From Betaproteobacteria bacterium (GTDB lineage: Bacteria; Pseudomonadota; Gammaproteobacteria; Burkholderiales; SG8-41): a DNA stretch of 64,000 bases. The notes under the pieces are model-generated. The model saw only the letters and a program-made list of their open reading frames with translations. It ran no database searches and was not told the DNA's origin. The position numbers and the translations under genes are program-made. Below, in pieces: positions 1 through 64,000 of this stretch. The stretch covers positions 274 through 64,273 of the forward strand of contig CANJHY010000001.1 in assembly GCA_947474275.1 (NCBI GenBank). Reading direction: 5' to 3'. Within the stretch, counting starts at the first letter, position 1. Each line of letters starts with the position of its first letter.

Positions 1-2
1 CC

Positions 3-1112
3 GACAGCCTTTACTTCACGATGTTGAACTGCAACAAGCGCTCGATCACCGTGAACATGAAAAGCGCCGAAGGCAAGCAGGTGTTCGTCGATCTGCTGAA
101 GAAATGCGACATCATCATGGAAAACTTCGGTCCCGGCGTGCTCGACCGCTTCGGTTTCACGTGGGAAAAGATCCACGAGATCAACCCGAAGATCGTGATG
201 GGATCGATCAAGGGTTTCGGCTCCACCGGCCCGTATTCCGATTTCAAGGCTTACGAAAACGTGGCGCAGGCGATGGGCGGCGCGATGAGCACCACCGGCG
301 TTCCGGATGGCCCGCCGTTTGTCACCGGCGCGCAAATCGGGGACTCGGGCACCGGCCTGCATCTCGCGATCGGCCTGCTCGCGGCGTTGCGGCAGGCGGA
401 AAAAACGGGACAGGGGCAGTACGTCGAAGTGGCAATGATGGACGGTGTGATGAACCTGTGCCGCGTCAAGTTCCGCGACCACCAGCGGCTCAACCACGGC
501 GGGCTGTCAGAGTATTCGGTGCCGACTTATCAGAATATGGGCGACGTGCCGCGCGCCGGTAATGACTCTGGTGGCGGGCAGCTTGGCAACGCCATCCACT
601 GCAAGCCGCACGGCCCCAATGACTGGCTCTACGTCGTGGTGCAGGAAGCCGTCTGGGACGGCCTCGCGAAGCGTATCGGCCCGGACGTCGGCATGCCCGA
701 CATGGCGGCAAATCCGCAGCTTGCCACCATCAGCGAGCGGCGCAAGAACCAGCAGCTGATGTGGACGCTGATCAACAAGTTCGCTGAGAATTACACCAAG
801 CGCGAACTGATGGCGATCCTGAATCCACTGGATGTGCCCTGCGGCCCGATCATGAGCACCACCGACCTCGCCAATGACGAGCACGTGCGTGGCCGCGACA
901 TGTGGGTCGAACTCGACCATCCCCAGCGCGGCAAGTGGTTCAATGTCGGCATGCCGATCAAGTTGTCGGCGTCGCCCGCGGTGATCAAACGCTCACCGAC
1001 GCTCGGCGAGCACACCGACGAGATTCTCAAAGAGGTGCTCGGTCTGAGCGATGCCGAGATTGCAACCAAAAAACAGGCCGGCGCTTTTTCGATGCCGCCG
1101 AAAACGAAATAA
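3..1112 (+). CDS. frc: formyl-CoA:oxalate CoA-transferase (family III CoA-transferase), 5' end cut by window edge
   Basis: Frame is open from nt 3 (DSLYFTMLNCNKRSI...). Blocks KAYENVAQAMGGAMSTTG, GDSGTGLHLAIGLLAAL and NLCRVKFRDHQRL match Frc as I remember it. Stop is at 1110-1112. Confidence 0.85.
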   Translation, partial: DSLYFTMLNCNKRSITVNMKSAEGKQVFVDLLKKCDIIMENFGPGVLDRFGFTWEKIHEINPKIVMGSIKGFGSTGPYSDFKAYENVAQAMGGAMSTTGVPDGPPFVTGAQIGDSGTGLHLAIGLLAALRQAEKTGQGQYVEVAMMDGVMNLCRVKFRDHQRLNHGGLSEYSVPTYQNMGDVPRAGNDSGGGQLGNAIHCKPHGPNDWLYVVVQEAVWDGLAKRIGPDVGMPDMAANPQLATISERRKNQQLMWTLINKFAENYTKRELMAILNPLDVPCGPIMSTTDLANDEHVRGRDMWVELDHPQRGKWFNVGMPIKLSASPAVIKRSPTLGEHTDEILKEVLGLSDAEIATKKQAGAFSMPPKTK

Positions 1113-1122
1113 CGGAGGCACC

Positions 1123-2055
1123 ATGAAAATCGCGATCATCGGACAGCAGGACTTCGGAAAAGCAGTATTGGAGGCATTTCTCGCGCGCGGCGACACGGTT
1201 GCAGCCGTGTTTTGCGCGCCCGAGAAGGAAGGCGCGCGGCCCGACGTATTGCGCGTGGCGGCGCAGGAAAAAGGCATCACGGTCCACCAGTTCAAATCGC
1301 TGCGCGCACCCGAAGCGGCGCAGGCGATGAAAGAGGCCGACGTCGAAATCGGCATCATGGCCTTCGTGCTGCAATTTGCGCCGCAGGAATTCGTCAATAT
1401 TCCGCGCCACGGCACCATCCAGTACCACCCCTCGTTGCTGCCCAAGTTCCGCGGCCCCAGTTCGATCAACTGGCCGATCATTAAAGGCGAAACCGAGACA
1501 GGATTGACTATATTTCGTCCGTCGGACGGTCTCGACGAGGGCGCCGTCGTCCTGCAGAAAAAGACGCCGGTCAGCGCGGACGATACTCTGGGCACGGTGT
1601 ATTTCGACCGCTTGTTCCCGCAGGGCGTGAGCGCAATGGTGGAAGCGGCGGATCTGGTCGTCGCCGGCAAGCACCAGGAAATCGTGCAGGACGAGGCGCA
1701 GGCGAGTTACGAAGGCTGGTGCCGCGGTGCCGAGGCGAAAATAGACTGGGCCAAGCCCATCGACCACGTCTACAACCTGATACGCGGCTGCAATCCCGCG
1801 CCGGGCGCATGGACGACGCACAACGGCAAAAAGTTACATATATTTGACGCCCGCAAGCTGGTCTTCCGGCGCTTTGCGGACGTTGCCGGCAAGCTAGGCG
1901 AGATCACCGACGTGACGGCGCAAAGCTTCAAGGTCACCGCCCAAGGCGGCATGGTCGAGGTGCTCAAGGCGCGTTTCGAGGACGGCAAGAAGCTGGCGGG
2001 CGGCGAGGTTGCGCAGACGGGCGGGCTGCAGGCGGGAAGCATGCTTGGCAGCTGA
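1123..2055 (+). CDS. formyltransferase-family protein (Fmt / 10-formyl-THF dehydrogenase N-terminal domain-like)
   Basis: ATG 1123 follows GGAGG at 1114-1118. MKIAIIGQQDFG... and HGTIQYHPSLLPKFRGPSSINWPII are formyltransferase-type motifs. The 5' part of the 1051 ORF overlaps frc and is discounted. Confidence 0.7.
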   Translation: MKIAIIGQQDFGKAVLEAFLARGDTVAAVFCAPEKEGARPDVLRVAAQEKGITVHQFKSLRAPEAAQAMKEADVEIGIMAFVLQFAPQEFVNIPRHGTIQYHPSLLPKFRGPSSINWPIIKGETETGLTIFRPSDGLDEGAVVLQKKTPVSADDTLGTVYFDRLFPQGVSAMVEAADLVVAGKHQEIVQDEAQASYEGWCRGAEAKIDWAKPIDHVYNLIRGCNPAPGAWTTHNGKKLHIFDARKLVFRRFADVAGKLGEITDVTAQSFKVTAQGGMVEVLKARFEDGKKLAGGEVAQTGGLQAGSMLGS

Positions 2056-2081
2056 AGCCAGCTCAAATTTGTTGCGTGAAA

Positions 2082-2107
2082 AGGCCACCCAAGCGGTGGC
2101 CTTTTTG
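2082..2107 (+). terminator. rho-independent terminator after the formyltransferase gene
   Basis: aggccacc / ggtggcct stem with a 5-nt loop, followed by ttttg. Confidence 0.6.
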
Positions 2108-2373
2108 TTGGTACTTGCCCTGTCGAGGGCATTGTTGCAAGTGCTTACTAACGTTAGAACGGATGCCGGGCTTATCCCCGGCACAGGCATTGCTTGTGTA
2201 ACTACGCTTTGGGCAAGCAAAATGTGCTTTATCGCAAGGGTGGAATCAGGGGGGATATCGCGGGTTTTGGCACACTTATGAAAAAAATCATATACTTGTC
2301 AGCAAATACCGTAAACTGATTCAGTCTTCGTCGTTAACCCATTAGAATAAAAATATAAAAAATAGGAATTGGG

Positions 2374-3351
2374 ATGAAAAACTTGTCCTTTTGGAAGTCG
2401 GATTGGTTTCTCGGATTGGTGGTTACGCTGGTGCTGTTCATCGCATCCGGCGGCGACCTGATCCAGAGCCTGGAGCGCAAAGCGTACGACCTCGGGGTGA
2501 GGTCGGCGTCGCGCGCGCCTTCCGATCGCATTGCGGTCATCGCGATCGACGATCAGAGCATTGCGAACATCGGTCGCTGGCCGTGGCCGCGCGACGTGCA
2601 CGCCAAAATGACCGACATTCTGTCCAACGCCAACGCCAGCGCGAAGACGATAGGCTATACGGCATTTTTTTTCGAGCCCCAGGTTGATGCGGGGCTCGCG
2701 TACATCAACAAGTTGAACGAGGTGTATGGCGCGTCGAAGTTCAAGGGTTCCCACGATCCCGACGCCGAGAAGCTCGAGGCCCTGCTCGCGGAAGCGTCCG
2801 GCGCCCTCAATACCGACCAGCGGCTGGCCGAGAGTTTCAAGAAGGCGAACAACGTGCTGCTGCCGATGGTGTTCCAGCAGTTTCCCTTTGAGCCGCAGGG
2901 CAATCCCGACAAGCCGCTGCCGGACAATATCGCGGCGAACGGGATACTCATCAAGGACAAGAACGCCGATGTCCTGCCGCCGCCCGGCATCAATCCCGCA
3001 TACCCGATCCCTGAACTGACCGCCAGCGCAGTAGGCATAGGCCACCTGAACGCGCAGCAGGATGTTGATGGCGCAACGCGCACCGAGCCCCTGATCGTGC
3101 GCTATTACGACCGGTTTTTCCCGTCGCTGTCGATGATGCTGGTGGCGAAGTATCTGAACCTGCAGGTTACCGACATCCAGGCCAAGCCGGGCGAAGACGT
3201 GCGCATCGGCAAGCTGCGCGTAGGCACCGACCCCGAACTGCGGATGTATACGTTTTTTTACAGCGACTCCGGCGACAAGCGCGCGTTCCCGATCGATTCA
3301 TTCTTCGACGTCTACACCGGCAAGATTCCGGCGTCCAAGTACCAGGACTAG
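2374..3351 (+). CDS. CHASE2 sensor domain, N-terminal fragment of a CHASE2-Ser/Thr kinase ended by an in-frame TAG
   Basis: N-terminal TM segment, then IAVIAIDDQSIANIGRWPWPRDVHA (CHASE2 hallmark). It ends at TAG 3349-3351 in the same frame as the next ORF. Confidence 0.7.
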   Translation: MKNLSFWKSDWFLGLVVTLVLFIASGGDLIQSLERKAYDLGVRSASRAPSDRIAVIAIDDQSIANIGRWPWPRDVHAKMTDILSNANASAKTIGYTAFFFEPQVDAGLAYINKLNEVYGASKFKGSHDPDAEKLEALLAEASGALNTDQRLAESFKKANNVLLPMVFQQFPFEPQGNPDKPLPDNIAANGILIKDKNADVLPPPGINPAYPIPELTASAVGIGHLNAQQDVDGATRTEPLIVRYYDRFFPSLSMMLVAKYLNLQVTDIQAKPGEDVRIGKLRVGTDPELRMYTFFYSDSGDKRAFPIDSFFDVYTGKIPASKYQD

Positions 3352-3357
3352 ATTGTA

Positions 3358-4941
3358 TTGATCGGCGCCACCGCCACCGGGCTCGGCATTTCTCAGGTGA
3401 CGCCGGTCGCGCCGCGCATGGCGCCGGTGGAGACCCTCGCGCATTCGGTGTCGAGCATCATGAAGGAAGATTTTTTCATCGCACCGACGTGGGGCATATG
3501 GGTTGAGAAGCTGGTGTTCCTGCTGGTGGCGGCCTACCTGATCGCGCTGCTGCCGCGGTTGAAGGCGGGGATGGGGGCGATTTGCACGGCATCGTTGTTC
3601 GTCATCCTGCTGGTTGCGCATTTCGTGCTGATGGGAACGCAACTGATGTGGATCCAGCTGATGGCGGCGGTGACGCTGCTCCTGATAGGCCATCTCGCGC
3701 TGACCACCAAACGTTTTCTTGTTACCGAAAGCAGCAAGGCGCGCTCGGATGTTGATCTTGCCCAAAGCCACCGCATGCTGGGTCTCGGCTACCAGGGGCA
3801 GGGTCAGCTCGATATGGCGTTCGACTATTTCCGCAAGCTGCCGGCTGACGATTCCGTGCTCGATCTGATATACAACCTTGCACTTGACTACGAGCGCAAG
3901 CGCCAGTTCAACAAGGCGGAAAACGCGTTCAAATATATCGCCGAGAAAAACCCGAAGTTCAAGGACATCGCGGAGCGCGTTGGGCGCGCCAAAGCGATGT
4001 CCGAGACGGTCATACTCGGCGGCGCCGGCGGACATCCTGGCGGCACCGTGATCCTGCCGGGCGGCGGCGTCGAGAAGCCGATGCTGGGCCGCTACCAGGT
4101 CGAGAAAGAACTCGGCAAGGGCGCGATGGGCGTGGTTTATCTCGGCAAGGACCCGAAAATCGGGCGCGTGGTGGCGATCAAGACCATGGCGTTGTCGCAG
4201 GAGTTTGATGCCGACGAACTGCAGGACGTAAAAGACCGTTTCTTCCGCGAAGCGGAGACTGCCGGCCGCCTCAATCACCCGCATATCGTGACGATATTCG
4301 ATGCCGGTGAAGAGCACGATCTCGCCTACATCGCCATGGAATTCCTGAAGGGCAAGGATCTTACGCCGTTCATCAAGCCGGACGTTCTGCTGCCGTTGCC
4401 GAAGGTCATGAGCATCATCGCACGGGTCGCCGAGGCGTTGTCGTACGCCCACACCAACAACGTCGTGCACCGCGACATCAAGCCCGCGAACATCATGTAC
4501 GAGCTCGAGAGCGATACTGTCAAAGTCACCGACTTCGGCATCGCGCGCATCACGGATTCATCCAAGACCAAGACCGGCATGGCCCTCGGCACGCCGAGCT
4601 ACATGTCGCCCGAGCAGCTGTCGGGCAAGAAAATCCAGGGCAGTTCGGATTTGTTCTCACTCGGCGTGACTCTCTACCAGATGACCTGCGGCTATCTGCC
4701 GTTTCAGGGCGATTCGATGGCGCAACTGATGTTCAAAATCGCCAACGAACCGCACGTCGATATTCTGACGCGCAACCCGGCGCTGCTGCCGTGTCTGGTT
4801 GAAATCATCAACAAGGCACTCGCCAAGCAGCCCGAAGACCGCTACCAGACTGGCGATGAATTCGCGCAGGTGATCAGGGCGTGCATGGCGGAAGGCGGCG
4901 ACGCGGCGGTGAAATCCGACGTCGTCGACATCGGAATCTAA
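3358..4941 (+). CDS. remainder of CHASE2 domain + TM helices + TPR-like linker + Ser/Thr protein kinase domain
   Basis: Starts with IGATATGLG..TPV (mid-CHASE2) and hydrophobic helices. Kinase motifs are GKGAMGVVY, VAIK, HRDIKPAN, DFG and GTPSYMSPEQ. The start is only nominal (TTG 3358; the next ATG is at 3418). Confidence 0.75.
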   Translation: MIGATATGLGISQVTPVAPRMAPVETLAHSVSSIMKEDFFIAPTWGIWVEKLVFLLVAAYLIALLPRLKAGMGAICTASLFVILLVAHFVLMGTQLMWIQLMAAVTLLLIGHLALTTKRFLVTESSKARSDVDLAQSHRMLGLGYQGQGQLDMAFDYFRKLPADDSVLDLIYNLALDYERKRQFNKAENAFKYIAEKNPKFKDIAERVGRAKAMSETVILGGAGGHPGGTVILPGGGVEKPMLGRYQVEKELGKGAMGVVYLGKDPKIGRVVAIKTMALSQEFDADELQDVKDRFFREAETAGRLNHPHIVTIFDAGEEHDLAYIAMEFLKGKDLTPFIKPDVLLPLPKVMSIIARVAEALSYAHTNNVVHRDIKPANIMYELESDTVKVTDFGIARITDSSKTKTGMALGTPSYMSPEQLSGKKIQGSSDLFSLGVTLYQMTCGYLPFQGDSMAQLMFKIANEPHVDILTRNPALLPCLVEIINKALAKQPEDRYQTGDEFAQVIRACMAEGGDAAVKSDVVDIGI

Positions 4942-4946
4942 CGATC

Positions 4947-5774
4947 ATGATAGTCAATCTCGGCACCGCACTCGAAGTCGTCACCGCCACCGATCCGGGC
5001 ATGGTGCGCTCGCATAACGAAGACAGCATCGGCACCGACGCTGAAATCGGCCTCGCGGTGCTGGCTGACGGCATGGGCGGCTACAACGCCGGCGAGGTCG
5101 CCAGCGGCATCGCGGTCGCCATGCTCAGCACGGAAATGAAGCAGGCGCTCGAAAACCACGAGCCGCACGCGATCGATAGCACGGGCGAAACGCTCGCCGA
5201 GAAATTCGTGCGCGAGAATTCAGCCAAGGCAAACGCCGCGATTTACCAGACCGCCAAGAGCCAGCCGCAATATGCGGGCATGGGCACCACCCTCGTAGTG
5301 GCACTGTTCTTCGACAATCGCATGACGGTCGGCCATATCGGCGACTCGCGCCTCTACCGGCTGCGCGGCGACGCTTTCGAACAGGTGACGCGCGATCATT
5401 CGCTGTTGCAGGAACAAATCGACAGCGGCATGATTACGAAGGAACAGGCGCGCTACTCGCAGAACAAGAATCTGGTCACGCGCGCGGTCGGTATCGACCC
5501 GGAGGTCGAGACCGAAGTCCACACTTACAGCGTCGAGCCCGGCGATATCTACCTGCTGTGCTCGGACGGTTTGAGCGACATGGTCCAGGATGAGGACATC
5601 CATTCGACCTTGAGTATGCTGCAATCGAATTTGCCGCTGGCGGCGACGCAGCTGGTGCAACTCGCCAATGACAGCGGCGGGCGCGACAATATATCGGTAA
5701 TCCTGGTGCGGGTGATTGAGGATTTTGGAGTGCCCACGGGATGGTTAGCCAAATTCAAGGCGTGGTTTAGATAA
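4947..5774 (+). CDS. PP2C-family Ser/Thr protein phosphatase
   Basis: ATG 4947 lies 6 nt after the kinase stop. RSHNEDS, LADGMGG, GDSRLY, LLCSDGL and GGRDNISV are typical PPM motifs. Confidence 0.9.
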   Translation: MIVNLGTALEVVTATDPGMVRSHNEDSIGTDAEIGLAVLADGMGGYNAGEVASGIAVAMLSTEMKQALENHEPHAIDSTGETLAEKFVRENSAKANAAIYQTAKSQPQYAGMGTTLVVALFFDNRMTVGHIGDSRLYRLRGDAFEQVTRDHSLLQEQIDSGMITKEQARYSQNKNLVTRAVGIDPEVETEVHTYSVEPGDIYLLCSDGLSDMVQDEDIHSTLSMLQSNLPLAATQLVQLANDSGGRDNISVILVRVIEDFGVPTGWLAKFKAWFR

Positions 5775-5795
5775 TAAGGTTACAGGGATACTGCC

Positions 5796-6557
5796 ATGGC
5801 GAAGTTGATCATGAGTTTGGATAACGCGGTGATTCGGGAAGTTCCGCTCGATAAGGAGCGCTTCACTATCGGCCGCAAAGCGCACAACGACATCCAGATC
5901 GACAATCTGGCCGTCAGCGGCGAGCACGCATTGATAGTGACCATCCTTAACGATTCGTTTCTCGAGGACCTGGGCAGCACCAATGGCACCCTGGTCAACG
6001 GCAACCCGGTCAAGAAACACATTCTGCAGACCAACGATGTGATCGAAATCGGCAAGTACAAGCTGAAGTTTGTCAGCGAAGCGCCGACTGGCGCGGCGTC
6101 GGTCGCCGATTTCGAGAAAACCATGGTGCTCCGCGCGCCGATAGGCAAAATGAATCCGCCGGGTCCGGGCGGCGGCAGTTTTGGTGATACCCAGATCAGC
6201 CCTACGGCAACGCAAATGACCACTCAAAGCCAGCCTTCGCCGGCAAACACGGCAGCTGCTGTCGCTGCTGCCGCTGTCAAGGCGCCGGAAAAACTCGCGG
6301 CCATCCAGATTTTGACCGGCCCGTCGGCGGGTAAGGAACTCGAGCTGACCAAGAACCTGACGACGCTGGGCAAGCCGGGCGTGCAGGTGGCGGTGATTAC
6401 GCGCCGTCCGCATGGTTACTTCATTACGCACGTCGAGGGCGCCAATTTCCCGGTCATTAACGGCAAGGTGCTTGATGCGCAGGCGCACCAGCTCAACGAC
6501 CACGACGTGGTAGAGTTGGCGGGGGTAAAAATGGAGTTCTTTTTCAAGAACGGCTAG
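5796..6557 (+). CDS. protein with two FHA domains separated by a low-complexity Ala/Thr/Pro linker
   Basis: N-terminal FTIGR...SGEHA...GSTNGTLVNG and a C-terminal second FHA-like module (LTTLGKPG...INGKVL). Confidence 0.8.
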   Translation: MAKLIMSLDNAVIREVPLDKERFTIGRKAHNDIQIDNLAVSGEHALIVTILNDSFLEDLGSTNGTLVNGNPVKKHILQTNDVIEIGKYKLKFVSEAPTGAASVADFEKTMVLRAPIGKMNPPGPGGGSFGDTQISPTATQMTTQSQPSPANTAAAVAAAAVKAPEKLAAIQILTGPSAGKELELTKNLTTLGKPGVQVAVITRRPHGYFITHVEGANFPVINGKVLDAQAHQLNDHDVVELAGVKMEFFFKNG

Positions 6558-6792
6558 ATTGCGGCGCCTGTTCGGGCGCAGCCAGCGGGCCGTTTCTCCA
6601 CCCACGACATTTCAGCGCCCGACCCATGAGCCGATCGCTGGCGTCATGCGGCAACCTCGCCGCTGGGGCGCCACGACAAATACACGCAGCGCGCGGGGCG
6701 TCTGCCGCCAGCGCAAAGGACACAAGTTTTACTGCATTGGGGAGCGGTAGCGGCGCACACTTCCCCATACCGACGGCCGCATAGGAGGCGGG

Positions 6793-9069
6793 TTGAAAAA
6801 AAATATCGTTCGCATTGGTCTGGGCCTCGCCCTGCTGCTGGCATTTCTGGGCCACGCCGCAAAATGGGGATTCGGCAGCTGGACTTTCGAGCTGCCGCTG
6901 GTAAATCGGCTCGAGGCAATTGTTTATGACACGCGGCTGGCGCTGACCATGCCGCGCACCGTCGATCCGCGCATCGTCATTCTCGACATCGACGACAAAA
7001 GCCTGGCCGAGAGGGACAAAGGCGGCGAGGGACGCTGGCCGTGGCCGCGCGATCGCATGGCGCTGCTGCTCGACAAATTGTTCGACCACTACCAAATCGC
7101 CATTGTCGGTATTGACGTCGTCTTCGCGGAGCGTGACGAGAGTTCGGGCCTCAAAGTGCTGCAGCAACTGGCCCAAAAGGAAATGAAGGACGTCGCGGGC
7201 TTTCAGTCGGCGCTCAAGCAGCTCCAGCCACAGCTCGATTACGACGAAATCTTTGCAAATCACATGCGGAACCGCGCCATTGTGCTCGGTTACACCTTCA
7301 ACTACGGGTCGGCGGAAAGTGGCGGCGCGCCCGCTACAACCATAGGCCAATTACCGCAGCCGGTGCTGCCTTCAGGCACCTTCACCGGGAAAAATATCGG
7401 TTTTTACAAATTCGAGGGCCACACGGCAAACCTGCCTGAATTTCAAAAGGCCGCAGCCAGCGCGGGCCACTTCAGTATGGAACCCGATGCGGACGGAATT
7501 CTGCGGCGAGTGCCCATGTTGGCGGAGTACAAAGGGGCCTATTACGAGTCGCTTTCGCTTGCCATGGTGCGCATGCTGATCGGCATGCCGAATGTCGTCC
7601 CCGGATATCCCAGTGACAATGCGCTTATCCTCAGCAAGAAATACTCCGGGCTGGAGTGGCTGGAAGTCGGCAATATCAAGGTGCCAGTGGACGAAGCGGT
7701 AACGGCATTGATTCCCTACCGCGGCAAGCAGAAAAGCTTCCAATACGTGTCGGCCGTGGACGTCCTGAACGAGCGCGTCGCGTTGGACGACCTGAAGAGC
7801 AAGATCGTGCTGGTTGGGACGACGGCGTCGGGCTTGCTGGACTTGCGTGCGACGCCGGTGGAAGCGGTATATCCGGGGGTCGAGGTCCACGCCAATTTGA
7901 TCTCGGGCATGATCGACCGCAACATCAAGCAAAAGCCGCCCTATGTTATCGGCGCCGAGTTTTTGTCGCTGCTGGTCGCCGGCCTGGCGATGGCGCTGCT
8001 GCTGCCGCTGCTGAATCCATTGAAATCGCTGCTCGTGACGCTGGCGGTGTTGATGACCGTGTTGTTCACGAATCTGCTGGTGTTTCACGTCGGCAACCTG
8101 GTGCTGCCGCTGGCATCGGGGCTGATGCTGATTTCTCTGCTGTTTGCGCTCAACATGACTTACGGCTACTTCGTCGAAACGCGCGGCAAACGGCAGATCA
8201 CGGGGCTCTTTGGCCAGTACGTGCCGCCGGAACTGGTCGATGAAATGGCGCGCAATCCCGAGAGCTTCTCGATGGAAGGCGAATCGCGCGAGATGACCGT
8301 TCTCTTCACCGACGTGCGCGGTTTCACCACCATCTCCGAAGGGCTGGACCCGAAACAGCTGTCACAGCTGATGAACGAGTTTCTGACGCCGCTGACGGAA
8401 GTCATTTACAAGCACCGCGGCACCGTTGATAAATTCATGGGTGACTGCATCATGGCGTTCTGGGGCGCGCCGTTCGCCGATCCGGCGCATGCCAGGAACG
8501 GCATCCTGGCCGGTCTCGAGATGCACCAGATACTGAAGAAACTGAAGCCTGAATTCCAGGCGCGCGGCTGGCCTGAAATCCGCATCGGCGTCGGCCTCAA
8601 CACCGGCCGCATGAGCGTCGGCAACATGGGATCGAAGCTGCGGACAGCCTATACTGTGATGGGGGACGCGGTAAATCTCGCGTCCCGGCTCGAAGGCATC
8701 ACAAAGGAGTATGGCGCTGATATCATAGTCGGCGAAGGGACCAAGGACGCGGTGCCGGATGTCGTCTTTCGCGAGCTCGATCGCGTGCGCGTGAAGGGCA
8801 AGGACGAAGCGGTGACGATCTTTGAGCCGTTCGGCATGCAGGGTCAGGTCGACAAGGCGAAGCTCGAGGAAATCAAGCTTTACACCCAGTTTTTGCGGCT
8901 GTATCGGGCGCAGGACTGGGACCAGGCGGAGTTGCAGCTGTTTAATTTGCAGAAACAGATTCCCGGTAATCCGCTCTACAGCCACACCTTCGTGGAGCGG
9001 ATCACCTATTTGCGCGCGAACCCGCCGGGCAAGGGCTGGGACGGCGCGTTCACATTTACGACCAAATGA
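6793..9069 (+). CDS. CHASE2-domain class III adenylate/guanylate cyclase (Lys/Thr specificity pair suggests adenylate cyclase)
   Basis: TTG 6793 with AGGAGG at 6783-6788. CHASE2 motifs (ILDIDDKSL...GRWPWPRD, KIVLVGTTASGL), TM helices, then MTVLFTDVRGFT, DKFMGDCIMAFWG and YTVMGDAVNLASRLE. Confidence 0.9.
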   Translation: MKKNIVRIGLGLALLLAFLGHAAKWGFGSWTFELPLVNRLEAIVYDTRLALTMPRTVDPRIVILDIDDKSLAERDKGGEGRWPWPRDRMALLLDKLFDHYQIAIVGIDVVFAERDESSGLKVLQQLAQKEMKDVAGFQSALKQLQPQLDYDEIFANHMRNRAIVLGYTFNYGSAESGGAPATTIGQLPQPVLPSGTFTGKNIGFYKFEGHTANLPEFQKAAASAGHFSMEPDADGILRRVPMLAEYKGAYYESLSLAMVRMLIGMPNVVPGYPSDNALILSKKYSGLEWLEVGNIKVPVDEAVTALIPYRGKQKSFQYVSAVDVLNERVALDDLKSKIVLVGTTASGLLDLRATPVEAVYPGVEVHANLISGMIDRNIKQKPPYVIGAEFLSLLVAGLAMALLLPLLNPLKSLLVTLAVLMTVLFTNLLVFHVGNLVLPLASGLMLISLLFALNMTYGYFVETRGKRQITGLFGQYVPPELVDEMARNPESFSMEGESREMTVLFTDVRGFTTISEGLDPKQLSQLMNEFLTPLTEVIYKHRGTVDKFMGDCIMAFWGAPFADPAHARNGILAGLEMHQILKKLKPEFQARGWPEIRIGVGLNTGRMSVGNMGSKLRTAYTVMGDAVNLASRLEGITKEYGADIIVGEGTKDAVPDVVFRELDRVRVKGKDEAVTIFEPFGMQGQVDKAKLEEIKLYTQFLRLYRAQDWDQAELQLFNLQKQIPGNPLYSHTFVERITYLRANPPGKGWDGAFTFTTK

Positions 9070-9079
9070 CACGGCATCG

Positions 9080-9844
9080 ATGAAACTCCGGATACTCGGC
9101 TGCAGTGGCGGCATTGGCGGTGACTTGCGCACTACGTCGATGCTGCTCGATCACGATATCCTGATCGACGCCGGCACCGGCGTCGGCGACCTGAGCATCG
9201 ACGAATTGGCGCGCATCGACCATGTATTCCTGACCCATTCGCATCTCGATCACGTGACGTCGATCCCGTTCATGGTCGATTCGGTGGGCTGGATGCGCGA
9301 CAAGCCGATCACCGTGCACGCCATAGAGCCGACGCTGGAAGTCCTGCGCCAGCATCTTTTCAACTGGAAGTTGTGGCCGGATTTCAGCCAGATCCCGGAT
9401 GCGCAGAAGCCGTTTTTGCGTTACGAGGCCGTGGCCCTGGGCAAGACGGTCGATGTCGGCGGCCGCAAACTGACGCCGCTGCCCGCGAATCACGTGGTGC
9501 CGGCGATCGGCTACCAGCTCGATTCCGGCCGCGCGAGCCTCGCTTTCACCGGGGATACGACGACCAATGATGCGTTCTGGACGGAAGTCAACAAGATCGA
9601 CAACCTGCGGTATTTGATTATTGAAACGGCGTTTTGCAACCGTGAGCGTGACCTCGCGATCGCCTCCAAGCATCTGTGTCCGAGCATGCTGGCCGAGGAA
9701 CTGGCGAAACTCAAGCGCAAGGCCGATGTCTATATTACGCACCTGAAGCCGGGCGAAGTCGAAGTCACCATGCAGGAAATCCTGGAATGCGCCGGCGCCT
9801 ACAGCCCGCGCATGCTGGAGAACAACCAGGTGTTCGAATTATGA
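9080..9844 (+). CDS. class II 3',5'-cyclic-nucleotide phosphodiesterase (MBL fold, CpdP-like)
   Basis: MKLRILGCSGG start 11 nt after the cyclase stop. THSHLDHV matches the class II PDE HxHLDH signature. Confidence 0.8.
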   Translation: MKLRILGCSGGIGGDLRTTSMLLDHDILIDAGTGVGDLSIDELARIDHVFLTHSHLDHVTSIPFMVDSVGWMRDKPITVHAIEPTLEVLRQHLFNWKLWPDFSQIPDAQKPFLRYEAVALGKTVDVGGRKLTPLPANHVVPAIGYQLDSGRASLAFTGDTTTNDAFWTEVNKIDNLRYLIIETAFCNRERDLAIASKHLCPSMLAEELAKLKRKADVYITHLKPGEVEVTMQEILECAGAYSPRMLENNQVFEL

Positions 9845-9916
9845 GCACAGGGCGCAAATTCCGCGTCCTGAATTCGGATTTTGGTATGTGTGCCAAATGT
9901 GAGAGGTCAAGCCGCC

Positions 9917-12310
9917 ATGAGTAGCGTACTTGAAACCAAGCCGGTCGCGCAGGACAACCTGGCGGAGAAGCTGAATTTCTCCAAGGCCCTGCAATCGGTC
10001 ACCAATCGCATCCACGCCACCAGCAACATAGACGAAATCATGCTGGAGTTGAGCCAGGACATCTGCGGCCTCTTCAACGCCGACCGGCTCACGCTCTATC
10101 TGATGAGCGAAGACAAAACATCCATCGTCTCGAAGGTCAAGACCGGGCTTAACTCGTTCAAGGACCTGAAGTTGCCGATCGCAGAGCAAAGTATCGCCGG
10201 CTTTGTCGCGGTGCATAAGAAGATGATCAACATCCGCGACGTCTACGACGAAAAGGAACTCAAGGCCTACAGCCCGCAGCTGAATTTCCTGAAGCAGGTG
10301 GACGTCAAGACCGGCTATCGCACCAAGCAGATGCTGGCCGCGCCGGTCATAGACGCGCAAACCAAGGAATTGATCGGCGTTATGCAGATCATCAATTCCA
10401 AGAGCGGGCAGCCGTTCCCGGCGGTCATGGAAGAAGGCGCGACGCACGTTGCGGAAACCCTGGCTATCGCGTTTCGCCAGCGCCAGAAGCCCGTTGCCGG
10501 GGTCAAGGGCAAGTACGATCACCTGGTGTCGAACGCGGTCATCTCGGCCGAGGAGCTGGAGCTGGCGACGCGCTCGGCACGCCGCAAGAATCTCGACGTC
10601 GAAACCGTGCTGATCGATGAATTTCAGGTCAAGCTGGACAAAATCGGCGAGGCGCTGGCGGCTTATTTCGACGTGCCTTACGAGCCGCACAAGGCGGACC
10701 GCGTGAAGCCGATGGACCTCATGAAAAACATGAGCCGGGAATTCGTCGAAAGCAGCCTGTGGATACCGATCGACGAAACGAAAGACGGCATCATGATATT
10801 GACGACCGACCCGGAAAAAATCCGCGGCTCGAGGGTTGTCAACAACGTTTATCCGAAAAGCAAGATCGTCTACCGCGTTTGCTGTGCGCGCGAATTCGTC
10901 GCGACGCTCGATCTCTTTTTTGGCGGCAGCGGCGGGTCGGCGGGTGTTGGCAACGTCGATGACGGCACCGATATCGGCGATTTGTTGTCCGGTCTCGAAA
11001 ATGAAGAGACGCTTGAGGACAATAACGAAGACGTCGCGTCGGCGGCGTCGGACAACGAGGTCGTCAAGCTCGTCAACAAGATTATCGTCGACGCCTACAA
11101 GCAGGGCGCGTCCGATATACATATCGAGCCCTATCCCGGCAAGGGCAAGACCGAGATCCGCTTCCGCAAGGACGGCTCGCTGATGAATTACATTTCGGTG
11201 CCGGCCGCCTATCGAAACGCCATCGCCGCGCGCCTGAAAATCATGTGCGACCTCGATATTTCCGAGCGCCGCAAACCGCAGGACGGCAAGATCAAATTCA
11301 AGAAGTACGGTCCGCTCGACATCGAACTGCGGGTGGCGACCATCCCGTCCGCCGGCGGCGTCGAAGACATCGTGATGCGGATACTTGCCGCTGGCGAGCC
11401 GATTCCGCTCGACAAGCTCGGGTTGTCCAATTACAACCTGGTCAAGTGTAAAGAGGCAATTGAAAAGCCCTACGGCCTCTTTTTCGTGTGCGGCCCGACC
11501 GGTTCAGGAAAAACCACGACGCTGCACTCGGTGCTCGGCTATCTGAACACGCCTGAGACCAAGATCTGGACCGCCGAAGACCCGGTTGAAATTACGCAGC
11601 GCGGGTTGCGCCAGGTGCAGATGAATCCCAAGGCCGGGCTGACGTTTGCGATCGCGATGAAAGCGTTTTTGCGGGCTGACCCGGACATCATCATGGTCGG
11701 TGAAATGCGCGACAAGGAAACGGTCGGCACTGGTATCGAAGCATCACTCACCGGTCACTTGGTGTTCGCCACCCTGCACACCAATTCGGCGCCGGAATCA
11801 ATCATCCGCCTGCTCGATATGGGCATGGACCCGTTTAACTTCGCCGATGCGCTGCTCGGCATTCTCGCGCAGCGTCTCGCCAAGCGGTTGTGCGGAAAAT
11901 GCAAGAAGCCATACGTGCCGTCGGCCGAAGAACTCAAGCTGTTCGTCGAAGAGTATTCCGGCGAATTGATGAATACCGAAGCGTGGAAGAAGGACCCCAA
12001 GGGCGAACGGGAAAAACTTATCCAGATGTGGACCAAGGACTTCGGCAACGATAAAGGCGAGATCCAGTTTCACAAGGCGGTCGGCTGCGAGACGTGCGGT
12101 GGCGGCGGTTACAAAGGCCGGGTCGGTTTGCACGAGCTTCTGATCGGCACCGACCCCGTAAAGAAACTCATTCAGGAGCACGCGCGGGTGGCCGATTTGT
12201 TCGCCTGCGCGCTTGGCGAAGGCATGCGCACCCTGAAGCAGGACGGCATGGAAAAAGTCCTGCTGGGGATGACCGATATGGCGCAGGTGCGCGCCGTCTG
12301 TATCAAGTAA
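9917..12310 (+). CDS. GspE/PilB-family secretion ATPase with an N-terminal GAF domain
   Basis: ATG 9917 after GAGAGG. GAF block FLKQVDVKTGYRTKQMLAAPV...IGVMQIINSK, then a T2SSE_N-like region. Walker A CGPTGSGKTTTL, Walker B DIIMVGEMRD, His box GHLVFATLHTN, and tetracysteine CGKC...CETCGGGGYKGR. Confidence 0.9.
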   Translation: MSSVLETKPVAQDNLAEKLNFSKALQSVTNRIHATSNIDEIMLELSQDICGLFNADRLTLYLMSEDKTSIVSKVKTGLNSFKDLKLPIAEQSIAGFVAVHKKMINIRDVYDEKELKAYSPQLNFLKQVDVKTGYRTKQMLAAPVIDAQTKELIGVMQIINSKSGQPFPAVMEEGATHVAETLAIAFRQRQKPVAGVKGKYDHLVSNAVISAEELELATRSARRKNLDVETVLIDEFQVKLDKIGEALAAYFDVPYEPHKADRVKPMDLMKNMSREFVESSLWIPIDETKDGIMILTTDPEKIRGSRVVNNVYPKSKIVYRVCCAREFVATLDLFFGGSGGSAGVGNVDDGTDIGDLLSGLENEETLEDNNEDVASAASDNEVVKLVNKIIVDAYKQGASDIHIEPYPGKGKTEIRFRKDGSLMNYISVPAAYRNAIAARLKIMCDLDISERRKPQDGKIKFKKYGPLDIELRVATIPSAGGVEDIVMRILAAGEPIPLDKLGLSNYNLVKCKEAIEKPYGLFFVCGPTGSGKTTTLHSVLGYLNTPETKIWTAEDPVEITQRGLRQVQMNPKAGLTFAIAMKAFLRADPDIIMVGEMRDKETVGTGIEASLTGHLVFATLHTNSAPESIIRLLDMGMDPFNFADALLGILAQRLAKRLCGKCKKPYVPSAEELKLFVEEYSGELMNTEAWKKDPKGEREKLIQMWTKDFGNDKGEIQFHKAVGCETCGGGGYKGRVGLHELLIGTDPVKKLIQEHARVADLFACALGEGMRTLKQDGMEKVLLGMTDMAQVRAVCIK

Positions 12311-12320
12311 AGACTGCGCC

Positions 12321-13979
12321 ATGAACCAGATGCAGCACCCCCGGGATTCCGCCCATCTGTTCGAGCGTCTGGAGCAGCTCAATCAGGTCGGCGTCGCGCT
12401 GTCCAAGGAAACCGACATCAACCGGTTGCTGGAAGCGATCCTGCTGGCGGCGAAGAAAATCACCAATGCCGACGGGGGAACCCTCTACCGCGTAATCGAC
12501 GACCGCACGCTTAAATTCGAGATCATGCGCAACGATACGCTCAAGATCGCGATGGGGGGCACCACCGGGGCCGACATTCCCTTCCCGCCCATCAACCTGT
12601 TCGACCAGGACGGCAAGCCGGTGAATACGATGGTCGTCGCGCACGCGTTTCATCACGACACCTCGGTCAACATCGCCGACGCCTATATCGAGGAAGGCTT
12701 CGACTTTTCGGGCACCAAGACCTTCGACCAGAAGACCGGCTACCGTTCACAGTCGTTCCTCACGGTGCCGATGAAGAACCATGAGAACGAGATCATCGGC
12801 GTGCTGCAGCTGCTGAACGCCAAGAGCCAGGCGACCGGCGCGGTAAGCCCGTTCTCGTCGGAGGACCAGCAGCTCGCCGAGTCGCTGGCCTCGCAGGCGG
12901 CAATCGCGCTGACCAACCGGCTGCTGATCAACCACCTCGAAAACCTGTTCGAGTCTTTCATCAACCTCATCAACGCCGCGATCGACGACAAGTCGCCCTA
13001 CACCGCCGGCCATTGCGAACGCGTGCCTCAGCTGACGATGCTGCTGGCGGAGGCCGTCAACAATTGCGCGGTCGGGCCGCTGAAGAATTTCAGCATGAAC
13101 GACAAGGACCGCTACGAACTGAAGATCGCGGGCCTGCTGCACGATTGCGGCAAGGTGACCACGCCGGTGCACGTGGTCGACAAGGCGACCAAATTGCACA
13201 CGATATTCGACCGCATCGCCCTCGTCGATACGCGGTTCGAGGTGATCAGACGCGACGCGGAAATCGCGCTGTTGAAGACCAAACTGGCAGCGCTGGAGAA
13301 AAAAGACAAGCAGGCGGTGGACGCCGCCGAGCATGAATTCAAGCTGCAGATGCGCCGCATCGACGAGGACCGCGAATTCCTGCGTTTCTGCAATGTCGGC
13401 GGCGAGTTCATGAAACCGGAGGACCTGGAGCGGGTAAAACAGACCTCGGGCAAGTACCGGTGGCGCGACGTCGAAGGCAGCGACGCTGATTTTCTGACGG
13501 CGGACGAAGTCGAAAATCTGACCATCCGCGCCGGCACGTTGACCGCGGCCGAGCGCCAGATCATCAACCATCACATCGACGTCACTATCCAGATGCTGGA
13601 AGCACTGCCGTGGCCCAAGCACCTTAAGAACGTGCCCGAATACGCCGGCGGCCACCACGAGCGCATGGATGGCAAGGGCTATCCGCGCGGACTCACGCGC
13701 GACCAGATGTCGGTGCAGGCGCGCTGCATGGGCATCGCCGATATCTTCGAGGCGCTGACCGCCAGGGACCGGCCCTATAAAAAAGGCAAGACCCTGTCGG
13801 AATCACTGTCCATTCTGGGCAAGTTCAAGCTGGGCGGCCACATCGATCCCGACCTGTTTGACATATTCATGTGGGAAAAGGTCTATCTCAAGTACGCCGA
13901 GCAGTGCATGGACAAGGAACAGGTCGATGACGTCGATCTTGCCCAGGTTCCAGGCTACGTGCCGCCGCCGGCGGCGTAA
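12321..13979 (+). CDS. GAF domain-containing HD-GYP phosphohydrolase (putative c-di-GMP phosphodiesterase)
   Basis: GAF block DQKTGYRSQSFLTVPMKNHENEIIGVLQLLNAK. HD motif LLHDCGK and HHERMDGKGYPRGL (GYP). Confidence 0.85.
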   Translation: MNQMQHPRDSAHLFERLEQLNQVGVALSKETDINRLLEAILLAAKKITNADGGTLYRVIDDRTLKFEIMRNDTLKIAMGGTTGADIPFPPINLFDQDGKPVNTMVVAHAFHHDTSVNIADAYIEEGFDFSGTKTFDQKTGYRSQSFLTVPMKNHENEIIGVLQLLNAKSQATGAVSPFSSEDQQLAESLASQAAIALTNRLLINHLENLFESFINLINAAIDDKSPYTAGHCERVPQLTMLLAEAVNNCAVGPLKNFSMNDKDRYELKIAGLLHDCGKVTTPVHVVDKATKLHTIFDRIALVDTRFEVIRRDAEIALLKTKLAALEKKDKQAVDAAEHEFKLQMRRIDEDREFLRFCNVGGEFMKPEDLERVKQTSGKYRWRDVEGSDADFLTADEVENLTIRAGTLTAAERQIINHHIDVTIQMLEALPWPKHLKNVPEYAGGHHERMDGKGYPRGLTRDQMSVQARCMGIADIFEALTARDRPYKKGKTLSESLSILGKFKLGGHIDPDLFDIFMWEKVYLKYAEQCMDKEQVDDVDLAQVPGYVPPPAA

Positions 13980-14107
13980 CCGTTCTTATTTCCGCGTCAT
14001 CGCGACCCCTGTAGGGTGCCTTAGAGTAGCGGTAGTCGTGCCGGTCGCCGGCACGTCTGCGCGGTCGCATCCCCGTAAACGGGGCCCCTGCTCTGCGCTC
14101 CGATTTC

Positions 14108-14422
14108 CTACTTCCTCGTAATATAGACGACGAGCCCTTCGGTGGCGACTTCGATGAATTTTTCGCTGTAGCCCATTTCCTGCAATTCCCAGCGAAACGT
14201 ATTACCGAGGCGGGCTTTTTTGTAGACGCCGAGTTTGTGCTGCTGCCTGAAATCTATGGCGCGCTTGAACGTGTCCTCGAGGATCGTCACCAGTCGCTTC
14301 TGCGAAATCTTCCGTTCCTTGCCTTTATCGAGCGCCGGTGGATAACGCTTGGCGAGATCCTGCGCCAAACCTGTGGCAAACGAATCCACATCCTTGCTCG
14401 AAACCGTGCCGAACAATGCCAT
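14108..14422 (-). CDS. hypothetical small protein (104 aa)
   Basis: Clean ORF with non-GC-skewed, Lys-rich composition, at the end of the minus-strand arm. No family recognised. Confidence 0.5.
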   Translation of the reverse strand: MALFGTVSSKDVDSFATGLAQDLAKRYPPALDKGKERKISQKRLVTILEDTFKRAIDFRQQHKLGVYKKARLGNTFRWELQEMGYSEKFIEVATEGLVVYITRK

Positions 14423-14448
14423 GATCTTGCTCCGGTAAAATAAAGCCG

Positions 14449-15243
14449 TTAATTCGAATTTTTGCCAAACAAACGTTTCAGCATCTTAAGGCCGAAACCC
14501 GGTCCGGGTTGTCGCGACTGGCCTTTGGGCTCAAACACTCGAACGTCGTAGAGCAGTATATCGCGTAGCACGTCGGCGTCGCCAATCGGCTCGACGCCGT
14601 GAAACGAGTGATCGTTCTTGATAAAAGCGAACAGCGAATTCGGCCGGTATTCCATGGTTCTGACTTTATGGAAGAGCTTGTGCGGGTAATGTGGGCCGCC
14701 CCGGCAGCTAAACGCCGCATCGCGCGGCACGTAAATCGAGGTGCCGAGATGCTTCAGCGAATCATCATCGGGGCAATAGAACAGCATCGATAGCAGGCGG
14801 TGCGGTGCGTCCGTATGCGGACCTATGCTGAAGTTGGTCAGATCGCGCACGATCAGGGAATCCGCTTCAAAACCGCACTTGTAAATTTCATCGCCGAACC
14901 GTTCTTTGACGTAGGGTTCAAACTTGTCGATCATCGCGGTCAGAAATCTCTGCGTAATCAGCCAGCCTGAAAATTCGGTCCAGAACAGGCGGCGGGACTC
15001 ATCCAGCTTGTTGATCTCCGCTGGCGTGAACGGCATGACAAAGCGCTCGAGATACGCGCCTTTGGGAACCCGCCCGGTGTCGGCGAGGCTGGTCAGCGCC
15101 GAAGCGCCCGGCCAGTTGGCGCGCATTGCCGCGTAAAAATCGTCCGGAAATACGTTCTCGACGTAAATATGCGCGTACGGATACTCGCGGATCGGCGCGT
15201 TGGCGATCTGGTACAACACGTGTTCTTCAACGGAGGAAGACAT
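14449..15243 (-). CDS. 2OG-Fe(II) oxygenase-like protein
   Basis: YPYAHIYVENVFPDDFY opening, typical of 2OG-FeII_Oxy_5-type proteins. A possible HxD...H triad (GPHTDAP ... HSFHGVEP). Confidence 0.5.
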   Translation of the reverse strand: MSSSVEEHVLYQIANAPIREYPYAHIYVENVFPDDFYAAMRANWPGASALTSLADTGRVPKGAYLERFVMPFTPAEINKLDESRRLFWTEFSGWLITQRFLTAMIDKFEPYVKERFGDEIYKCGFEADSLIVRDLTNFSIGPHTDAPHRLLSMLFYCPDDDSLKHLGTSIYVPRDAAFSCRGGPHYPHKLFHKVRTMEYRPNSLFAFIKNDHSFHGVEPIGDADVLRDILLYDVRVFEPKGQSRQPGPGFGLKMLKRLFGKNSN

Positions 15244-16114
15244 AGTTCCCGACGCCCTTGAATGCGCCTTCAGTGCGTTGCGCCTGCGCCACCTGCTGCT
15301 CGGAATAACCGAACCCGAGCGACTTCATGTCGGCGATGATCTTGCGGTGTTGTTCCAGGTTGGTGTTGATTTCCACCAGCACCGATTTCAGGCGCGGGTC
15401 GGCGAGCACGCCACGGCAGCCGTCGAGCACCTTGTGCTCGAGTCCGTCGACGTCGATCTTGATGTGGTTGGGCGCCGGCACCACGCCTTTGTCCACCAGC
15501 AGGTCGAGGGTGGTCGAGACGCAGCCTTGCGACAGCAGGGTGTCGCGATGTTCCAGCCGGTGGTCGACCTTTTCGCCGAACGAGTGGCACGAACCGCCGA
15601 TCTGGAACTGGCTCAGATGCAGCAGCGAATAGCTGGCGGAATCGCTCAGCGCGAGGCAATAGGCGGTGACGTATTCCATCAAACCGTTGAGCACGATGTT
15701 GCGGCAAAGCAGCGCGTAGTTTTGCGACTCCGGCTCGAACGCAAACGTGCGTACCCCGCGTGTTTTGGCCGCCCATATCGTGTACATACCGACGTTGGCA
15801 CCGATGTCGACGAAAACTTCGTCCGCCTGGAATCCCCTGATCCATTCGATGGTGTCGGGTTCCTTGGTAAACAGCGAATCGACGCGCCACTTGGTGAATA
15901 CGTTGGGAGTCGCGTACGCCACCTCGGTGGTGCCGTCATTGACGGTCTGGTGCGGCTCCAGCATTTCGTATTGCTCGAGCGAAATCTGCGGCGCCAGCGG
16001 TGCCGTTTGGGCACCGGCGGAACGCCGCAAGTTGTGTAAAGGCCACAGCAGTACGCGAAAGACATTCATGGGTAAATTGTGACGGGGAACGGCATTGTGA
16101 ACGAGCGCGGTCAT
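15227..16114 (-). CDS. FkbM-family SAM-dependent methyltransferase
   Basis: VFVDIGANVGMYTIWAA...FAFEPESQNYALLCRNI and HIKIDVDGLEHKVL. The start is uncertain (16114 or ATG at 16069). It overlaps the downstream gene by 17 nt. Confidence 0.75.
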   Translation of the reverse strand: MTALVHNAVPRHNLPMNVFRVLLWPLHNLRRSAGAQTAPLAPQISLEQYEMLEPHQTVNDGTTEVAYATPNVFTKWRVDSLFTKEPDTIEWIRGFQADEVFVDIGANVGMYTIWAAKTRGVRTFAFEPESQNYALLCRNIVLNGLMEYVTAYCLALSDSASYSLLHLSQFQIGGSCHSFGEKVDHRLEHRDTLLSQGCVSTTLDLLVDKGVVPAPNHIKIDVDGLEHKVLDGCRGVLADPRLKSVLVEINTNLEQHRKIIADMKSLGFGYSEQQVAQAQRTEGAFKGVGNYVFLR

Positions 16115-16236
16115 AATGCCGGCGGACGCCTGCCCGTGACGAGTTTTCTTTAAAAAAGAAACGCTTACATTATCAAGCTGGAGGGATTACCGCGTCAATA
16201 GCGCGGCGGTTGCTGTAGTATGCAGAAGCAAGCCCC

Positions 16237-18003
16237 ATGCTACCCGCCGCCAACGTGATGCTGACCAATTTAATTTCGCGCCTGTTTTCTTCGCGCTCGC
16301 CGCGTTCGCCGGAAGCCGCGCGCGGCGCCATCGACGACTTGCTGCAGCGGGGGTATCGCAGTCAGCAGGCCGGTGAGCGCGCCGTCGCGGAAAATAACTA
16401 CCGCGACGCGCTCAAAATCGATGCGCTGCATGCCCACGCGCATTACCTGCTGGGCGCGCTGCTGGGCGAGGGTGGAAATTTCACCGACGCGGCGGCCCAT
16501 CTCGATCGGGCGCTCGCCGCGAGGCCGGATTTCGCCGCTGCCCATGCGGCACGCGGCAACGTATTTCTCATGCTAGAAGAGCGGCAGGCCGCCATTGCAA
16601 GTTACGAGCAGGCGCTGCGGCTGGACCCCGGCAACGCCGCGGCGCATTGCAATCTGGGACTGATCTGGCAGGCGGCCGGCGCGAGCGAACAGGCGTTGTT
16701 GCGATTCGAGCGTGCGTATGCGCTTGCGCCGGAAATTCCCGACCTGCTGAAAAACCTGACGTTGTCCTATATCGAGTTCGAACGCTATGAAGAAGCGCAG
16801 GCATTGCTGCAGGCAGTTTTAGCGCAGACACCAAGGCGCATCGAAACGCTCAAATGCCTTGGGCTGGTGCTGCAGAAACTGCACCGCCCGCAAGAGGCGC
16901 TGCAGCACTACCTGACCGTGCGCGCGATCGACGGCGCCGATGCCGAGCTCCTGAACAATCTCGGCATCGTGTATCAGGATCTCGGGCGGCTCGAAGAGGC
17001 GATCGCGGCTTATGACGCGGCCATCTTGCTCAAGTCTGATTTTACGCTGGCCATCTGGCACCGCTCGCTTGCTTATTTGTTGCAGCACGACTTCGCACGC
17101 GGCTGGCCGGACTACGAATTGCGGCTGCTGGGCGCCGACCGCCGGCCACGAGCTGCGGAGGGTGCGAACTGGGACGGTGGCGCGTTGGCGGGTAAAAAAT
17201 TGCTGGTCTACGCGGAGCAGGGCCTGGGCGATGAGATCATGTTCGCATCCTGCATTCCGGACGTGGTGGCCGCGGGCGCGAATTGCGTGATCGAATGCTC
17301 CCCCAAGCTTGAGAAGCTGTTCCGGCGCTCGTTTCCGCAAACCGCGGTTCGTGCAACGAACCCGGACAAGTCGCTGCCCGCCGGTGCCGGCGAGATGGAC
17401 CTCGACCTGCAAAGCTCGATCGGCAGCCTGCCGCAGTACTTGCGCCGCGCGCGCGCGGATTTCCCGCAGCACAGCGGCTATTTGCGCGCCGATCCGCAGG
17501 CGGTCGCGGCATGGCGGGAGCGTCTCGCCGCGCTTGGGCCCGGCCTCAAAGTGGGTATCTCATGGCAGGGCGGCACGCACAAATCGCGGCGCCCGGTGCG
17601 CTCCATGCCGCTTGCGCAATGGCTGCCGATCCTGCAGATGGAAGGCGCGCACTTCGTCGATCTCCAATATACCGACTGCCGCGCTGAAATTGATGAACTG
17701 CGCGCGGCCACGGGCGTCACGGTGCACAGTTGGAACGAAGTACGCGCCGACTACGAGCAGGCGGTGGCGCTGGTCACGGCCCTCGATCTTGTAATCAGCG
17801 TGTGCACCGCCGTTATTCACCTGGGCGGCGCGCTCGGCACGCCGGTATGGGTGATGGCGCCGTACAGTCCCGAGTGGCGCTATGGAATTGCCGGGCAGGA
17901 GATGCCTTGGTATCCTTCGGTGCGCGTGTTCCGGCAGTCCGTGTATGGAGAATGGGGCGCGGTTATTGATGATGTCGCGCAATCATTGCGTAAGATGGCC
18001 TGA
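16237..18003 (+). CDS. TPR-repeat protein fused to GT9-like (GT-B, heptosyltransferase-like) glycosyltransferase domain, paralog 1
   Basis: N-terminal TPR repeats. C-terminal LLVYAEQGLGDEIMFASCIPD, GYLRADP, GISWQGGT..RSMPL, DLVISVCTAVIHLGGALGTPVWV and PWYPSVRVFRQ. Confidence 0.8.
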   Translation: MLPAANVMLTNLISRLFSSRSPRSPEAARGAIDDLLQRGYRSQQAGERAVAENNYRDALKIDALHAHAHYLLGALLGEGGNFTDAAAHLDRALAARPDFAAAHAARGNVFLMLEERQAAIASYEQALRLDPGNAAAHCNLGLIWQAAGASEQALLRFERAYALAPEIPDLLKNLTLSYIEFERYEEAQALLQAVLAQTPRRIETLKCLGLVLQKLHRPQEALQHYLTVRAIDGADAELLNNLGIVYQDLGRLEEAIAAYDAAILLKSDFTLAIWHRSLAYLLQHDFARGWPDYELRLLGADRRPRAAEGANWDGGALAGKKLLVYAEQGLGDEIMFASCIPDVVAAGANCVIECSPKLEKLFRRSFPQTAVRATNPDKSLPAGAGEMDLDLQSSIGSLPQYLRRARADFPQHSGYLRADPQAVAAWRERLAALGPGLKVGISWQGGTHKSRRPVRSMPLAQWLPILQMEGAHFVDLQYTDCRAEIDELRAATGVTVHSWNEVRADYEQAVALVTALDLVISVCTAVIHLGGALGTPVWVMAPYSPEWRYGIAGQEMPWYPSVRVFRQSVYGEWGAVIDDVAQSLRKMA

Positions 18004-18038
18004 ACTTCCGGTCCGATTAACCACTACGGCAGCACTTC

Positions 18039-18716
18039 ATGATCAAAGTTTTTATCGGCTACGACTCGCGCGAGGCGGCCGCATACAGCGTGTTGGCCCA
18101 TAGCATTCATGCCAGGGCATCGGTGCCGGTGGCGGTAGTGCCGGTGATGTTGAGCGAGTTGAAAGGCGTGTTGACGCGCGAACGCCATCCGCTGCAGTCG
18201 ACCGATTTTTCGTTTTCGCGCTTTCTGACGCCCTTTCTGTCCGACTACCAGGGCTGGTCCATATTCATGGACTGCGACATGCTGGTGCTCGACGACATTG
18301 AGAAACTGTATGCGCTGCGCGACGAGCGCTATGCGGTCATGGTGGTAAAGCACGACCACGTGCCCAAAGAGACCCGCAAATTTCTCGATCAGCCGCAAAC
18401 CGCATACCAGAAGAAAAACTGGTCGAGCGTGATGCTGTTCAACAACGCGCAGTGCCGCGCGCTGACGCCCGACTACGTCAATACTGCATCGGGCCTCGAA
18501 CTCCATCAATTCAAATGGCTGGCGAACGACGAACTGATCGGTGAAATTCCGGCGCGCTGGAACCACCTCGTTGGCTACAACGCGCCGAACCGCGATGTGT
18601 CACTGGTGCATTACACCCTGGGCGGGCCGTACTTTCAGGAGTACCGCGATTGCGAGTACGCGGACGAGTGGCGGGCCGCGCGGCAGGACATGCTGAACGT
18701 CGAGCAACGCAAATGA
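18039..18716 (+). CDS. GT-A type (GT8-like) nucleotide-sugar transferase
   Basis: MIKVFIGYDSRE... with DxD (FMDCDMLVLDD). Family assignment is from memory only. Confidence 0.55.
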   Translation: MIKVFIGYDSREAAAYSVLAHSIHARASVPVAVVPVMLSELKGVLTRERHPLQSTDFSFSRFLTPFLSDYQGWSIFMDCDMLVLDDIEKLYALRDERYAVMVVKHDHVPKETRKFLDQPQTAYQKKNWSSVMLFNNAQCRALTPDYVNTASGLELHQFKWLANDELIGEIPARWNHLVGYNAPNRDVSLVHYTLGGPYFQEYRDCEYADEWRAARQDMLNVEQRK

Positions 18717-18756
18717 ACGCGCCGCGCGAACCCCGCATCGCGGCTGACCGCGTTGC

Positions 18757-20634
18757 ATGCTGAGCGGGCTTTCCCGGCTTTGGCATTCATTGTTCGCGGG
18801 GCGTGGTAAAACTGCGCTGAATCCAGCCGCCGCCGCATTGCCCGACAGCGCGTACCGGCCATCAGCGTGGTTCGATAGCGGCTTGCGTCTGCTCGCCACT
18901 CATGATGCGGCTGGAGTCGACGCGCTGCTGAGCGAGCCCCTGCAGCGTGACCGCGCCGAATTGGAATGTTTGCGCGCAGGACTCGCGCTCATGCGCGGCG
19001 ATCCCCGTGCCGCCTTTGCGCACGCCGGGGCCGCACTCGCTTTGCGTGGCGGTTTTTCAGCTGCTCATTTGTGCGGGGCACGCGCAGCGCGTGTATTGGG
19101 CCGGCACCAGGCCGCGCTCGCCGGGTTTGCGCGGGCGACCGATTTGCATCCCGACGACGCTGAGGCCTGGGCTGCACAAGCCGCAGAGCACATTGCGCTT
19201 GGTCAGAGCGAGGATGCGCGCGATTGCTACGAGGTTGCCCTTGCGCACGCGCCGGATTGCGCGGCCGCGAGACTGGGCCTTTCGCGCCTGGAGCGCGAGG
19301 CGGGTGCCGCCGCCGCGGCGCTCGCGCACATTGAACATGCATTGCGTGTCGCGCCAAGCGATGCGGATATACATTTCGAGTCAGCGCTGGTTCGCAGCCG
19401 TTGCGGCGACGTGCCGGGCGCGATTGCGGCGTATGAGTGCGTGCTCGAACTCAGCCCCGGTTACGCGGCGGCATGCACCAACCTGGGTTTGATGTATTTG
19501 GCGCACCTCGGCGACTCGCGCCGCGCGCAGCAGTATTTCGAGCGCGCAATCGAACTCGAGCCGTCTTCCGTGGGGGCGCAGGCCAACCTCGGCCTTGCTC
19601 TGGCCGAGCAGGGGCAGCTCCAAGCGGCGCTCGCCCATTACGAAAAATTGATTGCCGCTTATCCCGCGGAAAGCGAATATCGCTGGAACCGCGGACTCGC
19701 CCTGCTCGGTAGCGGCGATTACGCGCGCGGGTGGGAAGACTACGAAATGCGCAACGCGCGCGGCAGCGGCGCCGCGCCGCGCGTTTTTCCTTATCCTGCG
19801 TGGCAGGGCAAAGCACTGCGCGGCGCCGCCGCCTTGCTGGTTTACGGCGAGCAGGGGCTGGGCGATGAAATGATGTTCGCCTCGTGCGTGCCGGATTTGC
19901 TCGCGCGGGGAATATCCTGTGTCATCGAGTGCGATGCGCGGTTGGCGGGCCTGTTCGCGCGTTCATTCCCCGCCGGCAGTGTGCATGGCGCTCCACGTGA
20001 CGGTGATCGCCGCTGGCTGGCGGAATACCCGCAGATCGAGACGCAGATCGCGATCGGCAGCCTGCCGCGCCTGTTGCGGCGGAACGCCGCTGAATTTCCG
20101 GCGCACTCCGGCTATCTGCGCGCCGATCCGGCGCGCACCGCGCAATGGCGTGCCCAGCTGGCGGCCGGGGGCGGCGCTTACTGCGTTGGAATTTCCTGGC
20201 GCGGCGGCACCGCGAAGACGCGCCGCGATCTGCGCTCGATGCCGCTGCGCGAACTGATGCCGTTGCTTGCGATTCCGCGCATTAAATTTATCAGTCTCGA
20301 GCGCGCGGCAGACGACGAACTGGCTGAAATCAAGGCGATGTGCGGAGCCGACGTATTGAGTTTCGTCGAAGCGCTGGAGGACATGGACGGGCTGGCGGCG
20401 CTTTTGCAGGCGCTCGATGGCGTAGTTACCGTAGACAACACCGTGGCGCATTTGGCTGGGGCCCTCGGCCGCAAGGCCTGGATCATGTTGCCCCACGACG
20501 CCGACTGGCGCTGGCAGCGCGTGCCGGCCGCCAGTCCGTGGTACCCGTCGGTCAGGCTGTGCCGGCAGCCGGCTCCGGGAGATTGGGCAACAGTGGTCGG
20601 GCAGGTGCGCGCGGAATTGGCGTCGCTTTGCTGA
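18757..20634 (+). CDS. TPR + GT9-like glycosyltransferase, paralog 2
   Basis: TPR repeats. LLVYGEQGLGDEMMFASCVPD, GYLRADP, GISWRGGT, VDNTVAHLAGALGRKAWIM and PWYPSVRLCRQ. Confidence 0.8.
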   Translation: MLSGLSRLWHSLFAGRGKTALNPAAAALPDSAYRPSAWFDSGLRLLATHDAAGVDALLSEPLQRDRAELECLRAGLALMRGDPRAAFAHAGAALALRGGFSAAHLCGARAARVLGRHQAALAGFARATDLHPDDAEAWAAQAAEHIALGQSEDARDCYEVALAHAPDCAAARLGLSRLEREAGAAAAALAHIEHALRVAPSDADIHFESALVRSRCGDVPGAIAAYECVLELSPGYAAACTNLGLMYLAHLGDSRRAQQYFERAIELEPSSVGAQANLGLALAEQGQLQAALAHYEKLIAAYPAESEYRWNRGLALLGSGDYARGWEDYEMRNARGSGAAPRVFPYPAWQGKALRGAAALLVYGEQGLGDEMMFASCVPDLLARGISCVIECDARLAGLFARSFPAGSVHGAPRDGDRRWLAEYPQIETQIAIGSLPRLLRRNAAEFPAHSGYLRADPARTAQWRAQLAAGGGAYCVGISWRGGTAKTRRDLRSMPLRELMPLLAIPRIKFISLERAADDELAEIKAMCGADVLSFVEALEDMDGLAALLQALDGVVTVDNTVAHLAGALGRKAWIMLPHDADWRWQRVPAASPWYPSVRLCRQPAPGDWATVVGQVRAELASLC

Positions 20635-20709
20635 TCATACGGTCCGCGGCGGGCGCAAGCCGCAGGCCGGCGGCCCGGCGGCTGTGGCCGTAGTACACTT
20701 TCCGTTCCC

Positions 20710-22128
20710 ATGCGAGCCGAAGAACCTCAGATCGCGACTGCCAAGCAGGTGCTGCAAATTGCGCGGCAGCACTACGGCGCGGGGCGGATGACGGAGGCCG
20801 CGAGCATTTGCCGCGATGTGCTCGACACGGATGCCGGCAGCTTCGATGCGCTTCATCTGCTGGGCGCAATTTCGCACAAGGATGGCAATTACGACAGGGC
20901 GGTAAAGTTGATCGGGCGCGCAATTGCGTTGAGTCCGGACAACCCGTTTTTTCTGAACAATCTCGGCGAGGCCCTGCGCGAGCTGAACCGTCCGCGTGAA
21001 GCCGAACAGCAGTATCGCCGCGCGCTGGCGCTCAAGGCCGATTTCGCCGGGGCGCAGAACAATCTCGGCAACGCGCTGAAAGCCCAGGGTCGGTACGACG
21101 AAGCCGCGGCGAGCTATCAGGAAGCGATGCGGCTGGACCCGGCATATACCTCAGCGCGGCTCAACTACGCGCTGCTCCTGTTGCTGTGCGGAGATTACGC
21201 TGCCGCGTTTACGTTATATGAGCAGCGTTACGACGGGGCCGATCCTCGGCACGTGAGTTCCGCGCGCGACCTGTTCGATCGCATGCAGGAGGTGCCGCGG
21301 TGGCAGGGCGAGCCGCTGGCGGGCAAGCGTCTGCTCGTCTGGACTGAGCAGGGGCTGGGCGACTGCGTCATGATGATGCGCTACCTGCCGCAGTTGAAGG
21401 GCCGCGGCGCTCAGCGCGTCATCGTCTATTGCGCCGCGCCGCTGGTGCGGCTCATGCGCGCGACGGCCGGGGTCGATGAGGTGATCTCGCAGGACGATCC
21501 GCTGATCGAAGGGTCCTTCGACCGGCACTGTCCGCTGATGAGTTTGCCGCATTTGTGCGAAACCCGGCTAGAGACAGTGCCGCGGGAAGTGCCTTATGTG
21601 CGGGTGGCGGCGGACCTGCAGCGCACGTGGGCCGCGAGGCTCGAAGCGGTTGCGCGTCCGCGGGTGGGGCTGGTGTGGGCGGGCGCGAAGCGCACTCTGA
21701 CTGAAGCGCGGCGCAGCACCCGGCTGCAGGCCTTTGCGCCGTTGCTGGATGCTGGCGGGGTGCAGTTCGTTAGTCTGCAGAAAAATGAAGATGCGCGGCA
21801 ACTGGAATTCGCGAAATGGCCGCTGTTCGATGCGATGGACGAATGCGGCGACCTGCTGGAGACCGCGGCCTTGATCGAGCAGCTCGATCTCGTCATCAGC
21901 ATCGACACGTCGGTCGCGCACCTCGCCGGCGCTTTGGGCAAGCCGGTATGGTTGCTGACGCGCGGTGACAGCGCATGGCAGTGGTTGCTGGGGAGGGAAG
22001 ATTCGCCGTGGTATCCGACGATGCGCATATTCCGCCAGCCGCCGGGCGGCAACTGGCATGATCTGATGACGGATGTCGCAGCCAGGTTCAAAACGATGAG
22101 AATGCATTTAACAGGGGCTGCGCTTTGA
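20710..22128 (+). CDS. TPR + GT9-like glycosyltransferase, paralog 3 (most divergent, shortest TPR arm)
   Basis: LLVWTEQGLGDCVMMMRYLPQ, GLVWAGA, IDTSVAHLAGALGKPVWLL and PWYPTMRIFRQ. Confidence 0.8.
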   Translation: MRAEEPQIATAKQVLQIARQHYGAGRMTEAASICRDVLDTDAGSFDALHLLGAISHKDGNYDRAVKLIGRAIALSPDNPFFLNNLGEALRELNRPREAEQQYRRALALKADFAGAQNNLGNALKAQGRYDEAAASYQEAMRLDPAYTSARLNYALLLLLCGDYAAAFTLYEQRYDGADPRHVSSARDLFDRMQEVPRWQGEPLAGKRLLVWTEQGLGDCVMMMRYLPQLKGRGAQRVIVYCAAPLVRLMRATAGVDEVISQDDPLIEGSFDRHCPLMSLPHLCETRLETVPREVPYVRVAADLQRTWAARLEAVARPRVGLVWAGAKRTLTEARRSTRLQAFAPLLDAGGVQFVSLQKNEDARQLEFAKWPLFDAMDECGDLLETAALIEQLDLVISIDTSVAHLAGALGKPVWLLTRGDSAWQWLLGREDSPWYPTMRIFRQPPGGNWHDLMTDVAARFKTMRMHLTGAAL

Positions 22129-22904
22129 AAAAAAAGCACCATCTGCCGAGTATTTACACTGAAACCGGACTGATCTATCTGTGGGACTACCTGTTGGCGC
22201 ATCACGGCGTCCAGGAGCGGGCAGCCGTCAATCATGACGCGCTCGGTTTACTCGCGCACTGTCTGACGCGATTTCCGCAATCGAAGGCCCACCTGCTGCA
22301 GGACCTGTATGTCACTTATAAACTGGCCGACAGAAAAAACAGGTTTTTCGTCGAGTTCGGCGCTGCTGACGGCGTGTTTCTGAGCAACACCCATCACCTC
22401 GAGAAAAACCTCGGGTGGCGCGGTATTCTTGCCGAACCTTTCCCCGGCTGGCGCGACCCGCTGCGCGCGAACAGAAACGCTGCTGTCGACTATCGGTGCG
22501 TGTGGCGGGAGTCGGGCAAGCAGCTTGAATTCCTGGCCGCCAACCGGTATCCGGAATTGTCGTCGCTTAAAAGCTTTGCCGGGAATGATATGCACGCCGA
22601 GTCCCGCCTGGTTGACGCAGAAACATTCATGGTCGATACCGTGTCCCTGAATGATTTGCTGGCGGAGCACGGCGCGCCCGCATCGATCGACTATCTGTCC
22701 GTCGACACCGAGGGCAGCGAATTCGATATCCTCGAGACTTTCGATTTTGCGAAGTACCAGGTCCGCGTGATCACGGTAGAGCACAATTTCAAGCCTGACG
22801 CGCGCGAGTCCATTCAGCGCTTGCTGGAGTCCAATGGTTTCCGGCGGGAGTTTGAAATCTTCTCCAAGGGCGATGACTGGTATTTTCATCCGGACCGAAT
22901 GTGA
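22125..22904 (+). CDS. FkbM-family methyltransferase
   Basis: TTG 22125 overlaps the upstream TGA (TTGA). FFVEFGAADGVFLSNT...GILAEP and IDYLSVDTEGSEFDIL. Confidence 0.75.
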   Translation: MKKKHHLPSIYTETGLIYLWDYLLAHHGVQERAAVNHDALGLLAHCLTRFPQSKAHLLQDLYVTYKLADRKNRFFVEFGAADGVFLSNTHHLEKNLGWRGILAEPFPGWRDPLRANRNAAVDYRCVWRESGKQLEFLAANRYPELSSLKSFAGNDMHAESRLVDAETFMVDTVSLNDLLAEHGAPASIDYLSVDTEGSEFDILETFDFAKYQVRVITVEHNFKPDARESIQRLLESNGFRREFEIFSKGDDWYFHPDRM

Positions 22905-22955
22905 TGGATTCAGCGGCTTGTAACCGGCAGGGGCGTTCATGGTTCGCGTGATCCA

Positions 22956-24278
22956 ATGAAATGCGCCGTCGTCACCCCGGTCGGTCCCGGCCATGAATTG
23001 TACGCACTGGACGCCGAAGATTCGGTCAATCATGCCTTCGCCACGGCGCAAGGGCCGTTTTCCGATATTCTTTTCATCAAGATCGATGATACGCAAGGCA
23101 AGCTGGGGCGCTCGGCGGCACGCAACCAGGGCGTGCGGCAGGCGCAAGACGCAGGTGCCGACTGGATATTCTTCCTCGATGCGGACGACGTGCTGTGCGC
23201 GCAGGCGTTCGCCAACGTAACGCACGAGCTGCACCGCCATGATGCGATATGGGGCGCGATCCATGAGCTTGCCGCGGACGAGGAGCATGGCGTCCTGCGC
23301 CCGGACCAATTGCTGGAAATCACGCGTATCGATCAGCTCCTCGGCAACGATCCGTTTATCACGCTGCAGATCGGGCATTTCGTGAAGACCGCGGCGGCGC
23401 TGGCCACGCCTTTCGACCCGCAGCTCGATGCGGGCGAGGATTTCGACTACTACCTGCGGATGTGGTCGCAATTCAATTGCGTCAAGATCGGGCGGCCGTT
23501 TTTTTTCAACCGCCGCGATACGTATGCGGGCGGCCCGCGCGCAGCGACCAATCGCGACTGGCGCATGGCGGTCGAACGCATCATCTGCGAGAAATGCATC
23601 GGACTGGATTTCCATGCGGAGTTTACGCTGCGCGGGGAAAAGCTCCGGTTTTACGTTACCAACCCGTTCGACCTGATCCAGCGCAGTTTTCTCAAGGGGC
23701 GGTTTTTCGAGCCCGGCGAACTTGCTTTTGTCGAAAGCTGGGTTGCGGCGGACGCCGCAATTGTCGAAGTGGGCGCTTATGTCGGCAACCACGTCGTCTA
23801 CTATGCGCGGTTCATGCGACCGCGCAGCATCACGGTAATTGAGCCCAATCCCGATGCCATTGCGCTGCTGCGCCGGAACCTCGCGGAAAATGCTGTAACC
23901 AACGCCGATCTCTCGTTGCTTGGCAGCGGGGCTTCAGATCGGGTTGCAACTTACGACATCGTGCGTACGAGCGACAACAATATCGGCGCGAGCCGATTGG
24001 TGCCCGCCGTAGCCGGCGTGGTTAAATCGGCGCCGCTCGACGATTTGATTGCGCACCCGGTGGATTTCATCAAGATCGACGTCGAAGGCATGGAGCTCGC
24101 AGTCCTCGCCGGCGCCCGGCGCATCATCGCCGAGTCGCGGCCCAAGATCATGATCGAAGTGTTCCGGCACCAGATTGCGGATTTCGAAACGTGGCTGCAG
24201 CAGAACCACTACCGCATCAAACATCGTTTCGATTATGTGCACGCGGTGAATTTCATGATAGAACCCGCCGATGAGTGA
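22956..24278 (+). CDS. GT2-like glycosyltransferase fused to a C-terminal FkbM methyltransferase domain
   Basis: N-terminal VVTPVGPGHE...RNQGV...WIFFLDADDVL (GT-A, DxD). C-terminal IVEVGAYVGNH...VIEPNP...FIKIDVEGMELAVL. Confidence 0.7.
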   Translation: MKCAVVTPVGPGHELYALDAEDSVNHAFATAQGPFSDILFIKIDDTQGKLGRSAARNQGVRQAQDAGADWIFFLDADDVLCAQAFANVTHELHRHDAIWGAIHELAADEEHGVLRPDQLLEITRIDQLLGNDPFITLQIGHFVKTAAALATPFDPQLDAGEDFDYYLRMWSQFNCVKIGRPFFFNRRDTYAGGPRAATNRDWRMAVERIICEKCIGLDFHAEFTLRGEKLRFYVTNPFDLIQRSFLKGRFFEPGELAFVESWVAADAAIVEVGAYVGNHVVYYARFMRPRSITVIEPNPDAIALLRRNLAENAVTNADLSLLGSGASDRVATYDIVRTSDNNIGASRLVPAVAGVVKSAPLDDLIAHPVDFIKIDVEGMELAVLAGARRIIAESRPKIMIEVFRHQIADFETWLQQNHYRIKHRFDYVHAVNFMIEPADE

Positions 24279-25983
24279 CGCCGCCGCAAACACCGCTGTC
24301 GAACTGCACCGGCAGGGCGCGCAATTGCGCGAACGCGCGCAGTACGCCGCCGCCGAGCGCAGCCTGCTGCGCGCGCTGGAGCTTGAGCACGATTTCGCGG
24401 CGGCGCATTTTGAGCTGGCGCTGACCTATCGCGACCAGGGCAAACTCGAAGACGCCGCCGATTATTTCCAACTGGCCGCCCACTTTGCGCCGGAGTTCGC
24501 CGCCGCCTCGTTCGAGCTCGCCGAAACGCTGGTGAAACTCGAACGCGCCGAAGCGGCGCTAGCGGCGTACCGGCAGGCGCTCGCGCGCGATGGCCGGCAC
24601 GGCGCCGCGTGGCGGGGTCTGGGCAATCTGCTGAAAACGGGCGGCGAGCTGAACGAAGCGATCGATTGCTACCGGTCTGCCGTCGAGTGCGCGCCGGCGA
24701 GCGCGGACGCGCGTGGCCGCCTCGCTTACGCGCTTTACCGGGCGGGCCGTTATGCAGAGGCGCGGCGGAGTTTCGATGCCGCTTTGGCGCTCGAACCGAA
24801 CTGGCTGGAGGCGCATCACAATCTGGGCCTGCTGCTGCTGGAGACCGGCGAGCCGGCCGCGGCGCTGCAGAGTTTCGAGCGCGCGCGCGCGCTCGGCCCG
24901 GATGTTGTCGAGACCCGCGCTTGTGTTGCGCACGCGCTGCGCGATCTCGGCCGCCTGGACGAGGCCGTTGCGCATTACGATGCGGTGCTTGCCCGGTCTC
25001 CCCAATTTGCCGATGCCGTCATCAATCGCAGTTACGCACTGCTGATGCGGGACGACTATGCGGCCGGCTGGGGCGCCTACGCGCAGCGCTTCGCGAGCGG
25101 CGCCATGGTGGCGCGCGGTTTTCCCTACCCGGAATGGCAGGGCCAGCCGCTGGCGGGCAAACGCCTGCTGGTCTATGCCGAGCAGGGTCTGGGCGATGAA
25201 ATCATGTTTGCGTCCTGCCTGCCCGACTTGCTGCGGACCGGCGCGCACTGCGTAATTGAATGCAACACGCGGTTGACGGCGTTGTTCCAGCGCTCGTTTC
25301 CGCAGGCGAGCGTCCATGGCGCGGACAAGAACGACGACAAGCACTGGCTGAAAAAATTGCCGCCGGTGGATTTTCAGGCGGCCATCGGGTCGCTGCCACA
25401 GTATTTGCGGCGGTCGCGCGCCGATTTTCCCGCGCGCGGCGGCTATCTGGTGGCTGACGCGCAGCGCAGCGGGGCTTGGCGCCGGAAACTGGTGGCAGGG
25501 ACCGCGCTGCGGGTGGGCATTGCCTGGCGCGGCGGCACGCCGCGCTCGCGGCAGTTCGTGCGCTCGACTGTCTTGCCGCAGTGGTTGCCCATCCTGCGCA
25601 GCACGGGCGCGACGTTTTGCGCTTTGCAGTATGGGGATATCGCGGCCGAGCTGGAAGATTTGCGCGCTCAATCCGGCATAGCTGTCGCGCAACTCGGCGC
25701 TGCGGTCAATGACCTCGACGAACTCGCGGCCATCATCGGCGCGCTCGACCTGGTCATCAGCATAGACAATACCGTGGCGCATGTGGCGGGCGCGCTCGGG
25801 CAAGCCGTGTGGACCCTGCTGCCGGACAGTCCCGAATGGCGCTATCCGCGGCGCGGAATGGCGATGCCCTGGTATCCATCCATGCGTCTCTTTCATCGCG
25901 CCGGCGGCGAAACCTGGCCGCCGGTAATCGAACGCGTCGCGGCGGAGTTGGCCGGCTTGGCGGCGCGTGGACGTGAAAGCTGA
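24271..25983 (+). CDS. TPR + GT9-like glycosyltransferase, paralog 4
   Basis: ATG 24271 overlaps the upstream stop by 8 nt. LLVYAEQGLGDEIMFASCLPD, GYLVADA, GIAWRGGT, IDNTVAHVAGALGQAVW and PWYPSMRLFHR. Confidence 0.8.
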   Translation: MSDAAANTAVELHRQGAQLRERAQYAAAERSLLRALELEHDFAAAHFELALTYRDQGKLEDAADYFQLAAHFAPEFAAASFELAETLVKLERAEAALAAYRQALARDGRHGAAWRGLGNLLKTGGELNEAIDCYRSAVECAPASADARGRLAYALYRAGRYAEARRSFDAALALEPNWLEAHHNLGLLLLETGEPAAALQSFERARALGPDVVETRACVAHALRDLGRLDEAVAHYDAVLARSPQFADAVINRSYALLMRDDYAAGWGAYAQRFASGAMVARGFPYPEWQGQPLAGKRLLVYAEQGLGDEIMFASCLPDLLRTGAHCVIECNTRLTALFQRSFPQASVHGADKNDDKHWLKKLPPVDFQAAIGSLPQYLRRSRADFPARGGYLVADAQRSGAWRRKLVAGTALRVGIAWRGGTPRSRQFVRSTVLPQWLPILRSTGATFCALQYGDIAAELEDLRAQSGIAVAQLGAAVNDLDELAAIIGALDLVISIDNTVAHVAGALGQAVWTLLPDSPEWRYPRRGMAMPWYPSMRLFHRAGGETWPPVIERVAAELAGLAARGRES

Positions 25984-27472
25984 TCCTGCGATGCGCGCCA
26001 CGTTCGACGCCGGACTTGCGGCTTATGCGGCGGGTAACTTTGCGGCGGCGGTCGAATGTTTCAACCGGGTGGTTGACGAGCGGCACGATGACGCGGATGC
26101 TCACAACAATCTCGGCCTGAGTTATCTTGCGCTGGGCGAATATGAAGACGCGGCAGATGCGTTCACACTGGCAGTGCATTTCCGCCCGCAATTTCCGCCG
26201 GCGTTTTACAACATGGCGTTGGCGGCACTTGGTCTCGGCGAACTCGGACAGGCGGTGACCAGTCTTGAACGGGCGCTCGCATTGCAACCCGATTTTGCCA
26301 CCGCCCATAGTACGCTCGGCTACGTGCTCAGCCATCAGGTGGGCGAATTCGAAGCAGGTGCCACGCATGTCCGCAAGGCGATGGAACTCGATCCGGCGGA
26401 TCCCGACGTGCGGTGCAATTTCAGCGCGATCCTCATCCAGGAGGGGCGCGCGGAAGAAGCGTTGGCAATTTGCCGTGAGCTGCTGGCCGCGCATCCAGCT
26501 ATGCACGAGGCGCAGCTGAATCAGGCGCTGGCCAATCTGAAGCTCGGCCGTTTTGAAGCAGGATGGCCCGACTACGAAGCGCGCAAGCGCGCGCGCGGCA
26601 ATTACTTGCCACGTACGTTGCCGCTGGCGGAGTGGCAGGGTGAGCCGCTCGCATCCGGCAAACTGCTTATTTATGCCGAGCAGGGCGTAGGCGATCAGAT
26701 CATGTTTGCATCCTGCGTGCCTGCATTGCTGCCGAAGCTCGCGACGTGCGTGATCGAATGTGCGCCCAAGCTGGTGCAGCTGTTTCAGCGTTCGTTCCCG
26801 GGCGCAACGATAGTGTCGCAGCAGGAAGGGGACGCAAATCTCGCGCGGCTGGCGCAAGCGGCTGGCATCGATCGCCAGGTTGCCATCGGCAGCCTGCCCG
26901 CCCAATTTCGCAAGCAGCGGGCCGATTTTCCGGCGCATGTAGGCTATCTGCGTGCCGATGCTGCGCGGGTTGACTACTGGAAGCAGCGTCTGGACACCCT
27001 GGGGCAGGGATTAAAAATCGGCATCGCATGGTCGGGCGGAGCGCCGACCACGCAGGGTGCGAGCCGCTCGATGCAACTCGCGGACTGGTTGCCGGTACTC
27101 GGGCAGGCAGGGTGCCATTTCGTGAGCCTGCAACACGGCGACGTCGCCGGCGAACTCGCCGCATGGGCGCGCGCGCAACGCATCCCGCTTCACCACTGGC
27201 GCGACGCCGTCGAGAACTATGATGAAACGGCGGCGCTGGTGACGGCACTCGACCTGGTGATTTCGGTGCAGACCGCACTGGTACATCTGGCCGGCGCGCT
27301 CGGCAGGCCCGCATGGGTCGTATTGCGCGCGGCTGCGGAATGGCGTTACCTCGAGCACGGAGACGAGATGCCATGGTACCCCAGCGTGCATTTGTTCCGG
27401 CAGCAGAGTGCTGGCGACTGGGCGCCCGTGGTCGCGCGTATCGCGCAGGAACTCGCGCAACACGCGCGGTAA
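25967..27472 (+). CDS. TPR + GT9-like glycosyltransferase, paralog 5
   Basis: LLIYAEQGVGDQIMFASCVPA, GYLRADA, GIAWSGG, VQTALVHLAGALGRPAWV and PWYPSVHLFRQ. An alternative ATG lies at 25991. Confidence 0.8.
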   Translation: MDVKADPAMRATFDAGLAAYAAGNFAAAVECFNRVVDERHDDADAHNNLGLSYLALGEYEDAADAFTLAVHFRPQFPPAFYNMALAALGLGELGQAVTSLERALALQPDFATAHSTLGYVLSHQVGEFEAGATHVRKAMELDPADPDVRCNFSAILIQEGRAEEALAICRELLAAHPAMHEAQLNQALANLKLGRFEAGWPDYEARKRARGNYLPRTLPLAEWQGEPLASGKLLIYAEQGVGDQIMFASCVPALLPKLATCVIECAPKLVQLFQRSFPGATIVSQQEGDANLARLAQAAGIDRQVAIGSLPAQFRKQRADFPAHVGYLRADAARVDYWKQRLDTLGQGLKIGIAWSGGAPTTQGASRSMQLADWLPVLGQAGCHFVSLQHGDVAGELAAWARAQRIPLHHWRDAVENYDETAALVTALDLVISVQTALVHLAGALGRPAWVVLRAAAEWRYLEHGDEMPWYPSVHLFRQQSAGDWAPVVARIAQELAQHAR

Positions 27473-29022
27473 TGATCATGTTGTGGTCGATACTCAGAAG
27501 CCTGGCAAGTAAACCCGCAGCCAACCCTGCGGGCGCCGTGCGCGGCACCGGGCTCGAAACGGGCATCGCGTGTTTTAACGCGCAGGACTTCGCCGGCGCG
27601 TCCCGGGATCTCAGCGCGGCGCTGGATGCGGAACCCGATAATTTCGTCGCGGCATACTACCTGGCGCTGGCTGCGGCGCACAGCGGCCGCCTGGAACGCG
27701 CGCAGGAGTTGCTGGAAGCGGCGTGCGCGCGGCGCAATGATGCGGACGCGCACAGTGCGCTGGGCAATGTCTATCGCCTGCAAGGACGCGCGGCCGACGC
27801 CGAGCAGAGCTATCGCCGCGCGCTGGCGGTGGACGCGGGACATCTCACCGCGCTCGCCAATCTAGGCCTTTCATTGCGTGACCGCGGTGTGCCGCGCGAG
27901 GCGCTGCTCCTGCTCGATCGCGCGCTCAAGCTGGCGCCGAATCACGTGGAGGCGATTTTCAACAAGGCGCTGGTGCTGACTGATCTCGGCGAGCGCGAAG
28001 CCGCCGCCGCATTGATCGAGCGCGTGCTCGCGCTCGACCCGAATTTCGCCGAGGCGCATTTGCAGCGCGGATTCTCCCTGCTGAAGCAGGGGAATTTCGC
28101 CGCAGGGTGGGACGAGTATGCATGGCGCACCCGCATACCCGAGGTCGACCATTGGCAGGAATACGCCTACCCGCATTGGCAGGGTGAAGCGCTCGAAGGC
28201 AAACGCCTGCTGGTGCAGGCGGAACAGGGCTTGGGCGATCAGATCATGTTTGCATCCTGTCTGCCGGACCTCCTGCCGCGCGCGCGGCACACCGTGCTCG
28301 AATGCGATCCGCGGCTGGCCCGCTTGTTCGCGCGCAGCTTTCCGCCCGCCGTGGTCTATCGCCATCGTGTCGAGGGCGCGCCCGACTGGTCGGGCGAAGC
28401 CGCGCCGGATTACCGCGTTCGCATGGGTGATTTGCCACGCATAATGCGCAGGTCAAAGGCGGATTTCCCCGCGCATCGCGGCTATCTGCTTGCCGACGCT
28501 GCGCAGGTTGCGGCATGGCGCGCGCGGCTCGACGCCCTGGGGCGTGGTCTCAAGGTCGGCGTGTCGTGGCGCGGCGGCACGCCGGGCACCGGCCAGGCGG
28601 CGCGTTCACTCGCGCTCGACGCGCTGCTGCCGTTATTGAGGTTGCCGCGTGCGCATTTTATTTCCCTGCAGTACGGCGCGGTCGGCGCTGAAATCGCCGA
28701 TCTGCGCGTGCGTCACGGCATCGTGCTGCACGAATGGTCGCAGGCGGACGCCGCGATGGACGGCGTTGCGGCTTTGATCGCGAGCCTCGATCTGGTCATC
28801 ACGGTGTGCACGACTGCGGTCCACCTGTCCGGAGCGCTGGGCAAGCCCGCGTGGGTCATGGTCCCCGCCGTTGCGGAGTGGCGCTATCTGGAAACCGGCG
28901 CGCATCTTCCGTGGTATCCGGCGCTGCGGCTGTTTCGTCAGCAGAACCCTGGCGCATGGGACGGTGTCGTCGCAGACGTCAGGACGGAACTGGTGCGCGA
29001 AATCGACGCCGCTCACGGGTAA
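27472..29022 (+). CDS. TPR + GT9-like glycosyltransferase, paralog 6
   Basis: ATG 27472 overlaps the upstream TAA (TAATG). LLVQAEQGLGDQIMFASCLPD, GYLLADA, GVSWRGGT, CTTAVHLSGALGKPAWV and PWYPALRLFRQ. The 27313 extension lies inside paralog 5 and is discounted. Confidence 0.8.
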   Translation: MIMLWSILRSLASKPAANPAGAVRGTGLETGIACFNAQDFAGASRDLSAALDAEPDNFVAAYYLALAAAHSGRLERAQELLEAACARRNDADAHSALGNVYRLQGRAADAEQSYRRALAVDAGHLTALANLGLSLRDRGVPREALLLLDRALKLAPNHVEAIFNKALVLTDLGEREAAAALIERVLALDPNFAEAHLQRGFSLLKQGNFAAGWDEYAWRTRIPEVDHWQEYAYPHWQGEALEGKRLLVQAEQGLGDQIMFASCLPDLLPRARHTVLECDPRLARLFARSFPPAVVYRHRVEGAPDWSGEAAPDYRVRMGDLPRIMRRSKADFPAHRGYLLADAAQVAAWRARLDALGRGLKVGVSWRGGTPGTGQAARSLALDALLPLLRLPRAHFISLQYGAVGAEIADLRVRHGIVLHEWSQADAAMDGVAALIASLDLVITVCTTAVHLSGALGKPAWVMVPAVAEWRYLETGAHLPWYPALRLFRQQNPGAWDGVVADVRTELVREIDAAHG

Positions 29023-29319
29023 GAACCCGGCATCCCCGGGTTGCACGCCTGCCAAACGCGGGCTTACCAACCGGCGTAAGCAGCCGGGGCGGATTTAGCC
29101 GATGCTGACGCTCAGCGTCATGATTTGTCGTTTGCAGTCGCCGCAGCGATGCTGCGACGCGTCAATTCCCAATTCAATTTTCCGCATTGTGAAAAATATC
29201 TTGGATTTTAGCGCCGGCAAAGCTTCAAATTCACCGCTCCGCTGAAATTTGGCTGCCTAACCGGCGACCTGACGCAAGTCTGTGGATAACCGGGCTTTTC
29301 TGGCATCAATCCAGGGCAC

Positions 29320-29334
29320 TGGTATGGAACTTGC
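29320..29334 (+). promoter_or_regulatory. sigma54 (-24/-12) type promoter for pilin 1
   Basis: TGGTATGGAACTTGC fits TGGYAY-N5-TTGC with correct GG/GC spacing, about 80 nt upstream of ATG 29416. Confidence 0.55.
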
Positions 29335-29415
29335 GACCAGGACGCTGGCAAGCATTACTTTATATAACTAAATATTGCTTGTATTTGGCGTTTGTAACTT
29401 TTTAAGGAGATCTGA

Positions 29416-29835
29416 ATGAAGCGTATTCAACGGGGCTTTACCCTGATCGAACTGATGATCGTCGTTGCGATTATCGGTATTCTGGCGGCGGTCGCGCTGC
29501 CCGCGTATCAGGACTACACGATTCGCGCAAAAGTGTCGGAAATTGTATTGCAGGCCAGCGGCTTCAAAACGACTATCGCCGAGAAATCTGCATCGGACGG
29601 CACCATGTCGAGTTCCGGCATGGGTCTGACCGTCAGCACCGGCGGACGCGTCGCCGGCGGTAGCGTTACCGATAACGGCACCATCATAGTTATCGGCAGT
29701 GCGACTACTCTTGGTACCGACGTTACGGTTCAACTGCGTCCTTCGCTGGGCGCCGGCGGCCGTATCGCGTGGGAATGCTCCACGACTGGTACTTCGACCG
29801 CCTGGAAATACGTGCCGGCGGAATGCCGTCACTAA
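29416..29835 (+). CDS. pilA: type IV (IVa-like) major pilin, copy 1
   Basis: AAGGAG RBS. Leader MKRIQRG | [27 protein letters not shown] (prepilin peptidase site, class III signal). C-terminal Cys pair (WEC...AECRH). Confidence 0.9.
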
Positions 29836-29880
29836 GTTTGAACCTGCGGGATTTTTAACGCAGGGTTCTGGCTCCAATCA

Positions 29881-29911
29881 ACAGCCCCTCCTCGCGAGGG
29901 GCTGTTGTTTT
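29881..29911 (+). terminator. rho-independent terminator after pilin 1
   Basis: acagcccctc / gaggggctgt 10-bp stem with a 5-nt loop, then tgtttt. Confidence 0.75.
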
Positions 29912-29997
29912 GGGACTGCAGTTTGAGCGCAATTCGATTGCGCCGTACTTGGGGATTTGCACGATAACTGGTTAGCGCAGCGCTGGGTTAGCCATTG

Positions 29998-30030
29998 TGC
30001 AAGCGCTCAGTCGAAGATTTACCCTGATCC
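29998..30030 (+). pseudogene. 11-codon 5' remnant of a pilA3-like pilin gene at the duplication junction
   Basis: GTG CAA GCG CTC AGT CGA AGA TTT ACC CTG ATC (VQALSRRFTLI) parallels the pilin 3 start GTG AAA ACA CTC AGT CGA GGT TTT ACC CTG ATC. Homology then switches to the upstream module. Confidence 0.7.
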
Positions 30031-30157
30031 AATTTTCCGCATTGTGAAAATACTTTGGATTTTAGTGGCAGCAAAGCTTCAAATTCACCGATCCTCTGAA
30101 ATTTGGCTGCCTAACCGGCGGCCTGACGCAAGTATGTGGATAACCGCATAAGCGCAC

Positions 30158-30172
30158 TGGTATGGAATTTGC
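30158..30172 (+). promoter_or_regulatory. sigma54 (-24/-12) type promoter for pilin 2
   Basis: TGGTATGGAATTTGC, in the same position within the duplicated module. Confidence 0.55.
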
Positions 30173-30237
30173 TTATAGCGCTTGGCCAGTAATACATTTC
30201 ATGTATTTGGCGTTTATAACAATTTAAGGGGATCTGA

Positions 30238-30657
30238 ATGAAGCGTATTCAACGGGGCTTTACCCTGATCGAACTGATGATCGTCGTTGCGATTATCGGT
30301 ATTCTGGCGGCAGTTGCGCTGCCCGCGTATCAGGACTACACGATTCGTGCCAAAGTGTCGGAAATCGTACTAACGGCTAGCGGCTACAAAACCTCTGTTG
30401 CAGAGAAATCTGCGTCAGACGGCACCATGACAAGCTCCGGGATTGGTCTGACCGTCAACAGCGGCGGACGCGTCGCCGGCGGCAGCGTTACCGATACCGG
30501 CACCATAGTCGTTATCGGCAGCGCATCCTCTATTGGTACCGACGTTACGGTTCAACTGCGTCCTTCGATGGGCGCCGGTGGCCGTATCGCGTGGGAATGC
30601 TCGACCCAGGGTACTACGAGTTCATGGAAATACGTGGCGGCGGAATGCCGTCACTAA
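30238..30657 (+). CDS. pilA: type IV (IVa-like) major pilin, copy 2
   Basis: AAGGGG RBS. The first 45 residues are identical to copy 1, and later differences are mostly Ser/Thr swaps. Confidence 0.9.
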
Positions 30658-30702
30658 GTTTGAACCTGCGGGATTTTTAACGCAGGGTTTTGGCTCCAAT
30701 CA

Positions 30703-30733
30703 ACAGCCCCTCCTTGCGAGGGGCTGTTGTTTT
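30703..30733 (+). terminator. rho-independent terminator after pilin 2
   Basis: Same acagcccctc / gaggggctgt stem plus tgtttt as after pilin 1. Confidence 0.75.
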
Positions 30734-30818
30734 GGGACCACGGTTTGACCGCAATTCGATTGCGCCGTAGTTGGGAATTTGCACGCTAATTGGTTAGCGC
30801 AGCGCTGGGTTAGCCAAT

Positions 30819-31235
30819 GTGAAAACACTCAGTCGAGGTTTTACCCTGATCGAACTGATGATCGTAGTCGCGATCATCGGCATTCTGGCGGCCGTGGCGC
30901 TGCCGGCCTATAACACTTATACGATACGCGCCAAAGTGTCGGAACTGATGCTTACGGCAAGCAGTTTTCGCGTAGGGATTGCCGAAAAAATCCAATCCGA
31001 CGGCACCATGTCGAGCGCGGGAATGGGGCTGACCGTCGCCTCCGGCGGCCGTGTGTCCGGCGGTTCGATATCCGATACGGGAACCGTCGCGGTGTTCGGA
31101 AGCGCCGGCTCCATCGGCACCGACGTCACGGTTGTTCTCACCCCGTCGTTGAACGGCGGACGCCTCGTCTGGGCGTGCACCAGCGGCGGCAACACCACAA
31201 CGTGGAAATATCTGCCCGCCGAATGCCGCCATTAA
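30819..31235 (+). CDS. type IV pilin, divergent copy 3 (GTG start, no obvious promoter or SD)
   Basis: MKTLSRG | [24 protein letters not shown]. It sits about 85 nt downstream of the pilin 2 terminator. Confidence 0.8.
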
Positions 31236-31270
31236 GGCGCGCGTCTTCATTCACGCCGCAGGATTTCCGC

Positions 31271-32359
31271 CTATCGTAGCTCGAGCATGCGGATTGCCTT
31301 GTCGTCGACAAACCGTGTGATATTGATCTGACCGTGAAAGCCGAAGCTTGGTCCGCGCGGCTCGACGTGCTCGAAAGAAAACTGGTCGGCAACAGTGGCT
31401 GGCGCAAAAGCGATCCCATGCTCTCTTTCCAGGTATTCGCGGTGGGTCCGGCAAATCGCCGTGTCTTCCGGATGCGAGGCCACGATTTGCGGATCCTGCA
31501 GGGCTTCCAACAGCGTCCTCGAACGTAGCGAAAATCCGCCGTTGCCGACGGCATGCGCGGCGGGAATGTTGAGCAGCTCGTGCGGCCAGCGCGCGCCGAC
31601 GTAATCGTACAGCAGGAATTGATCGGACCAGAGCGCCGGGTTCACGACGTAGCCGTCCCATTGAATGATCAGAACGTACTCGGTGTCGATATGGCGCAGC
31701 AGGTCCTTCATCACGAATTTCGAGTAATCCTGCAGCGAGCGTATCGGCTCGATGCGCACGGTTTCTATCGGTTTGAGATCGAAATCGCGATCGCTGAAAA
31801 ACAGCGCGCGCGGAAATTCGCAGCCCGCCGTGCTCAGTTGCAGCGCGCGGATTGCCGGCGCGTGATTGCTGCAGTCGATGCAGCACAGCGTGGTATCGGG
31901 AATGCGTACCCTGGTTGCCGCCGGTTGGGCGGGGCGTCGCGTATCGAGCAGCGCGAGCCTTTGCTTGAGCAGGCCAGTCAGCCCGGCGAAGCCTTCGCGC
32001 GCGGACAGGATTTCCCACAGGCGCACATGCGCCTTGTGCATGCCAGGGTCGAGCCGCAAGGCGTGGCGCAACTCGGCAAGCGCCTCGTCGTCGCGTTGCA
32101 AAGCCGACAGCGCCTGCGCGCGGGTGTAGCGGAACGCGGCGTTGTCGGGCTGCGTGCCTGTCGCGCGCAGGGCGAAGTTTTCGGCGAGGTCGAAACGCTG
32201 CCGACGCAGCGAAATCATCGCGGCAAGATGCAGCAGGTCGGGGTGATCCGCGGATACGCTCAAAAGGCGGTCGAGCAGGGTGGCGGCGACATCGAAGTCC
32301 CCGGCGTGAAACCTTTCAAGGACTTGCTGCAACTGTTGCGCGGCCGGTGTGGTGCTCAT
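31271..32359 (-). CDS. TPR-repeat protein with C-terminal DUF5672-like (putative glycosyltransferase) domain
   Basis: Start chosen at ATG 32359 (MSTTPAAQQ), because the longer ORF would overlap the soxB 3' end. The C-terminus has LIIQWDGYV...YDYVGARWP...GNGGFSLRS, which I associate with DUF5672. Confidence 0.6.
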   Translation of the reverse strand: MSTTPAAQQLQQVLERFHAGDFDVAATLLDRLLSVSADHPDLLHLAAMISLRRQRFDLAENFALRATGTQPDNAAFRYTRAQALSALQRDDEALAELRHALRLDPGMHKAHVRLWEILSAREGFAGLTGLLKQRLALLDTRRPAQPAATRVRIPDTTLCCIDCSNHAPAIRALQLSTAGCEFPRALFFSDRDFDLKPIETVRIEPIRSLQDYSKFVMKDLLRHIDTEYVLIIQWDGYVVNPALWSDQFLLYDYVGARWPHELLNIPAAHAVGNGGFSLRSRTLLEALQDPQIVASHPEDTAICRTHREYLEREHGIAFAPATVADQFSFEHVEPRGPSFGFHGQINITRFVDDKAIRMLELR

Positions 32360-32390
32360 CGCGGGGTCGCGAAATATTCCACTCGCAGGA

Positions 32391-34106
32391 TCAGGCGATG
32401 CCCGGGTTGCCGCTGACGCCGGACAGGCGGGGCGAATTGAGCTGCGGCGGGCGTATGACCTGTTTGTTGCGCAGATAGCTGGCAACGATTTCCCAGATGG
32501 GCCGCCCGCCGGCGCCTTCGGCCACCGGCGCCCAGCCCGCGACCTTGTATTTCCTGTCCGCCTCGATCGGCTTGTCGTTGAGCATCATGCCGCTGATGCG
32601 GCTGCCGATGGCGCGAGTCGGATCGCAAGCGTATTGCAGGCCGCCCACGCGCACCATGTCGCCGCCTTGCTGCAGATAGGGGTCCGGGTTGAACAGGTTG
32701 TCGCACACGTCCTCGAGTATGGTCTTGAGCGTTTCCCCGCTCATTTCGGTCAGGGTCGAGTGCGGATAGGTTATCGCAGTCTGGTCCATGACGTGCTCGA
32801 ACGTGATCGGCTCGTTGGGCAGCACCGCGGTGCCCCAGCGGAACCCAGGCGACAGGGCGATCTCGGCGCCGCTCACTTCCATCAATGCGTCGAGTATGAT
32901 CTGGTCGAACGTGCCGTTGAAATTGCCGCGCCGGTAGAGCAGTCCTTCGCTGACCGCAAGTTGTTCGCCCAGCCGCGCTTCGTACGGCGCGCGCACCCGG
33001 GCTATCAGCCGGGACATGTCCTTGTCCGCCTCCAGCATCAGCGAAAAGACCGGCAGCAGGCGGTACTGATAGCCTTTGACTTCCTTGTTTCTGATGTCGA
33101 GGTCGAGCACCGCGAGAAATTTCCCGTTGCTGCCGGCATTCGTCACCAGGGTCGTGCCGCCGCGGTTTTTGACGGCAACAGGATCGGGCACCGCATCGTG
33201 CGTATGCCCGCCGAGTATTACGTCGATGCCGGAGACGCGTCCCGCGAGCTTGAGATCCACGTCCATGCCGTTATGCGACAGCAGGATCACGGCATGCGCG
33301 CCCTTGGCGATGGCCGCATCGACGGTTTTCTGCAGTTTTTCTTCCTGAATGCCGAAGGTCCAGTCGGCCATCAGGTGGCGCGGATGGGCGATCGGCGTGT
33401 ACGGGAATGCCTGGCCGATGATGGCGACCGGTACGCCGTTGATCTCGCGCATGACCCACGGCGTGAAAACCGGGTCGCCAAAATCGGTGGTGGCCACGTT
33501 CTGCGCTAGAAACTCGATACGGCCTTTCAGCTGCGTATCGACCAGCTCCTTGACGCGCGCGGAGCCCAGCGTGAATTCCCAGTGTCCGGTCATGATATCG
33601 ACGCCGAGCAGCTTCGCCGCCTGCACCATGTCCTCGCCGCGTGTCCACAGCGCGGTCGCCGAGCCTTGCCAGGTGTCGCCGCCGTCAAGCAGCAGCGCGC
33701 CCGGACGTTGTGCACGCACCCGTTTCACGAGAGTGGCGAGGTGGGCGAAGCCGCCGACCTTGCCGAAAGTCCGCGCGCCGTGTTCGTATTCGAGGTGCGT
33801 AAACGCGTGCGCGAGGCGGGTGTTGGGGCTGATGCGGAATTGTTTGAGCAATGCCTCGCCGACGATGTGCGGCGGCTTGCCGGCCATGCCGGCGATGCCG
33901 ATGTTGACGCTGGGTTCTCGAAAGTAGCTCGGCAGCAACTGCGCGTGGCAGTCGGTGAAATGCATCAGCGTCACGTTGTTGCCGAAACTGTGCAGATCGT
34001 AAAAACCGTTGATCGCGGTGGTGGCGCGCGCGTGGTCGCCGAGCGGAAAGCCGGCCGCCGCCGCCACCGCGAGCGTATGCAGGAATTCTCGCCTTGTCAT
34101 AGCCAT
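32391..34106 (-). CDS. soxB: thiosulfohydrolase SoxB
   Basis: Tat leader MAMTRREFLH, metallophosphatase/5'-nucleotidase architecture and about 570 aa, immediately downstream of soxYZ and soxXA. Confidence 0.9.
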   Translation of the reverse strand: MAMTRREFLHTLAVAAAAGFPLGDHARATTAINGFYDLHSFGNNVTLMHFTDCHAQLLPSYFREPSVNIGIAGMAGKPPHIVGEALLKQFRISPNTRLAHAFTHLEYEHGARTFGKVGGFAHLATLVKRVRAQRPGALLLDGGDTWQGSATALWTRGEDMVQAAKLLGVDIMTGHWEFTLGSARVKELVDTQLKGRIEFLAQNVATTDFGDPVFTPWVMREINGVPVAIIGQAFPYTPIAHPRHLMADWTFGIQEEKLQKTVDAAIAKGAHAVILLSHNGMDVDLKLAGRVSGIDVILGGHTHDAVPDPVAVKNRGGTTLVTNAGSNGKFLAVLDLDIRNKEVKGYQYRLLPVFSLMLEADKDMSRLIARVRAPYEARLGEQLAVSEGLLYRRGNFNGTFDQIILDALMEVSGAEIALSPGFRWGTAVLPNEPITFEHVMDQTAITYPHSTLTEMSGETLKTILEDVCDNLFNPDPYLQQGGDMVRVGGLQYACDPTRAIGSRISGMMLNDKPIEADRKYKVAGWAPVAEGAGGRPIWEIVASYLRNKQVIRPPQLNSPRLSGVSGNPGIA

Positions 34107-34157
34107 GAGTTGTGCGCCGCCGGTCGGGCAGCGATGGTGATTCCGCGCGGCGCGCGG

Positions 34158-35468
34158 CTAGTGCCGGATGCCCGGCGAGTTGAGCTTCTCGCCCTTGTTG
34201 AGGGCGGCCAGCGCGAGTTCTATATCGCCATATTCAGCGGCGTCGGGAGGCAGTTCGTTGGCGCGCACCGACACGTTGCACCATTGAAAGCGCTTGCGGA
34301 TGTCCCAGATATCGCCGCGGCTGGTGCGCCAGGTCGGGAAGTGCGCGACCGTGCCCTTCGATTCGACCAGGTACTGGCCGCGCACCCATTTGTTCGCGTG
34401 GCGCTCCCGCGTATGGCAATCGACGCACGCCATATTGAGTTGTCCGACCTTGCGCTGCATCAGGCTTTGGCCGTTTTTTACGGCACGCTTGGCACCTGCA
34501 CCCGCGAGGTCCGGGTTGATCGGCGCGCCATTGGCAATGTTATGCAGGTAAATCGACAATCCCGTGTTGTCGTCGCTTTGCATCAGCATTTCATCGCCGG
34601 TCGTGGCGCGCGCGTGTCGCGTAATGAATTCCTCTACCCCCATCACCTTGTTGAGGCGCGGTTCGAAGCGCGGCATGCGCGCCGCCCACGTCTTGAACGC
34701 GGTCTCGGGCGCCGCGTGACACGACGCGCACGCTTTGCCATTGGCACCCGCGCGTTTGAACGCATCCTTGCCGCGGTCGAGTCCGAACATGCCGGGATTC
34801 TCGGTGGGGTCGAGATTGTCGCGGCTTTCCACCGGCGCCGGGCGCGTGTTGGGGTTTTCGTTCTTGTCGGTGATCGCGTACGGTTCCTTGAGCGTTTTCA
34901 GGAAGGCGACGATGTCCCGCACCTCGTCGAGGCGGTAAACCTGATACGCGCCCCACGGCGGCATGATGCTGTTGGGGTTGTATATGCGCGCATCGTAGAC
35001 ATAGTTGAAGAGCCATTGATCGTCGCGCGTGGCACCCACTGCCGACAAATCGGGGCCGACATTGCCGGGCTGCGCCGGCGTCGTTTTTCCCATCACGTGA
35101 CATACCACGCAACTGCCGCCGCGCGTGCGATCGTATGCAAGCGTGCGGCCGCGGTCAGCATTGCCTTCTACCGGCAAAGTAAAACCGGGCGCTGGATGCA
35201 TGGCGGGCGACGCGTTGCCGACCGCCAGATTGTTGAAATCCCGCCAGTCGGCCTGCGGCCACGAGGAGCCCTGTGAGTCGACCTTGTAGCGTTGCCACGG
35301 CCGCACGGATGCAGGCTTCTTGAGTTCGAGCGGTGCTGCCGCCGTCTTCGCGGTGGCTGGTCCGGCGCCCAGCACCGGAGCGACCGCCAGCGCCAATGCC
35401 AATCCAGTTGCCGTCAATGCAATCCTGGCCATCACTATTCCCGTATCAGTCAATCGCGTGTGCGGCAT
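34158..35468 (-). CDS. soxA: tri-heme cytochrome c, apparent SoxX-SoxA fusion
   Basis: Signal peptide and three CxxCH sites (CVVCH in the N-terminal SoxX-like half; CASCH and CVDCH in the SoxA-like half). RKRFQWCNVS supplies a candidate SoxA Cys heme ligand. An alternative start is ATG 35432. Confidence 0.75.
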   Translation of the reverse strand: MPHTRLTDTGIVMARIALTATGLALALAVAPVLGAGPATAKTAAAPLELKKPASVRPWQRYKVDSQGSSWPQADWRDFNNLAVGNASPAMHPAPGFTLPVEGNADRGRTLAYDRTRGGSCVVCHVMGKTTPAQPGNVGPDLSAVGATRDDQWLFNYVYDARIYNPNSIMPPWGAYQVYRLDEVRDIVAFLKTLKEPYAITDKNENPNTRPAPVESRDNLDPTENPGMFGLDRGKDAFKRAGANGKACASCHAAPETAFKTWAARMPRFEPRLNKVMGVEEFITRHARATTGDEMLMQSDDNTGLSIYLHNIANGAPINPDLAGAGAKRAVKNGQSLMQRKVGQLNMACVDCHTRERHANKWVRGQYLVESKGTVAHFPTWRTSRGDIWDIRKRFQWCNVSVRANELPPDAAEYGDIELALAALNKGEKLNSPGIRH

Positions 35469-35494
35469 TTCGGCGGAGCGTGTTGGGGGGCGGT

Positions 35495-35809
35495 TCAGGC
35501 TGCTACCGTCGTATCGATGCTGCCTTTGTCGCCGGTTGTGTCGGTCCAGCTAACGGTGATTTTGTCGCCGGGTTTGGCGCCTTTGACGCGAAACCCGAGA
35601 AAGGGATTGCGCGCGACCGCCTGGCTCCATTGTGCGTCGAGCACCGTTTTTCCGTTGTGCGTGGCGATTACGCTCTGAATGAAATGCATCGGCACCAGGT
35701 CGCCCTTTTCGTTCTTGCGCTGGCCGGTTTCCATCGGATGGCTCATCAGCACCTTGACGTCGGCGGCATCGCCTTCCATCCTGGCGCGAATTTTCATCGG
35801 TTCAGCCAT
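35495..35809 (-). CDS. soxZ: sulfur carrier partner SoxZ
   Basis: 104 aa, MKIRARMEGDAADVKVLMSHPMETGQRK..., typical SoxZ. Confidence 0.9.
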   Translation of the reverse strand: MAEPMKIRARMEGDAADVKVLMSHPMETGQRKNEKGDLVPMHFIQSVIATHNGKTVLDAQWSQAVARNPFLGFRVKGAKPGDKITVSWTDTTGDKGSIDTTVAA

Positions 35810-35857
35810 GCGTATTTCCTTGTGCGAATTTAAGGGTCAGGAACATGTGCAGCGTGG

Positions 35858-36328
35858 TCAGCCGCCGCAACCGCCGATGGTGACCTTGACTTCCTTGGTG
35901 ACGGTGAAAAATTTGCCGTCGGCCTTGACCACCGCGATCACGTTCGAGGTCTGTCCCATTTTGAGCTTGGTCGAGACATAGCCTTCGGCGCCGTTGACGA
36001 AATCGAAGGTGCCGCTGAGCGGGAAAGGGTTTTTGTCGATGACGATCGAAATGCTCTGCGTGTTCGGAATTTTGCTGGTGACCGTGACGGGCACCTGCGC
36101 GCCGTTTTCAGCGATATCGGGCACGACCAGCGTGATGTCTTTGCTCGGTTGCGCGCCGGTCACGCCGAGCGATTTCAGGGCATCGGCGGCCGCCTTGGCT
36201 TCAAAACCGGTTTTGTTCCACACCGCGGCGAGCGCATTGCCCGTTCTCAACAGACCCGCGCCGGCGGCCAGCATGAGCGGCGCGGCGGCGCCAATCGCTT
36301 TGAGCAATGTTCTGCGTAATCGTTGCAT
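35858..36328 (-). CDS. soxY: sulfur carrier protein SoxY
   Basis: Tat-type leader (RRTLLK) and the diagnostic C-terminus VTIGGCGG. Confidence 0.92.
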   Translation of the reverse strand: MQRLRRTLLKAIGAAAPLMLAAGAGLLRTGNALAAVWNKTGFEAKAAADALKSLGVTGAQPSKDITLVVPDIAENGAQVPVTVTSKIPNTQSISIVIDKNPFPLSGTFDFVNGAEGYVSTKLKMGQTSNVIAVVKADGKFFTVTKEVKVTIGGCGG

Positions 36329-36472
36329 CTTTTCTCCTTCGGAGACCGGTGCGTATCCGGATCGATTGGTGCTTCAATCCAGGCTGAATTTTGATCGCGC
36401 CGTGTCAGCGGACGCACATGCTAGCCAAGTTTGGCGGGGCTGTCTATTCCGCCTGCGGCGCGCTTGGCGAAT

Positions 36473-36958
36473 TCAGGCGCGTGCCTTGCGCACCCAGTGC
36501 CCCGACTTGCCGCCTTTCTTTTCAAGCAGGCAGATTTCTTCGATGCGCATGCCGCGGTCGACCGCTTTGCACATGTCGTAAATCGTGAGCAGACCGGCAG
36601 CTACCGCGGTGAGCGCTTCCATTTCGACGCCGGTGCGGCCGCGCGTTTCCGCCTGGGCTATGCAAGTAACGGCTTTTTGTTTGGTATCGATGGCAAGCTC
36701 GACGCTGACACGGGTGAGCGCCAGCGGGTGCGCGAGCGGAATCAGGTCGGCTGCGCGTTTGGCGCCCTGGATGGCGGCGATGCGCGCAATGCCGAGCACG
36801 TCGCCTTTTTTCGCGCCGCCCGCGGCGATCAGCGCAAGGGTTGCGCGCTGCATGACAATGCGGCCGCCTGCGCGGGCGACACGATGCGTTTCGTCCTTGC
36901 CGGCGACGTCGACCATATGCGCCTGGCCGTGCGGGTTGAAATGAGTCAGCTTTTTCAA
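36473..36958 (-). CDS. moaC: cyclic pyranopterin monophosphate synthase MoaC
   Basis: KKLTHFN...[25 protein letters not shown] and [11 protein letters not shown]. The start is assigned to TTG 36958 (GGAG 8 nt upstream), giving about 161 aa. The ORF is open to 37039. Confidence 0.85.
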
Positions 36959-37104
36959 TGCGGGTCTCCATCCGGGCAGGGTGCGCTCCTGTACAATCGT
37001 GCCGGGCCTGCCGCCCGCACGCTTTGTACAAGACGCCAAGTATAAGACACCATGAGCGCCGCCATCACAACAATTGTCCGCTGCCCGTCGCGCCGCGCCT
37101 TGCC

Positions 37105-38490
37105 ATGAGTTCCGGTCAGTCTGTCGGGGGCGATAGCGGCGATGCGATGTCGCGCGCGGTCGATGCCTACGACCAGGGGGAGCTCGACGCGTCGCGTGTG
37201 CTGTGCGAGCAGCAATTGCGCGTGGAGCCGTCGAACGCGGTGGCGTTAATGCTGCTGGGACTCATTGCCAAACGCGGGCTGCAGGTCGAGGACGCCATAC
37301 CGCTGCTCGAGCGCTCGGTGCGGATTGCACCCAACCGCAAGTCATTGACGAGCCTCGCCGACTGCTATTTGCGCGTGGGCCGCCTCAAGCAGGGGCTGCA
37401 CTATATCGACCAGGTGCTTGCCGGAAACACCGACAATCTGGAGGCATTGCTGATCAAGGCGGCAATTCTGCATGGCCAGCAGAAGTTCGACGACGCGCTC
37501 GCATGTATCGACGACGCTGCGCGGCTGGCACCGGAATCGCATCTGGTGGAAGCTCGCCTCGGCAGCGTACTGGCCGAACTCGGACAATACGAAGCCGCGG
37601 AGCAGCACTTTCAGGCCGCGGCGCGCGTGTCGCGCGAAGCCCGCCATTGTGGCCTGATCAATTTCCGGCAAAGCGTGTGGCGGCAAATCGCGCCGTCCGC
37701 CGCTGTCGCAGTGGCTGACGAGTTTGCGCACCTGCGCGCGCCGGATATTGAAGCGCCATACGATGCGGTCGTCGCCGCATGTTGCGATGCCCGGTATTTT
37801 TACAAGTACGGCGTTACGTTCATGAACTCCTACGCGCAGAACGCCGCCGGCGGCAAGCTGCTGCATTTGCACATCCTCGATCCGGAGGAGGGTTTTGCAG
37901 CGCATCTTGAAACGCTGATTGCGCAGCTGGGATTGCGCAACGTCGTGGCGACTTACGAGTACGCGCCGGTCGACGAAGAGCCGGACTTCAATCTGCGGCG
38001 GACGTTTTACAGCTGCGCGCGGTTCCTGCGCATGGCAGCGCTGCTTGCGCATTACCAGAAGACCATTGCGTGCTTCGACATCGACACAGTGTTCGAGGCG
38101 CCGCTCGATGAACTTGTCGGCAGCGTGGGCGGCGCCGACATCGGGCTGGTGCGGCGCGACCCGCCCGATTCGCCGTGGCTGGATATTGTCGCCAACATCG
38201 TGATCGCGAACAATACCGCGGGCACGCTGCGCTATTTTTCAGCGGTCGAGAATTTTATCCGCCATTTCGTCGGGCGCGGAAAACTGTTCTGGCATCTCGA
38301 CCAGATCGCGCTGTTTTGCGTGCTGAAGATGATGGAGCGTTTCGACGCGCCGCCGCAGGTCGCGCCAATACCGCCGTCCGCGCTTGGCGCGGTGTGGCAT
38401 ATCGGCAATCCGTACGAATACCGGCGTGCGGAATACCGAGTGGCGCGCTACCAGTTGGCGGATTTTGCGCCGCATGCCAAGCAGCCCTGA
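37105..38490 (+). CDS. TPR-repeat protein with C-terminal GT-A/GT8-like domain (function uncertain)
   Basis: ATG 37105 (MSSGQSVGG). TPR repeats, then a domain with CFDIDTVF (DxD-like) and [10 protein letters not shown]. The catalytic assignment is tentative. Confidence 0.55.
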
Positions 38491-38601
38491 GTTGGTTGCG
38501 GGCACGCGGGTCTATTTATATTCCATCGGGCCAGGCGGCGCGCGCGGCGGCGCGGTCGTGCCCGCCGCGGAACTTCGCGCGATTCGGATTATCATAGCTA
38601 A

Positions 38602-40038
38602 GTGAAACCGTTTATCCGCATACTGGCCTTGCTTTTTTGCGCGTTGCCGTCGGCACTGGGCCAGGGCCTGCCCGATCTCGGTGATGTATCGCAGAGCGAA
38701 CTGTCGCCGCAAACCGAACGCCGGCTGGGCGAGAGCATCATGCGCGAGATACGCGCCGACCGCAGCTATTCGGACGACGCCGAAATCACCGATTACCTGA
38801 ATGCGCTGGGCTACAAGCTGGTCGCCGCGAGCGCCGATTCGCGCCAGGAATTCAATTTCTTTCTCATCATGGACCCGCAGGTCAACGCGTTCGCATTGCC
38901 CGGTGGTTTCGTCGGCATCAACTCCGGACTGATACTGACCGCGCAAAGCGAGTCCGAACTCGCCGGCGTGGTGTCGCACGAAGTGGCGCACGTTACACAA
39001 CGCCACATGGCGCGCATGCTGGCCCAGCAGAAGCAGTCGCAGATTGCTTCGCTTGCGGCGCTCGCGGTCGCGGTGCTCGCCGCCCGCTCCAGCCCGGAGA
39101 TATCGCAGGCGGCAATCATGGCTTCGCAGGCGGGCACCATACAGTCGGCGCTTAATTACACGCGCGATCACGAGCGCGAGGCCGATCGCGTGGGGTTCCA
39201 GGTGTTGGAAAAAGCCGGGTTCGACGCGCAGGCGATGGCGCTGTTCTTCGAGCGTATGCAGCGCGCCACGCGTTTTTACGAAACCAGCGCGCCGGCTTAT
39301 TTGCGCACTCACCCGATGACATACGAGCGCATTGCGGACATGCAGAGCCGCGCGCAGCACCTGCCGTACCGCCAGGTGCCGGACAGCATCGAATTCCAGC
39401 TGATGCGCGCCAAGATCAGGGCAGCGCAGGACAGCCCGCGCGAAGCGGTGGCGTTTTTCGAGGAAAGCCTGGGCGCGCGCAAGTATTTGAGCGAAGTGGC
39501 GAGCCGTTACGGCATGGTGTCGGCACTGCTGCGCACGAAGGCGTATGCGCGCGCCGGCAAGGAACTGCAGACGCTGCGCAAAGCGTTGCCCGACAACGCC
39601 GCCGTCGACACGCTGGCCGCCCGTTATTATGTCGCCAGCGGCGACGCGGGGACGGCGGCGCAGACTTACCGCGATGCACTGAAAAGCCATCCCGGCTATC
39701 GCGCGCTGGTGTACGACTATGCGGAAGTGCTGCTCGGCAGCCACCAGCCGGGCGAAGCGTTGAAACTGGTCGAGAGCCGGATGCAATACTCGGTGTCTGA
39801 CAACCGCATGTACGAATTACAGGCGAAATGTTATGCCGCGCTCGGCAAGCGCCTGCCGCAGCACCGCGCGCTGGCCGAGGCGTATTTCCGCTTGGGCAAC
39901 CTGCAATCCGCGATCGAACAACTGCTGCTGGCGCAAAAAAGCGGCGACGGCGATTTTTACCAGATGTCGAGCGTGGATGCGCGGCTGCGCGAACTGCGCA
40001 CGCTGGAAGCCGAAGCGCGGCGCGAAAACCGCAAGTAA
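38602..40038 (+). CDS. bepA: M48-family periplasmic metalloprotease with C-terminal TPR (BepA/YfgC-like)
   Basis: GTG start, signal peptide, HEVAHVTQRH (HExxH), EREADRVG and a TPR tail. Confidence 0.8.
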   Translation: MKPFIRILALLFCALPSALGQGLPDLGDVSQSELSPQTERRLGESIMREIRADRSYSDDAEITDYLNALGYKLVAASADSRQEFNFFLIMDPQVNAFALPGGFVGINSGLILTAQSESELAGVVSHEVAHVTQRHMARMLAQQKQSQIASLAALAVAVLAARSSPEISQAAIMASQAGTIQSALNYTRDHEREADRVGFQVLEKAGFDAQAMALFFERMQRATRFYETSAPAYLRTHPMTYERIADMQSRAQHLPYRQVPDSIEFQLMRAKIRAAQDSPREAVAFFEESLGARKYLSEVASRYGMVSALLRTKAYARAGKELQTLRKALPDNAAVDTLAARYYVASGDAGTAAQTYRDALKSHPGYRALVYDYAEVLLGSHQPGEALKLVESRMQYSVSDNRMYELQAKCYAALGKRLPQHRALAEAYFRLGNLQSAIEQLLLAQKSGDGDFYQMSSVDARLRELRTLEAEARRENRK

Positions 40039-40069
40039 CGCGACCGGGTTTTTTGCCGGATCCGGCGCG

Positions 40070-41416
40070 TCAGAACAGGGTGTACAGCAGGCCGATCGCA
40101 CCGCACCCCGCGATGACGGGAATGATGCCCACTTTGTAACGGAACAGCGCGATGAAAGCGGCGGCGCCGATCGCCGCGGCCGGCCATTCGAAGCGGCCGT
40201 CGAAGCCGCTGGGCCACAGCACGTGCCAGGCGAAAAACACCGCGAGATTGAGGATAACACCGACCACCGCCGCCGTGATGCCGGTGAGGGGGGCGGTGAA
40301 CCTGAGGTTGCCATGCGTGGTTTCGATCAGCGGCGCGCCGAGAAAAATAAAAATAAAACTCGGCAGGAAGGTGAAGTAGGTGACGACCAGCGCCGCGGCC
40401 GCGCCGGCCATGAACAGGCTGTCGGGCCCGAAAATCTGCTTCGTCCAGCCGCCGACGAAGCCGACGAAGGTCACGACCATGATCAGCGGGCCCGGTGTCG
40501 TTTCGCCCAGTGCCAGGCCGTCGATCATTTGCGTGGCCGTGAGCCACTGGAATTGCTCGACGGCTCCCTGATAGACGTAAGGCAGGACGGCGTATGCGCC
40601 GCCAAAGGTGAGCAATGCCGCTTTGGTGAAGAACCAGCTCATTTGGGTGAGCGTCGCATCCCAGCCGTAGCGCGTCCACAGCAGCGCCATCGCGCCGCCC
40701 CATAGTGCTGCACCGGCCAGACCAAGACGCGCGAAACGAGCCCAGCTGAACAAAGCATGCGGCGGAGTTGGCGTATCGTCATCGATGATCGCCGCGCCGT
40801 AGCTTTTACCGGCTGAGCCGTGGCCGCCGCCGGTCGCGAATTTGTCCGGCGCGTAGCGTCCGCCGAAATAGCCGATGATGCCCGCCGCGAGTACGATATA
40901 GGGAAAGGGTATTTTGAGTGCGAAAATCGCCACGAACGCCGCGGCCGCAATCGACCATAACGCCGCATTTTTCAATGCGCGCGAACCGATGCGCCAGGCG
41001 GCGAATACCACGATAGCGGTGACCGCCGGCTTGATGCCGTAGAGTATGCCCGCGACCGCCGGCAGCTGGCCGTACGCCATGTATATCCACGACAGGGCAA
41101 TCAGGATGAATAGCGACGGCAACACGAATAACGTGCCGGCCACGATGCCGCCGCGGGTTTTGTGCATGAGCCAGCCGATGTAGGTCGCGAGCTGCTGGGC
41201 TTCGGGTCCCGGCAGCACCATGCAGTAATTGAGCGCGTGCAGGAAGCGCTGCTCGGAAATCCAGCGTTTTTTCTCGACCAGGTCGTGGTGCATGATCGCA
41301 ATCTGGCCGGTCGGGCCGCCGAAACTCACGAACCCGAGTTTGAGCCAATACCAGAATGCCGCCGCGAATGTGACTGGCGCGGGTGGCGTTGCAGCGGGTG
41401 TTACGTCATTTTTCAT
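40070..41416 (-). CDS. chrA: chromate transporter ChrA
   Basis: Duplicated CHR domains. FWYWLKLGFVSFGGPTGQIAIMH...LPGPEAQQLATYIGW. Confidence 0.85.
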   Translation of the reverse strand: MKNDVTPAATPPAPVTFAAAFWYWLKLGFVSFGGPTGQIAIMHHDLVEKKRWISEQRFLHALNYCMVLPGPEAQQLATYIGWLMHKTRGGIVAGTLFVLPSLFILIALSWIYMAYGQLPAVAGILYGIKPAVTAIVVFAAWRIGSRALKNAALWSIAAAAFVAIFALKIPFPYIVLAAGIIGYFGGRYAPDKFATGGGHGSAGKSYGAAIIDDDTPTPPHALFSWARFARLGLAGAALWGGAMALLWTRYGWDATLTQMSWFFTKAALLTFGGAYAVLPYVYQGAVEQFQWLTATQMIDGLALGETTPGPLIMVVTFVGFVGGWTKQIFGPDSLFMAGAAAALVVTYFTFLPSFIFIFLGAPLIETTHGNLRFTAPLTGITAAVVGVILNLAVFFAWHVLWPSGFDGRFEWPAAAIGAAAFIALFRYKVGIIPVIAGCGAIGLLYTLF

Positions 41417-41601
41417 GGATCAAGAGCCAAAAAATTGCCGTTCCGGCACTTCAAACGCCGGAAGCTCGGTAGCGCGAGCATAACAGCCATTTACGTTATT
41501 GGAATTCGCGCTAAATGCCAGGCGTATTCGCCTGGCATACGCCTGGAAACGCGCCGCTTATAGCCAAAACATTACAAGCCACGCAAATATACAGCTTTAT
41601 G

Positions 41602-41649
41602 GTATTGTATTTATTTAGTATTGTATTTATTTAGTATTGTATTTATTTA
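41602..41649. repeat. three perfect tandem copies of the AT-rich 16-mer gtattgtatttattta
   Basis: Read directly: 41602-41617, 41618-41633 and 41634-41649, ending 50 nt upstream of ATG 41699. Confidence 0.95.
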
Positions 41650-41698
41650 CAAATCGGCCTCGCCACCGGGCGTGGGCCCCGGCCGATGGGCTTATACG

Positions 41699-42946
41699 AT
41701 GACAATCAAAAAGATCGGCAAGTACGAAATCATCCGCGAACTCGGCAAAGGCGCCACCAGCGTCGTCTACGAGGCGCTCGGCGACAAGGAGCACGGCCGC
41801 CGCTACCGCAAGCTGTTCGTGACCGAGGCCTCGCTTGCCGGCAAGCTGTCGCACCCGCATATCGTGAGCATTTACGACGCGGTCGCCGATGACGAGGCCA
41901 GCTATATCGTAATGGAGTATGTCGACGGCACGACGCTCGAGCAATACTCGCGCGCCGAACACCTGTTGCCAATCAACAAAGTCATAGAAATCGTGTTCAA
42001 GTGCAGCAAGGCGCTCGATTACGCGGCCAAGCACGGCGTCATCCACCGCGATATCAAGCCGGCTAATATCATGCTGTCGGGAGAGAACGACATCAAGATC
42101 ACCGATTTCGGTGCCGCCCAGACCACCGCTACCGAAACGACCCAGATCACCGGCATCGGCTCGCCCGCCTATATGTCGCCCGAACAGGTCAAGGAGCTGC
42201 AGCTCAACCACCAATCGGACATCTTTTCGCTCGGCGTGGTGCTGTTCCAGATGCTCACCGGCAAGCTGCCGTTCCAGGCCAACAACAACTACAGCATGAT
42301 CTACCAGATCATCAACGCCGAAGCGCCGGCGCCGAGCACGTTCCGCTCCGATATCCCGCCGCCGCTCGATGCTATCGTCAAGCGCGCGCTGCAGAAAAAC
42401 ACCGCCGACCGCTACCAGACCTGGGAAGAGATCTCCCACGAACTGGTCGCCGTGTTCGGCAACCTGCAGAAACCCGAGAAAAACATCCCCGACAGCGAAA
42501 AGTTCAACGCGCTGCGCAAGCTGATTTTTTTCAAGAATTTCGCCGATGTCGAATTATGGGAAGTGCTGCGCGTGACGACCTGGAGCAAATATGTGCCGGA
42601 CCACGTGCTGATCAAGGAAGGCGAGGTCGGCAAATCGTTTTTCATACTCGCCGCCGGCGAAGTCAAGATCAGCAAGCAGGGCAAATTGCTCAATGTGCTG
42701 CGCACCGGCGATTGCTTTGGCGAAATGGCTTACCTCGGCAAGAAACAGTTTCAGCGCACCGCGAGCGTCACGGCCTCGACCGACATCACCGTGATCGAAA
42801 TCAAATCGGAATCACTGGCGCAGGCCACCGAGATATGCCGCCATAATTTCAACGGCGCCTTTCTCGAGATCCTGGTCGATCGCCTGTCGATGGCGAACAC
42901 GCGGCTCTCGCAACTGCTCGCGGACAAAAATATCAGCGTTTTTTAG
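41699..42946 (+). CDS. Ser/Thr kinase-like protein with C-terminal cyclic-nucleotide-binding (CAP_ED) domain; beta3 VAIK segment missing
   Basis: GKGATSVVY, HRDIKPANIM, DFG and GSPAYMSPEQ. The C-terminus has FGEMAYLG...RTASV, a cNMP phosphate-binding cassette. Confidence 0.8.
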   Translation: MTIKKIGKYEIIRELGKGATSVVYEALGDKEHGRRYRKLFVTEASLAGKLSHPHIVSIYDAVADDEASYIVMEYVDGTTLEQYSRAEHLLPINKVIEIVFKCSKALDYAAKHGVIHRDIKPANIMLSGENDIKITDFGAAQTTATETTQITGIGSPAYMSPEQVKELQLNHQSDIFSLGVVLFQMLTGKLPFQANNNYSMIYQIINAEAPAPSTFRSDIPPPLDAIVKRALQKNTADRYQTWEEISHELVAVFGNLQKPEKNIPDSEKFNALRKLIFFKNFADVELWEVLRVTTWSKYVPDHVLIKEGEVGKSFFILAAGEVKISKQGKLLNVLRTGDCFGEMAYLGKKQFQRTASVTASTDITVIEIKSESLAQATEICRHNFNGAFLEILVDRLSMANTRLSQLLADKNISVF

Positions 42947-43071
42947 CAGTCAGTCTCCGCTGCCTGCCGGCGCGCCGCCGGGCGGCGCAATGCGGCAGGT
43001 TCCCGCCTTGCACGAACCGCACGGGCACCGTATATTACATTCCAATCAAAATTTGCGAGCCGGGAGCGAGG

Positions 43072-43299
43072 ATGCATTTCGACAAGGAACTCGATGCGCG
43101 CGGACTGAATTGTCCGCTGCCGATACTGCGCACCAAGAAATCACTCAACGACATGACGTCAGGGCAGGTGTTGCGCGTGGTCGCCACGGACCCCGGCGCG
43201 GCCAAGGATTTTCAGGCGTTTTCAAAACAAACCGGCAACGAGTTGTTGTCGTCGGAGACCGCGAGCAGCGAATTCGTGTTTTTCATGAAAAAGAAATAA
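43072..43299 (+). CDS. tusA: TusA-family sulfurtransferase
   Basis: 75 aa with LDARGLNCPLPIL (CPxP motif). Confidence 0.85.
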   Translation: MHFDKELDARGLNCPLPILRTKKSLNDMTSGQVLRVVATDPGAAKDFQAFSKQTGNELLSSETASSEFVFFMKKK

Positions 43300-43322
43300 C
43301 CCGCGGTGATGCGTTGAATCGC

Positions 43323-43862
43323 ATGCTTATCGTTAAGCAAGCATGGGTTGGATTCATCGTTCTGGCGTCGGTATTGCTGCTGGCGCCCGCGCAGGCGCGG
43401 ACTCCCGACCGCTGGCCGTTTGTCGAATACAACGACGCCGTGCGCGTGGCAAAAAAAACGCACAAACCGATGTTCGTCTACTTCGGTTTTCAGGACTGTC
43501 CGTACTGCGAAATCGCCAACAAGAACACGTTCTCGTTCGATGCATTGCGCAAGCGCTATACCGAGCATTACGTGCTTGCCTATTTTGATATACGCGGCAA
43601 CCCGGCTGACATTATTACCCTGCCGGAAGGCGAAAAACTCACGCGCGCCGAAGCCATCAAGCGCTTGCGGTCGAGTCCGGTGCCCGCGTGGATGTTTGTC
43701 AGCCCCGAGGGCAAGGAAATACTCATGCGCCGCGGTTCGCGCACCCCGGTCGAGGCCTTCATGCAGTTCGACCAGTTCGTGATGAGCGGTGCTTATCAGA
43801 AGGGATCGCTGGAAAGTTTTCTCGCGCAACGCGGCCTGCACGAGGCCAAGCCGCCCGAATAG
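43323..43862 (+). CDS. periplasmic thioredoxin-fold protein (CxxC)
   Basis: Signal peptide MLIVKQAWVGFIVLASVLLLAPAQA, then KPMFVYFGFQDCPYCE. Confidence 0.65.
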   Translation: MLIVKQAWVGFIVLASVLLLAPAQARTPDRWPFVEYNDAVRVAKKTHKPMFVYFGFQDCPYCEIANKNTFSFDALRKRYTEHYVLAYFDIRGNPADIITLPEGEKLTRAEAIKRLRSSPVPAWMFVSPEGKEILMRRGSRTPVEAFMQFDQFVMSGAYQKGSLESFLAQRGLHEAKPPE

Positions 43863-43921
43863 CTGTTTCGTGCGCGGCGCACGCGTTGTGTAGCGGCGGC
43901 CGGTTATGACGGGAAAGGCGT

Positions 43922-44998
43922 ATGAGCGAAATGTGGCGTGTCATGGATACCGGCCTGCGCTCCGCGGCGCAAAACGTCGCGCTCGACCGCGCGCTGCTTG
44001 AAGCGCGCCAAGCCGAGGAAATCCCGAGCACCCTGCGCTTCAGCCGTTTTACTCCCAGCGCGTTGCTTGCCTATCGCCAAAGCGCTGTCCAGGAATTCGA
44101 CCCCGATTATTGTATTGCCCGCAACATAGCGATCCAGCGTCGCATCACCGGCGGCGACGCCGTCTATTGCGATGGCGAGCAGCTAGGCTGGGCACTGTAT
44201 CTGCACCGCCGCGATATCGGCGCCGGCGACATGCAGGCGCTTGCGAAACGCATCTGCCATGCGGCGGCAGCGGCGGTCGGCGCGCTCGGCGTCGATGCGC
44301 GGTACCGCGCCCGCCACGACATCGAAGTCGACGGCCGCAGGATAGGCGCCGCCGGCGGCACCTTCGACGGCAATGCGTTGCTCTACCAGGGCATCCTGCA
44401 AATCGATCTGGATGCCGCTGACGGGTGGCGTGTGATGCGCACGCCGCTCGCGGCGCAGTCCGACCCGGCGTTCGCCGCGGCGCGCGAACGCGTCACCGAC
44501 CTCAAAAGCCTGCTGGGCGCATGTCCCGAAGTTTCGCTAATCAAGAGCAACCTGATTGCAGCGTTCGAGAGCGAGTTCGAAGCCGAATTCCACGACGGCG
44601 ACCTGTCGCTGACCGAGCACGCGAGGTATCGCAGCGCATTGGCGGAGATCGATACGGCGGACTGGATCAACCTGATGCAGCGGCCGCTGTCCGAGGCTCC
44701 GGTCTGCGCGGCATCGCATAAGGTTGCGGGCGGGGTGCTCAATGCCAGTCTCGTTTATGACCGTCCCTCCCGGATTATCAAGCAGGTCTGGTTCGCGCAC
44801 GACAGGGCCGTCAGACCGCAGCGCTTGGTCGTCGATCTCGAAGCCGCGCTGCGCGACACCGCAGTCGCGCGCCTCGAGCACATCGTGCGCGGTTTTTTTG
44901 CGGGGCGCGCGGTCGAGATGGCAGCGGTCACGCCAGGCGACTTTGTTGCGGTGGTGCGGCGCGCGTTGAAGCTGCCGCTGGTCGCGCAAAACCCGTAG
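43922..44998 (+). CDS. lipoate-protein ligase (LplA/BPL) family protein
   Basis: LRFSRFTPSALLAYRQS and QRRITGGDAVYCD (RRxTGGGAVyHD-like). The position of the conserved lipoyl-AMP Lys reads GRRIGAAGG. Confidence 0.65.
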   Translation: MSEMWRVMDTGLRSAAQNVALDRALLEARQAEEIPSTLRFSRFTPSALLAYRQSAVQEFDPDYCIARNIAIQRRITGGDAVYCDGEQLGWALYLHRRDIGAGDMQALAKRICHAAAAAVGALGVDARYRARHDIEVDGRRIGAAGGTFDGNALLYQGILQIDLDAADGWRVMRTPLAAQSDPAFAAARERVTDLKSLLGACPEVSLIKSNLIAAFESEFEAEFHDGDLSLTEHARYRSALAEIDTADWINLMQRPLSEAPVCAASHKVAGGVLNASLVYDRPSRIIKQVWFAHDRAVRPQRLVVDLEAALRDTAVARLEHIVRGFFAGRAVEMAAVTPGDFVAVVRRALKLPLVAQNP

Positions 44999-45044
44999 TC
45001 AGGGCGCGCGGCCGGTTGCGTGTTACGCAGAAAGCCGCGGATCG

Positions 45045-45437
45045 TCAGGCGTGCGCCGCCTCGCCCTGCCACAGCATGTCGTAGCCGAGTTCCGTGCTCT
45101 CGGAGCACAGGTTGGCCAGCGCGGAAAACTTGGATTTGAACACGCCGTCGGCGTGGGATTTTTCGTGCGCTTCGAACGAGCTCCAGTAGGTGACGATCGC
45201 AATGTGCGCGCCGGTGTTTTTGGTTTCGCACAGTGAGCCTTCGTCCGATACGAAGCCGGAAAATTTAAATACCTGGCCGGCGAGGAAGCCGCCTTTGTCG
45301 CCGCCATAAGTTGCCTTGACGGTGCTGCACATTTCGCCTATTGCCAGTTCCGCCTCGTCGAGACTGACGCCTGGTTTCAACTGAACGGTGTTGAACAGCA
45401 TCTTGGCCCCGTAGGGCAGAGTGACCGGATCGAACAT
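45045..45437 (-). CDS. hypothetical protein (possibly dimeric alpha-beta barrel/ABM-like)
   Basis: ATG 45437 with AAGGAGAAA upstream. No family firmly recognised. Confidence 0.5.
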   Translation of the reverse strand: MFDPVTLPYGAKMLFNTVQLKPGVSLDEAELAIGEMCSTVKATYGGDKGGFLAGQVFKFSGFVSDEGSLCETKNTGAHIAIVTYWSSFEAHEKSHADGVFKSKFSALANLCSESTELGYDMLWQGEAAHA

Positions 45438-45477
45438 GCGTTTCTCCTTGGCGTAATAAATTGGCTGCGCGGCGGCG

Positions 45478-46077
45478 TCAGCCGGCAGTAGCAAAAATCC
45501 GGCGCGTCGCGGCCAGTACGCCGCGCACGCCGCGCCACAGTTTCGGCAGCAGCCACGCCGTCAATGCTACCAGCAGGATGAGGATGACGAGCAGCGCCAG
45601 CGGGTATTTGAAGACAAACCACACCATGCCCGCCGCCAGCGCGTCTTCGGTGAACGAAGCGGCCCAGTTGCTGAACGGCTCGGGCGAAGTATTGATCAGC
45701 ACGCGGCTGCCGGCCTTGGTGAAATGTGCGCCCGCGGCAAAGGTGCCGCCCAGCAGTGCGGCGGCGAGCGCGAGGGCCGCGCTGTGGTCTGCCACGGCGG
45801 CAGCTGCGAGCAGCGCGCCGCCCGGTATGCGCACGAAGGTCTGGAACGCGTCCCAGATGCTGTCGAAACCGGGAATCTTGTCGGCGCCGAATTCGATGGC
45901 GAACAAGGTGCCGGCTGCCAGCATGACGGCGGGGTGGGTGAGAATTTCGAGGTCGGGCGGCAGCGCGATCACGCCGAAATAGCCCAGCGCGCCGAGAAAA
46001 AACAAAACCGCATAGAGCCTGAGCCCGCTCGCCCAGCCGAGGCCGGCCGCCATTGCTATCGGCGCAACGATGTCCAT
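45478..46077 (-). CDS. DUF4126-family membrane protein
   Basis: MDIVAPIAMAAGLGWASGLRLYA...FGADKIPGFDSIWD. Confidence 0.6.
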   Translation of the reverse strand: MDIVAPIAMAAGLGWASGLRLYAVLFFLGALGYFGVIALPPDLEILTHPAVMLAAGTLFAIEFGADKIPGFDSIWDAFQTFVRIPGGALLAAAAVADHSAALALAAALLGGTFAAGAHFTKAGSRVLINTSPEPFSNWAASFTEDALAAGMVWFVFKYPLALLVILILLVALTAWLLPKLWRGVRGVLAATRRIFATAG

Positions 46078-46144
46078 ATTGTGCGGCAGTGTAACCGCCG
46101 CTATGGCGGGCGGCAATCGGCGTCGCGGTCGCTACGCCTGTCCT

Positions 46145-47392
46145 TTACGGTTTGCTCACGCCGATGCGCAAGTAAGTCTCGCGGACGTCGGCGCGCAGGC
46201 GCGGCAGTTGCCGCCACAGCACGGCCGCGCCTATCACGCAGCACGCGCCGCCGAAGAACAGAGTATGGCCGGCGCCGATGCGGTGCGCGAGCGCGCCGGC
46301 GGCAAAGCTGCCGAGCGGGCCCATGCCGAGGAAAGCCATGGTGAAAAAGCTCATCACCCTGCCGCGCTTCTCGTCGGCGACTATGGTTTGCAGGATCATG
46401 CTGGTGCCCATGCCGACCAGTATGATGCCGAAGCCCGTCAGCATGATCGCCCCCAGCGACAGCCACAGCAGTGTCGATTCGGCGAACACCATCAGGCTCG
46501 CGCCCGCGAGCAGCCCGCCGAACACGATATGCTGCGTCAGACCGCGCACGTCCTTGCGGGCAGCGAGGTAAACAAGACCGCTGGAGCCGCCGAAGCCCGC
46601 GGCGCCGATCAGGAAGCCCAGCATGCGCGCATCGCCCTTGAATATTTCCGCGGCGAAGATCGGCATCAGGGCCTGGTACGGTGTCACCATGAAACTGACC
46701 AGCGCGACCATGGGCAGCAGTAATTTCACCGGCAGCAGGCTGGCAGCGTAGACCACGCCGTCCTTCAGCCCGTGCAGGATGGAAGCGCTGGCAGCCTTGG
46801 CGGAGCGTATGTCGATCTGCATCAGCGCCACGATCACGATGACGGCGATTTTGCTCACTCCGTTGGCGAGAAAACAGAACGCCTCGCTCGACACCGCGAT
46901 CAGGAGCCCGGCCACGCTGGGGCCTATCATGCGGCCGGCATTCTGGATGAAACCATTCATCGCGATGGCAGCCGGCAGGTCCTGTTTCGACGGCACCAGC
47001 TCGTAAACGAAAGACTGGCGCACCGGCGTGTCTGTCGCCATCACGATGCCGAGCAAAACGGCCATGACGAGTATGTGCCAGACCTCGATTAATCCCGAAT
47101 AGGTGAGCAGCGCCAGCACCAGGGCTTGCGCCAGTGCCAGCGCCTGGGTCGCGATCAACAGCTTGCGGCGGTCGAAACGGTCCGCCCACAAGCCCCCCAG
47201 CGGCGCGAAGAGCAGGATGGGGATCTGGCTGGCGAACGCGGTGACGCCGAGCAGGAAGGCCGAGCCGGTCATGCGGTAGACCAGCCAGCTCATGGCGACC
47301 TGCTGCACCCAGGTGCCCAGCAATGACAGCGACTGGCCGCAGAAATAAAGCCGGAAGTTGCGGTAGCGGAATGCGCGCAGCGCGTGGATCAT
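46145..47392 (-). CDS. MFS transporter (EntS/MFS_3-like)
   Basis: FRYRNFRLYFCGQSLSLLGTWVQ and about 12 hydrophobic segments. Confidence 0.8.
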   Translation of the reverse strand: MIHALRAFRYRNFRLYFCGQSLSLLGTWVQQVAMSWLVYRMTGSAFLLGVTAFASQIPILLFAPLGGLWADRFDRRKLLIATQALALAQALVLALLTYSGLIEVWHILVMAVLLGIVMATDTPVRQSFVYELVPSKQDLPAAIAMNGFIQNAGRMIGPSVAGLLIAVSSEAFCFLANGVSKIAVIVIVALMQIDIRSAKAASASILHGLKDGVVYAASLLPVKLLLPMVALVSFMVTPYQALMPIFAAEIFKGDARMLGFLIGAAGFGGSSGLVYLAARKDVRGLTQHIVFGGLLAGASLMVFAESTLLWLSLGAIMLTGFGIILVGMGTSMILQTIVADEKRGRVMSFFTMAFLGMGPLGSFAAGALAHRIGAGHTLFFGGACCVIGAAVLWRQLPRLRADVRETYLRIGVSKP

Positions 47393-47438
47393 GGCGCCGC
47401 CTGGGGGAGCGGAATATGTATAGAAGCCGGCGCGCCAG

Positions 47439-50400
47439 TCATCCCAACCGTTCGATCTGGGCGCGCAGTTTGGCCAGCGTCATTTCGAACTCCACGAGAC
47501 GCTGGCGTTCCTGATCGACCACCGCGGCAGGCGCCCGCTCGACGAACTTCGAATTGGCGAGCTTCGCCTGCGTTTTTCCGATTTCCCCGGCAATCCGCTC
47601 CATTTCCTTGCCGAGCCGCGCGCGTTCGGCCGCGGGATCGATTTCTATTTTGAGCATTAGCCTGTAGTCGTCGACGATCGAGACCGGCGCGTCGGCCTGC
47701 GGCAATTCGTCGACGATGGCGACTTCCGACAGCCGCGCCAGCGGTATCAGGTACTGCGTGATTGCGCCAAGAATCGCGCGGTCGCCCTGCGCCAGCAAGG
47801 GCACTTTTTGCTGCGGGCCGAGGTTCATTTCGCTGCGCAGCGTGCGGCACGCATTGGTGAGCTGCTTCAGAAGCGCGATGTGCTGTTCGGCCGCCTCGTC
47901 GATGCGGCCGGCGTCCGCCTGCGGGTATGGCTGCAGCATGATGCTGGCGCCGGTCTTGCCCGCGAGCGGCGCGACTTTTTGCCACAGTTCTTCGGTGATG
48001 AACGGGATGATCGGATGCGCAAGCCGCAAAGTGGCTTCCAGCACGCGCACAAGGGTGCGCCGGGTCGCGCGCTGCTGCGCTTCGTTGCCGCCGGCGATTT
48101 GCGCTTTGGCAAGTTCGACGTACCAGTCGCAGTACTCTTCCCACACGAATTCGTAAATCGCGCGCGCCGCGTTGTCGAAGCGGTATTCGCCGAAGCCTTT
48201 TTCAACCTCCTCTTCGGCGCGCTGCAGGCGGCTCGCAATCCAGCGATCGGCCATCGAGTATTCGAGGGGCAGCGCTTCGTCCAGCCCCACATCCTTGCCG
48301 TCGCAATTCATGAGCACGAAGCGCGTCGCGTTCCACAGCTTGTTGCAGAAATTGCGGTAGCCGTCGCAGCGGCCGAGATCGAAATTGAGCGTGCGTGCAA
48401 AGGTGGCGAGCGACGCGAAAGTGAAGCGCAGCGCATCGACGCCGAACGCCGGGATGCCGTCGGGATAGTTCTTGCGCAGATATTTCTCGATCTTCGCCTT
48501 GTGCTCGGCGCGCAGCAGGCTGACCGTCGACTTGGCCAGCAGAGCGTCAAGCGTGATGCCATCGATGAGGTCGAGCGGGTCGAGCGTATTGCCTTTCGAC
48601 TTCGACATCTTCTGGCCTTCGGCGTCGCGCACCAGGGCATTGATGTAGACGTGCCGGAACGGTACCTGGCCGGTGAAGTGCAGGGTCATCATGATCATGC
48701 GCGCGACCCAGAAGAAAATGATGTCGAAGCCGGTGACCAGCACCGATGACGGCAGGAAAGTCTCGAGGTCTTTGGCGGGTTGACCAACGGAGTCCGGCCA
48801 GCCGAGCGAGGTGAACGGCACCAGGGCGGACGAAAACCAGGTGTCGAGCACGTCGTCGTCGCGCCGCAATGCGCCGGTGTAGCCTCGGGCTGCGGCCTGC
48901 GCCCGCGCTTCGTCCTCGCTGCGGGCGACGTAGATGTTACCGTCATCGCCATACCACGCCGGGATCTGGTGGCCCCACCACAGCTGGCGCGAAATGCACC
49001 AGTCCTGGATGTTTTCCAGCCATTGGTTATAGGTCGTCGTCCAGTGCTCGGGGAAGAACTTGACGTCACCCCTGGCGACCGCATCGAGGCCGTTTTTGGC
49101 GAGCCCGTCCATCTTGACGTACCACTGGTCGGTCAGCATCGGCTCGACGATGACGCCGGTGCGGCCCGAGCGCGGCACGCGCAGTTTGTAAGGCTTTTCC
49201 GCGACCAGCAATTGCTGCGCGGCCAAATCCGCCAGCACGCGTTTGCGTGCTTCGAAGCGATCAAGGCCGCGATACTGCGCCGGCGCGTTGTCGTTGATGG
49301 TGGCGGTCAGCGTCAGGATATTGATCGGTTCGAGCCGGTGGCGTTGGCCGATTTGATAATCGTTGAAGTCATGCGCCGGCGTAATCTTGACACAGCCGGT
49401 GCCGAACTCGCGATCGACGTAAGTGTCGGCGATGATTGGTATGGTGCGGCCGGTCAATGGCAGCTGGACTTGCTTGCCGATCAACTCCAGGTAGCGCCAG
49501 TCCTCGGGGTGGACGGCCACGGCGACGTCGCCGAGCAGGGTTTCGGGCCGCGTGGTGGCGACAGTGAGCGCGCCGCTGCCGTCCGCGAGCGGGTATTTGA
49601 TTTCCCAGATCTTGCCGTCTTCCTCTTCGCTGTCGACTTCGAGATCGGACACGGCGGTGCCGAGCACCGGGTCCCAGTTGACGAGGCGCTTGCCGCGGTA
49701 GATCAGGCCTTCTTCGTGCAGGCGCACGAATACTTCGACGACGGCGCGCGACATGCGTTCGTCCATCGTGAAGTAGCCGCTGTTTTGTCCTTCGGTATCG
49801 GCGTAGCTCCAGTTGGCGGAGGTGCCGAGGCGCCGCATCTGGCGCGTGATGGTCGAGCCCGATTCCTGTTTCCATTCCCACACGCGCTTGATGAAGGCGT
49901 CGCGGCCGAGGTCATGCCGCGTTTTGCCCTGCGCTTCAAGCTGGCGCTCGACGACGATCTGGGTTGCGATGCCGGCGTGGTCGGTGCCGACCACCCAGTT
50001 GGTGTTATAGCCGCGCATGCGGTGATAGCGCACGAGGGCATCCATCAGAGTCTGCTGGAACGCGTGTCCCATGTGCAGCGTGCCGGTGACGTTCGGCGGC
50101 GGCAGTTGTATGCAGTACGCGGGTTGCACGGTGTCGCCGGACTGCGCGAAATAGCCGCGGCTTTCCCATTCGGCATACCAGCGGTCTTCTATCGCGCGGG
50201 GCTCAAAGCTCTTGGCCAGTTCCATAGTTGCGGCGGGGGGCGCGGAAAAATTGCGCATTATACCGGACGCCTGCGGCGCATCCGCGGGGGTTGCAGGTGC
50301 GGTCGGCGCCGCGGGTGCGGACGGCGGGCGATCGGCGAGCTGCAGCTGCTGCAGCTGTTTTTGCAAAGTTTCCTCGATCGAGGCGCGCACCATGGCGTTG

Positions 50401-50861
50401 ATGTTGGTCTTCAATTCATCGCTGATTTTGTGCAGGGCCTGATCGAGCGCGCCGGCGACGTCCGGCATGAAGCGGTTTTGCAGTACCGCGGCGATTTGCG
50501 TGTCGAGTCCCTGCTTCAGTTTTTGATAAATGCCATCCTCGAGGTCCTGCGTCTGCACCGGCAAATTGACGTCGGCGCTCCGCGGTGGCGTTGCTTTTGG
50601 CGATTCCAGCGCCGGTGCCGGTGCCGGTGCAGGCATGCCCACGCTGGCTGCGGGCGGCGTCTGCAGCGGTGGCGCCACGATGTCTGTCAAAGTCGGAATT
50701 GCCGCGGTGTCGAGGTTGCCGGCGACGGCCTCGGTCAGCGTCGGAATGTCGCGCGGGTCGGCCGCCGGCGCGACGGCTGCGCGGTGCCGGTTGAGCAGCG
50801 CATCGGCGCGGCCCAGCACGTCATCTGCCGGGCGCCCGTCGTTGTCGCCCTGATTGCTCAT
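47439..50861 (-). CDS. valS: valine--tRNA ligase with about 212-aa in-frame N-terminal extension (canonical ValS start MELAKSFEP at 50225)
   Basis: Class I aaRS HIGH ([12 protein letters not shown]) and KMSKS motifs, with a coiled-coil tail. The frame stays open with GC3-rich codons up to ATG 50861, 14 nt after holC. Confidence 0.85.
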
Positions 50862-50874
50862 TGCCGCGCGCGCA

Positions 50875-51303
50875 TTACTGCGGGCTCTTGGAGAGGTCGT
50901 GGCTCTGGATCGCGTAGCCGCGGTCGCGGTAGAACTTGAAACGCTCGCGCGCCTGGCCGCGGTCTTGCTCGTCGAGGCTGACGATTTCGATCAGGCGCTG
51001 AAAGCGGCTGAAGAAAGGCGGCCATTCGGCGCGCAGATTAATCAGCACCTCGTCGTGCAGCGGATCGGCCCCGTCGTGATCGACGATGACCGGCGTGACC
51101 GCCGCGAGAGGATCGCCCGGCGTGCAGTGCGGAATGAAGCTCACCGCCTGCGCCGTCCACAGCACGCGGCTGAATCGCTGGCTCGCGTCGGCATCCGCGC
51201 AGAAAGCGAGCACCCGCATGCCGCGCGCGCAGGCCTTGGCGCTCAACGCGCACGCGGTCTGCAGCTTGTTCTCGACGTGAAAATAAAAGTCGATCTGGGT
51301 CAT
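50875..51303 (-). CDS. holC: DNA polymerase III chi subunit
   Basis: MTQIDFYFH... at 142 aa, in the conserved pepA-holC-valS position. Confidence 0.85.
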
Positions 51304-51376
51304 GAAGGCAGGATGCAGGATTCAGCGGTATCGCGAACGGGACAGCATGAATTCAAGGTCGGTCCTGACGGTTCAA

Positions 51377-52864
51377 TCAGCTTTTTGCAGCGCGGTCGAT
51401 CAGGTATTGCGTGAGCAGCGGCACGGGCCGTCCGGTCGCGCCCTTGGCGGCGCCGGATTTCCACGCGACACCGGCGATGTCCAGATGTGCCCATTTGAAT
51501 TTCTTGGTGAAGCGCGCCAGAAAACAGGCTGCCGTGACGCTGCCGGCAGGCCGCCCGCCGATGTTGGCGAAATCGGCGAAGTTGCTCTTTAACTGCTCCT
51601 GGTAATCGTCCCACAGCGGCAAATGCCAGGCGCGGTCGTGCGTGGTCTGCCCGGCGGCAAGCAGTTCCTGCGCAAGGGCGTCGTCGTTGGCAAAGAGGCC
51701 GCTGGCGACGTGGCCGAGCGCAATCACGCAGGCGCCGGTGAGGGTGGCGATGTCGACGACGGCCTGCGGCTCGAAGCGCTCCGCGTAAGTCAGCGCGTCG
51801 CACAGGATGAGGCGGCCTTCGGCGTCGGTGTTGAGGATTTCCACCGTCAGGCCCGACATGCTGGTGACGATGTCGCCGGGTTTGGTGGCGCTGCCGCCCG
51901 GCATGTTTTCGGTAGCGGGAACGATGCCGATGACGTTGATCGGCAGCTTGAGTTCGGCGACCGCGCGCAGCGTGCCGAGCACGCTCGCCGCGCCGCACAT
52001 GTCGAATTTCATTTCGTCCATTTCGGGCGCCGGCTTCAGCGAGATGCCGCCGGTGTCGAAAGTGACGCCTTTGCCGACCAGAGCGTAAGGTTTCTGGCCG
52101 CGCGGCCCGCCCTCGTACTTGAGCACGATGAGCTTGGGCGGTTCGTCACTGCCGCGCGCCACCGACAGGAGAGAACCCATGCCGAGCTTTTCCATGTCTT
52201 TGCGCTCGAGCACCTGCACGCCCAGCTTGTATTGCCTGGCAAGCGTGCGGGCGGCGTCCGCGAGATATGCCGGCGTGCACACGTTGCCCGGCAGGTTGCC
52301 GAGGTCTTTGGCGAGGCTCATGCCGTGCGCGATCGCAGCGCCTTGCTTCAACCCGCTTTGGCCCGCCTTGAGTTCGCTGCGCTCGCCGACCAGCAACGTC
52401 AAATGCCGCACGCCGCGCGCCTGCTCGCGTTTGCTTTTCATGCGATCGAAGTGATAAGCCGCGTCGCTGGCGGCGATGGCCGCCTGGGCAGCGCGCCAGG
52501 CGATATCGCGCTGTTTGACGCCCGCCGACAGGCACAGCACAGCGTCGGTGACGCCGGTTTGTTTCAGCGCGGCGATGGCCTTGGTGACGGCGCTGCGATA
52601 TTTGCCATCGTCGAATTCGCGTTCGCGGCCGAGCCCGACGAGCAGCACGCGGGCAGCGGAGACGCGCGGCACCTGGTGCAGCATCAGCGTGGTGCCGGCC
52701 TTGCCTTCCATGTCGCCGCGTTTCAGCGCCGCGGTCAGCTGTCCGCGCGATGCGCGATCGAGAGAGGCGCCAGCCGCCGACAGCTTGCGCGGTTCGAATA
52801 CCCCGATGATGATGCAACCGCTGCGGATGCGCTCCGGGCCACCGCTTTTTATGCTAAATTCCAC
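51377..52864 (-). CDS. pepA: leucyl aminopeptidase
   Basis: M17 family motifs: VGKGVTFDTGGISLKP and NTDAEGRLILCDAL. Confidence 0.92.
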   Translation of the reverse strand: MEFSIKSGGPERIRSGCIIIGVFEPRKLSAAGASLDRASRGQLTAALKRGDMEGKAGTTLMLHQVPRVSAARVLLVGLGREREFDDGKYRSAVTKAIAALKQTGVTDAVLCLSAGVKQRDIAWRAAQAAIAASDAAYHFDRMKSKREQARGVRHLTLLVGERSELKAGQSGLKQGAAIAHGMSLAKDLGNLPGNVCTPAYLADAARTLARQYKLGVQVLERKDMEKLGMGSLLSVARGSDEPPKLIVLKYEGGPRGQKPYALVGKGVTFDTGGISLKPAPEMDEMKFDMCGAASVLGTLRAVAELKLPINVIGIVPATENMPGGSATKPGDIVTSMSGLTVEILNTDAEGRLILCDALTYAERFEPQAVVDIATLTGACVIALGHVASGLFANDDALAQELLAAGQTTHDRAWHLPLWDDYQEQLKSNFADFANIGGRPAGSVTAACFLARFTKKFKWAHLDIAGVAWKSGAAKGATGRPVPLLTQYLIDRAAKS

Positions 52865-52943
52865 GCCGTTCTCCTGAGGATTAGTCGTTACGGGATATCA
52901 CTGATTATCTTCGCTATCCGGGCAAAAATCAAAGCGCGTCCGC

Positions 52944-54026
52944 GTGAAAATATTTCATAATTCGCTGGTGCGGGAATGCGCCGGTACCGCGATCGCGACG
53001 TTCGTGGTGCTGCTCGGCATTACGGTGACGACGCAGCTGGTGCGTTTCCTCGGACTCGCTGCCGGCGGCTCGATCACGTTTACCGGTGTTTTCGCGCTGC
53101 TGGCGCTCACCTCCTTCAACTACCTGCCGGTATTGCTGTCGCTGACGCTGTTCATAGCGGTGCTGATGACGCTGACGCGCAGTTACCGCGATTCCGAGAT
53201 GATCGTCTGGTTCAGCGCGGGGATGAGCCTCACGCGCTGGGTGCGTCCGGTGCTGTCGTTCGCGGTGCCCATCGTGATCCTGGTCGCGCTGTTAAGCCTG
53301 CTGCTGTCGCCGTGGGCGATCACCAAGAGTGAAGAGTTCAGGAACTACATGGACAACCGCGACGACGTGACGCAGGTGACGCCCGGCGTATTTCGCGAGT
53401 CGAAACAAAGTGAGCGAGTGTTTTTCGTCGAGAACGTCAACGAAGGCGAGAACATGGTCGCCAACGTGTTCGTAAGTTCCACGCAGCACCATAAAACCGG
53501 CGTGATGGTCGCCAAGCGCGGCTTCATGCAGACCGTCGAGAACGGCGACCGCTTCCTCGTGCTGTTGAACGGCCGGCGCTACGAAGGCACTCCGGGCACC
53601 ACCGATTACAAGGTCAGCGAATTCGAGCGCTACGCGATGCGCATCGAAGCGCGCGAAGCCAAGGCATCGACGCCGTCCGCCAAGTCGCTGCCGACGCTGG
53701 CGCTGCTGCGCGACCCGAATCCGCTCAATCAGGGTGAGTTCGCCTGGCGCATCGGGCTGCCGCTGTCGGCGCTGATACTGGCGCTGCTGGCAATTCCGCT
53801 GTCTTTTGTCAATCCGCGAGCGGGGCGGTCGCTCAATCTCGTGATGGCGATCCTGGTCTACATGATTTACAACAACGTCATCAGCATCGCCCAGGCGTGG
53901 ATCGCGCAGCAGCGCGTGAGCCTTCCTGTCGGCGTGCTGGGCGTGCACGCGATCATGATCGTTCTCCTGTTGCTGCTCTTTTGCCGGCGCCTGACGCTGT
54001 TCTCGGTGTTTCGTTTCCTCAAATGA
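52944..54026 (+). CDS. lptF: LPS export ABC permease LptF
   Basis: GTG start, YjgP/YjgQ-type topology, divergent from pepA as in many proteobacteria. Confidence 0.85.
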   Translation: MKIFHNSLVRECAGTAIATFVVLLGITVTTQLVRFLGLAAGGSITFTGVFALLALTSFNYLPVLLSLTLFIAVLMTLTRSYRDSEMIVWFSAGMSLTRWVRPVLSFAVPIVILVALLSLLLSPWAITKSEEFRNYMDNRDDVTQVTPGVFRESKQSERVFFVENVNEGENMVANVFVSSTQHHKTGVMVAKRGFMQTVENGDRFLVLLNGRRYEGTPGTTDYKVSEFERYAMRIEAREAKASTPSAKSLPTLALLRDPNPLNQGEFAWRIGLPLSALILALLAIPLSFVNPRAGRSLNLVMAILVYMIYNNVISIAQAWIAQQRVSLPVGVLGVHAIMIVLLLLLFCRRLTLFSVFRFLK

Positions 54027-55096
54027 AAATCATCCGGCGCTACCTGTCGGCCGAGATAACCACGTCCACGCTGCTGGTGTTCGCGGCGCTGCTGATGCTG
54101 TTGGCGCTCTTTGACCTGATTCACGAGTTGGGCGAAATCGGCAAGGGCAGCTACCGGCTGCCGCATATTTTTGCGTACGTGTTGCTGAGCGTGCCGGGCC
54201 ACATTTACGAACTGTTCCCGATTGCGGCGCTGATCGGCACGCTGTTCGCGCTGGCCCAGCTCGTCGCCAATTCCGAATACACGGTGATGCGGGTTTCCGG
54301 CGTCTCGATACCGCGCATGGCGCTGACGCTGGTCGAGGTCGGGCTCTTGTTTTCCGTGCTGACTTTTGTCATCGGGGAGTTCATCGCGCCGCCCGCCGAG
54401 CAATTCGCCCAGCAGTTGCGCGCCAAGGCAATTACCGGAGTGATCGCGCAGGAATTCCGCTCCGGCTTGTGGGTCAAGGACGACCGCAGTTTCGTCAACG
54501 TCGCCCAGGTGCTGCCCGAGTCGGTGTTGCAGGGCGTGAAGATTTACGAATTCGACCCCGATCACCGGTTGCGCCGGATCAGTCTCGCGCAGCGCGCCGA
54601 ATACCGGCAAGGCAATACCTGGCGTCTGCACGAAGTGGTGCAGACCAATTTCGAGAACGACAATATGACGGTGGACCGCATCGCCGAAGCCGACTGGCAT
54701 TCGGTACTGGAGCCGGGCTTGTTGAGCGTGCTCATGCTGGTGCCGGAGCAGATGTCGGCGTGGGCGTTGTACTCGTTCGTGCAGCATTTGCGCGAGAACA
54801 ACCAGCAGACATCGCGCCACGAGATCGCGTTCTGGAACAAGCTGATCTATCCGTTCGCGGTGCTGGTGATGATGGTGCTGGCTCTGCCGTTCGCTTATTA
54901 CCAGCAGCGCGCCGGCGGGGTTGGCGGCAAGTTGTTCGCGGGCATCATGCTCGGCATCGGTTTCTGGATGCTCGGGCGTTTGTTTACTTACCTCGGGTTG
55001 CTGCGCGACTGGCCGCCGTTCTGGAGTGCGATCCTGCCGACGCTGATGTTTCTCAGCCTGGCGATGGTGATGATGTGGTGGGGGGAGAGAAGGTAA
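54023..55096 (+). CDS. lptG: LPS export ABC permease LptG
   Basis: ATG 54023 overlaps the lptF stop (ATGA). MKIIRRYLSAEI... Confidence 0.85.
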   Translation: MKIIRRYLSAEITTSTLLVFAALLMLLALFDLIHELGEIGKGSYRLPHIFAYVLLSVPGHIYELFPIAALIGTLFALAQLVANSEYTVMRVSGVSIPRMALTLVEVGLLFSVLTFVIGEFIAPPAEQFAQQLRAKAITGVIAQEFRSGLWVKDDRSFVNVAQVLPESVLQGVKIYEFDPDHRLRRISLAQRAEYRQGNTWRLHEVVQTNFENDNMTVDRIAEADWHSVLEPGLLSVLMLVPEQMSAWALYSFVQHLRENNQQTSRHEIAFWNKLIYPFAVLVMMVLALPFAYYQQRAGGVGGKLFAGIMLGIGFWMLGRLFTYLGLLRDWPPFWSAILPTLMFLSLAMVMMWWGERR

Positions 55097-55183
55097 GGCG
55101 GAAGGATGAGGGATGAAGGATGGATAAGAAACCTGAGCGCCCTTAGGCAGTCACTGATCCTTCCGCCTTCATCCTTCCGCCTT
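55095..55183. repeat. 15-bp perfect inverted repeat (aaggcggaaggatga / tcatccttccgcctt) between convergent lptG and the RDD gene; candidate bidirectional terminator
   Basis: Arms at 55095-55109 and 55169-55183. The right arm region also contains a direct duplication of ccttccgccttc. Confidence 0.6.
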
Positions 55184-55619
55184 CGTCTTTAATGAGCCGC
55201 GTGCCCGCCAGCCGGTCGTGCAGAAACTGGCGGTCACGGTCGCCGAGCGCCCACCAAAAGCCGACGCCGCACAAGGCGGTTCCCACGAGCGCGAACAGGT
55301 AGCGCTGTGCCGCTTTTTTCACTGGAATTGCTGCGCCGTCGTTCATCACCAGACGGATGTGCCACGTTTTCATCGGCAGGGTTTGTCCGCTGTGCGTCCA
55401 GCAATAGATAAAGTACGCCGCGGTAATGGCGAGCAGATACGCCTGGAACAGCGGGCGGGCGAGCGCGACCGGGAGCAGGGGATTGATGACCAGGAATAAC
55501 CAGGCGGCGATAAACAATATCGCCGTCAGCAGCAGCATTTCGTAGCACAGGCTGCCCAGGCGTCGTCCCATGCGTGCAGCGGCAACCGGGGCAGCGGCGG
55601 GCGCCGCATGGTCTTTCAA
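55143..55619 (-). CDS. RDD-family membrane protein
   Basis: GRRLGSLCYEMLLL... and TM segments. An alternative start is at 55571. Confidence 0.65.
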   Translation of the reverse strand: MKDHAAPAAAPVAAARMGRRLGSLCYEMLLLTAILFIAAWLFLVINPLLPVALARPLFQAYLLAITAAYFIYCWTHSGQTLPMKTWHIRLVMNDGAAIPVKKAAQRYLFALVGTALCGVGFWWALGDRDRQFLHDRLAGTRLIKDEGGRMKAEGSVTA

Positions 55620-55635
55620 GCGGGAGAGTTCGCAG

Positions 55636-56088
55636 CTACTGCGAGGTGGTGGTTGCCGAGCTGTCGGTAGCGGGCTCGACCTTGGGGGCCAGCGATTGCT
55701 GGTACTGCTGCCATTGCGCCTTGACCTGCTCGCGTTTTTCGGGCGGCAATTTCTTGATGGTCTTGTAATTTTCGCGCGCGACGCGGCGCTGCTCCGGCGT
55801 GAGCTTGGCCCAGTCTTTCATTTGCGCCTGCAGCCGCTGCTGCTGCTCCGGTTTCATTTTCGGATAGGCTTTCGCGACCTTGACCCATTTGGCGCGGCGC
55901 AGGGTGTCGAGTTCTTTCCAGTCGTCCTTGAGCGGCGCCAGCACGGTCTGCTGCGCCGGGGTCAGCTCCGTCCACTCGGGCTTGGCCGGTTTGGGCTGAA
56001 CGGCTGCTTTGGGCTGGAGGGGCGCGGCGGCAATGACCGGGGCGGCGAGGCTCAGACCCAGAACTATTGCGACGAGCGCTTTAACCAT
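55636..56088 (-). CDS. DUF3106-family periplasmic protein
   Basis: Signal peptide and repeated W..L.PEQQ..L helices. Confidence 0.65.
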   Translation of the reverse strand: MVKALVAIVLGLSLAAPVIAAAPLQPKAAVQPKPAKPEWTELTPAQQTVLAPLKDDWKELDTLRRAKWVKVAKAYPKMKPEQQQRLQAQMKDWAKLTPEQRRVARENYKTIKKLPPEKREQVKAQWQQYQQSLAPKVEPATDSSATTTSQ

Positions 56089-56447
56089 GCTTCGAAGTTG
56101 TTATCCAGATAAGCGTTGATGGGCAGATCGTCGCTCAGCAGGCTGACGTCGATTTCGGCGATGTCATTGGCCTGTATCACCACCTGCCAGTAAGTGGCAC
56201 CGGTCAGGCTCAATACCAGCAGGCCGAGCGCGAGCAGATTGCGTGCATTGAAATGGCGGTTATGGCTGACACGGAATGCCATGTCGCCGGCCCAGGCGAG
56301 GCCGAACACCGGCTGCGGCGCTTCGCGGTAGCGGTCAAGCGCTGCCTGACGCGACGATTGCAGCTGGTACGCGGTGCCCTGCTTGATATTGCCCAGCCCC
56401 TGATTGAGGCGCTGGATGATTTTGCCTGCTAGTTCCTGTTCATTCAT
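56064..56447 (-). CDS. DUF3619-family protein (putative anti-sigma partner)
   Basis: Directly downstream of, and overlapping, the ECF sigma gene. A single TM segment. Confidence 0.6.
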   Translation of the reverse strand: MNEQELAGKIIQRLNQGLGNIKQGTAYQLQSSRQAALDRYREAPQPVFGLAWAGDMAFRVSHNRHFNARNLLALGLLVLSLTGATYWQVVIQANDIAEIDVSLLSDDLPINAYLDNNFEAWLKRSSQ

Positions 56448-57010
56448 AGCGAAATTCCCTTATCTTTCAGCAGCTCCGCCAATGCATGCGTGGCTCGTGA
56501 GCAGTGAGTTTTCACGCTCCCTTCCGAGCAACCCATGACTGCCGCCGCTTCTGCGACATCCATTTCCTCCCAATAACGCAGCAGGAACGCTTGGCGTTGA
56601 CGTTGCGGCAGCTTATGGAGTGCTTTTTCAATGATTTCAAGCGTTTGGGCTTGCTGCAACTGATCCGAAGGCGCGCCCTGCGGATTGGAGTTCGATTGCA
56701 CCTCCAAAGTTTCCAGCGGATCGTAGTCGTCGTCGCCGTCAGGCCCGCCCAGCGACGACATCTGGGTTGTCCACAGGGAGCGCACTTTCTGGCGCCGGAA
56801 ATAATCCCGTATGGTGTTCTGCAAAATGCGCTGAAACAGCATCGGCAGCTCCACCGCCGGGCGCGCCGCGTACTTGTTGGACAGTTTCATCATCGCGTCC
56901 TGCACCGCGTCCAGCGCGACCTGTTCGTCGCGCGCGGCGAAAAACGCCTGCTTGAACGCGCGGCGTTCGACCGCGGCGAGAAAGTCCGAAAGTTCCTTGC
57001 GGGTAGCCAG
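56444..57010 (-). CDS. ECF-type RNA polymerase sigma-70 factor (start uncertain; ORF open to 57214)
   Basis: The conserved core begins ATRKELSDFLAAVERRAFKQA and ends in a region 4 HTH (VAEAAAVMGCSEGSVKTHCSRA). The only in-frame starts are CTG 57010, ATG 57163, GTG 57184 and TTG 57214. Confidence 0.75.
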   Translation of the reverse strand: MATRKELSDFLAAVERRAFKQAFFAARDEQVALDAVQDAMMKLSNKYAARPAVELPMLFQRILQNTIRDYFRRQKVRSLWTTQMSSLGGPDGDDDYDPLETLEVQSNSNPQGAPSDQLQQAQTLEIIEKALHKLPQRQRQAFLLRYWEEMDVAEAAAVMGCSEGSVKTHCSRATHALAELLKDKGISL

Positions 57011-57321
57011 TGGAATCCGCCTTTGTGATGAGCCCGGTCGCGCCGGGCTTCGCGTTGTGTTTATGCTGCGCAGTGGCCACGACGTAGAGCGCTCCGAAAT
57101 AACGTGTGCGCTCTTCCCGGCGTTGACGCCGTTTCGACTGCGGGCTGAATTTATCCAAGGCATCTTAACAAAACGCGTAGTCACTGCAAGTTGACCCGCG
57201 CCGTATATTGCCAAGTCGGCGGTATCATGCTGTTTAATCAGATATTTAGCTTGACCAAACGAGGCGTAAAAGGTATCGTTCGCGGTTCTGTGTTTCGCTT
57301 GTAAATCAACAAGGTTGAGCT

Positions 57322-59037
57322 ATGGAATTGAACGGCGCCGAGATCGTGGTGCGTTGTTTGCAGGGAGAGGGCGTCGATTACGTGTTCGGCTACCCGGGCG
57401 GCGCCGTGCTGCACCTTTACGACGCATTGTTCAAGCAGGACAAAGTGAAGCACATCCTGGCCCGTCATGAGCAGGGGGCGGTCCACGCCGCTGACGGCTA
57501 TTCGCGCTCAACCGAAAAAATCGGCGTCGCGCTGGTCACCTCGGGTCCCGGCGTGACCAATGCCATCACCGGCATCGCGACCGCCTACATGGATTCGATC
57601 CCCATGGTGATCATCACTGGCCAGGTGCCGACGCACGCGATCGGCCAGGACGCGTTCCAGGAATGCGACACCGTCGGCATTACACGCCCCTGCGTGAAGC
57701 ACAACTTCCTGATCAAGGACGTGAAAGACATCGCGGCCACTATCAAGAAAGCGTTTTACATCGCGGGGACGGGACGGCCGGGCCCGGTGGTGGTCGATAT
57801 TCCGAAAGACATCACTTCGCCGGCGGCGAAAGCCGAATTCGAATATCCGAAGTCGGTCAGCATGCGCTCGTACAACCCGGTCGTGAAAGGCCATGCCGGT
57901 CAGATCAAGAAAGCGGTGCAGCTTCTGATGCGAGCGAAGCGGCCGATGATCTACGCCGGTGGCGGCGTCGTGCTCGGCAACGCGGCAGCGGAACTCGCCC
58001 AGCTCGTGCGTTTGCTTGGCTTCCCCTGCACCAACACATTGATGGGGCTGGGCGGTTATCCGGCCACCGACCGCCAGTTCGTCGGCATGCTCGGCATGCA
58101 CGGCACTTATGAAGCCAACATGGCGATGCAGCACTGCGACGTGCTGCTGGCGATAGGGGCGCGTTTCGACGATCGCGTGATCGGCAATCCCAAGCATTTC
58201 TTCGAGGAGCCGCGCACCATCATCCACGTCGACGTCGATCCGTCTTCGATTTCGAAGCGCGTCAAGGTCGATGTGCCCATCGTCGGCAACGTGCGCCCGG
58301 TGCTGCAGGAGCTCATCAAGCAGGCGCAGGCATCCAGGGACAAACCGGACGCCGGCGGGTTGAAGGCGTGGTGGAAGCAGATCGACCAGTGGCGCGGGCG
58401 CGATTGCCTCAAGTACGCGCGCACGTCCAAGATCATCAAGCCACAGTTCGTGATCGAAAAGCTCTGGGAGCTGACGAAAGGCGATGCATTTGTGACGTCC
58501 GACGTCGGCCAGCACCAGATGTGGGCGGCGCAATACTACAAGTTCGACAAACCGCGGCGCTGGATCAACTCTGGCGGGCTCGGCACCATGGGGTTCGGTC
58601 TGCCGGCGGCGATGGGCGTGCGGCTCGCCCACCCCAAGGCGACGGTCGCCTGCATCACCGGCGAGGGCAGCATCCAGATGTGCATCCAGGAATTGTCGAC
58701 CTGCAAGCAGTACCATTTGCCGATCAAGATCATCAACCTCAACAACCGCTACCTCGGCATGGTGCGGCAATGGCAGCAGGTCGATTATTCGAGCCGCTAT
58801 TCGGAGTCGTACATGGATGCCCTGCCGGATTTCGTCAAGCTCGCGGAAGCGTACGGCCACGTCGGTATGCTGATCGACAAGCCGGCCGACGTCGAGCCGG
58901 CCCTCAAAGAAGCGTTGAAGTTGAAGGATCGCCTGGTGTTCATGGACTTCATTACCGATCAGACCGAGAACGTGTGGCCGATGGTGAAGGCGGGCCGCGG
59001 CCTCTCCGAGATGCTGCTCGGTTCGGAAGATCTCTAA
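57322..59037 (+). CDS. ilvI: acetolactate synthase, large (catalytic) subunit
   Basis: ThDP enzyme motifs (GYPGGAVL, GGLGTMGFGLPAAMG) at 571 aa. Confidence 0.93.
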   Translation: MELNGAEIVVRCLQGEGVDYVFGYPGGAVLHLYDALFKQDKVKHILARHEQGAVHAADGYSRSTEKIGVALVTSGPGVTNAITGIATAYMDSIPMVIITGQVPTHAIGQDAFQECDTVGITRPCVKHNFLIKDVKDIAATIKKAFYIAGTGRPGPVVVDIPKDITSPAAKAEFEYPKSVSMRSYNPVVKGHAGQIKKAVQLLMRAKRPMIYAGGGVVLGNAAAELAQLVRLLGFPCTNTLMGLGGYPATDRQFVGMLGMHGTYEANMAMQHCDVLLAIGARFDDRVIGNPKHFFEEPRTIIHVDVDPSSISKRVKVDVPIVGNVRPVLQELIKQAQASRDKPDAGGLKAWWKQIDQWRGRDCLKYARTSKIIKPQFVIEKLWELTKGDAFVTSDVGQHQMWAAQYYKFDKPRRWINSGGLGTMGFGLPAAMGVRLAHPKATVACITGEGSIQMCIQELSTCKQYHLPIKIINLNNRYLGMVRQWQQVDYSSRYSESYMDALPDFVKLAEAYGHVGMLIDKPADVEPALKEALKLKDRLVFMDFITDQTENVWPMVKAGRGLSEMLLGSEDL

Positions 59038-59047
59038 GGGGGCGGCG

Positions 59048-59539
59048 ATGCGACATATTATTTCCGTGCTCCTCGAAAACGAACCTGGCGCGCTGTCGCG
59101 CGTGGTGGGATTGTTTTCCGCGCGCGGCTACAACATTGAAACGCTGACGGTGGCGCCGACCGAGGACGTGACGCTGTCGCGCATGACGATAGTGACCGCG
59201 GGTTCGGACGAGGTGATCGAGCAGATCAACAAGCAGCTCAACAAGCTGATCGAAGTGGTGAAGGTGATTGATTTGTCCGATGGCGATCACATCGAGCGCG
59301 AACTGATGCTGGTCAAGGTGCGCGCGGTGGGCAAGGACCGCGAGGAAATGAAACGCATGGCCGATATTTTCCGCGGTCGCATCATCGACGTCACCGACAA
59401 GGACTATACGATCGAGTTGACGGGCACCGGCTCAAAGCTCGATGCGTTCCTGAACGCCATCGATCGCCGCGCGATCCTGGAGACCGTGCGCACCGGCGCG
59501 TCCGGCATCGGTCGCGGCGACCGCATACTTAAAATCTAG
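59048..59539 (+). CDS. ilvH: acetolactate synthase, small (regulatory) subunit
   Basis: [33 protein letters not shown]-type ACT domain. Confidence 0.93.
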   Translation: [163 protein letters not shown]

Positions 59540-60643
<1,104 letters not shown>

Positions 60644-60714
60644 TGAGGTGAGAGGAGTGAGGCGGAGCTAACCCGCCGCTTTCGCCCCTCACGCCTTGCG
60701 CCGCACACCTCACC

Positions 60715-61356
60715 ATGAATTATCCCCACCCGTTTATCGCGCGTGAAGGCTGGCCGTTTGTTGCCGGTGCTTTTGCGGCGGCGCTGGCTATCACGATTTT
60801 CGCGGGCTGGGCGTGGTCGTTATTCTTCTGGTTCATCGCGTTTTTTGTCCTGCAGTTTTTCCGCGATCCAGCGCGCTCGATCCCGGGCGCCCCGCGCGCG
60901 GTGCTTTCACCTGCTGACGGGCGCGTGGTGGTGGTCGAGCGGGCGCAGGATCCTTATCTGAAACGCGATGCCATCAAGCTGAGCGTGTTCATGAACGTAT
61001 TCAACGTGCATTCCAACCGCAGCCCGGTCGATGGCGAAGTCAGCGAAGTGTGGTACCACCCGGGCAGCTTCCTCAACGCGGCCTTGCCCAAGGCATCGCT
61101 GGAAAACGAGCGCAACGCCTTGTGGATAAAAACCGCAGATGGTACCGATGTCACCTGCGTGCAGGTTGCCGGGCTGATCGCGCGCCGCATCCTGTGCTAC
61201 GTCAAAGCTGGCGATAAGCTCGCGCGGGGGCAGCGTTACGGTTTCATCCGCTTCGGCTCGCGCGTCGATGTCTATCTGCCGCTGTCGGCGGTGCCGAAAG
61301 TCGCGGTCGGCGACAAGGTGTACGCTTCGGCGACAGTTATCGCGGAACTGGGGTAA
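60715..61356 (+). CDS. psd: phosphatidylserine decarboxylase proenzyme (short type)
   Basis: 213 aa with a [10 protein letters not shown] self-cleavage region, upstream of pssA. Confidence 0.85.
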
Positions 61357-61361
61357 CCATC

Positions 61362-62189
61362 ATGTACGAGCCAAAACAAAGATGGCTGGGCAAGGGTGGC
61401 AGGATACGCCGCCGCGGCATCTACTGGCTGCCCAACCTCTTCACGACGGTGGCGCTGTTCGCGGGCTTTTTTTCCATCGTGCAGGCGATGAACGGGCGCT
61501 TCGAGCAGTCGGCACTCGCCATTTTTGTCGCGCTGGTATTCGACGGGTTGGATGGCCGCGTGGCGCGCTTCACGCACACGCAGAGCGCATTTGGCGCCGA
61601 ATACGACAGCCTGTCGGACATGGTGTCGTTCGGTGTGGCGCCGGCGCTGGTGGTCTACGTATGGGCGCTCAAGGATTTCTCCGGCGCGCAGAATATTCCG
61701 ATGCTCGGCACGTGGGTGACGACCAAGCTCGGCTGGATAGCCGCGTTCATCTATTGCGCTTGTGCGGCATTGCGGCTTGCGCGTTTTAATACCCAGCTTG
61801 AGGTCGCCGACAAGCGATTCTTCCAGGGCCTGCCGAGCCCGGCCGCCGCCTGCGTCGTCGCCGGATTGGTGTGGGCGATGGATGAGCACCAGATCCGCGG
61901 CGCGGACGTCAAGTGGCTGGCGTGGGTGCTGACGATGTTCGCCGGTCTTACGATGGTGAGCAACTTCAAGTATTACAGCGGCAAGGACATCAATCCGCGC
62001 AAAAGCGTGTCGTTTCCCGCAGTGGTGGCGATTGCTCTGGCGGTAGTGGCGCTGGTCGCGGTATCGAGCACCTTGCCCGAAATGTTATTCATCCTGTTCA
62101 TCTGCTACGCTTTGTCCGGTTACGTATTCGCCGTGCTCGACATAATCCGGAGCAAAGGGCGTCTTCCCCCGGCCGCTCCGCCGTCTTGA
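61362..62189 (+). CDS. pssA: CDP-diacylglycerol--serine O-phosphatidyltransferase
   Basis: CDP-alcohol phosphatidyltransferase motif DGLDGRVAR...G.E.DSLSD. Confidence 0.88.
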   Translation: MYEPKQRWLGKGGRIRRRGIYWLPNLFTTVALFAGFFSIVQAMNGRFEQSALAIFVALVFDGLDGRVARFTHTQSAFGAEYDSLSDMVSFGVAPALVVYVWALKDFSGAQNIPMLGTWVTTKLGWIAAFIYCACAALRLARFNTQLEVADKRFFQGLPSPAAACVVAGLVWAMDEHQIRGADVKWLAWVLTMFAGLTMVSNFKYYSGKDINPRKSVSFPAVVAIALAVVALVAVSSTLPEMLFILFICYALSGYVFAVLDIIRSKGRLPPAAPPS

Positions 62190-62236
62190 CTGTCGCTACT
62201 TGCCAGCCCGCGCAAAACCCTTTATATTTTGACCCC

Positions 62237-62320
62237 ATGAGTTCCACGCACCAGGCCACCATGCTTTGCCCTCTTGCCAGCCCCCTGCTGGCAGGCCTGC
62301 TGCTGCGCGTCGCGCGCTAA
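62237..62320 (+). promoter_or_regulatory. candidate Leu-rich leader peptide ORF upstream of leuA
   Basis: MSSTHQATMLCPLASPLLAGLLLRVAR has 7 Leu in 27 codons, including LL and LLL runs, and lies about 120 nt upstream of leuA. No clean terminator hairpin was identified. Confidence 0.3.
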
Positions 62321-62439
62321 ATACTCCTACTTAAATTCGTTTTTGTTGTGCAGCCGGGCGTAAGAAAACCCGGGATGATCCATGATTTTCGTGCGCGCGC
62401 CGGACGGCGTGCCACGATGCAGTCAGACTGGAGAAGCTC

Positions 62440-63981
62440 ATGAGCAAGGAAAAACTGATCATATTCGACACCACGATGCGCGATGGCGAGCAAAGTCCCG
62501 GCGCCGCGATGACGAAGGAAGAAAAGCTGCGCATCGCGCGCCAGCTCGAACGCATGCACGTCGATGTCATCGAGGCCGGGTTCCCGGCGGCGAGCGACGG
62601 AGATTTCGAGTCGGTCAAGGCGGTGGCGGCGGCAGTGCGCGACAGTACGGTATGCGGGCTCGCGCGCGCCAACGAAAAGGACGTGCGGCGGTGTGGAGAG
62701 GCGGTCAAAGGCGCCCGCTCGCCGCGAGTGCATACATTTATCGCGACCAGCCCCATTCATATGGAAAAGAAACTGCGTATGGAACCGACGCAGGTGATCG
62801 ATCAGGCGGTGCGCGCGGTGAAATGGGCGCGCGACTACACCGATAACGTCGAGTTTTCCCCGGAAGACGCCGGCCGCTCGGATATCGATTTTTTATGCCG
62901 CATACTGGAGCAGGTGATTGCGGCGGGTGCAACCACCATCAACGTCCCCGACACCGTCGGTTACACCCTGCCGGAACATTTCGGTGGCTTGATCCGTCAA
63001 TTGCGCGAACGCATCCCGAATTCCGACAAGGCCGTATGGTCGGTCCATTGCCACAACGATCTTGGCCTGGCGGTCGCCAACTCGCTGGCCGCGGTGTTGA
63101 ATGGCGCGCGCCAGGTCGAATGCACGATCAATGGTCTCGGCGAGCGCGCCGGCAATGCTTCGCTCGAGGAAATCGTCATGGCGGTGCGCACGCGCCAGGA
63201 TGTGTTCCCGTGCGACACCGGCATCGATGCGACGCAGATCGTGCCGGCGTCGAAACTGGTCTCGGGCATCACCGGTTACCCGGTGCAGCCCAACAAGGCA
63301 ATCGTCGGCGCCAACGCGTTCGCCCACGAGTCCGGCATCCACCAGGATGGCGTGCTGAAGCACCGCGAAACCTACGAGATCATGAGCGCCGAGACCGTCG
63401 GCTGGACGACCAACCGCCTGACGCTGGGCAAGCTCTCGGGGCGCAACGCGTTCAAGTCGAGGCTGCACGAAATCGGCATCGACCTCGAGTCCGAGGAAGC
63501 GCTCAACGCCGCATTCAAGCGCTTCAAGACCCTCGCCGACAAAAAACGCGAAATCTACGACGAGGACCTGCAGGCGCTGATTACCGAAGAAAACCTCGAG
63601 CATGTCGAGAACGAGCGCTATCGCCTGGTGTCGCTGACCGCGCATTCGGAGACCGGTGCATTGCCGTTCGCGAAAATCGTGCTGTCGGAAGACGGCAAGG
63701 AAAAGCCGGCCCAGTCCCAGGGCAGCGGTCCGGTCGACGCTTCGTTCAAAGCCATCGAGAGCCTCGTCAACAGCGGAGCGGAGCTGCTGCTGTATTCGGT
63801 CAACAACATTACCAGCGGGACCGACTCGCAGGGCGAGGTGACGGTGCGGTTGTCGAAGACGGGGCGCATCGTCAACGGCCAGGGCGCGGACACCGATATC
63901 GTCGTGGCATCGGCCAAGGCTTACATCAATGCGCTGAACAAGCTGCATTCCAAGCTGGAGCGCCTGAACCCGCAGGTGTAG
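62440..63981 (+). CDS. leuA: 2-isopropylmalate synthase
   Basis: [14 protein letters not shown] and [16 protein letters not shown] at 513 aa. Confidence 0.95.
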
Positions 63982-64000
63982 CCGTGCGGACGACATTAAA

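Follow-up and report, generated by a model that had tools for sequence, protein, structure and literature searches.

The window analysed here, a stretch of 64,000 nucleotides, carries on its plus strand at positions 2374-13979 a signalling cassette that encodes, in this order, a Ser/Thr kinase (STK), a PP2C phosphatase, an FHA protein, a CHASE2-cyclase, a metallo-β-lactamase (MBL)-fold phosphodiesterase (PDE), a GAF-PilB-like ATPase and a GAF-HD-GYP enzyme. All eight open reading frames listed in the initial annotation were recovered on this strand at the same coordinates, together with the short junctions reported there (4941/4947, 5774/5796, 9069/9080 and 12310/12321; the widest gap, 6557/6793, spans 236 bp). 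The domain calls also agree with Pfam, which gives CHASE2 for the first frame; the C-terminal end of CHASE2, TPR and Pkinase for the second; and then PP2C, FHA, CHASE2 with Guanylate_cyc, Lactamase_B_2/PDEase_II, GAF with MshEN and T2SSE, and GAF with HD/HD_5. The count of eight genes has to be corrected to seven, as the frames at 2374-3351 and 3358-4941 are one kinase gene split by an in-frame TAG. No terminator-like site was found on the plus strand in the intergenic gaps of the cassette, and the best promoter-like site is located upstream of it at 2267-2296. The seven co-oriented genes are probably co-transcribed as one operon.

The kinase gene (2374..4941, plus strand) encodes a CHASE2 domain, three transmembrane (TM) segments, TPR and a Ser/Thr protein kinase domain, and in relatives it is a single gene for an 855-residue protein. 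In the window, Pfam assigns CHASE2 positions 3-185 to the first frame and positions 192-252, along with TPR and Pkinase (2.5e-56), to the second, both in one shared reading frame. The amber stop (TAG, 3349..3351, plus strand) lies within the CHASE2 domain, where the translation reads YQD*IVLIGATATG. Four near-identical contigs (L001-L004) have AAG (Lys) at this site as the sole difference over 81 aligned bases, and their kinase gene is intact; the two halves are contiguous and in frame in all relatives. The shared frame, the CHASE2 domain spread over both frames and the AAG codon of the relatives together lead to seven genes in the unit. By this comparison, the TAG is confined to the copy in the window and reflects either a nonsense mutation or an error in the sequence. 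The G-loop, VAIK, HRD, DFG and SPE motifs of the kinase are invariant among 54 orthologues. Since the amber codon interrupts the sensor kinase, the source strain may lack a working phospho-Thr input.

The next gene (4947..5774, plus strand) encodes a PP2C-type Ser/Thr phosphatase of the Stp1/IreP family (Pfam PP2C_2, 1.6e-16), which scores 255 bits against NCBIfam NF033484, over the cut-off of 230, and its DGMGG, GDSR, SDGL and RDN motifs are invariant among orthologues. The FHA protein (5796..6557, plus strand) comprises a canonical N-terminal FHA domain (Pfam FHA 6.9e-22, residues 24-86), in which the GR, S..H and NGT motifs are invariant among orthologues, followed by a linker rich in Thr, Gln and Pro and by a C-terminal domain that resembles FHA in degenerate form. 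Pfam matches of the C-terminal half are sub-threshold (Yop-YscD_cpl 0.0036, FHA 0.17), and hhalign aligns it with the N-terminal half (86%, E 5e-6); in this C-terminal copy GR has become GK and the S..H segment is lacking. The protein described earlier as double-FHA therefore has one canonical domain and one that is only FHA-like. Likewise, the "complete phospho-Thr circuit" is present as STK, PP2C and FHA genes, but with an interrupted kinase in the window and a degenerate second FHA domain.

The gene at 6793..9069 (plus strand) encodes a CHASE2-(TM)-class III adenylate cyclase of the Lys/Thr type (IIIb; Pfam CHASE2 6.9e-56, Guanylate_cyc 3.2e-21), with Cya2/IlaC and P. aeruginosa CyaB (3R5G, 6.5e-36) as best PDB matches. 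Alignment to 3R5G and Cya2 locates the Lys/Thr specificity pair, already read from the sequence before, in VDKFMGD and YTVMGDAVNLASRLE. This pair is invariant in 70 orthologues; the metal Asp residues, Lys, Thr, Asn and Arg of the cyclase are likewise invariant. The following MBL-fold phosphodiesterase (9080..9844, plus strand; Pfam Lactamase_B_2 3.4e-18) is the presumed cNMP eraser, class II-like or Apyc1-like. THSHLDH is present as had been stated, but membership of class II is weak, as PDEase_II (54 bits) covers only profile positions 82-143 (62/340). Around HSHLDH, yeast PDE1 (4OJV) is matched at 1.6e-5, NCBIfam NF041851 gives 39 bits against a cut-off of 400, and weak Anti-Pycsar_Apyc1 matches occur among precomputed annotations. 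With matches this weak and partial, the hydrolysis of cNMP by this enzyme is a presumption.

At 9917..12310 (plus strand), a GAF-MshEN(degenerate)-N2-ATPase is encoded, which is a PilB-like hexameric ATPase of the type IV pilus/T2SS family with an N-terminal cNMP-type GAF domain (Pfam T2SSE 1.5e-111, GAF, MshEN); its start is ATG 9917 in database proteins versus TTG 9881 in the initial annotation. M. xanthus PilB (3JC8) is matched over the full length, from 3JC8 residue 9, at 1e-108. In NCBIfam, the protein scores 481 for PilB (cut-off 676) and 434 for GspE (cut-off 630), below both. Its Walker A, Asp box, Walker B and His box are invariant among orthologues. Compared with the motif given in PMC12943098, the c-di-GMP motif of MshEN is degenerate, with R, G, G and Q replaced in both halves. 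In MshE/PilB, c-di-GMP binding to MshEN is regulatory, whereas in the cassette ATPase the GAF domain appears to replace this regulation because the motif is lost. The earlier designation as a secretion-type GspE/PilB ATPase named the right family; the protein is a PilB-like paralogue at a locus linked to type IVa pilin genes. No pilC, pilM-Q, pilT or gsp genes were found within the window.

The last gene (12321..13979, plus strand) encodes a GAF-HD-GYP phosphodiesterase with an insertion of ~110 residues in the catalytic domain (Pfam GAF 2.3e-14; HD_5 8.2e-40 in two stretches). Its catalytic half matches V-cGAP3 (5Z7C, 1.3e-22) and PmGH (4MCW), and the motifs HDCGK and HHERMDGKGYPRGL are conserved among orthologues. 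The closest solved relative is cGAMP-specific.

Both GAF domains belong, by sequence, to the cNMP-binding GAF group, closest to cAMP/cGMP binders, an assignment from which the ligand itself is not reliably readable. The best PDB match is CyaB2 (1YKD, 8e-29) for the ATPase GAF and PDE5 GAF-A (2.5e-20) for the HD-GYP GAF, and the top matches of both are nearly all cNMP-binding GAFs, plus the PmGH GAF, to which no ligand is assigned. For the ATPase GAF, a predicted fold of moderate confidence is consistent with this grouping: 1YKD is the top Foldseek match, and the cAMP-bound Lcd1 GAF is also matched. The cNMP-type block D..TGYR(T/S) and a partial NK..F..(D/E)(D/E) motif, both pointed out in the initial annotation, were found in each GAF. 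The ATPase GAF keeps the D..T..T residues aligned with PDE2A D485/T488/T492 and has Gln at the position of PDE2A E512, as in CyaB2.

The partial motif, the closeness of the HD-GYP GAF to a cGMP binder, the presence of PmGH among the top matches and the weak PDE assignment would fit a real cassette whose GAFs sense cGMP or a non-nucleotide metabolite, with cyclase and PDE signalling mainly to CAP-type readers (cNMP_binding-rhodanese, Crp or a cNMP-binding kinase). Such CAP-type proteins do occur within or near the cassette. In three genomes a cNMP_binding-rhodanese gene is added between the PDE and the ATPase, which also speaks for a cAMP circuit in the unit, and the extended neighbourhood in the window contains a Ser/Thr kinase fused to a CAP-type cNMP-binding domain (41621..42946, plus strand; Pfam Pkinase 6.4e-50, cNMP_binding 2.9e-17). 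In four loci (L005, L017, L035 and L075), orthologues of the latter with 62-79% identity follow an M48-TPR peptidase at a distance of 3.5-5.5 kb downstream of HD-GYP. This fused kinase may be another cAMP reader, and its membership of the unit is uncertain. We consider this ligand assignment improbable, given that the top matches in sequence and fold are with few exceptions cNMP-binding GAFs, cAMP-binding CyaB2 being the best for the ATPase, that both GAFs conserve the D/T/T(S) positions in contact with phosphate/ribose, that Gln replaces E512 as in CyaB2, and that the only cyclase of the unit has the adenylate pair.

Comparison across genomes showed that the region is a conserved signalling cassette from uncultured and cultured Betaproteobacteria. 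All seven genes were found with the same strand and order in 33 of the 38 species-representative genomes with full flanks, and the order recurs in a contig whose ATPase is named Azospira oryzae by NCBI/UniRef and in a Sulfuricella sp.-named contig (L092), which bears out the neighbour co-occurrence that the initial annotation proposed to check. At the junctions of relatives some stop and start codons overlap and other genes abut; the FHA/cyclase gap of the window corresponds to a 4-bp overlap in Sulfuricella. Upstream flanks vary (CoA-transferase/formyltransferase in the window, sucCD/TerC/Usp in L005, MgtC in L092). Partial sets also exist: one locus (L045) has only the ATPase and HD-GYP, in another (L019) the kinase is soluble and the cyclase is missing, and the PDE is absent from several. 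GAF-PilB clades at a greater distance (Desulfobacterales and the P0393 clade, 44-53% identity) are without cyclase, PDE, kinase, phosphatase and FHA genes, which indicates that the ATPase does not strictly need the cassette.

Variable upstream flanks, the weak Apyc1 similarity of the PDE, PADLOC matches of the cyclase to PycC (best 1.1e-30) and many matches to defence kinases could be read as an anti-phage system of the cyclic-nucleotide type, that is, a Pycsar/CBASS-like cyclase and effectors with a kinase/phosphatase checkpoint. This is very improbable: the PADLOC matches amount to generic similarity to class III cyclases and Hanks kinases, with none for the FHA protein, PDE or HD-GYP and one weak match (mad8, 7.4e-05) for the ATPase. 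Moreover, the cyclase combines the adenylate pair with a periplasmic CHASE2 sensor, the cassette has its own messenger-degrading enzyme and is linked to pilin genes, it was not found on plasmids, and across ~80 species it is inherited with parallel divergence of its genes.

Downstream of the cassette, three tandem type IVa major pilin genes (29416-29835, 30238-30657 and 30819-31235, plus strand) were identified by their type IVa N-termini and a C-terminal Cys...Cys loop. Of 53 related loci, 23 (43%) have co-oriented pilins with this N-terminus downstream of the cassette, and none has them upstream. In 11 of these 23 loci the pilin is ≤1 kb from the HD-GYP stop, often within 300 bp; in the Azospira-named contig a prepilin N_methyl gene directly follows HD-GYP, and in the Sulfuricella contig no pilin linkage was found within 10 kb. 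The PilB-like ATPase and the linked pilin genes suggest that the output is most likely type IV pili. The pilins, the degenerate MshEN motif and the PilB-likeness below cut-offs were absent from the initial annotation.

The 236-bp gap between FHA and cyclase genes, the only sizeable one, divides the cassette into two halves, which might be functionally separate modules that are merely co-located. The STK/PP2C/FHA switch would then have another target, the cAMP module would act on something other than type IV pili, the ATPase could work in type II secretion, DNA uptake or the assembly of a different fibre, and ordinary chromosomal synteny would account for the pilins nearby. The partial sets, the lack of pilus platform genes nearby, the nearly equal GspE and PilB scores and an extended downstream synteny (M48 peptidase, ValRS), which suggests a stable chromosomal region, are in line with this reading. 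We regard it as unlikely, though the most credible of the alternatives, since 33 of 38 genomes keep the halves joined even though upstream flanks differ, the FHA and cyclase genes overlap in Sulfuricella, the pilins are found only downstream and often next to HD-GYP, and gsp genes were seen in no locus table inspected.

With modest confidence, we favour a single circuit that places a dedicated type IV pilus motor ATPase under the control of cAMP and threonine phosphorylation and couples cAMP to c-di-GMP turnover. Two paralogous periplasmic CHASE2 sensors would feed two cytoplasmic currencies, cAMP and phospho-threonine. The class IIIb cyclase would make cAMP and the MBL-fold phosphodiesterase remove it; the putative ligand would be read by the N-terminal GAF of the PilB-type ATPase, altering its ability to power pilus assembly, and by the GAF of the HD-GYP enzyme, changing hydrolysis of c-di-GMP (or cGAMP). 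Tlr0485, a cAMP-activated GAF-HD-GYP, is a precedent for the latter. Phospho-threonine would be written by the CHASE2 kinase on a presumptive substrate, erased by PP2C and read by the canonical FHA domain. A phospho-dependent adaptor role for the FHA protein, targeting either the PilB-type motor or the cyclase, is proposed on the model of the PpkA/PppA/Fha1 switch in type VI secretion. The central idea of the initial annotation thus stands in that the genes are inherited together and supply a cyclic-nucleotide writer, an eraser, two GAF readers and an STK/PP2C/FHA circuit, and was revised in gene count, intact kinase, two full FHA domains and firm class II PDE. It knew of no described system uniting these families, and our search of the searchable literature likewise found none.

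Among the genes directly adjoining the cassette, the most constant is one for a conserved 104-residue protein without a Pfam match (14108..14422, minus strand), convergent with the HD-GYP gene and directly after it in ~35 loci (36-90% identity, tblastn). Between cassette and pilins, an island of TPR-protein, FkbM-methyltransferase and glycosyltransferase genes (16237..29022, plus strand; Pfam TPR families, Methyltransf_21, Glycos_transf_2) includes a DxD-containing, GT8-like gene for 225 residues (18039-18716, plus strand). TPR paralogues and this gene recur between HD-GYP and pilins in many loci, and the 225-residue gene is directly 5′ of a pilin in two of them (L019 and L026). The island is a candidate pilin-modification cluster.

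The cassette occupies positions 2374–13979 of the window on the + strand. The initial annotation had described it as an eight-gene sensory operon, and the ORF listing and translation recovered all eight + strand ORFs and every quoted junction exactly where it had placed them. The gene number itself did not stand. The first two ORFs, encoding the N-terminal three quarters of a CHASE2 domain (2374–3351) and the C-terminal end of CHASE2 followed by TPR and Pkinase domains (3358–4941), share the same frame, are separated solely by a TAG codon at 3349–3351 (YQD*IVLIGATATG) and are contiguous in frame in every relative among the tblastn loci; therefore, the cassette consists of seven genes. In four near-identical metagenome contigs, this codon is AAG, which is the sole difference across 81 aligned bases, and each of these contigs encodes a single CHASE2-kinase of 855 aa. 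The interruption of the sensor-kinase gene in the window is thus either a true nonsense mutation or an error in the sequence. According to Pfam, the remaining genes, all on the + strand, encode PP2C (4947–5774), FHA (5796–6557), CHASE2 with a class III cyclase (6793–9069), a metallo-beta-lactamase (MBL) fold with a local match to class II phosphodiesterases (PDE, 9080–9844), GAF with MshEN and T2SSE (9917–12310), and GAF with HD/HD_5 domains (12321–13979).

Relatives were sought among species-representative genomes with an alignment of the GAF and MshEN N-terminus of the ATPase. The cassette proved widespread, with this N-terminus found in at least 570 species-level genomes; the best 80 of these are all betaproteobacterial/Burkholderiales MAGs, a few of which carry evidently wrong bin names. 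A tblastn comparison of the window proteins with the best 80 loci showed the same genes, strand and order almost everywhere. The co-occurrence of neighbours, a check that the initial annotation had asked for, was borne out, as all seven genes are present in 33 of the 38 genomes, drawn from the 80 best-matching loci of at least 570, that have enough flanking sequence on both sides. The cassette also occurs in one contig whose ATPase is named Azospira oryzae (NCBI/UniRef) and in another named Sulfuricella sp. The upstream flanks differ between lineages, so the boundaries of the cassette are sharp. Its most constant part is the ATPase/HD-GYP pair, which stands alone behind rpoA-rplQ in one locus (L045). 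The PDE gene is missing in several genomes, while one locus (L019) encodes a soluble kinase and lacks the cyclase, and another (L075) contains a decayed cyclase.

The FHA and cyclase genes are 236 bp apart in the window, 44 bp apart in the Azospira-named contig, and overlap by 4 bp in Sulfuricella. No terminator-like site on the + strand was found in any intergenic gap of the cassette in the window, and the best promoter-like site is situated directly upstream of its first gene. Combined with the tight junctions in relatives, this makes co-transcription of the cassette likely. Scanning the entire window with Rfam and for tRNAs gave no match, so neither the cassette nor the pilins are preceded by a riboswitch. 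A 104-aa protein without a Pfam match is encoded on the − strand (14108–14422), convergently to HD-GYP; it directly follows HD-GYP in about 35 related loci at 36–90% identity and may be part of the unit.

The region described in the initial annotation ended at 13979, and the pilin context was therefore missed. In 23 of 53 species-level loci, type IVa major pilin genes follow the cassette on its own strand, and in 11 of these 23 a pilin lies within 1 kb of the HD-GYP stop; the 10-kb upstream flanks contain no pilin gene in any of the 53 loci. The N-terminus of the linked pilins begins M..Q(K/R), and in the Azospira-named contig, a prepilin N_methyl gene comes directly after HD-GYP. The window contains three tandem paralogous type IVa major pilins of 139, 139 and 138 aa (29416–29835, 30238–30657 and 30819–31235, all +) with a C-terminal Cys...Cys loop. 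Between them and the cassette lies a 14449–29022 island (both strands, about 15 kb), parts of which recur between cassette and pilins in many relatives. No pilC, pilD, pilM-Q, pilT or gsp genes were found within the window.

We propose that the two CHASE2 sensors would drive cAMP synthesis and threonine phosphorylation, respectively. The cAMP would be read by the GAF domains of the motor ATPase and of the HD-GYP enzyme, for which Tlr0485 offers a precedent, while the FHA adaptor would recognize phospho-Thr and PP2C would remove it, following the pattern of the PpkA/PppA/Fha1 pathway of type VI secretion. The output would be pilus assembly from the adjacent pilins. Gene content, conservation and the linkage to pilin genes are established by the comparisons, and we infer the substrates and the sign of regulation in this model, which we consider slightly more likely than not. 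In its most far-reaching form, which we hold tentatively and at clearly less than even odds, cAMP would bind directly to the motor GAF and gate type IV pilus assembly in place of c-di-GMP/MshEN control; the CHASE2-kinase, PP2C and FHA protein would gate the same motor a second time, and the GAF-HD-GYP enzyme would concurrently lower c-di-GMP. Alternatively, the modules could act independently of each other and the pilin synteny be coincidental. We consider this reading unlikely.

Central to the proposed gating of pilus assembly by cAMP is the ATPase. Its initial description as a secretion-type ATPase holds at the level of the T2SSE superfamily (PF00437, 1.5e-111), but not for GspE, as it scores 434.2 against the NCBIfam GspE equivalog TIGR02533 with a cut-off of 630.25. 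The score against the PilB equivalog TIGR02538 is higher (480.8, cut-off 675.65), and the protein aligns over its entire non-GAF length with M. xanthus PilB (1e-108). Since PilB outscores GspE yet both scores remain below the respective cut-offs, the ATPase represents a distinct paralogous branch. All four nucleotide-binding boxes, namely Walker A (GPTGSGKTTT), the Asp box (TAEDPVE), Walker B (DPDIIMVGEMRD) and the His box (TGHLVFATLHTN), show no variation across 73 sequences, and a tetracysteine Zn site (CGKC...CETC) is present as well.

Gating of type IV pilus motors by c-di-GMP is known in two forms, a direct one via MshEN and another via FimX/PilZ. The MshEN domain is defined by two 24-residue c-di-GMP-binding motifs (PMC12943098). 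In the cassette ATPase, the corresponding segment (GKYDHLVSNAVISAEELELATRSA - RRKNL - DVETVLIDEFQVKLDKIGEALAAY) keeps the hydrophobic scaffold, while the R, G, G and Q residues are replaced in both motifs. This degenerate segment (residues 198–250) is nearly invariant within the family, and the Pfam MshEN model covers only the later part, residues 251–339. Because these residues are lost, canonical c-di-GMP gating of the ATPase is unlikely; a loop in which MshEN would still bind c-di-GMP and connect to the HD-GYP enzyme was rejected on the same ground. The GAF domain is the obvious candidate for a substitute sensor. The protein thus resembles the MshE/PilB motors (V. cholerae VC0405, P. aeruginosa PA14_29490) in being a hexameric ATPase of the PilB/GspE family that has MshEN (N1) and N2 domains at its N-terminus, where a nucleotide second-messenger sensor is fused to the motor (PMC12943098). 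In contrast to these motors, it possesses an extra cNMP-type GAF before MshEN, has degenerate c-di-GMP motifs, falls below the PilB and GspE cut-offs, and has neither pilC/pilD nor an msh cluster beside its gene.

The GAF-MshEN-ATPase architecture is considerably broader than the cassette: at 50% identity and E <= 1e-30 it comprises 254 clusters, many of which are full-length proteins of about 770–810 aa. Clades from Desulfobacterales (44–46% identity) and P0393 carry GAF-PilB without the cyclase, PDE, kinase, phosphatase and FHA genes, which rules out that the cassette always accompanies the ATPase. In Desulfobacterales (L087–L089), an M48-TPR peptidase adjoins the lone GAF-PilB gene, and HD-GYP is about 4 kb away. 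Among the loci examined here, the seven-gene cassette was seen in Betaproteobacteria only, and from what is seen here it appears to have been built around an older GAF-PilB gene. Residues R219/S220 and T687/W690/K691 are invariant in the cassette clade and differ from the other GAF-PilB clades in a comparison set of lone ATPases that is partly verified. The latter three are situated in an insert between the two CxxC zinc-finger halves (about residues 675–720). As leads only, both groups are possible partner-binding or phosphorylation sites. In databases, the cassette proteins carry generic names, for example 'GspE/PulE family protein' or 'putative phytochrome sensor protein'.

Both GAF domains have their nearest relatives among cNMP GAFs with bound ligand and not among the phytochrome, FhlA or DosS types. 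For the ATPase GAF, the closest PDB sequence match is CyaB2 with cAMP-bound tandem GAFs (1YKD, 8e-29), followed by PDE2A/5/6/10, and for the HD-GYP GAF it is PDE5 GAF-A (2.5e-20), followed by CyaB2. A moderate-confidence model of the ATPase N-terminus built from a 9-sequence alignment (pLDDT 64), used for the GAF fold class only, gave 1YKD, PmGH, PDE2A/5/10 and the cAMP-bound Lcd1 GAF as top Foldseek matches. The D..TGYR(T/S) block pointed out in both GAFs by the initial annotation is indeed present, with VDVKTGYRT and FDQKTGYRS aligning to VDDSTGFRT, and the orthologues show no variation at its T, G and T/S positions. The block aligns with D485, T488 and T492 of PDE2A GAF-B, which we take to be the cyclic phosphate/ribose contacts, a numbering that fits the 1MC0 alignment. 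The NKFDE signature is partial in both domains (NSK..QPFPAVMEE and NAK..SPFSSEDQ), with N, K and F kept and the acidic pair shifted. Both GAFs are predicted to be of the cNMP-binding type, and we infer cAMP as their ligand. A ligand other than cAMP seems rather improbable; PmGH, whose ligand is unidentified, is also among the GAF matches, next to the cAMP-bound CyaB2 and Lcd1 structures.

Independent support for a cyclic-mononucleotide circuit is provided by a gene with cNMP_binding and rhodanese domains, which is inserted exactly between the PDE and GAF-ATPase genes in three genomes (L091, the Azospira-named contig, 8919–10001; L054, 8871–10004; L083, 8821–9915). At most 3 kb downstream in L091, a Crp-family regulator and a CYTH-CHAD protein are encoded. 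In the window, a Ser/Thr kinase fused to a CAP-type cNMP-binding domain (41621–42946, +), an architecture of bacterial cyclic-nucleotide-dependent kinases, occurs together with an M48-TPR peptidase (38602–40038). The same two genes follow the cassette within 2–5 kb in four related loci (L005, L017, L035 and L075), and this kinase could link the cAMP and phospho-Thr halves.

In the HD-GYP enzyme, the HD dyad (LLHDCGK) and the HHExxDGxGYP motif (GGHHERMDGKGYPRGL) are conserved in 63 orthologues. An insertion of about 110 aa (residues about 293–402) divides the catalytic domain at the K..KL segment, and an insertion of this kind has been noted for GAF-linked HD-GYPs (PMC12943098). In Tlr0485 from Thermosynechococcus, c-di-GMP phosphodiesterase activity depends on the binding of cAMP to its GAF. 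The cassette enzyme shares with Tlr0485, PmGH and the cAMP-binding Leptospira Lcd1 a GAF-HD-GYP layout, an intact HD and HHExxDGxGYP, a cNMP-type GAF and, presumably, the logic of cAMP-to-c-di-GMP cross-talk. Unlike these proteins, it is encoded together with a presumed cAMP writer, an eraser and a second GAF reader, it contains the catalytic insertion, and its closest solved catalytic domain is that of the cGAMP-specific V-cGAP3.

The catalytic signatures of all seven cassette proteins are invariant across 48–73 orthologues, and by this measure the proteins look functional. In the orthologue alignments, these comprise the G-loop, VAIK, HRD and DFG of the kinase; the metal motifs of PP2C; GR, S..H and NGT of the FHA protein; the metal Asp residues, Lys, Thr, Asn and Arg of the cyclase; HxHxDH of the PDE; Walker A, the Asp box, Walker B and the His box of the ATPase; and HD and HHExxDGxGYP of HD-GYP.

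The best matches of the cyclase domain are Cya2/IlaC and P. aeruginosa CyaB. Its FTDVRGF, VDKFMGD and YTVMGDAVNLASRLE segments align to CyaB (3R5G) and Cya2 (2W01/6FHT) and are invariant in 70 orthologues. The proposed Lys/Thr specificity pair was verified, with Lys in VDKFMGD and Thr in YTVMG forming the class IIIb adenylate pair, accompanied by the two metal Asp and the transition-state Asn/Arg. For the PDE, the class II assignment was only partly sustained: the HSHLDH motif is present (THSHLDH, local match to yeast PDE1 4OJV, E 1.6e-5), but PDEase_II (PF02112) covers only profile positions 82–143 of 340 (62 positions), whereas general MBL models span the whole protein. The score against NCBIfam NF041851 is 39 bits (cut-off 400), and there is a weak resemblance to Apyc1-type cyclic-nucleotide PDEs. 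The protein is thus best called a putative MBL-fold phosphodiesterase with class II-like, Apyc1-like features. In P. aeruginosa, cAMP acts on type IV pili via the transcription factor Vfr, and the cyaB, cpdA and vfr genes are dispersed. The cassette likewise contains a class IIIb membrane adenylate cyclase (3R5G match, 6.5e-36) and a dedicated phosphodiesterase, presumably tied to type IV pilus biology. In contrast, its proposed readers are GAFs fused to the motor and to HD-GYP, its genes form one cassette, its cyclase sensor is CHASE2 instead of MASE2, and its PDE has an MBL fold instead of being a class III CpdA.

A cyclase together with a kinase could also belong to an anti-phage system of the Pycsar/CBASS type. 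PADLOC showed similarity to PycC and to kinases only, which is generic, so this reading was rejected as very improbable. PADLOC returned no match for the FHA protein, the PDE or HD-GYP, and one weak match for the ATPase (mad8, 7.4e-05). Moreover, the Lys/Thr pair of the cyclase is of the adenylate type, an eraser is part of the unit itself, the cassette genes diverge in step across species, and the cassette is not on plasmids, as a tblastn search of 72,556 plasmids with the GAF-MshEN region gave no match.

The threonine phosphorylation branch of the proposed pilus controller consists of a Hanks kinase, whose gene is TAG-interrupted in the window, PP2C and an FHA protein with pThr-binding residues, encoded next to each other. 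Of the double-FHA protein described initially, the N-terminal FHA is canonical, whereas the domain that follows a T/Q/P-rich linker at the C-terminus is FHA-homologous and lacks the pThr-binding Ser/His segment. This domain was assigned by hhalign, and a single-sequence AlphaFold2 model (pLDDT 40.6) was discarded. The type VI secretion pathway of P. aeruginosa likewise employs the PpkA kinase, the PppA PP2C phosphatase and the Fha1 FHA scaffold, and the likeness extends to a membrane sensor Hanks kinase, PP2C and small FHA protein beside a machine-driving ATPase. This location beside the motor ATPase suggests a post-translational gating of assembly. In comparison with the type VI switch, the sensor is CHASE2 and not the PpkA periplasmic domain, the ATPase is PilB-like and not ClpV, and the FHA protein contains a second, degenerate FHA-like domain. 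Type VI secretion genes were absent from the window and from all the locus gene tables, and the TagH model TIGR03354 gave 37.9 bits (cut-off 120).

Each module has a known counterpart in MshE/PilB, Tlr0485, the type VI pathway or CyaB/CpdA/Vfr. The combination appears to be new, as full-text literature searches, which left out most subscription journals, turned up neither the combined cassette nor a GAF-PilB protein. The evidence for cassette function is entirely computational. If the direct-gating form of the proposal is true, the ATPase would be the first cAMP-binding pilus ATPase, and the cassette a self-contained post-translational pilus controller with three currencies (cAMP, pThr and c-di-GMP), driven by two paralogous periplasmic CHASE2 sensors. 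The known control of pili by cAMP is transcriptional (Vfr); a motor that carries a fused cAMP-type GAF and is encoded alongside its own cyclase and phosphodiesterase would let cAMP act on pilus dynamics directly, at the post-translational level. One conserved unit with cAMP, c-di-GMP and Ser/Thr phosphorylation would also be a compact model of currency integration, in which two CHASE2 sensors are paired with easily measured outputs. Because the cassette occurs in the Azospira-named contig, these predictions are testable in a cultured host, which would then be a tractable organism in which to identify the signal sensed by CHASE2.

The island between cassette and pilins encodes at least six TPR proteins of about 470–625 aa, whose C-terminal halves have no Pfam assignment, three FkbM-type methyltransferase domains, one of which is joined to GT2, and a 225-aa GT8-like protein containing a DxD motif (18039–18716). 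In L019 and L026, the gene for the latter stands immediately before the pilin. The island resembles a cluster for the glycosylation/modification of pilins or surface proteins. Beyond the pilins, a 5′-nucleotidase C-domain protein (SoxB-like) adjoins a SoxA/TsdA-type dihaem cytochrome c (32391–35468, − strand), which suggests that the organism of the window carries thiosulfate/sulfur oxidation genes.

Follow-up and report, generated by a model that had tools for sequence, protein, structure and literature searches.

Why should six related glycosyltransferase genes stand directly in front of three pilin genes? We examined this arrangement in a 64,000-nucleotide stretch of Betaproteobacteria bacterium DNA (the window). 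Positions 16237-29022 hold nine co-directional plus-strand ORFs with intergenic gaps of -17 to +75 nt. Six of the nine encode paralogs that join TPR repeats to a C-terminal domain of ~300 aa, and methyltransferases and GT-A-type enzymes are interleaved among them, as the first-pass annotation of this DNA had described. An ORF check recovered all nine genes where that annotation had placed them, and the stop/start overlaps quoted there were seen in the sequence (TTGA at 22125-22128, ATGAGTGA at 24271-24278, and TAATG at 27470-27474). The short gap between the array and the first pilin gene was also correct, although it measures 393 nt and not 394 nt. The array genes are as follows.

16237..18003, plus strand: T1, TPR + GT9-like GT-B glycosyltransferase, 588 aa; C-domain modeled, Foldseek matches to GT9/TibC
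18039..18716, plus strand: GT-A/GT8-like putative glycosyltransferase, 225 aa, DxD-type motif (FMDCDML); weak PF01501 match
18757..20634, plus strand: T2, TPR + GT9-like glycosyltransferase, 625 aa
20710..22128, plus strand: T3, short-TPR + GT9-like glycosyltransferase, 472 aa; Pfam GT9 above gathering score
22125..22904, plus strand: FkbM-family methyltransferase (PF05050, E 1.2e-18); TTG start overlaps the T3 stop
22956..24278, plus strand: GT2 (GT-A) + FkbM methyltransferase fusion, 440 aa (PF05050, E 5.7e-19; PF00535, E 1.8e-6)
24271..25983, plus strand: T4, TPR + GT9-like glycosyltransferase, 570 aa; full-length AF2 model
25967..27472, plus strand: T5, TPR + GT9-like glycosyltransferase, ~493-501 aa; start GTG 25967 or ATG 25991
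27472..29022, plus strand: T6, TPR + GT9-like glycosyltransferase, 516 aa; ATG overlaps the T5 stop (TAATG)

For T6, ATG 27472 is the likely start rather than the longest ORF start at 27313. Pairwise identity among the six paralogs is 33-42% over the full length and 32-50% across the C-terminal domain. All of the conserved motif blocks quoted at first pass are present, with EQGxGD, GxxWxGG, HLxGALG, and PWYP partly invariant. At the DNA level the C-domains are only 46-60% identical, and the array is therefore old, in line with the earlier view that it is not a recent amplification. Each paralog has separate orthologs, and their order is conserved across relatives. T1 has distinct orthologs (≤71% identity), which are the first array gene in related loci L039 and L007, orthologs of T2 reach 69% identity, and those of T4 lie at 60-94%. 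T3 is the most divergent paralog and has few orthologs.

At the sequence level, the resemblance of the C-terminal domains to GT9 is short and mostly under the Pfam cutoff. PF01075 was the sole Pfam family matched by 146 C-domains of the family (81 of 146, best E 3e-8), and T3 was the only paralog to pass the cutoff (26.0 bits against a gathering score of 22, E 6.8e-6). A Pfam GT9 match at E ≤ 0.01 was not reported for T6, which nonetheless aligns along the whole C-domain, and the Pfam scan returned no match to PF13844 (GT41) in the paralogs. A PDB profile search with the C-domain likewise gave marginal similarity to heptosyltransferases (E 0.1-1). The family motifs EQGxGD and HLAGALGxP align with VGD and HVAAALNRP of RfaF. 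Across the 146 sequences, the E, Q, and second G of EQGxGD are invariant, its Asp is ≥90% conserved, and so are the G-A-L-G positions.

An AF2 model of the T1 C-domain (pLDDT 79.8) has a GT-B fold, for which the top Foldseek matches in the PDB were 3tov (E 1.4e-7, TM 0.61), RfaF (1psw), WaaC, and TibC (4rap, 4rb4), with E values of 1e-7 to 1e-4 for the GT9/TibC structures. The modeled structures support the earlier proposal that the C-terminal domains are GT-B domains closest to GT9; as a family assignment, GT9 holds for the closest fold but in Pfam for one paralog only, and the likeness is a distant one. The OGT-like layout proposed at first pass appears in the full-length AF2 model of T4 (pLDDT 94.8, pTM 0.89), in which 16 TPR helices form a superhelix of 8 repeats (residues 2-273) followed by a GT-B domain (residues 298-569). 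The best Foldseek matches of this model were SPINDLY and OGT, both protein O-glycosyltransferases. The wider catalytic-domain family comprises about 46,000 clusters and is uncharacterized.

Among the interleaved genes, the earlier calls of an FkbM methyltransferase and a GT2-FkbM fusion proved sound, the GT2 domain scoring 28.4 bits over a cutoff of 23.3. Homologs of the fusion occur in 17 loci, with identical architecture in L001-L003. The GT8 call fell short of the Pfam cutoff (PF01501, E 2.8e-4, 21.0 bits under 24.3); this enzyme is the best conserved of the module (64-87% identity in about 40 loci). The nine genes and the pilins were correctly grouped, but the module extends further, and three or four parts had been missed: a conserved 104-aa protein, a third FkbM methyltransferase with an adjoining 264-aa protein, and a TPR-DUF5672 gene. 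These are listed with a PilB-like ATPase gene given for context.

9881..12310, plus strand: GAF + PilB-like type IV pilus assembly ATPase (PF00437, E 1.5e-111, plus GAF)
14108..14422, minus strand: conserved 104-aa protein; no family match
14449..15243, minus strand: soluble 264-aa protein, function unassigned; HxD...H pattern
15227..16114, minus strand: FkbM-family methyltransferase, third in the locus, divergent from the array (PF05050, E 9.5e-10)
31271..32485, minus strand: TPR + DUF5672 protein, convergent on the pilins (PF18922 DUF5672, E 6.7e-20, plus TPR families)

Homologs of the 104-aa protein (41-88% identity) were found in 37 other loci. It is present in 24 of the 28 pilin-linked loci with sufficient upstream flank, where it usually adjoins the first TPR-glycosyltransferase gene. 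The protein has no match in Pfam, NCBIfam, or the PDB; it belongs to a set of about 960 clusters, and wherever a source name was given among the 120 listed it was "hypothetical protein." Candidate roles for it in the module are those of adaptor, chaperone, or regulator. The third FkbM methyltransferase matches TIGR01444 (E 5.6e-24) and has homologs in 15 loci. The 264-aa protein, whose homologs adjoin the FkbM gene in 16 related loci, has no Pfam or NCBIfam match; as read from its sequence, its HxD...H pattern is reminiscent of 2OG-Fe(II) oxygenases. The TPR-DUF5672 protein, with a true start probably downstream of TTG 32485, is the seventh TPR-fused enzyme-like protein of the locus and has a homolog of 96% identity in L044. 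In relatives, the position of its gene is taken by a TylF-type methyltransferase. Accessory enzymes differ between relatives (FkbM or TylF, GT41, Maf, DUF5672): TPR-GT41 enzymes occur inside the arrays of syntenic relatives, and one relative additionally carries a Maf-type glycosyltransferase and Pse/Leg-like sugar genes. The GAF-PilB-like ATPase (TIGR02538 PilB, 481 bits, under the cutoff of 676) has homologs of 66-90% identity in 20 loci and, in many syntenic loci, is encoded upstream of the module.

The pilin genes and the signals around them are as follows.

29320..29334, plus strand: sigma-54-like -24/-12 box (TGGTATGGAACTTGC) upstream of pilin 1; pattern match only
29416..29835, plus strand: type IVa major-pilin-like gene 1, 139 aa (PF07963 N_methyl, E 2.6e-10; PF00114 Pilin, E 6.5e-11)
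29882-29911: terminator-like hairpin after pilin 1
30158-30172: near-identical sigma-54-like box upstream of pilin 2; pattern match only
30238..30657, plus strand: pilin gene 2, 86% identical to pilin 1
30704-30733: terminator-like hairpin after pilin 2
30819..31235, plus strand: pilin gene 3, 138 aa, GTG start, ~70% identical to pilins 1 and 2

The Pfam scan covered pilin 1; pilins 2 and 3 were assigned by identity (86% and 70%) and by sequence features, sharing its prepilin N-terminus and two C-terminal Cys residues. The pilins contain 22% Ser+Thr. With their own sigma-54-like promoters, they are predicted not to be co-transcribed with the array.

The first-pass annotation had allowed that the adjacency of array and pilins might be coincidental, and had proposed a survey of gene neighborhoods. 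Such a survey revealed linkage in both directions. A gene for a ~130-aa type IVa pilin lies on the same strand within 3 kb downstream of the array in 28 of 57 related loci from other species, its start usually within a few hundred bases of the last enzyme gene. Pilin genes number 41 in 158 kb of downstream sequence versus 10 in the other 560 kb of these loci, a 14-fold enrichment (Poisson P = 6e-33, uncorrected for relatedness). Since many linked loci are syntenic relatives, these counts are not independent events. In the reverse test, we grouped metagenome contigs by pilin identity and scored an enzyme gene within 4 kb upstream of the pilin. One was present in 8 of 10 contigs with a pilin of ≥60% identity, 5 of 9 at 50-59%, and 1 of 18 where identity was under 50% (Fisher P = 1e-4). 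Linked loci span at least two flank contexts, with a SoxB-like gene nearby in 19 and without it in about 21, and linkage also occurs in Methylococcus-, Rubrivivax-, Methylibium-, and Hydrogenophilales-labeled contigs that lack SoxB-like or PilB-like neighbors. Roughly one in three related loci whose flank is long enough shows no pilin. The adjacency is not coincidental, and the two-way linkage ties the array to one pilin subfamily. The module occurs in Betaproteobacteria and in a small number of other proteobacterial groups.

We judge it slightly more probable than an even chance that the locus encodes several soluble enzymes forming a protein O-glycosylation module that specifically serves the type IVa pilins beside it. 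Several observations count against this reading: the pilins' own sigma-54-like promoters, the pilin-free third of loci, a Ser+Thr content of linked pilins only slightly above that of unlinked ones (25% versus 23%), and the short GT9 sequence match, mostly under the Pfam cutoff. The topology also counts against it: type IV pilins have their globular part in the periplasm, and insertion of prepilins is attributed to SRP/Sec, which leaves a cytoplasmic enzyme only a short time to act. A glycan assembled on a lipid carrier or other membrane acceptor, then transferred en bloc in the periplasm by a PglL/TfpO-type oligosaccharyltransferase encoded elsewhere, with the TPR arms as scaffold, would explain the pilin linkage without that topological problem. 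En bloc periplasmic transfer is established for pilin glycosylation in Proteobacteria, and the nearest structural relatives, WaaC and RfaF, use lipid-linked acceptors. However, no cluster enzyme has a membrane-spanning segment, and the cluster holds no initiating phosphoglycosyltransferase, flippase, Wzy_C-type transferase, or other membrane protein. None of the three named types, and no oligosaccharyltransferase, was found among the 41 predicted window proteins scanned, nor were the three found among the Pfam-annotated genes of related arrays. Characterized TPR-fused glycosyltransferases (OGT, SPY, FlmG, and cyanobacterial Ogt) modify proteins directly (PMC7591256, PMC9306852), and scaffolding would hardly account for six TPR arms that are each conserved separately. 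We therefore consider a lipid-carrier route unlikely.

It is similarly improbable that the target is encoded elsewhere, such as a flagellin or adhesin, and that pilin proximity reflects a variable surface-structure island co-inherited in one lineage. Many linked loci are indeed syntenic, a distant C-domain relative adjoins flagellar fliS/fliD on Azospirillum brasilense Sp7 p3, another adjoins YadA-like adhesins on a B. glumae plasmid, and the relative with Maf-type and Pse/Leg-like genes has content typical of flagellin glycosylation islands. More distant C-domain relatives also lie beside flagellin in L079 and L062, but flagellin turned up in just 2 of 83 loci probed for it, and in none of the pilin-linked ones. 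Moreover, the linkage is bidirectional, declines as pilins diverge, persists where flanks differ, and usually has the pilin gene starting close behind the final enzyme gene in the same orientation. Regulatory, OGT-style modification of cytoplasmic pilus machinery or signaling proteins, for example the GAF-PilB-like ATPase, would sidestep the topological problem as well. It fits the solubility of every enzyme and the placement of the array, in one large lineage, between pilins and a block encoding a CHASE2 cyclase, a GAF-PilB-like ATPase, and a GAF-HD_5 protein. That block is confined to about 20 loci, whereas pilin linkage reaches contexts without it. Three methyltransferases together with additional GT-A enzymes point to a complex, methylated glycan of the kind typical for surface structures, unlike reversible signaling, and the variation of accessory enzymes fits a surface glycan under diversifying selection. 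We regard regulatory targets as very unlikely.

Known systems resemble the module in part. The closest solved folds, BAHT (TibC, AAH) and GT9 (WaaC, RfaF) enzymes, share its GxGD and nucleotide-sugar motifs, but they lack a TPR arm and their sequence similarity is marginal. TibC, an iron-binding dodecamer, and AAH act in the cytoplasm, where they glycosylate Ser/Thr residues of adhesins that leave by Sec, so the proposed topology is feasible; the acceptors proposed here are neither autotransporters (TibC/AAH) nor lipid A-core (WaaC/RfaF). The classical pilin systems TfpO/PilO, PglL, and TfpW also have accessory glycosylation genes beside the major pilin gene and glycan diversity between strains. 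They are, however, polytopic membrane proteins that work in the periplasm with lipid-linked donors, and none was found in the cluster or among the other window proteins scanned.

The statement at first pass that pilin glycosylation has no known route through cytoplasmic GT-B enzymes overlooked cyanobacterial Ogt (TPR + GT41), which adjoins pilA and lacks a secretion signal, and on which PilA glycosylation and normal piliation depend (Synechococcus elongatus Synpcc7942_0051 and Nostoc OgtA; PMC9306852, PMC12288463). The adjacency is widespread in that phylum (38% of 201 cyanobacterial genomes; PMC9306852). By analogy, Ogt-PilA offers a precedent for pilin glycosylation that depends on a soluble TPR-glycosyltransferase: in both systems the major pilin gene(s) stand next to a gene for a GT-B enzyme with a TPR arm and no secretion signal, and the window's syntenic relatives even hold TPR-GT41 genes inside the array. 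Where cyanobacteria have a single GT41 enzyme, the system described here has conserved paralogs, five or six in number, whose catalytic domain is GT9-like, and it adds GT-A enzymes, three methyltransferases, and the 104-aa partner. FlmG of Caulobacter crescentus and Brevundimonas is comparable by description (~600 aa, an N-terminal TPR region of ~300 aa, and a C-terminal GT-B domain). It is cytoplasmic, binds the filament subunit through its TPR, and modifies several paralogous subunits before export (PMC7591256). Its target differs, being flagellin exported by the flagellar type III system and not Sec; its donor is CMP-pseudaminic or CMP-legionaminic acid, and by its authors' account it does not occur outside Caulobacterales (bioRxiv 10.1101/2023.12.03.569772).

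Taken as a pilin-dedicated module, the locus is best read, we infer, as glycosylating and methylating pilins before export. The pilin would be captured while still cytoplasmic, either ahead of its handover to the Sec/YidC insertion machinery or in the course of it, by six sub-functionalized enzymes whose TPR superhelix would grip an unfolded Ser/Thr-rich part of the prepilin. An inverting GT-B domain would then move a sugar from a nucleotide sugar onto Ser/Thr, the nearest structural relatives suggesting ADP-heptose as a candidate donor. Extension of the glycan would fall to the small GT8-like enzyme and the GT2 domain, perhaps joined by the DUF5672 protein, the three FkbM methyltransferases would O-methylate it, and the 104-aa protein might serve as adaptor or holdase. 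Recurring in dozens of uncultured bacteria, the pairing of array and pilins points to an undescribed intracellular route for coating pilins with sugar.

Nine genes on the + strand extend from 16237 to 29022, with intergenic gaps of -17 to +75 nt in the ORF listing and translation and with overlapping stop and start codons (TTGA at 22125, ATGAGTGA at 24271, and TAATG at 27470). Six of these genes encode the paralogs T1 to T6, which are 33-42% identical over their full length and 32-50% identical over the last ~300 residues (the C-domain). ORFs, translations, and alignment agreed with the first-pass annotation, which had described a nine-gene block with six proteins of shared architecture. The module extends beyond those nine genes and the pilins, both upstream and downstream. 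Besides T1-T6, it contains the following genes.

14108-14422, - strand: conserved 104-aa unknown protein, just upstream of the array
14449-15243, - strand: conserved 264-aa unknown protein, just upstream of the array
15227-16114, - strand: third FkbM methyltransferase, just upstream of the array
18039-18716, + strand: 225-aa protein with a sub-threshold GT8 match only (Pfam)
22125-22904, + strand: FkbM methyltransferase (Pfam)
22956-24278, + strand: GT2 plus FkbM fusion (Pfam)
29416-29835, + strand: pilin 1
30238-30657, + strand: pilin 2
30819-31235, + strand: pilin 3
31271-32485, - strand (converging on the pilins): TPR plus DUF5672 protein, just downstream of the pilins

The gene at 18039-18716 had been called GT8-like; a Pfam match exists but falls below threshold, and a PDB sequence search returned no relatives of this small protein. 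Sugar-nucleotide genes, including those for heptose biosynthesis, are absent from the cluster, and an Rfam scan of the window returned no RNA family. Third-position GC of the module genes (14000-32500) is 0.68-0.78, lower than the 0.80-0.86 of flanking housekeeping genes, which fits weaker codon adaptation or past horizontal exchange of the module.

Upstream of the module lies a signaling and motor block (2374-13979) with the following genes.

2374-3351 and 3358-4941: CHASE2 domain plus Ser/Thr kinase, split over two ORFs
5796-6557: FHA protein
6793-9069: CHASE2 adenylate/guanylate cyclase
9881-12310: PilB-like ATPase with an additional N-terminal GAF domain
12321-13979: GAF plus HD_5 protein

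The three block genes that we tested (cyclase, ATPase, and GAF plus HD_5) have homologs in 16-24 related loci. Directly beyond the pilus locus, sulfur-oxidation genes occupy 32391-36328 on the - strand, a SoxB-like gene followed by soxA, soxZ, and soxY; the SoxB-like protein matches the 5'-nucleotidase C-terminal domain only. Therefore, the host is probably a sulfur-oxidizing betaproteobacterium. The contigs nearest to the window are from Lac Pavin metagenome-assembled genomes (MAGs; L044, 94-96% protein identity) and L039.

The motif blocks reported at first pass were found in T1-T6, with some positions invariant, and Pfam gave strong TPR signals in all six paralogs. Assignment of the C-domain to GT9 was less direct. 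Only T3 passed the cutoff of the Pfam GT9 family PF01075 (26.0 vs 22 bits); T2, T4, and T5 scored 17.6-19.1 bits, T1 and T6 had no PF01075 match at E ≤ 0.01, and the matches span just 30-45 residues. Among 146 C-domains from related loci, PF01075 was the sole Pfam family matched (81/146). Searches of the PDB with C-domain profiles built from 6 and 146 sequences returned RfaF as the best match at a non-significant E of 0.1-1, and a CHMP1B match was judged spurious. With the full-length alignment, a PDB search returned so many TPR proteins that nothing could be learned about the catalytic domain. NCBIfam names such as MamA, PilW, and PrsT were sub-threshold and driven by the TPRs, and these were disregarded.

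Structure comparison alone gave a clear answer. When the C-domain of T1 was modeled with AlphaFold2 (pLDDT 79.8, pTM 0.84), the top PDB matches were GT9 structures: 3tov, 1psw, 2h1h, and 2gt1 (probability 1.0, TM 0.5-0.6), with 3tov, a GT9 enzyme, at E 1.4e-7 and TM 0.61. RfaF (1psw), WaaC, and the protein O-heptosyltransferase TibC are among the best matches. The EQGxGD motif (EQGLGD) aligns with VGD of RfaF, the catalytic-Asp motif, and HLAGALGxP aligns with HVAAALNRP of RfaF, the nucleotide-sugar motif. Within EQGxGD, the E, the Q, and the second G do not vary across the 146 sequences; the Asp is ≥90% conserved, and so are the G-A-L-G positions. The C-domain is thus modeled with a GT9-type GT-B fold, and its GT9 membership by sequence is thin. 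The earlier GT9-like GT-B reading is upheld by fold and motifs, but not by the Pfam cutoff beyond T3. The catalytic domain is remotely related to GT9 and is not a GT41 domain.

The full-length model of T4, built from 89 sequences (pLDDT 94.8), shows a superhelix of eight TPRs at residues 2-273 and, after it, a GT-B domain. Its best matches were SPINDLY (SPY) and OGT (E 3e-17 to 1e-15), and its TPR part superposes on that of OGT at 2.5-2.7 Å, consistent with the TPR arm plus GT-B plan of OGT and FlmG proposed at first pass. In their layout, the enzymes follow OGT, SPY, and FlmG. The likeness to GT41 (OGT, SPINDLY, and cyanobacterial Ogt) lies in the TPR superhelix and GT-B domain on a single chain in the T4 model; in contrast, none of the six paralogs matched the GT41 catalytic domain PF13844. 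The paralogs (472-625 aa, TPR/GT boundary at about residues 163-322) also resemble the FlmG class, which has a plan of ~600 aa with an N-terminal TPR part of ~300 aa and a C-terminal GT-B part of ~290 aa; in FlmG itself, which is 596 aa long, the two parts meet near residue 310 (PMC7591256). Unlike that class, the window's array is linked neither to flagellin genes nor to Pse/Leg biosynthesis. A short basic amphipathic motif precedes the TPRs in T1, T2, and T6 (16237, 18757, and 27472) and in the homologs P0026, P0058, and P0118 (examples are LISRLFSS, LSRLWHSLF, LWSILRSL, and LLARFKAS); this might be a docking or membrane-association helix.

C-domain DNA identity among T1-T6 is only 46-60%. 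T1, T2, T4, T5, and T6 each have separate orthologs in other species that are 60-73% identical, exceeding the identity between paralogs, and these orthologs keep the window's order along the array. Therefore, the paralogs are old and not redundant, as the first-pass annotation had held for the age of the array; recent tandem amplification was rejected on this DNA identity and because the separate orthologs predate species splits.

Type IVa major pilins are recognized by a prepilin leader with a terminal G before FTLIELM, by a hydrophobic alpha1 helix and a Pilin domain, and by a disulfide pair at the C-terminal end. By these features, all three downstream genes are predicted members of the class. 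Pilin 1, the one submitted to a Pfam scan, matched PF07963 and PF00114 and is a genuine type IV pilin. Pilin 2 shares 86% identity with it and pilin 3 ~70%, and all three have an MKRIQRG|-type N-terminus and two Cys close to the C-terminus. A sigma-54-like box (TGGTATGGAA(C/T)TTGC) precedes pilins 1 and 2, at 29320 and 30158, and near-identical terminator-like hairpins follow them at 29882 and 30704. Judging from these signals, pilins 1 and 2 are probably transcribed alone, separately from the array. Pilin 3 has a spacer of only 161 nt upstream, which lacks the box. Pilins 1 and 2 are tandem duplicates, and the duplicated stretch takes in the region upstream of each gene (29023-30818). A scan for consensus sigma-70 promoters and terminators was discarded as evidence because its counts equaled those in shuffled sequence. 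A marked Ser/Thr enrichment of array-linked pilins was also rejected, as the difference from unlinked ones is small (25% vs 23%).

We then examined the association of array and pilins from both directions. Searching the C-domain alignment against one genome per species gave 77 loci, mostly from uncultured Betaproteobacteria/Burkholderiales, with some contigs labeled Methylococcus, Planctomycetaceae, Nitrospira, and others. Among the 57 loci with at least 1 kb beyond the last family gene (a gene encoding such a C-domain), 28 carry a gene for a type IVa pilin of ~130 aa no more than 3 kb downstream and in the same orientation, and about 40 loci are linked if inverted or interleaved arrangements are counted. 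The downstream stretches searched hold 41 pilin genes in a total of 158 kb, compared with 10 in 560 kb elsewhere in the same loci, a 14-fold enrichment (Poisson P 6e-33, relatedness not corrected for). The pilin detector agreed with precomputed Pfam labels. In the reverse direction, pilin 1 was searched against metagenome contigs, which were counted if a family gene ended no more than 4 kb upstream of the pilin. Such a gene was present in 8/10 contigs at ≥60% identity to pilin 1, 5/9 at 50-59%, and 1/18 below 50%, a fall-off with pilin divergence supported by Fisher P 1e-4.

Both scans, which are independent of each other, agree, and the adjacency is not coincidental. The array travels with pilins, which settles the neighborhood question raised at first pass and goes against the alternative, entertained there, of chance proximity. 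Many of the linked loci share synteny with the window, having the genes for the CHASE2 cyclase, the GAF-PilB-like ATPase, and the GAF-HD protein upstream and the SoxB-like gene downstream, and about half lack such flanks; their common denominator is a pilin, a TPR-GT, the small GT8-like enzyme, and the 104-aa protein. Full-text literature searches turned up no account of pilin-linked arrays of this GT9-like kind. Several MAG contigs with C-domain relatives 40-59% identical (L011, L013, L026, L036, L042, L047, L051, and L081) carry titles that include Bordetella parapertussis, Streptomycetaceae, Streptomyces, Enterobacteriaceae, and Methanoperedens. L011, L013, L026, and L051 also have the window's upstream signaling-block flanks, and such labels look unreliable.

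The 104-aa protein occurs in 24/28 linked loci with enough flank, distant loci included. Its homologs make up ~960 clusters. It has no relative in Pfam, NCBIfam, or PDB, and every source name among those listed is "hypothetical protein." By analogy with GlfM of Maf-2 systems, it could be an adaptor. Other components vary between loci. Some relatives have TylF-type methyltransferases in place of FkbM. In the syntenic relative L001, array members at 1719-3578 and 5943-7670 are TPR plus GT41 proteins (PF13844, E 6e-48 and 4e-46); therefore, both catalytic types are mixed in one array. Directly 5' of the pilin-linked array in L005 (1-6800), and also in L006, are a Maf-type GT (MptE-like, E 1e-16), PseB/PseC-like genes, a CBS-nucleotidyltransferase, a B12 radical-SAM enzyme, and methyltransferases. 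Maf-type GTs with a PseB/PseC-like set are typical of flagellin glycosylation islands; despite this gene set, no flagellin was found in the L005 locus. A constant core with a variable periphery would be expected for a surface glycan under diversifying selection.

What the array modifies, and where, can be weighed from these data. The best-supported reading, to which we give somewhat better than even credence, is that prepilin would be O-glycosylated and methylated in the cytoplasm by a multi-enzyme pathway. Membrane helices are predicted in the pilins only, and the top 19-residue hydropathy windows of the enzymes correspond to buried Rossmann strands. Neither the cluster nor the 41 predicted window proteins scanned include a Wzy_C protein, flippase, or initiating transferase, and none was seen in annotated related arrays. 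The window thereby differs from TfpO/PglL/TfpW systems, in which a polytopic membrane transferase (Wzy_C or GT-C) lies beside or serves the pilin gene. Within the cluster and the other window proteins scanned, we therefore reject a lipid-linked route encoded in cis, and these absences favor direct stepwise glycosylation of protein by soluble enzymes over lipid-carrier assembly. A main rival, en bloc transfer of the glycan by an oligosaccharyltransferase encoded elsewhere, faces the same lack of any lipid-route membrane protein among the window proteins scanned. Since the globular domain of the pilin ends up in the periplasm, soluble enzymes would have to act before translocation. TibC and AAH reportedly heptosylate Sec-exported autotransporters in the cytoplasm. 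HMW1C acts likewise in the cytoplasm (PMC4550697), and FlmG modifies flagellins prior to export (PMC7591256). By analogy, these precedents make pre-translocation action on pilin plausible.

The array could instead have a different protein as its target, and a flagellin probe was positive in only two related loci, L079 and L062, which serve as its positive control. However, neither the window nor any pilin-linked locus gave a flagellin match, and the pilin linkage holds in both directions. Regulatory glycosylation of the pilus machinery is a further main rival to pilin modification. Returning to prepilin as the acceptor, we tentatively propose, as a possibility somewhat short of probable, a dedicated pilin pathway free of oligosaccharyltransferase, in which five or six sub-functionalized TPR-GTs would act in turn on cytoplasmic prepilin, ahead of its insertion into the membrane, together with the 104-aa protein as a new adaptor, GT-A extenders, and methyltransferases.

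The family extends well beyond these loci. The six-C-domain profile searched against 1.84 billion proteins retrieved 45,837 cluster representatives at a cutoff of E ≤ 1e-3 and 27,776 at the stricter E ≤ 1e-30, a family size of ~46,000 in clusters at 50% identity. Single proteins contain up to six copies of the module, and representatives reach 3,100 aa. P0121 (L168:6001-14568), a bacterial protein of 2,855 aa, has five TPR plus GT9-like modules; some bacteria thus have the array fused into one gene. No annotated pilin gene lies near it in L168. Annotated plasmids and chromids name family members "tetratricopeptide repeat protein," at up to 12 places per Azospirillum replicon. Distant members adjoin fliS/fliD in A. 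brasilense Sp7 p3 (L084) and YadA-like adhesins plus an OGT-like gene in a B. glumae plasmid (NZ_CP033655, L087). With members beside pilins, fliS/fliD, and YadA-like adhesins, the family appears to be a general class of TPR-directed protein glycosyltransferases, with the window's branch tied to pilins. This suggests that the TPR arm retargets one catalytic domain to differing exported proteins.

Type IV pili serve in adhesion, as motors, in DNA uptake, and as phage receptors, and their glycans alter all these properties. Proteobacterial pilin glycosylation has been explained by periplasmic oligosaccharyltransferases. To our knowledge, a soluble route has been glimpsed just once, as a single GT41 enzyme in cyanobacteria; given this cyanobacterial Ogt, the first-pass statement that pilin glycosylation has no known cytoplasmic route was too strong. 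In Proteobacteria, stepwise glycosylation by soluble enzymes would add a second way of modifying pilins, one that differs in mechanism. The modular plan, in which the TPR arm picks the acceptor and the GT-B domain the donor, would be attractive for glyco-engineering, an appeal reportedly already argued for FlmG. If the oligosaccharyltransferase-free pathway proposed above is real, enzymes with this C-domain would generally O-glycosylate proteins in bacteria, and their TPR arms would direct them to filament or adhesin subunits, namely pilins in the window, flagellins in loci like those of Azospirillum, and YadA-like adhesins in the case of the Burkholderia plasmid. The locus also offers a first way into the function of this very large family, which is now annotated only as "tetratricopeptide repeat protein."
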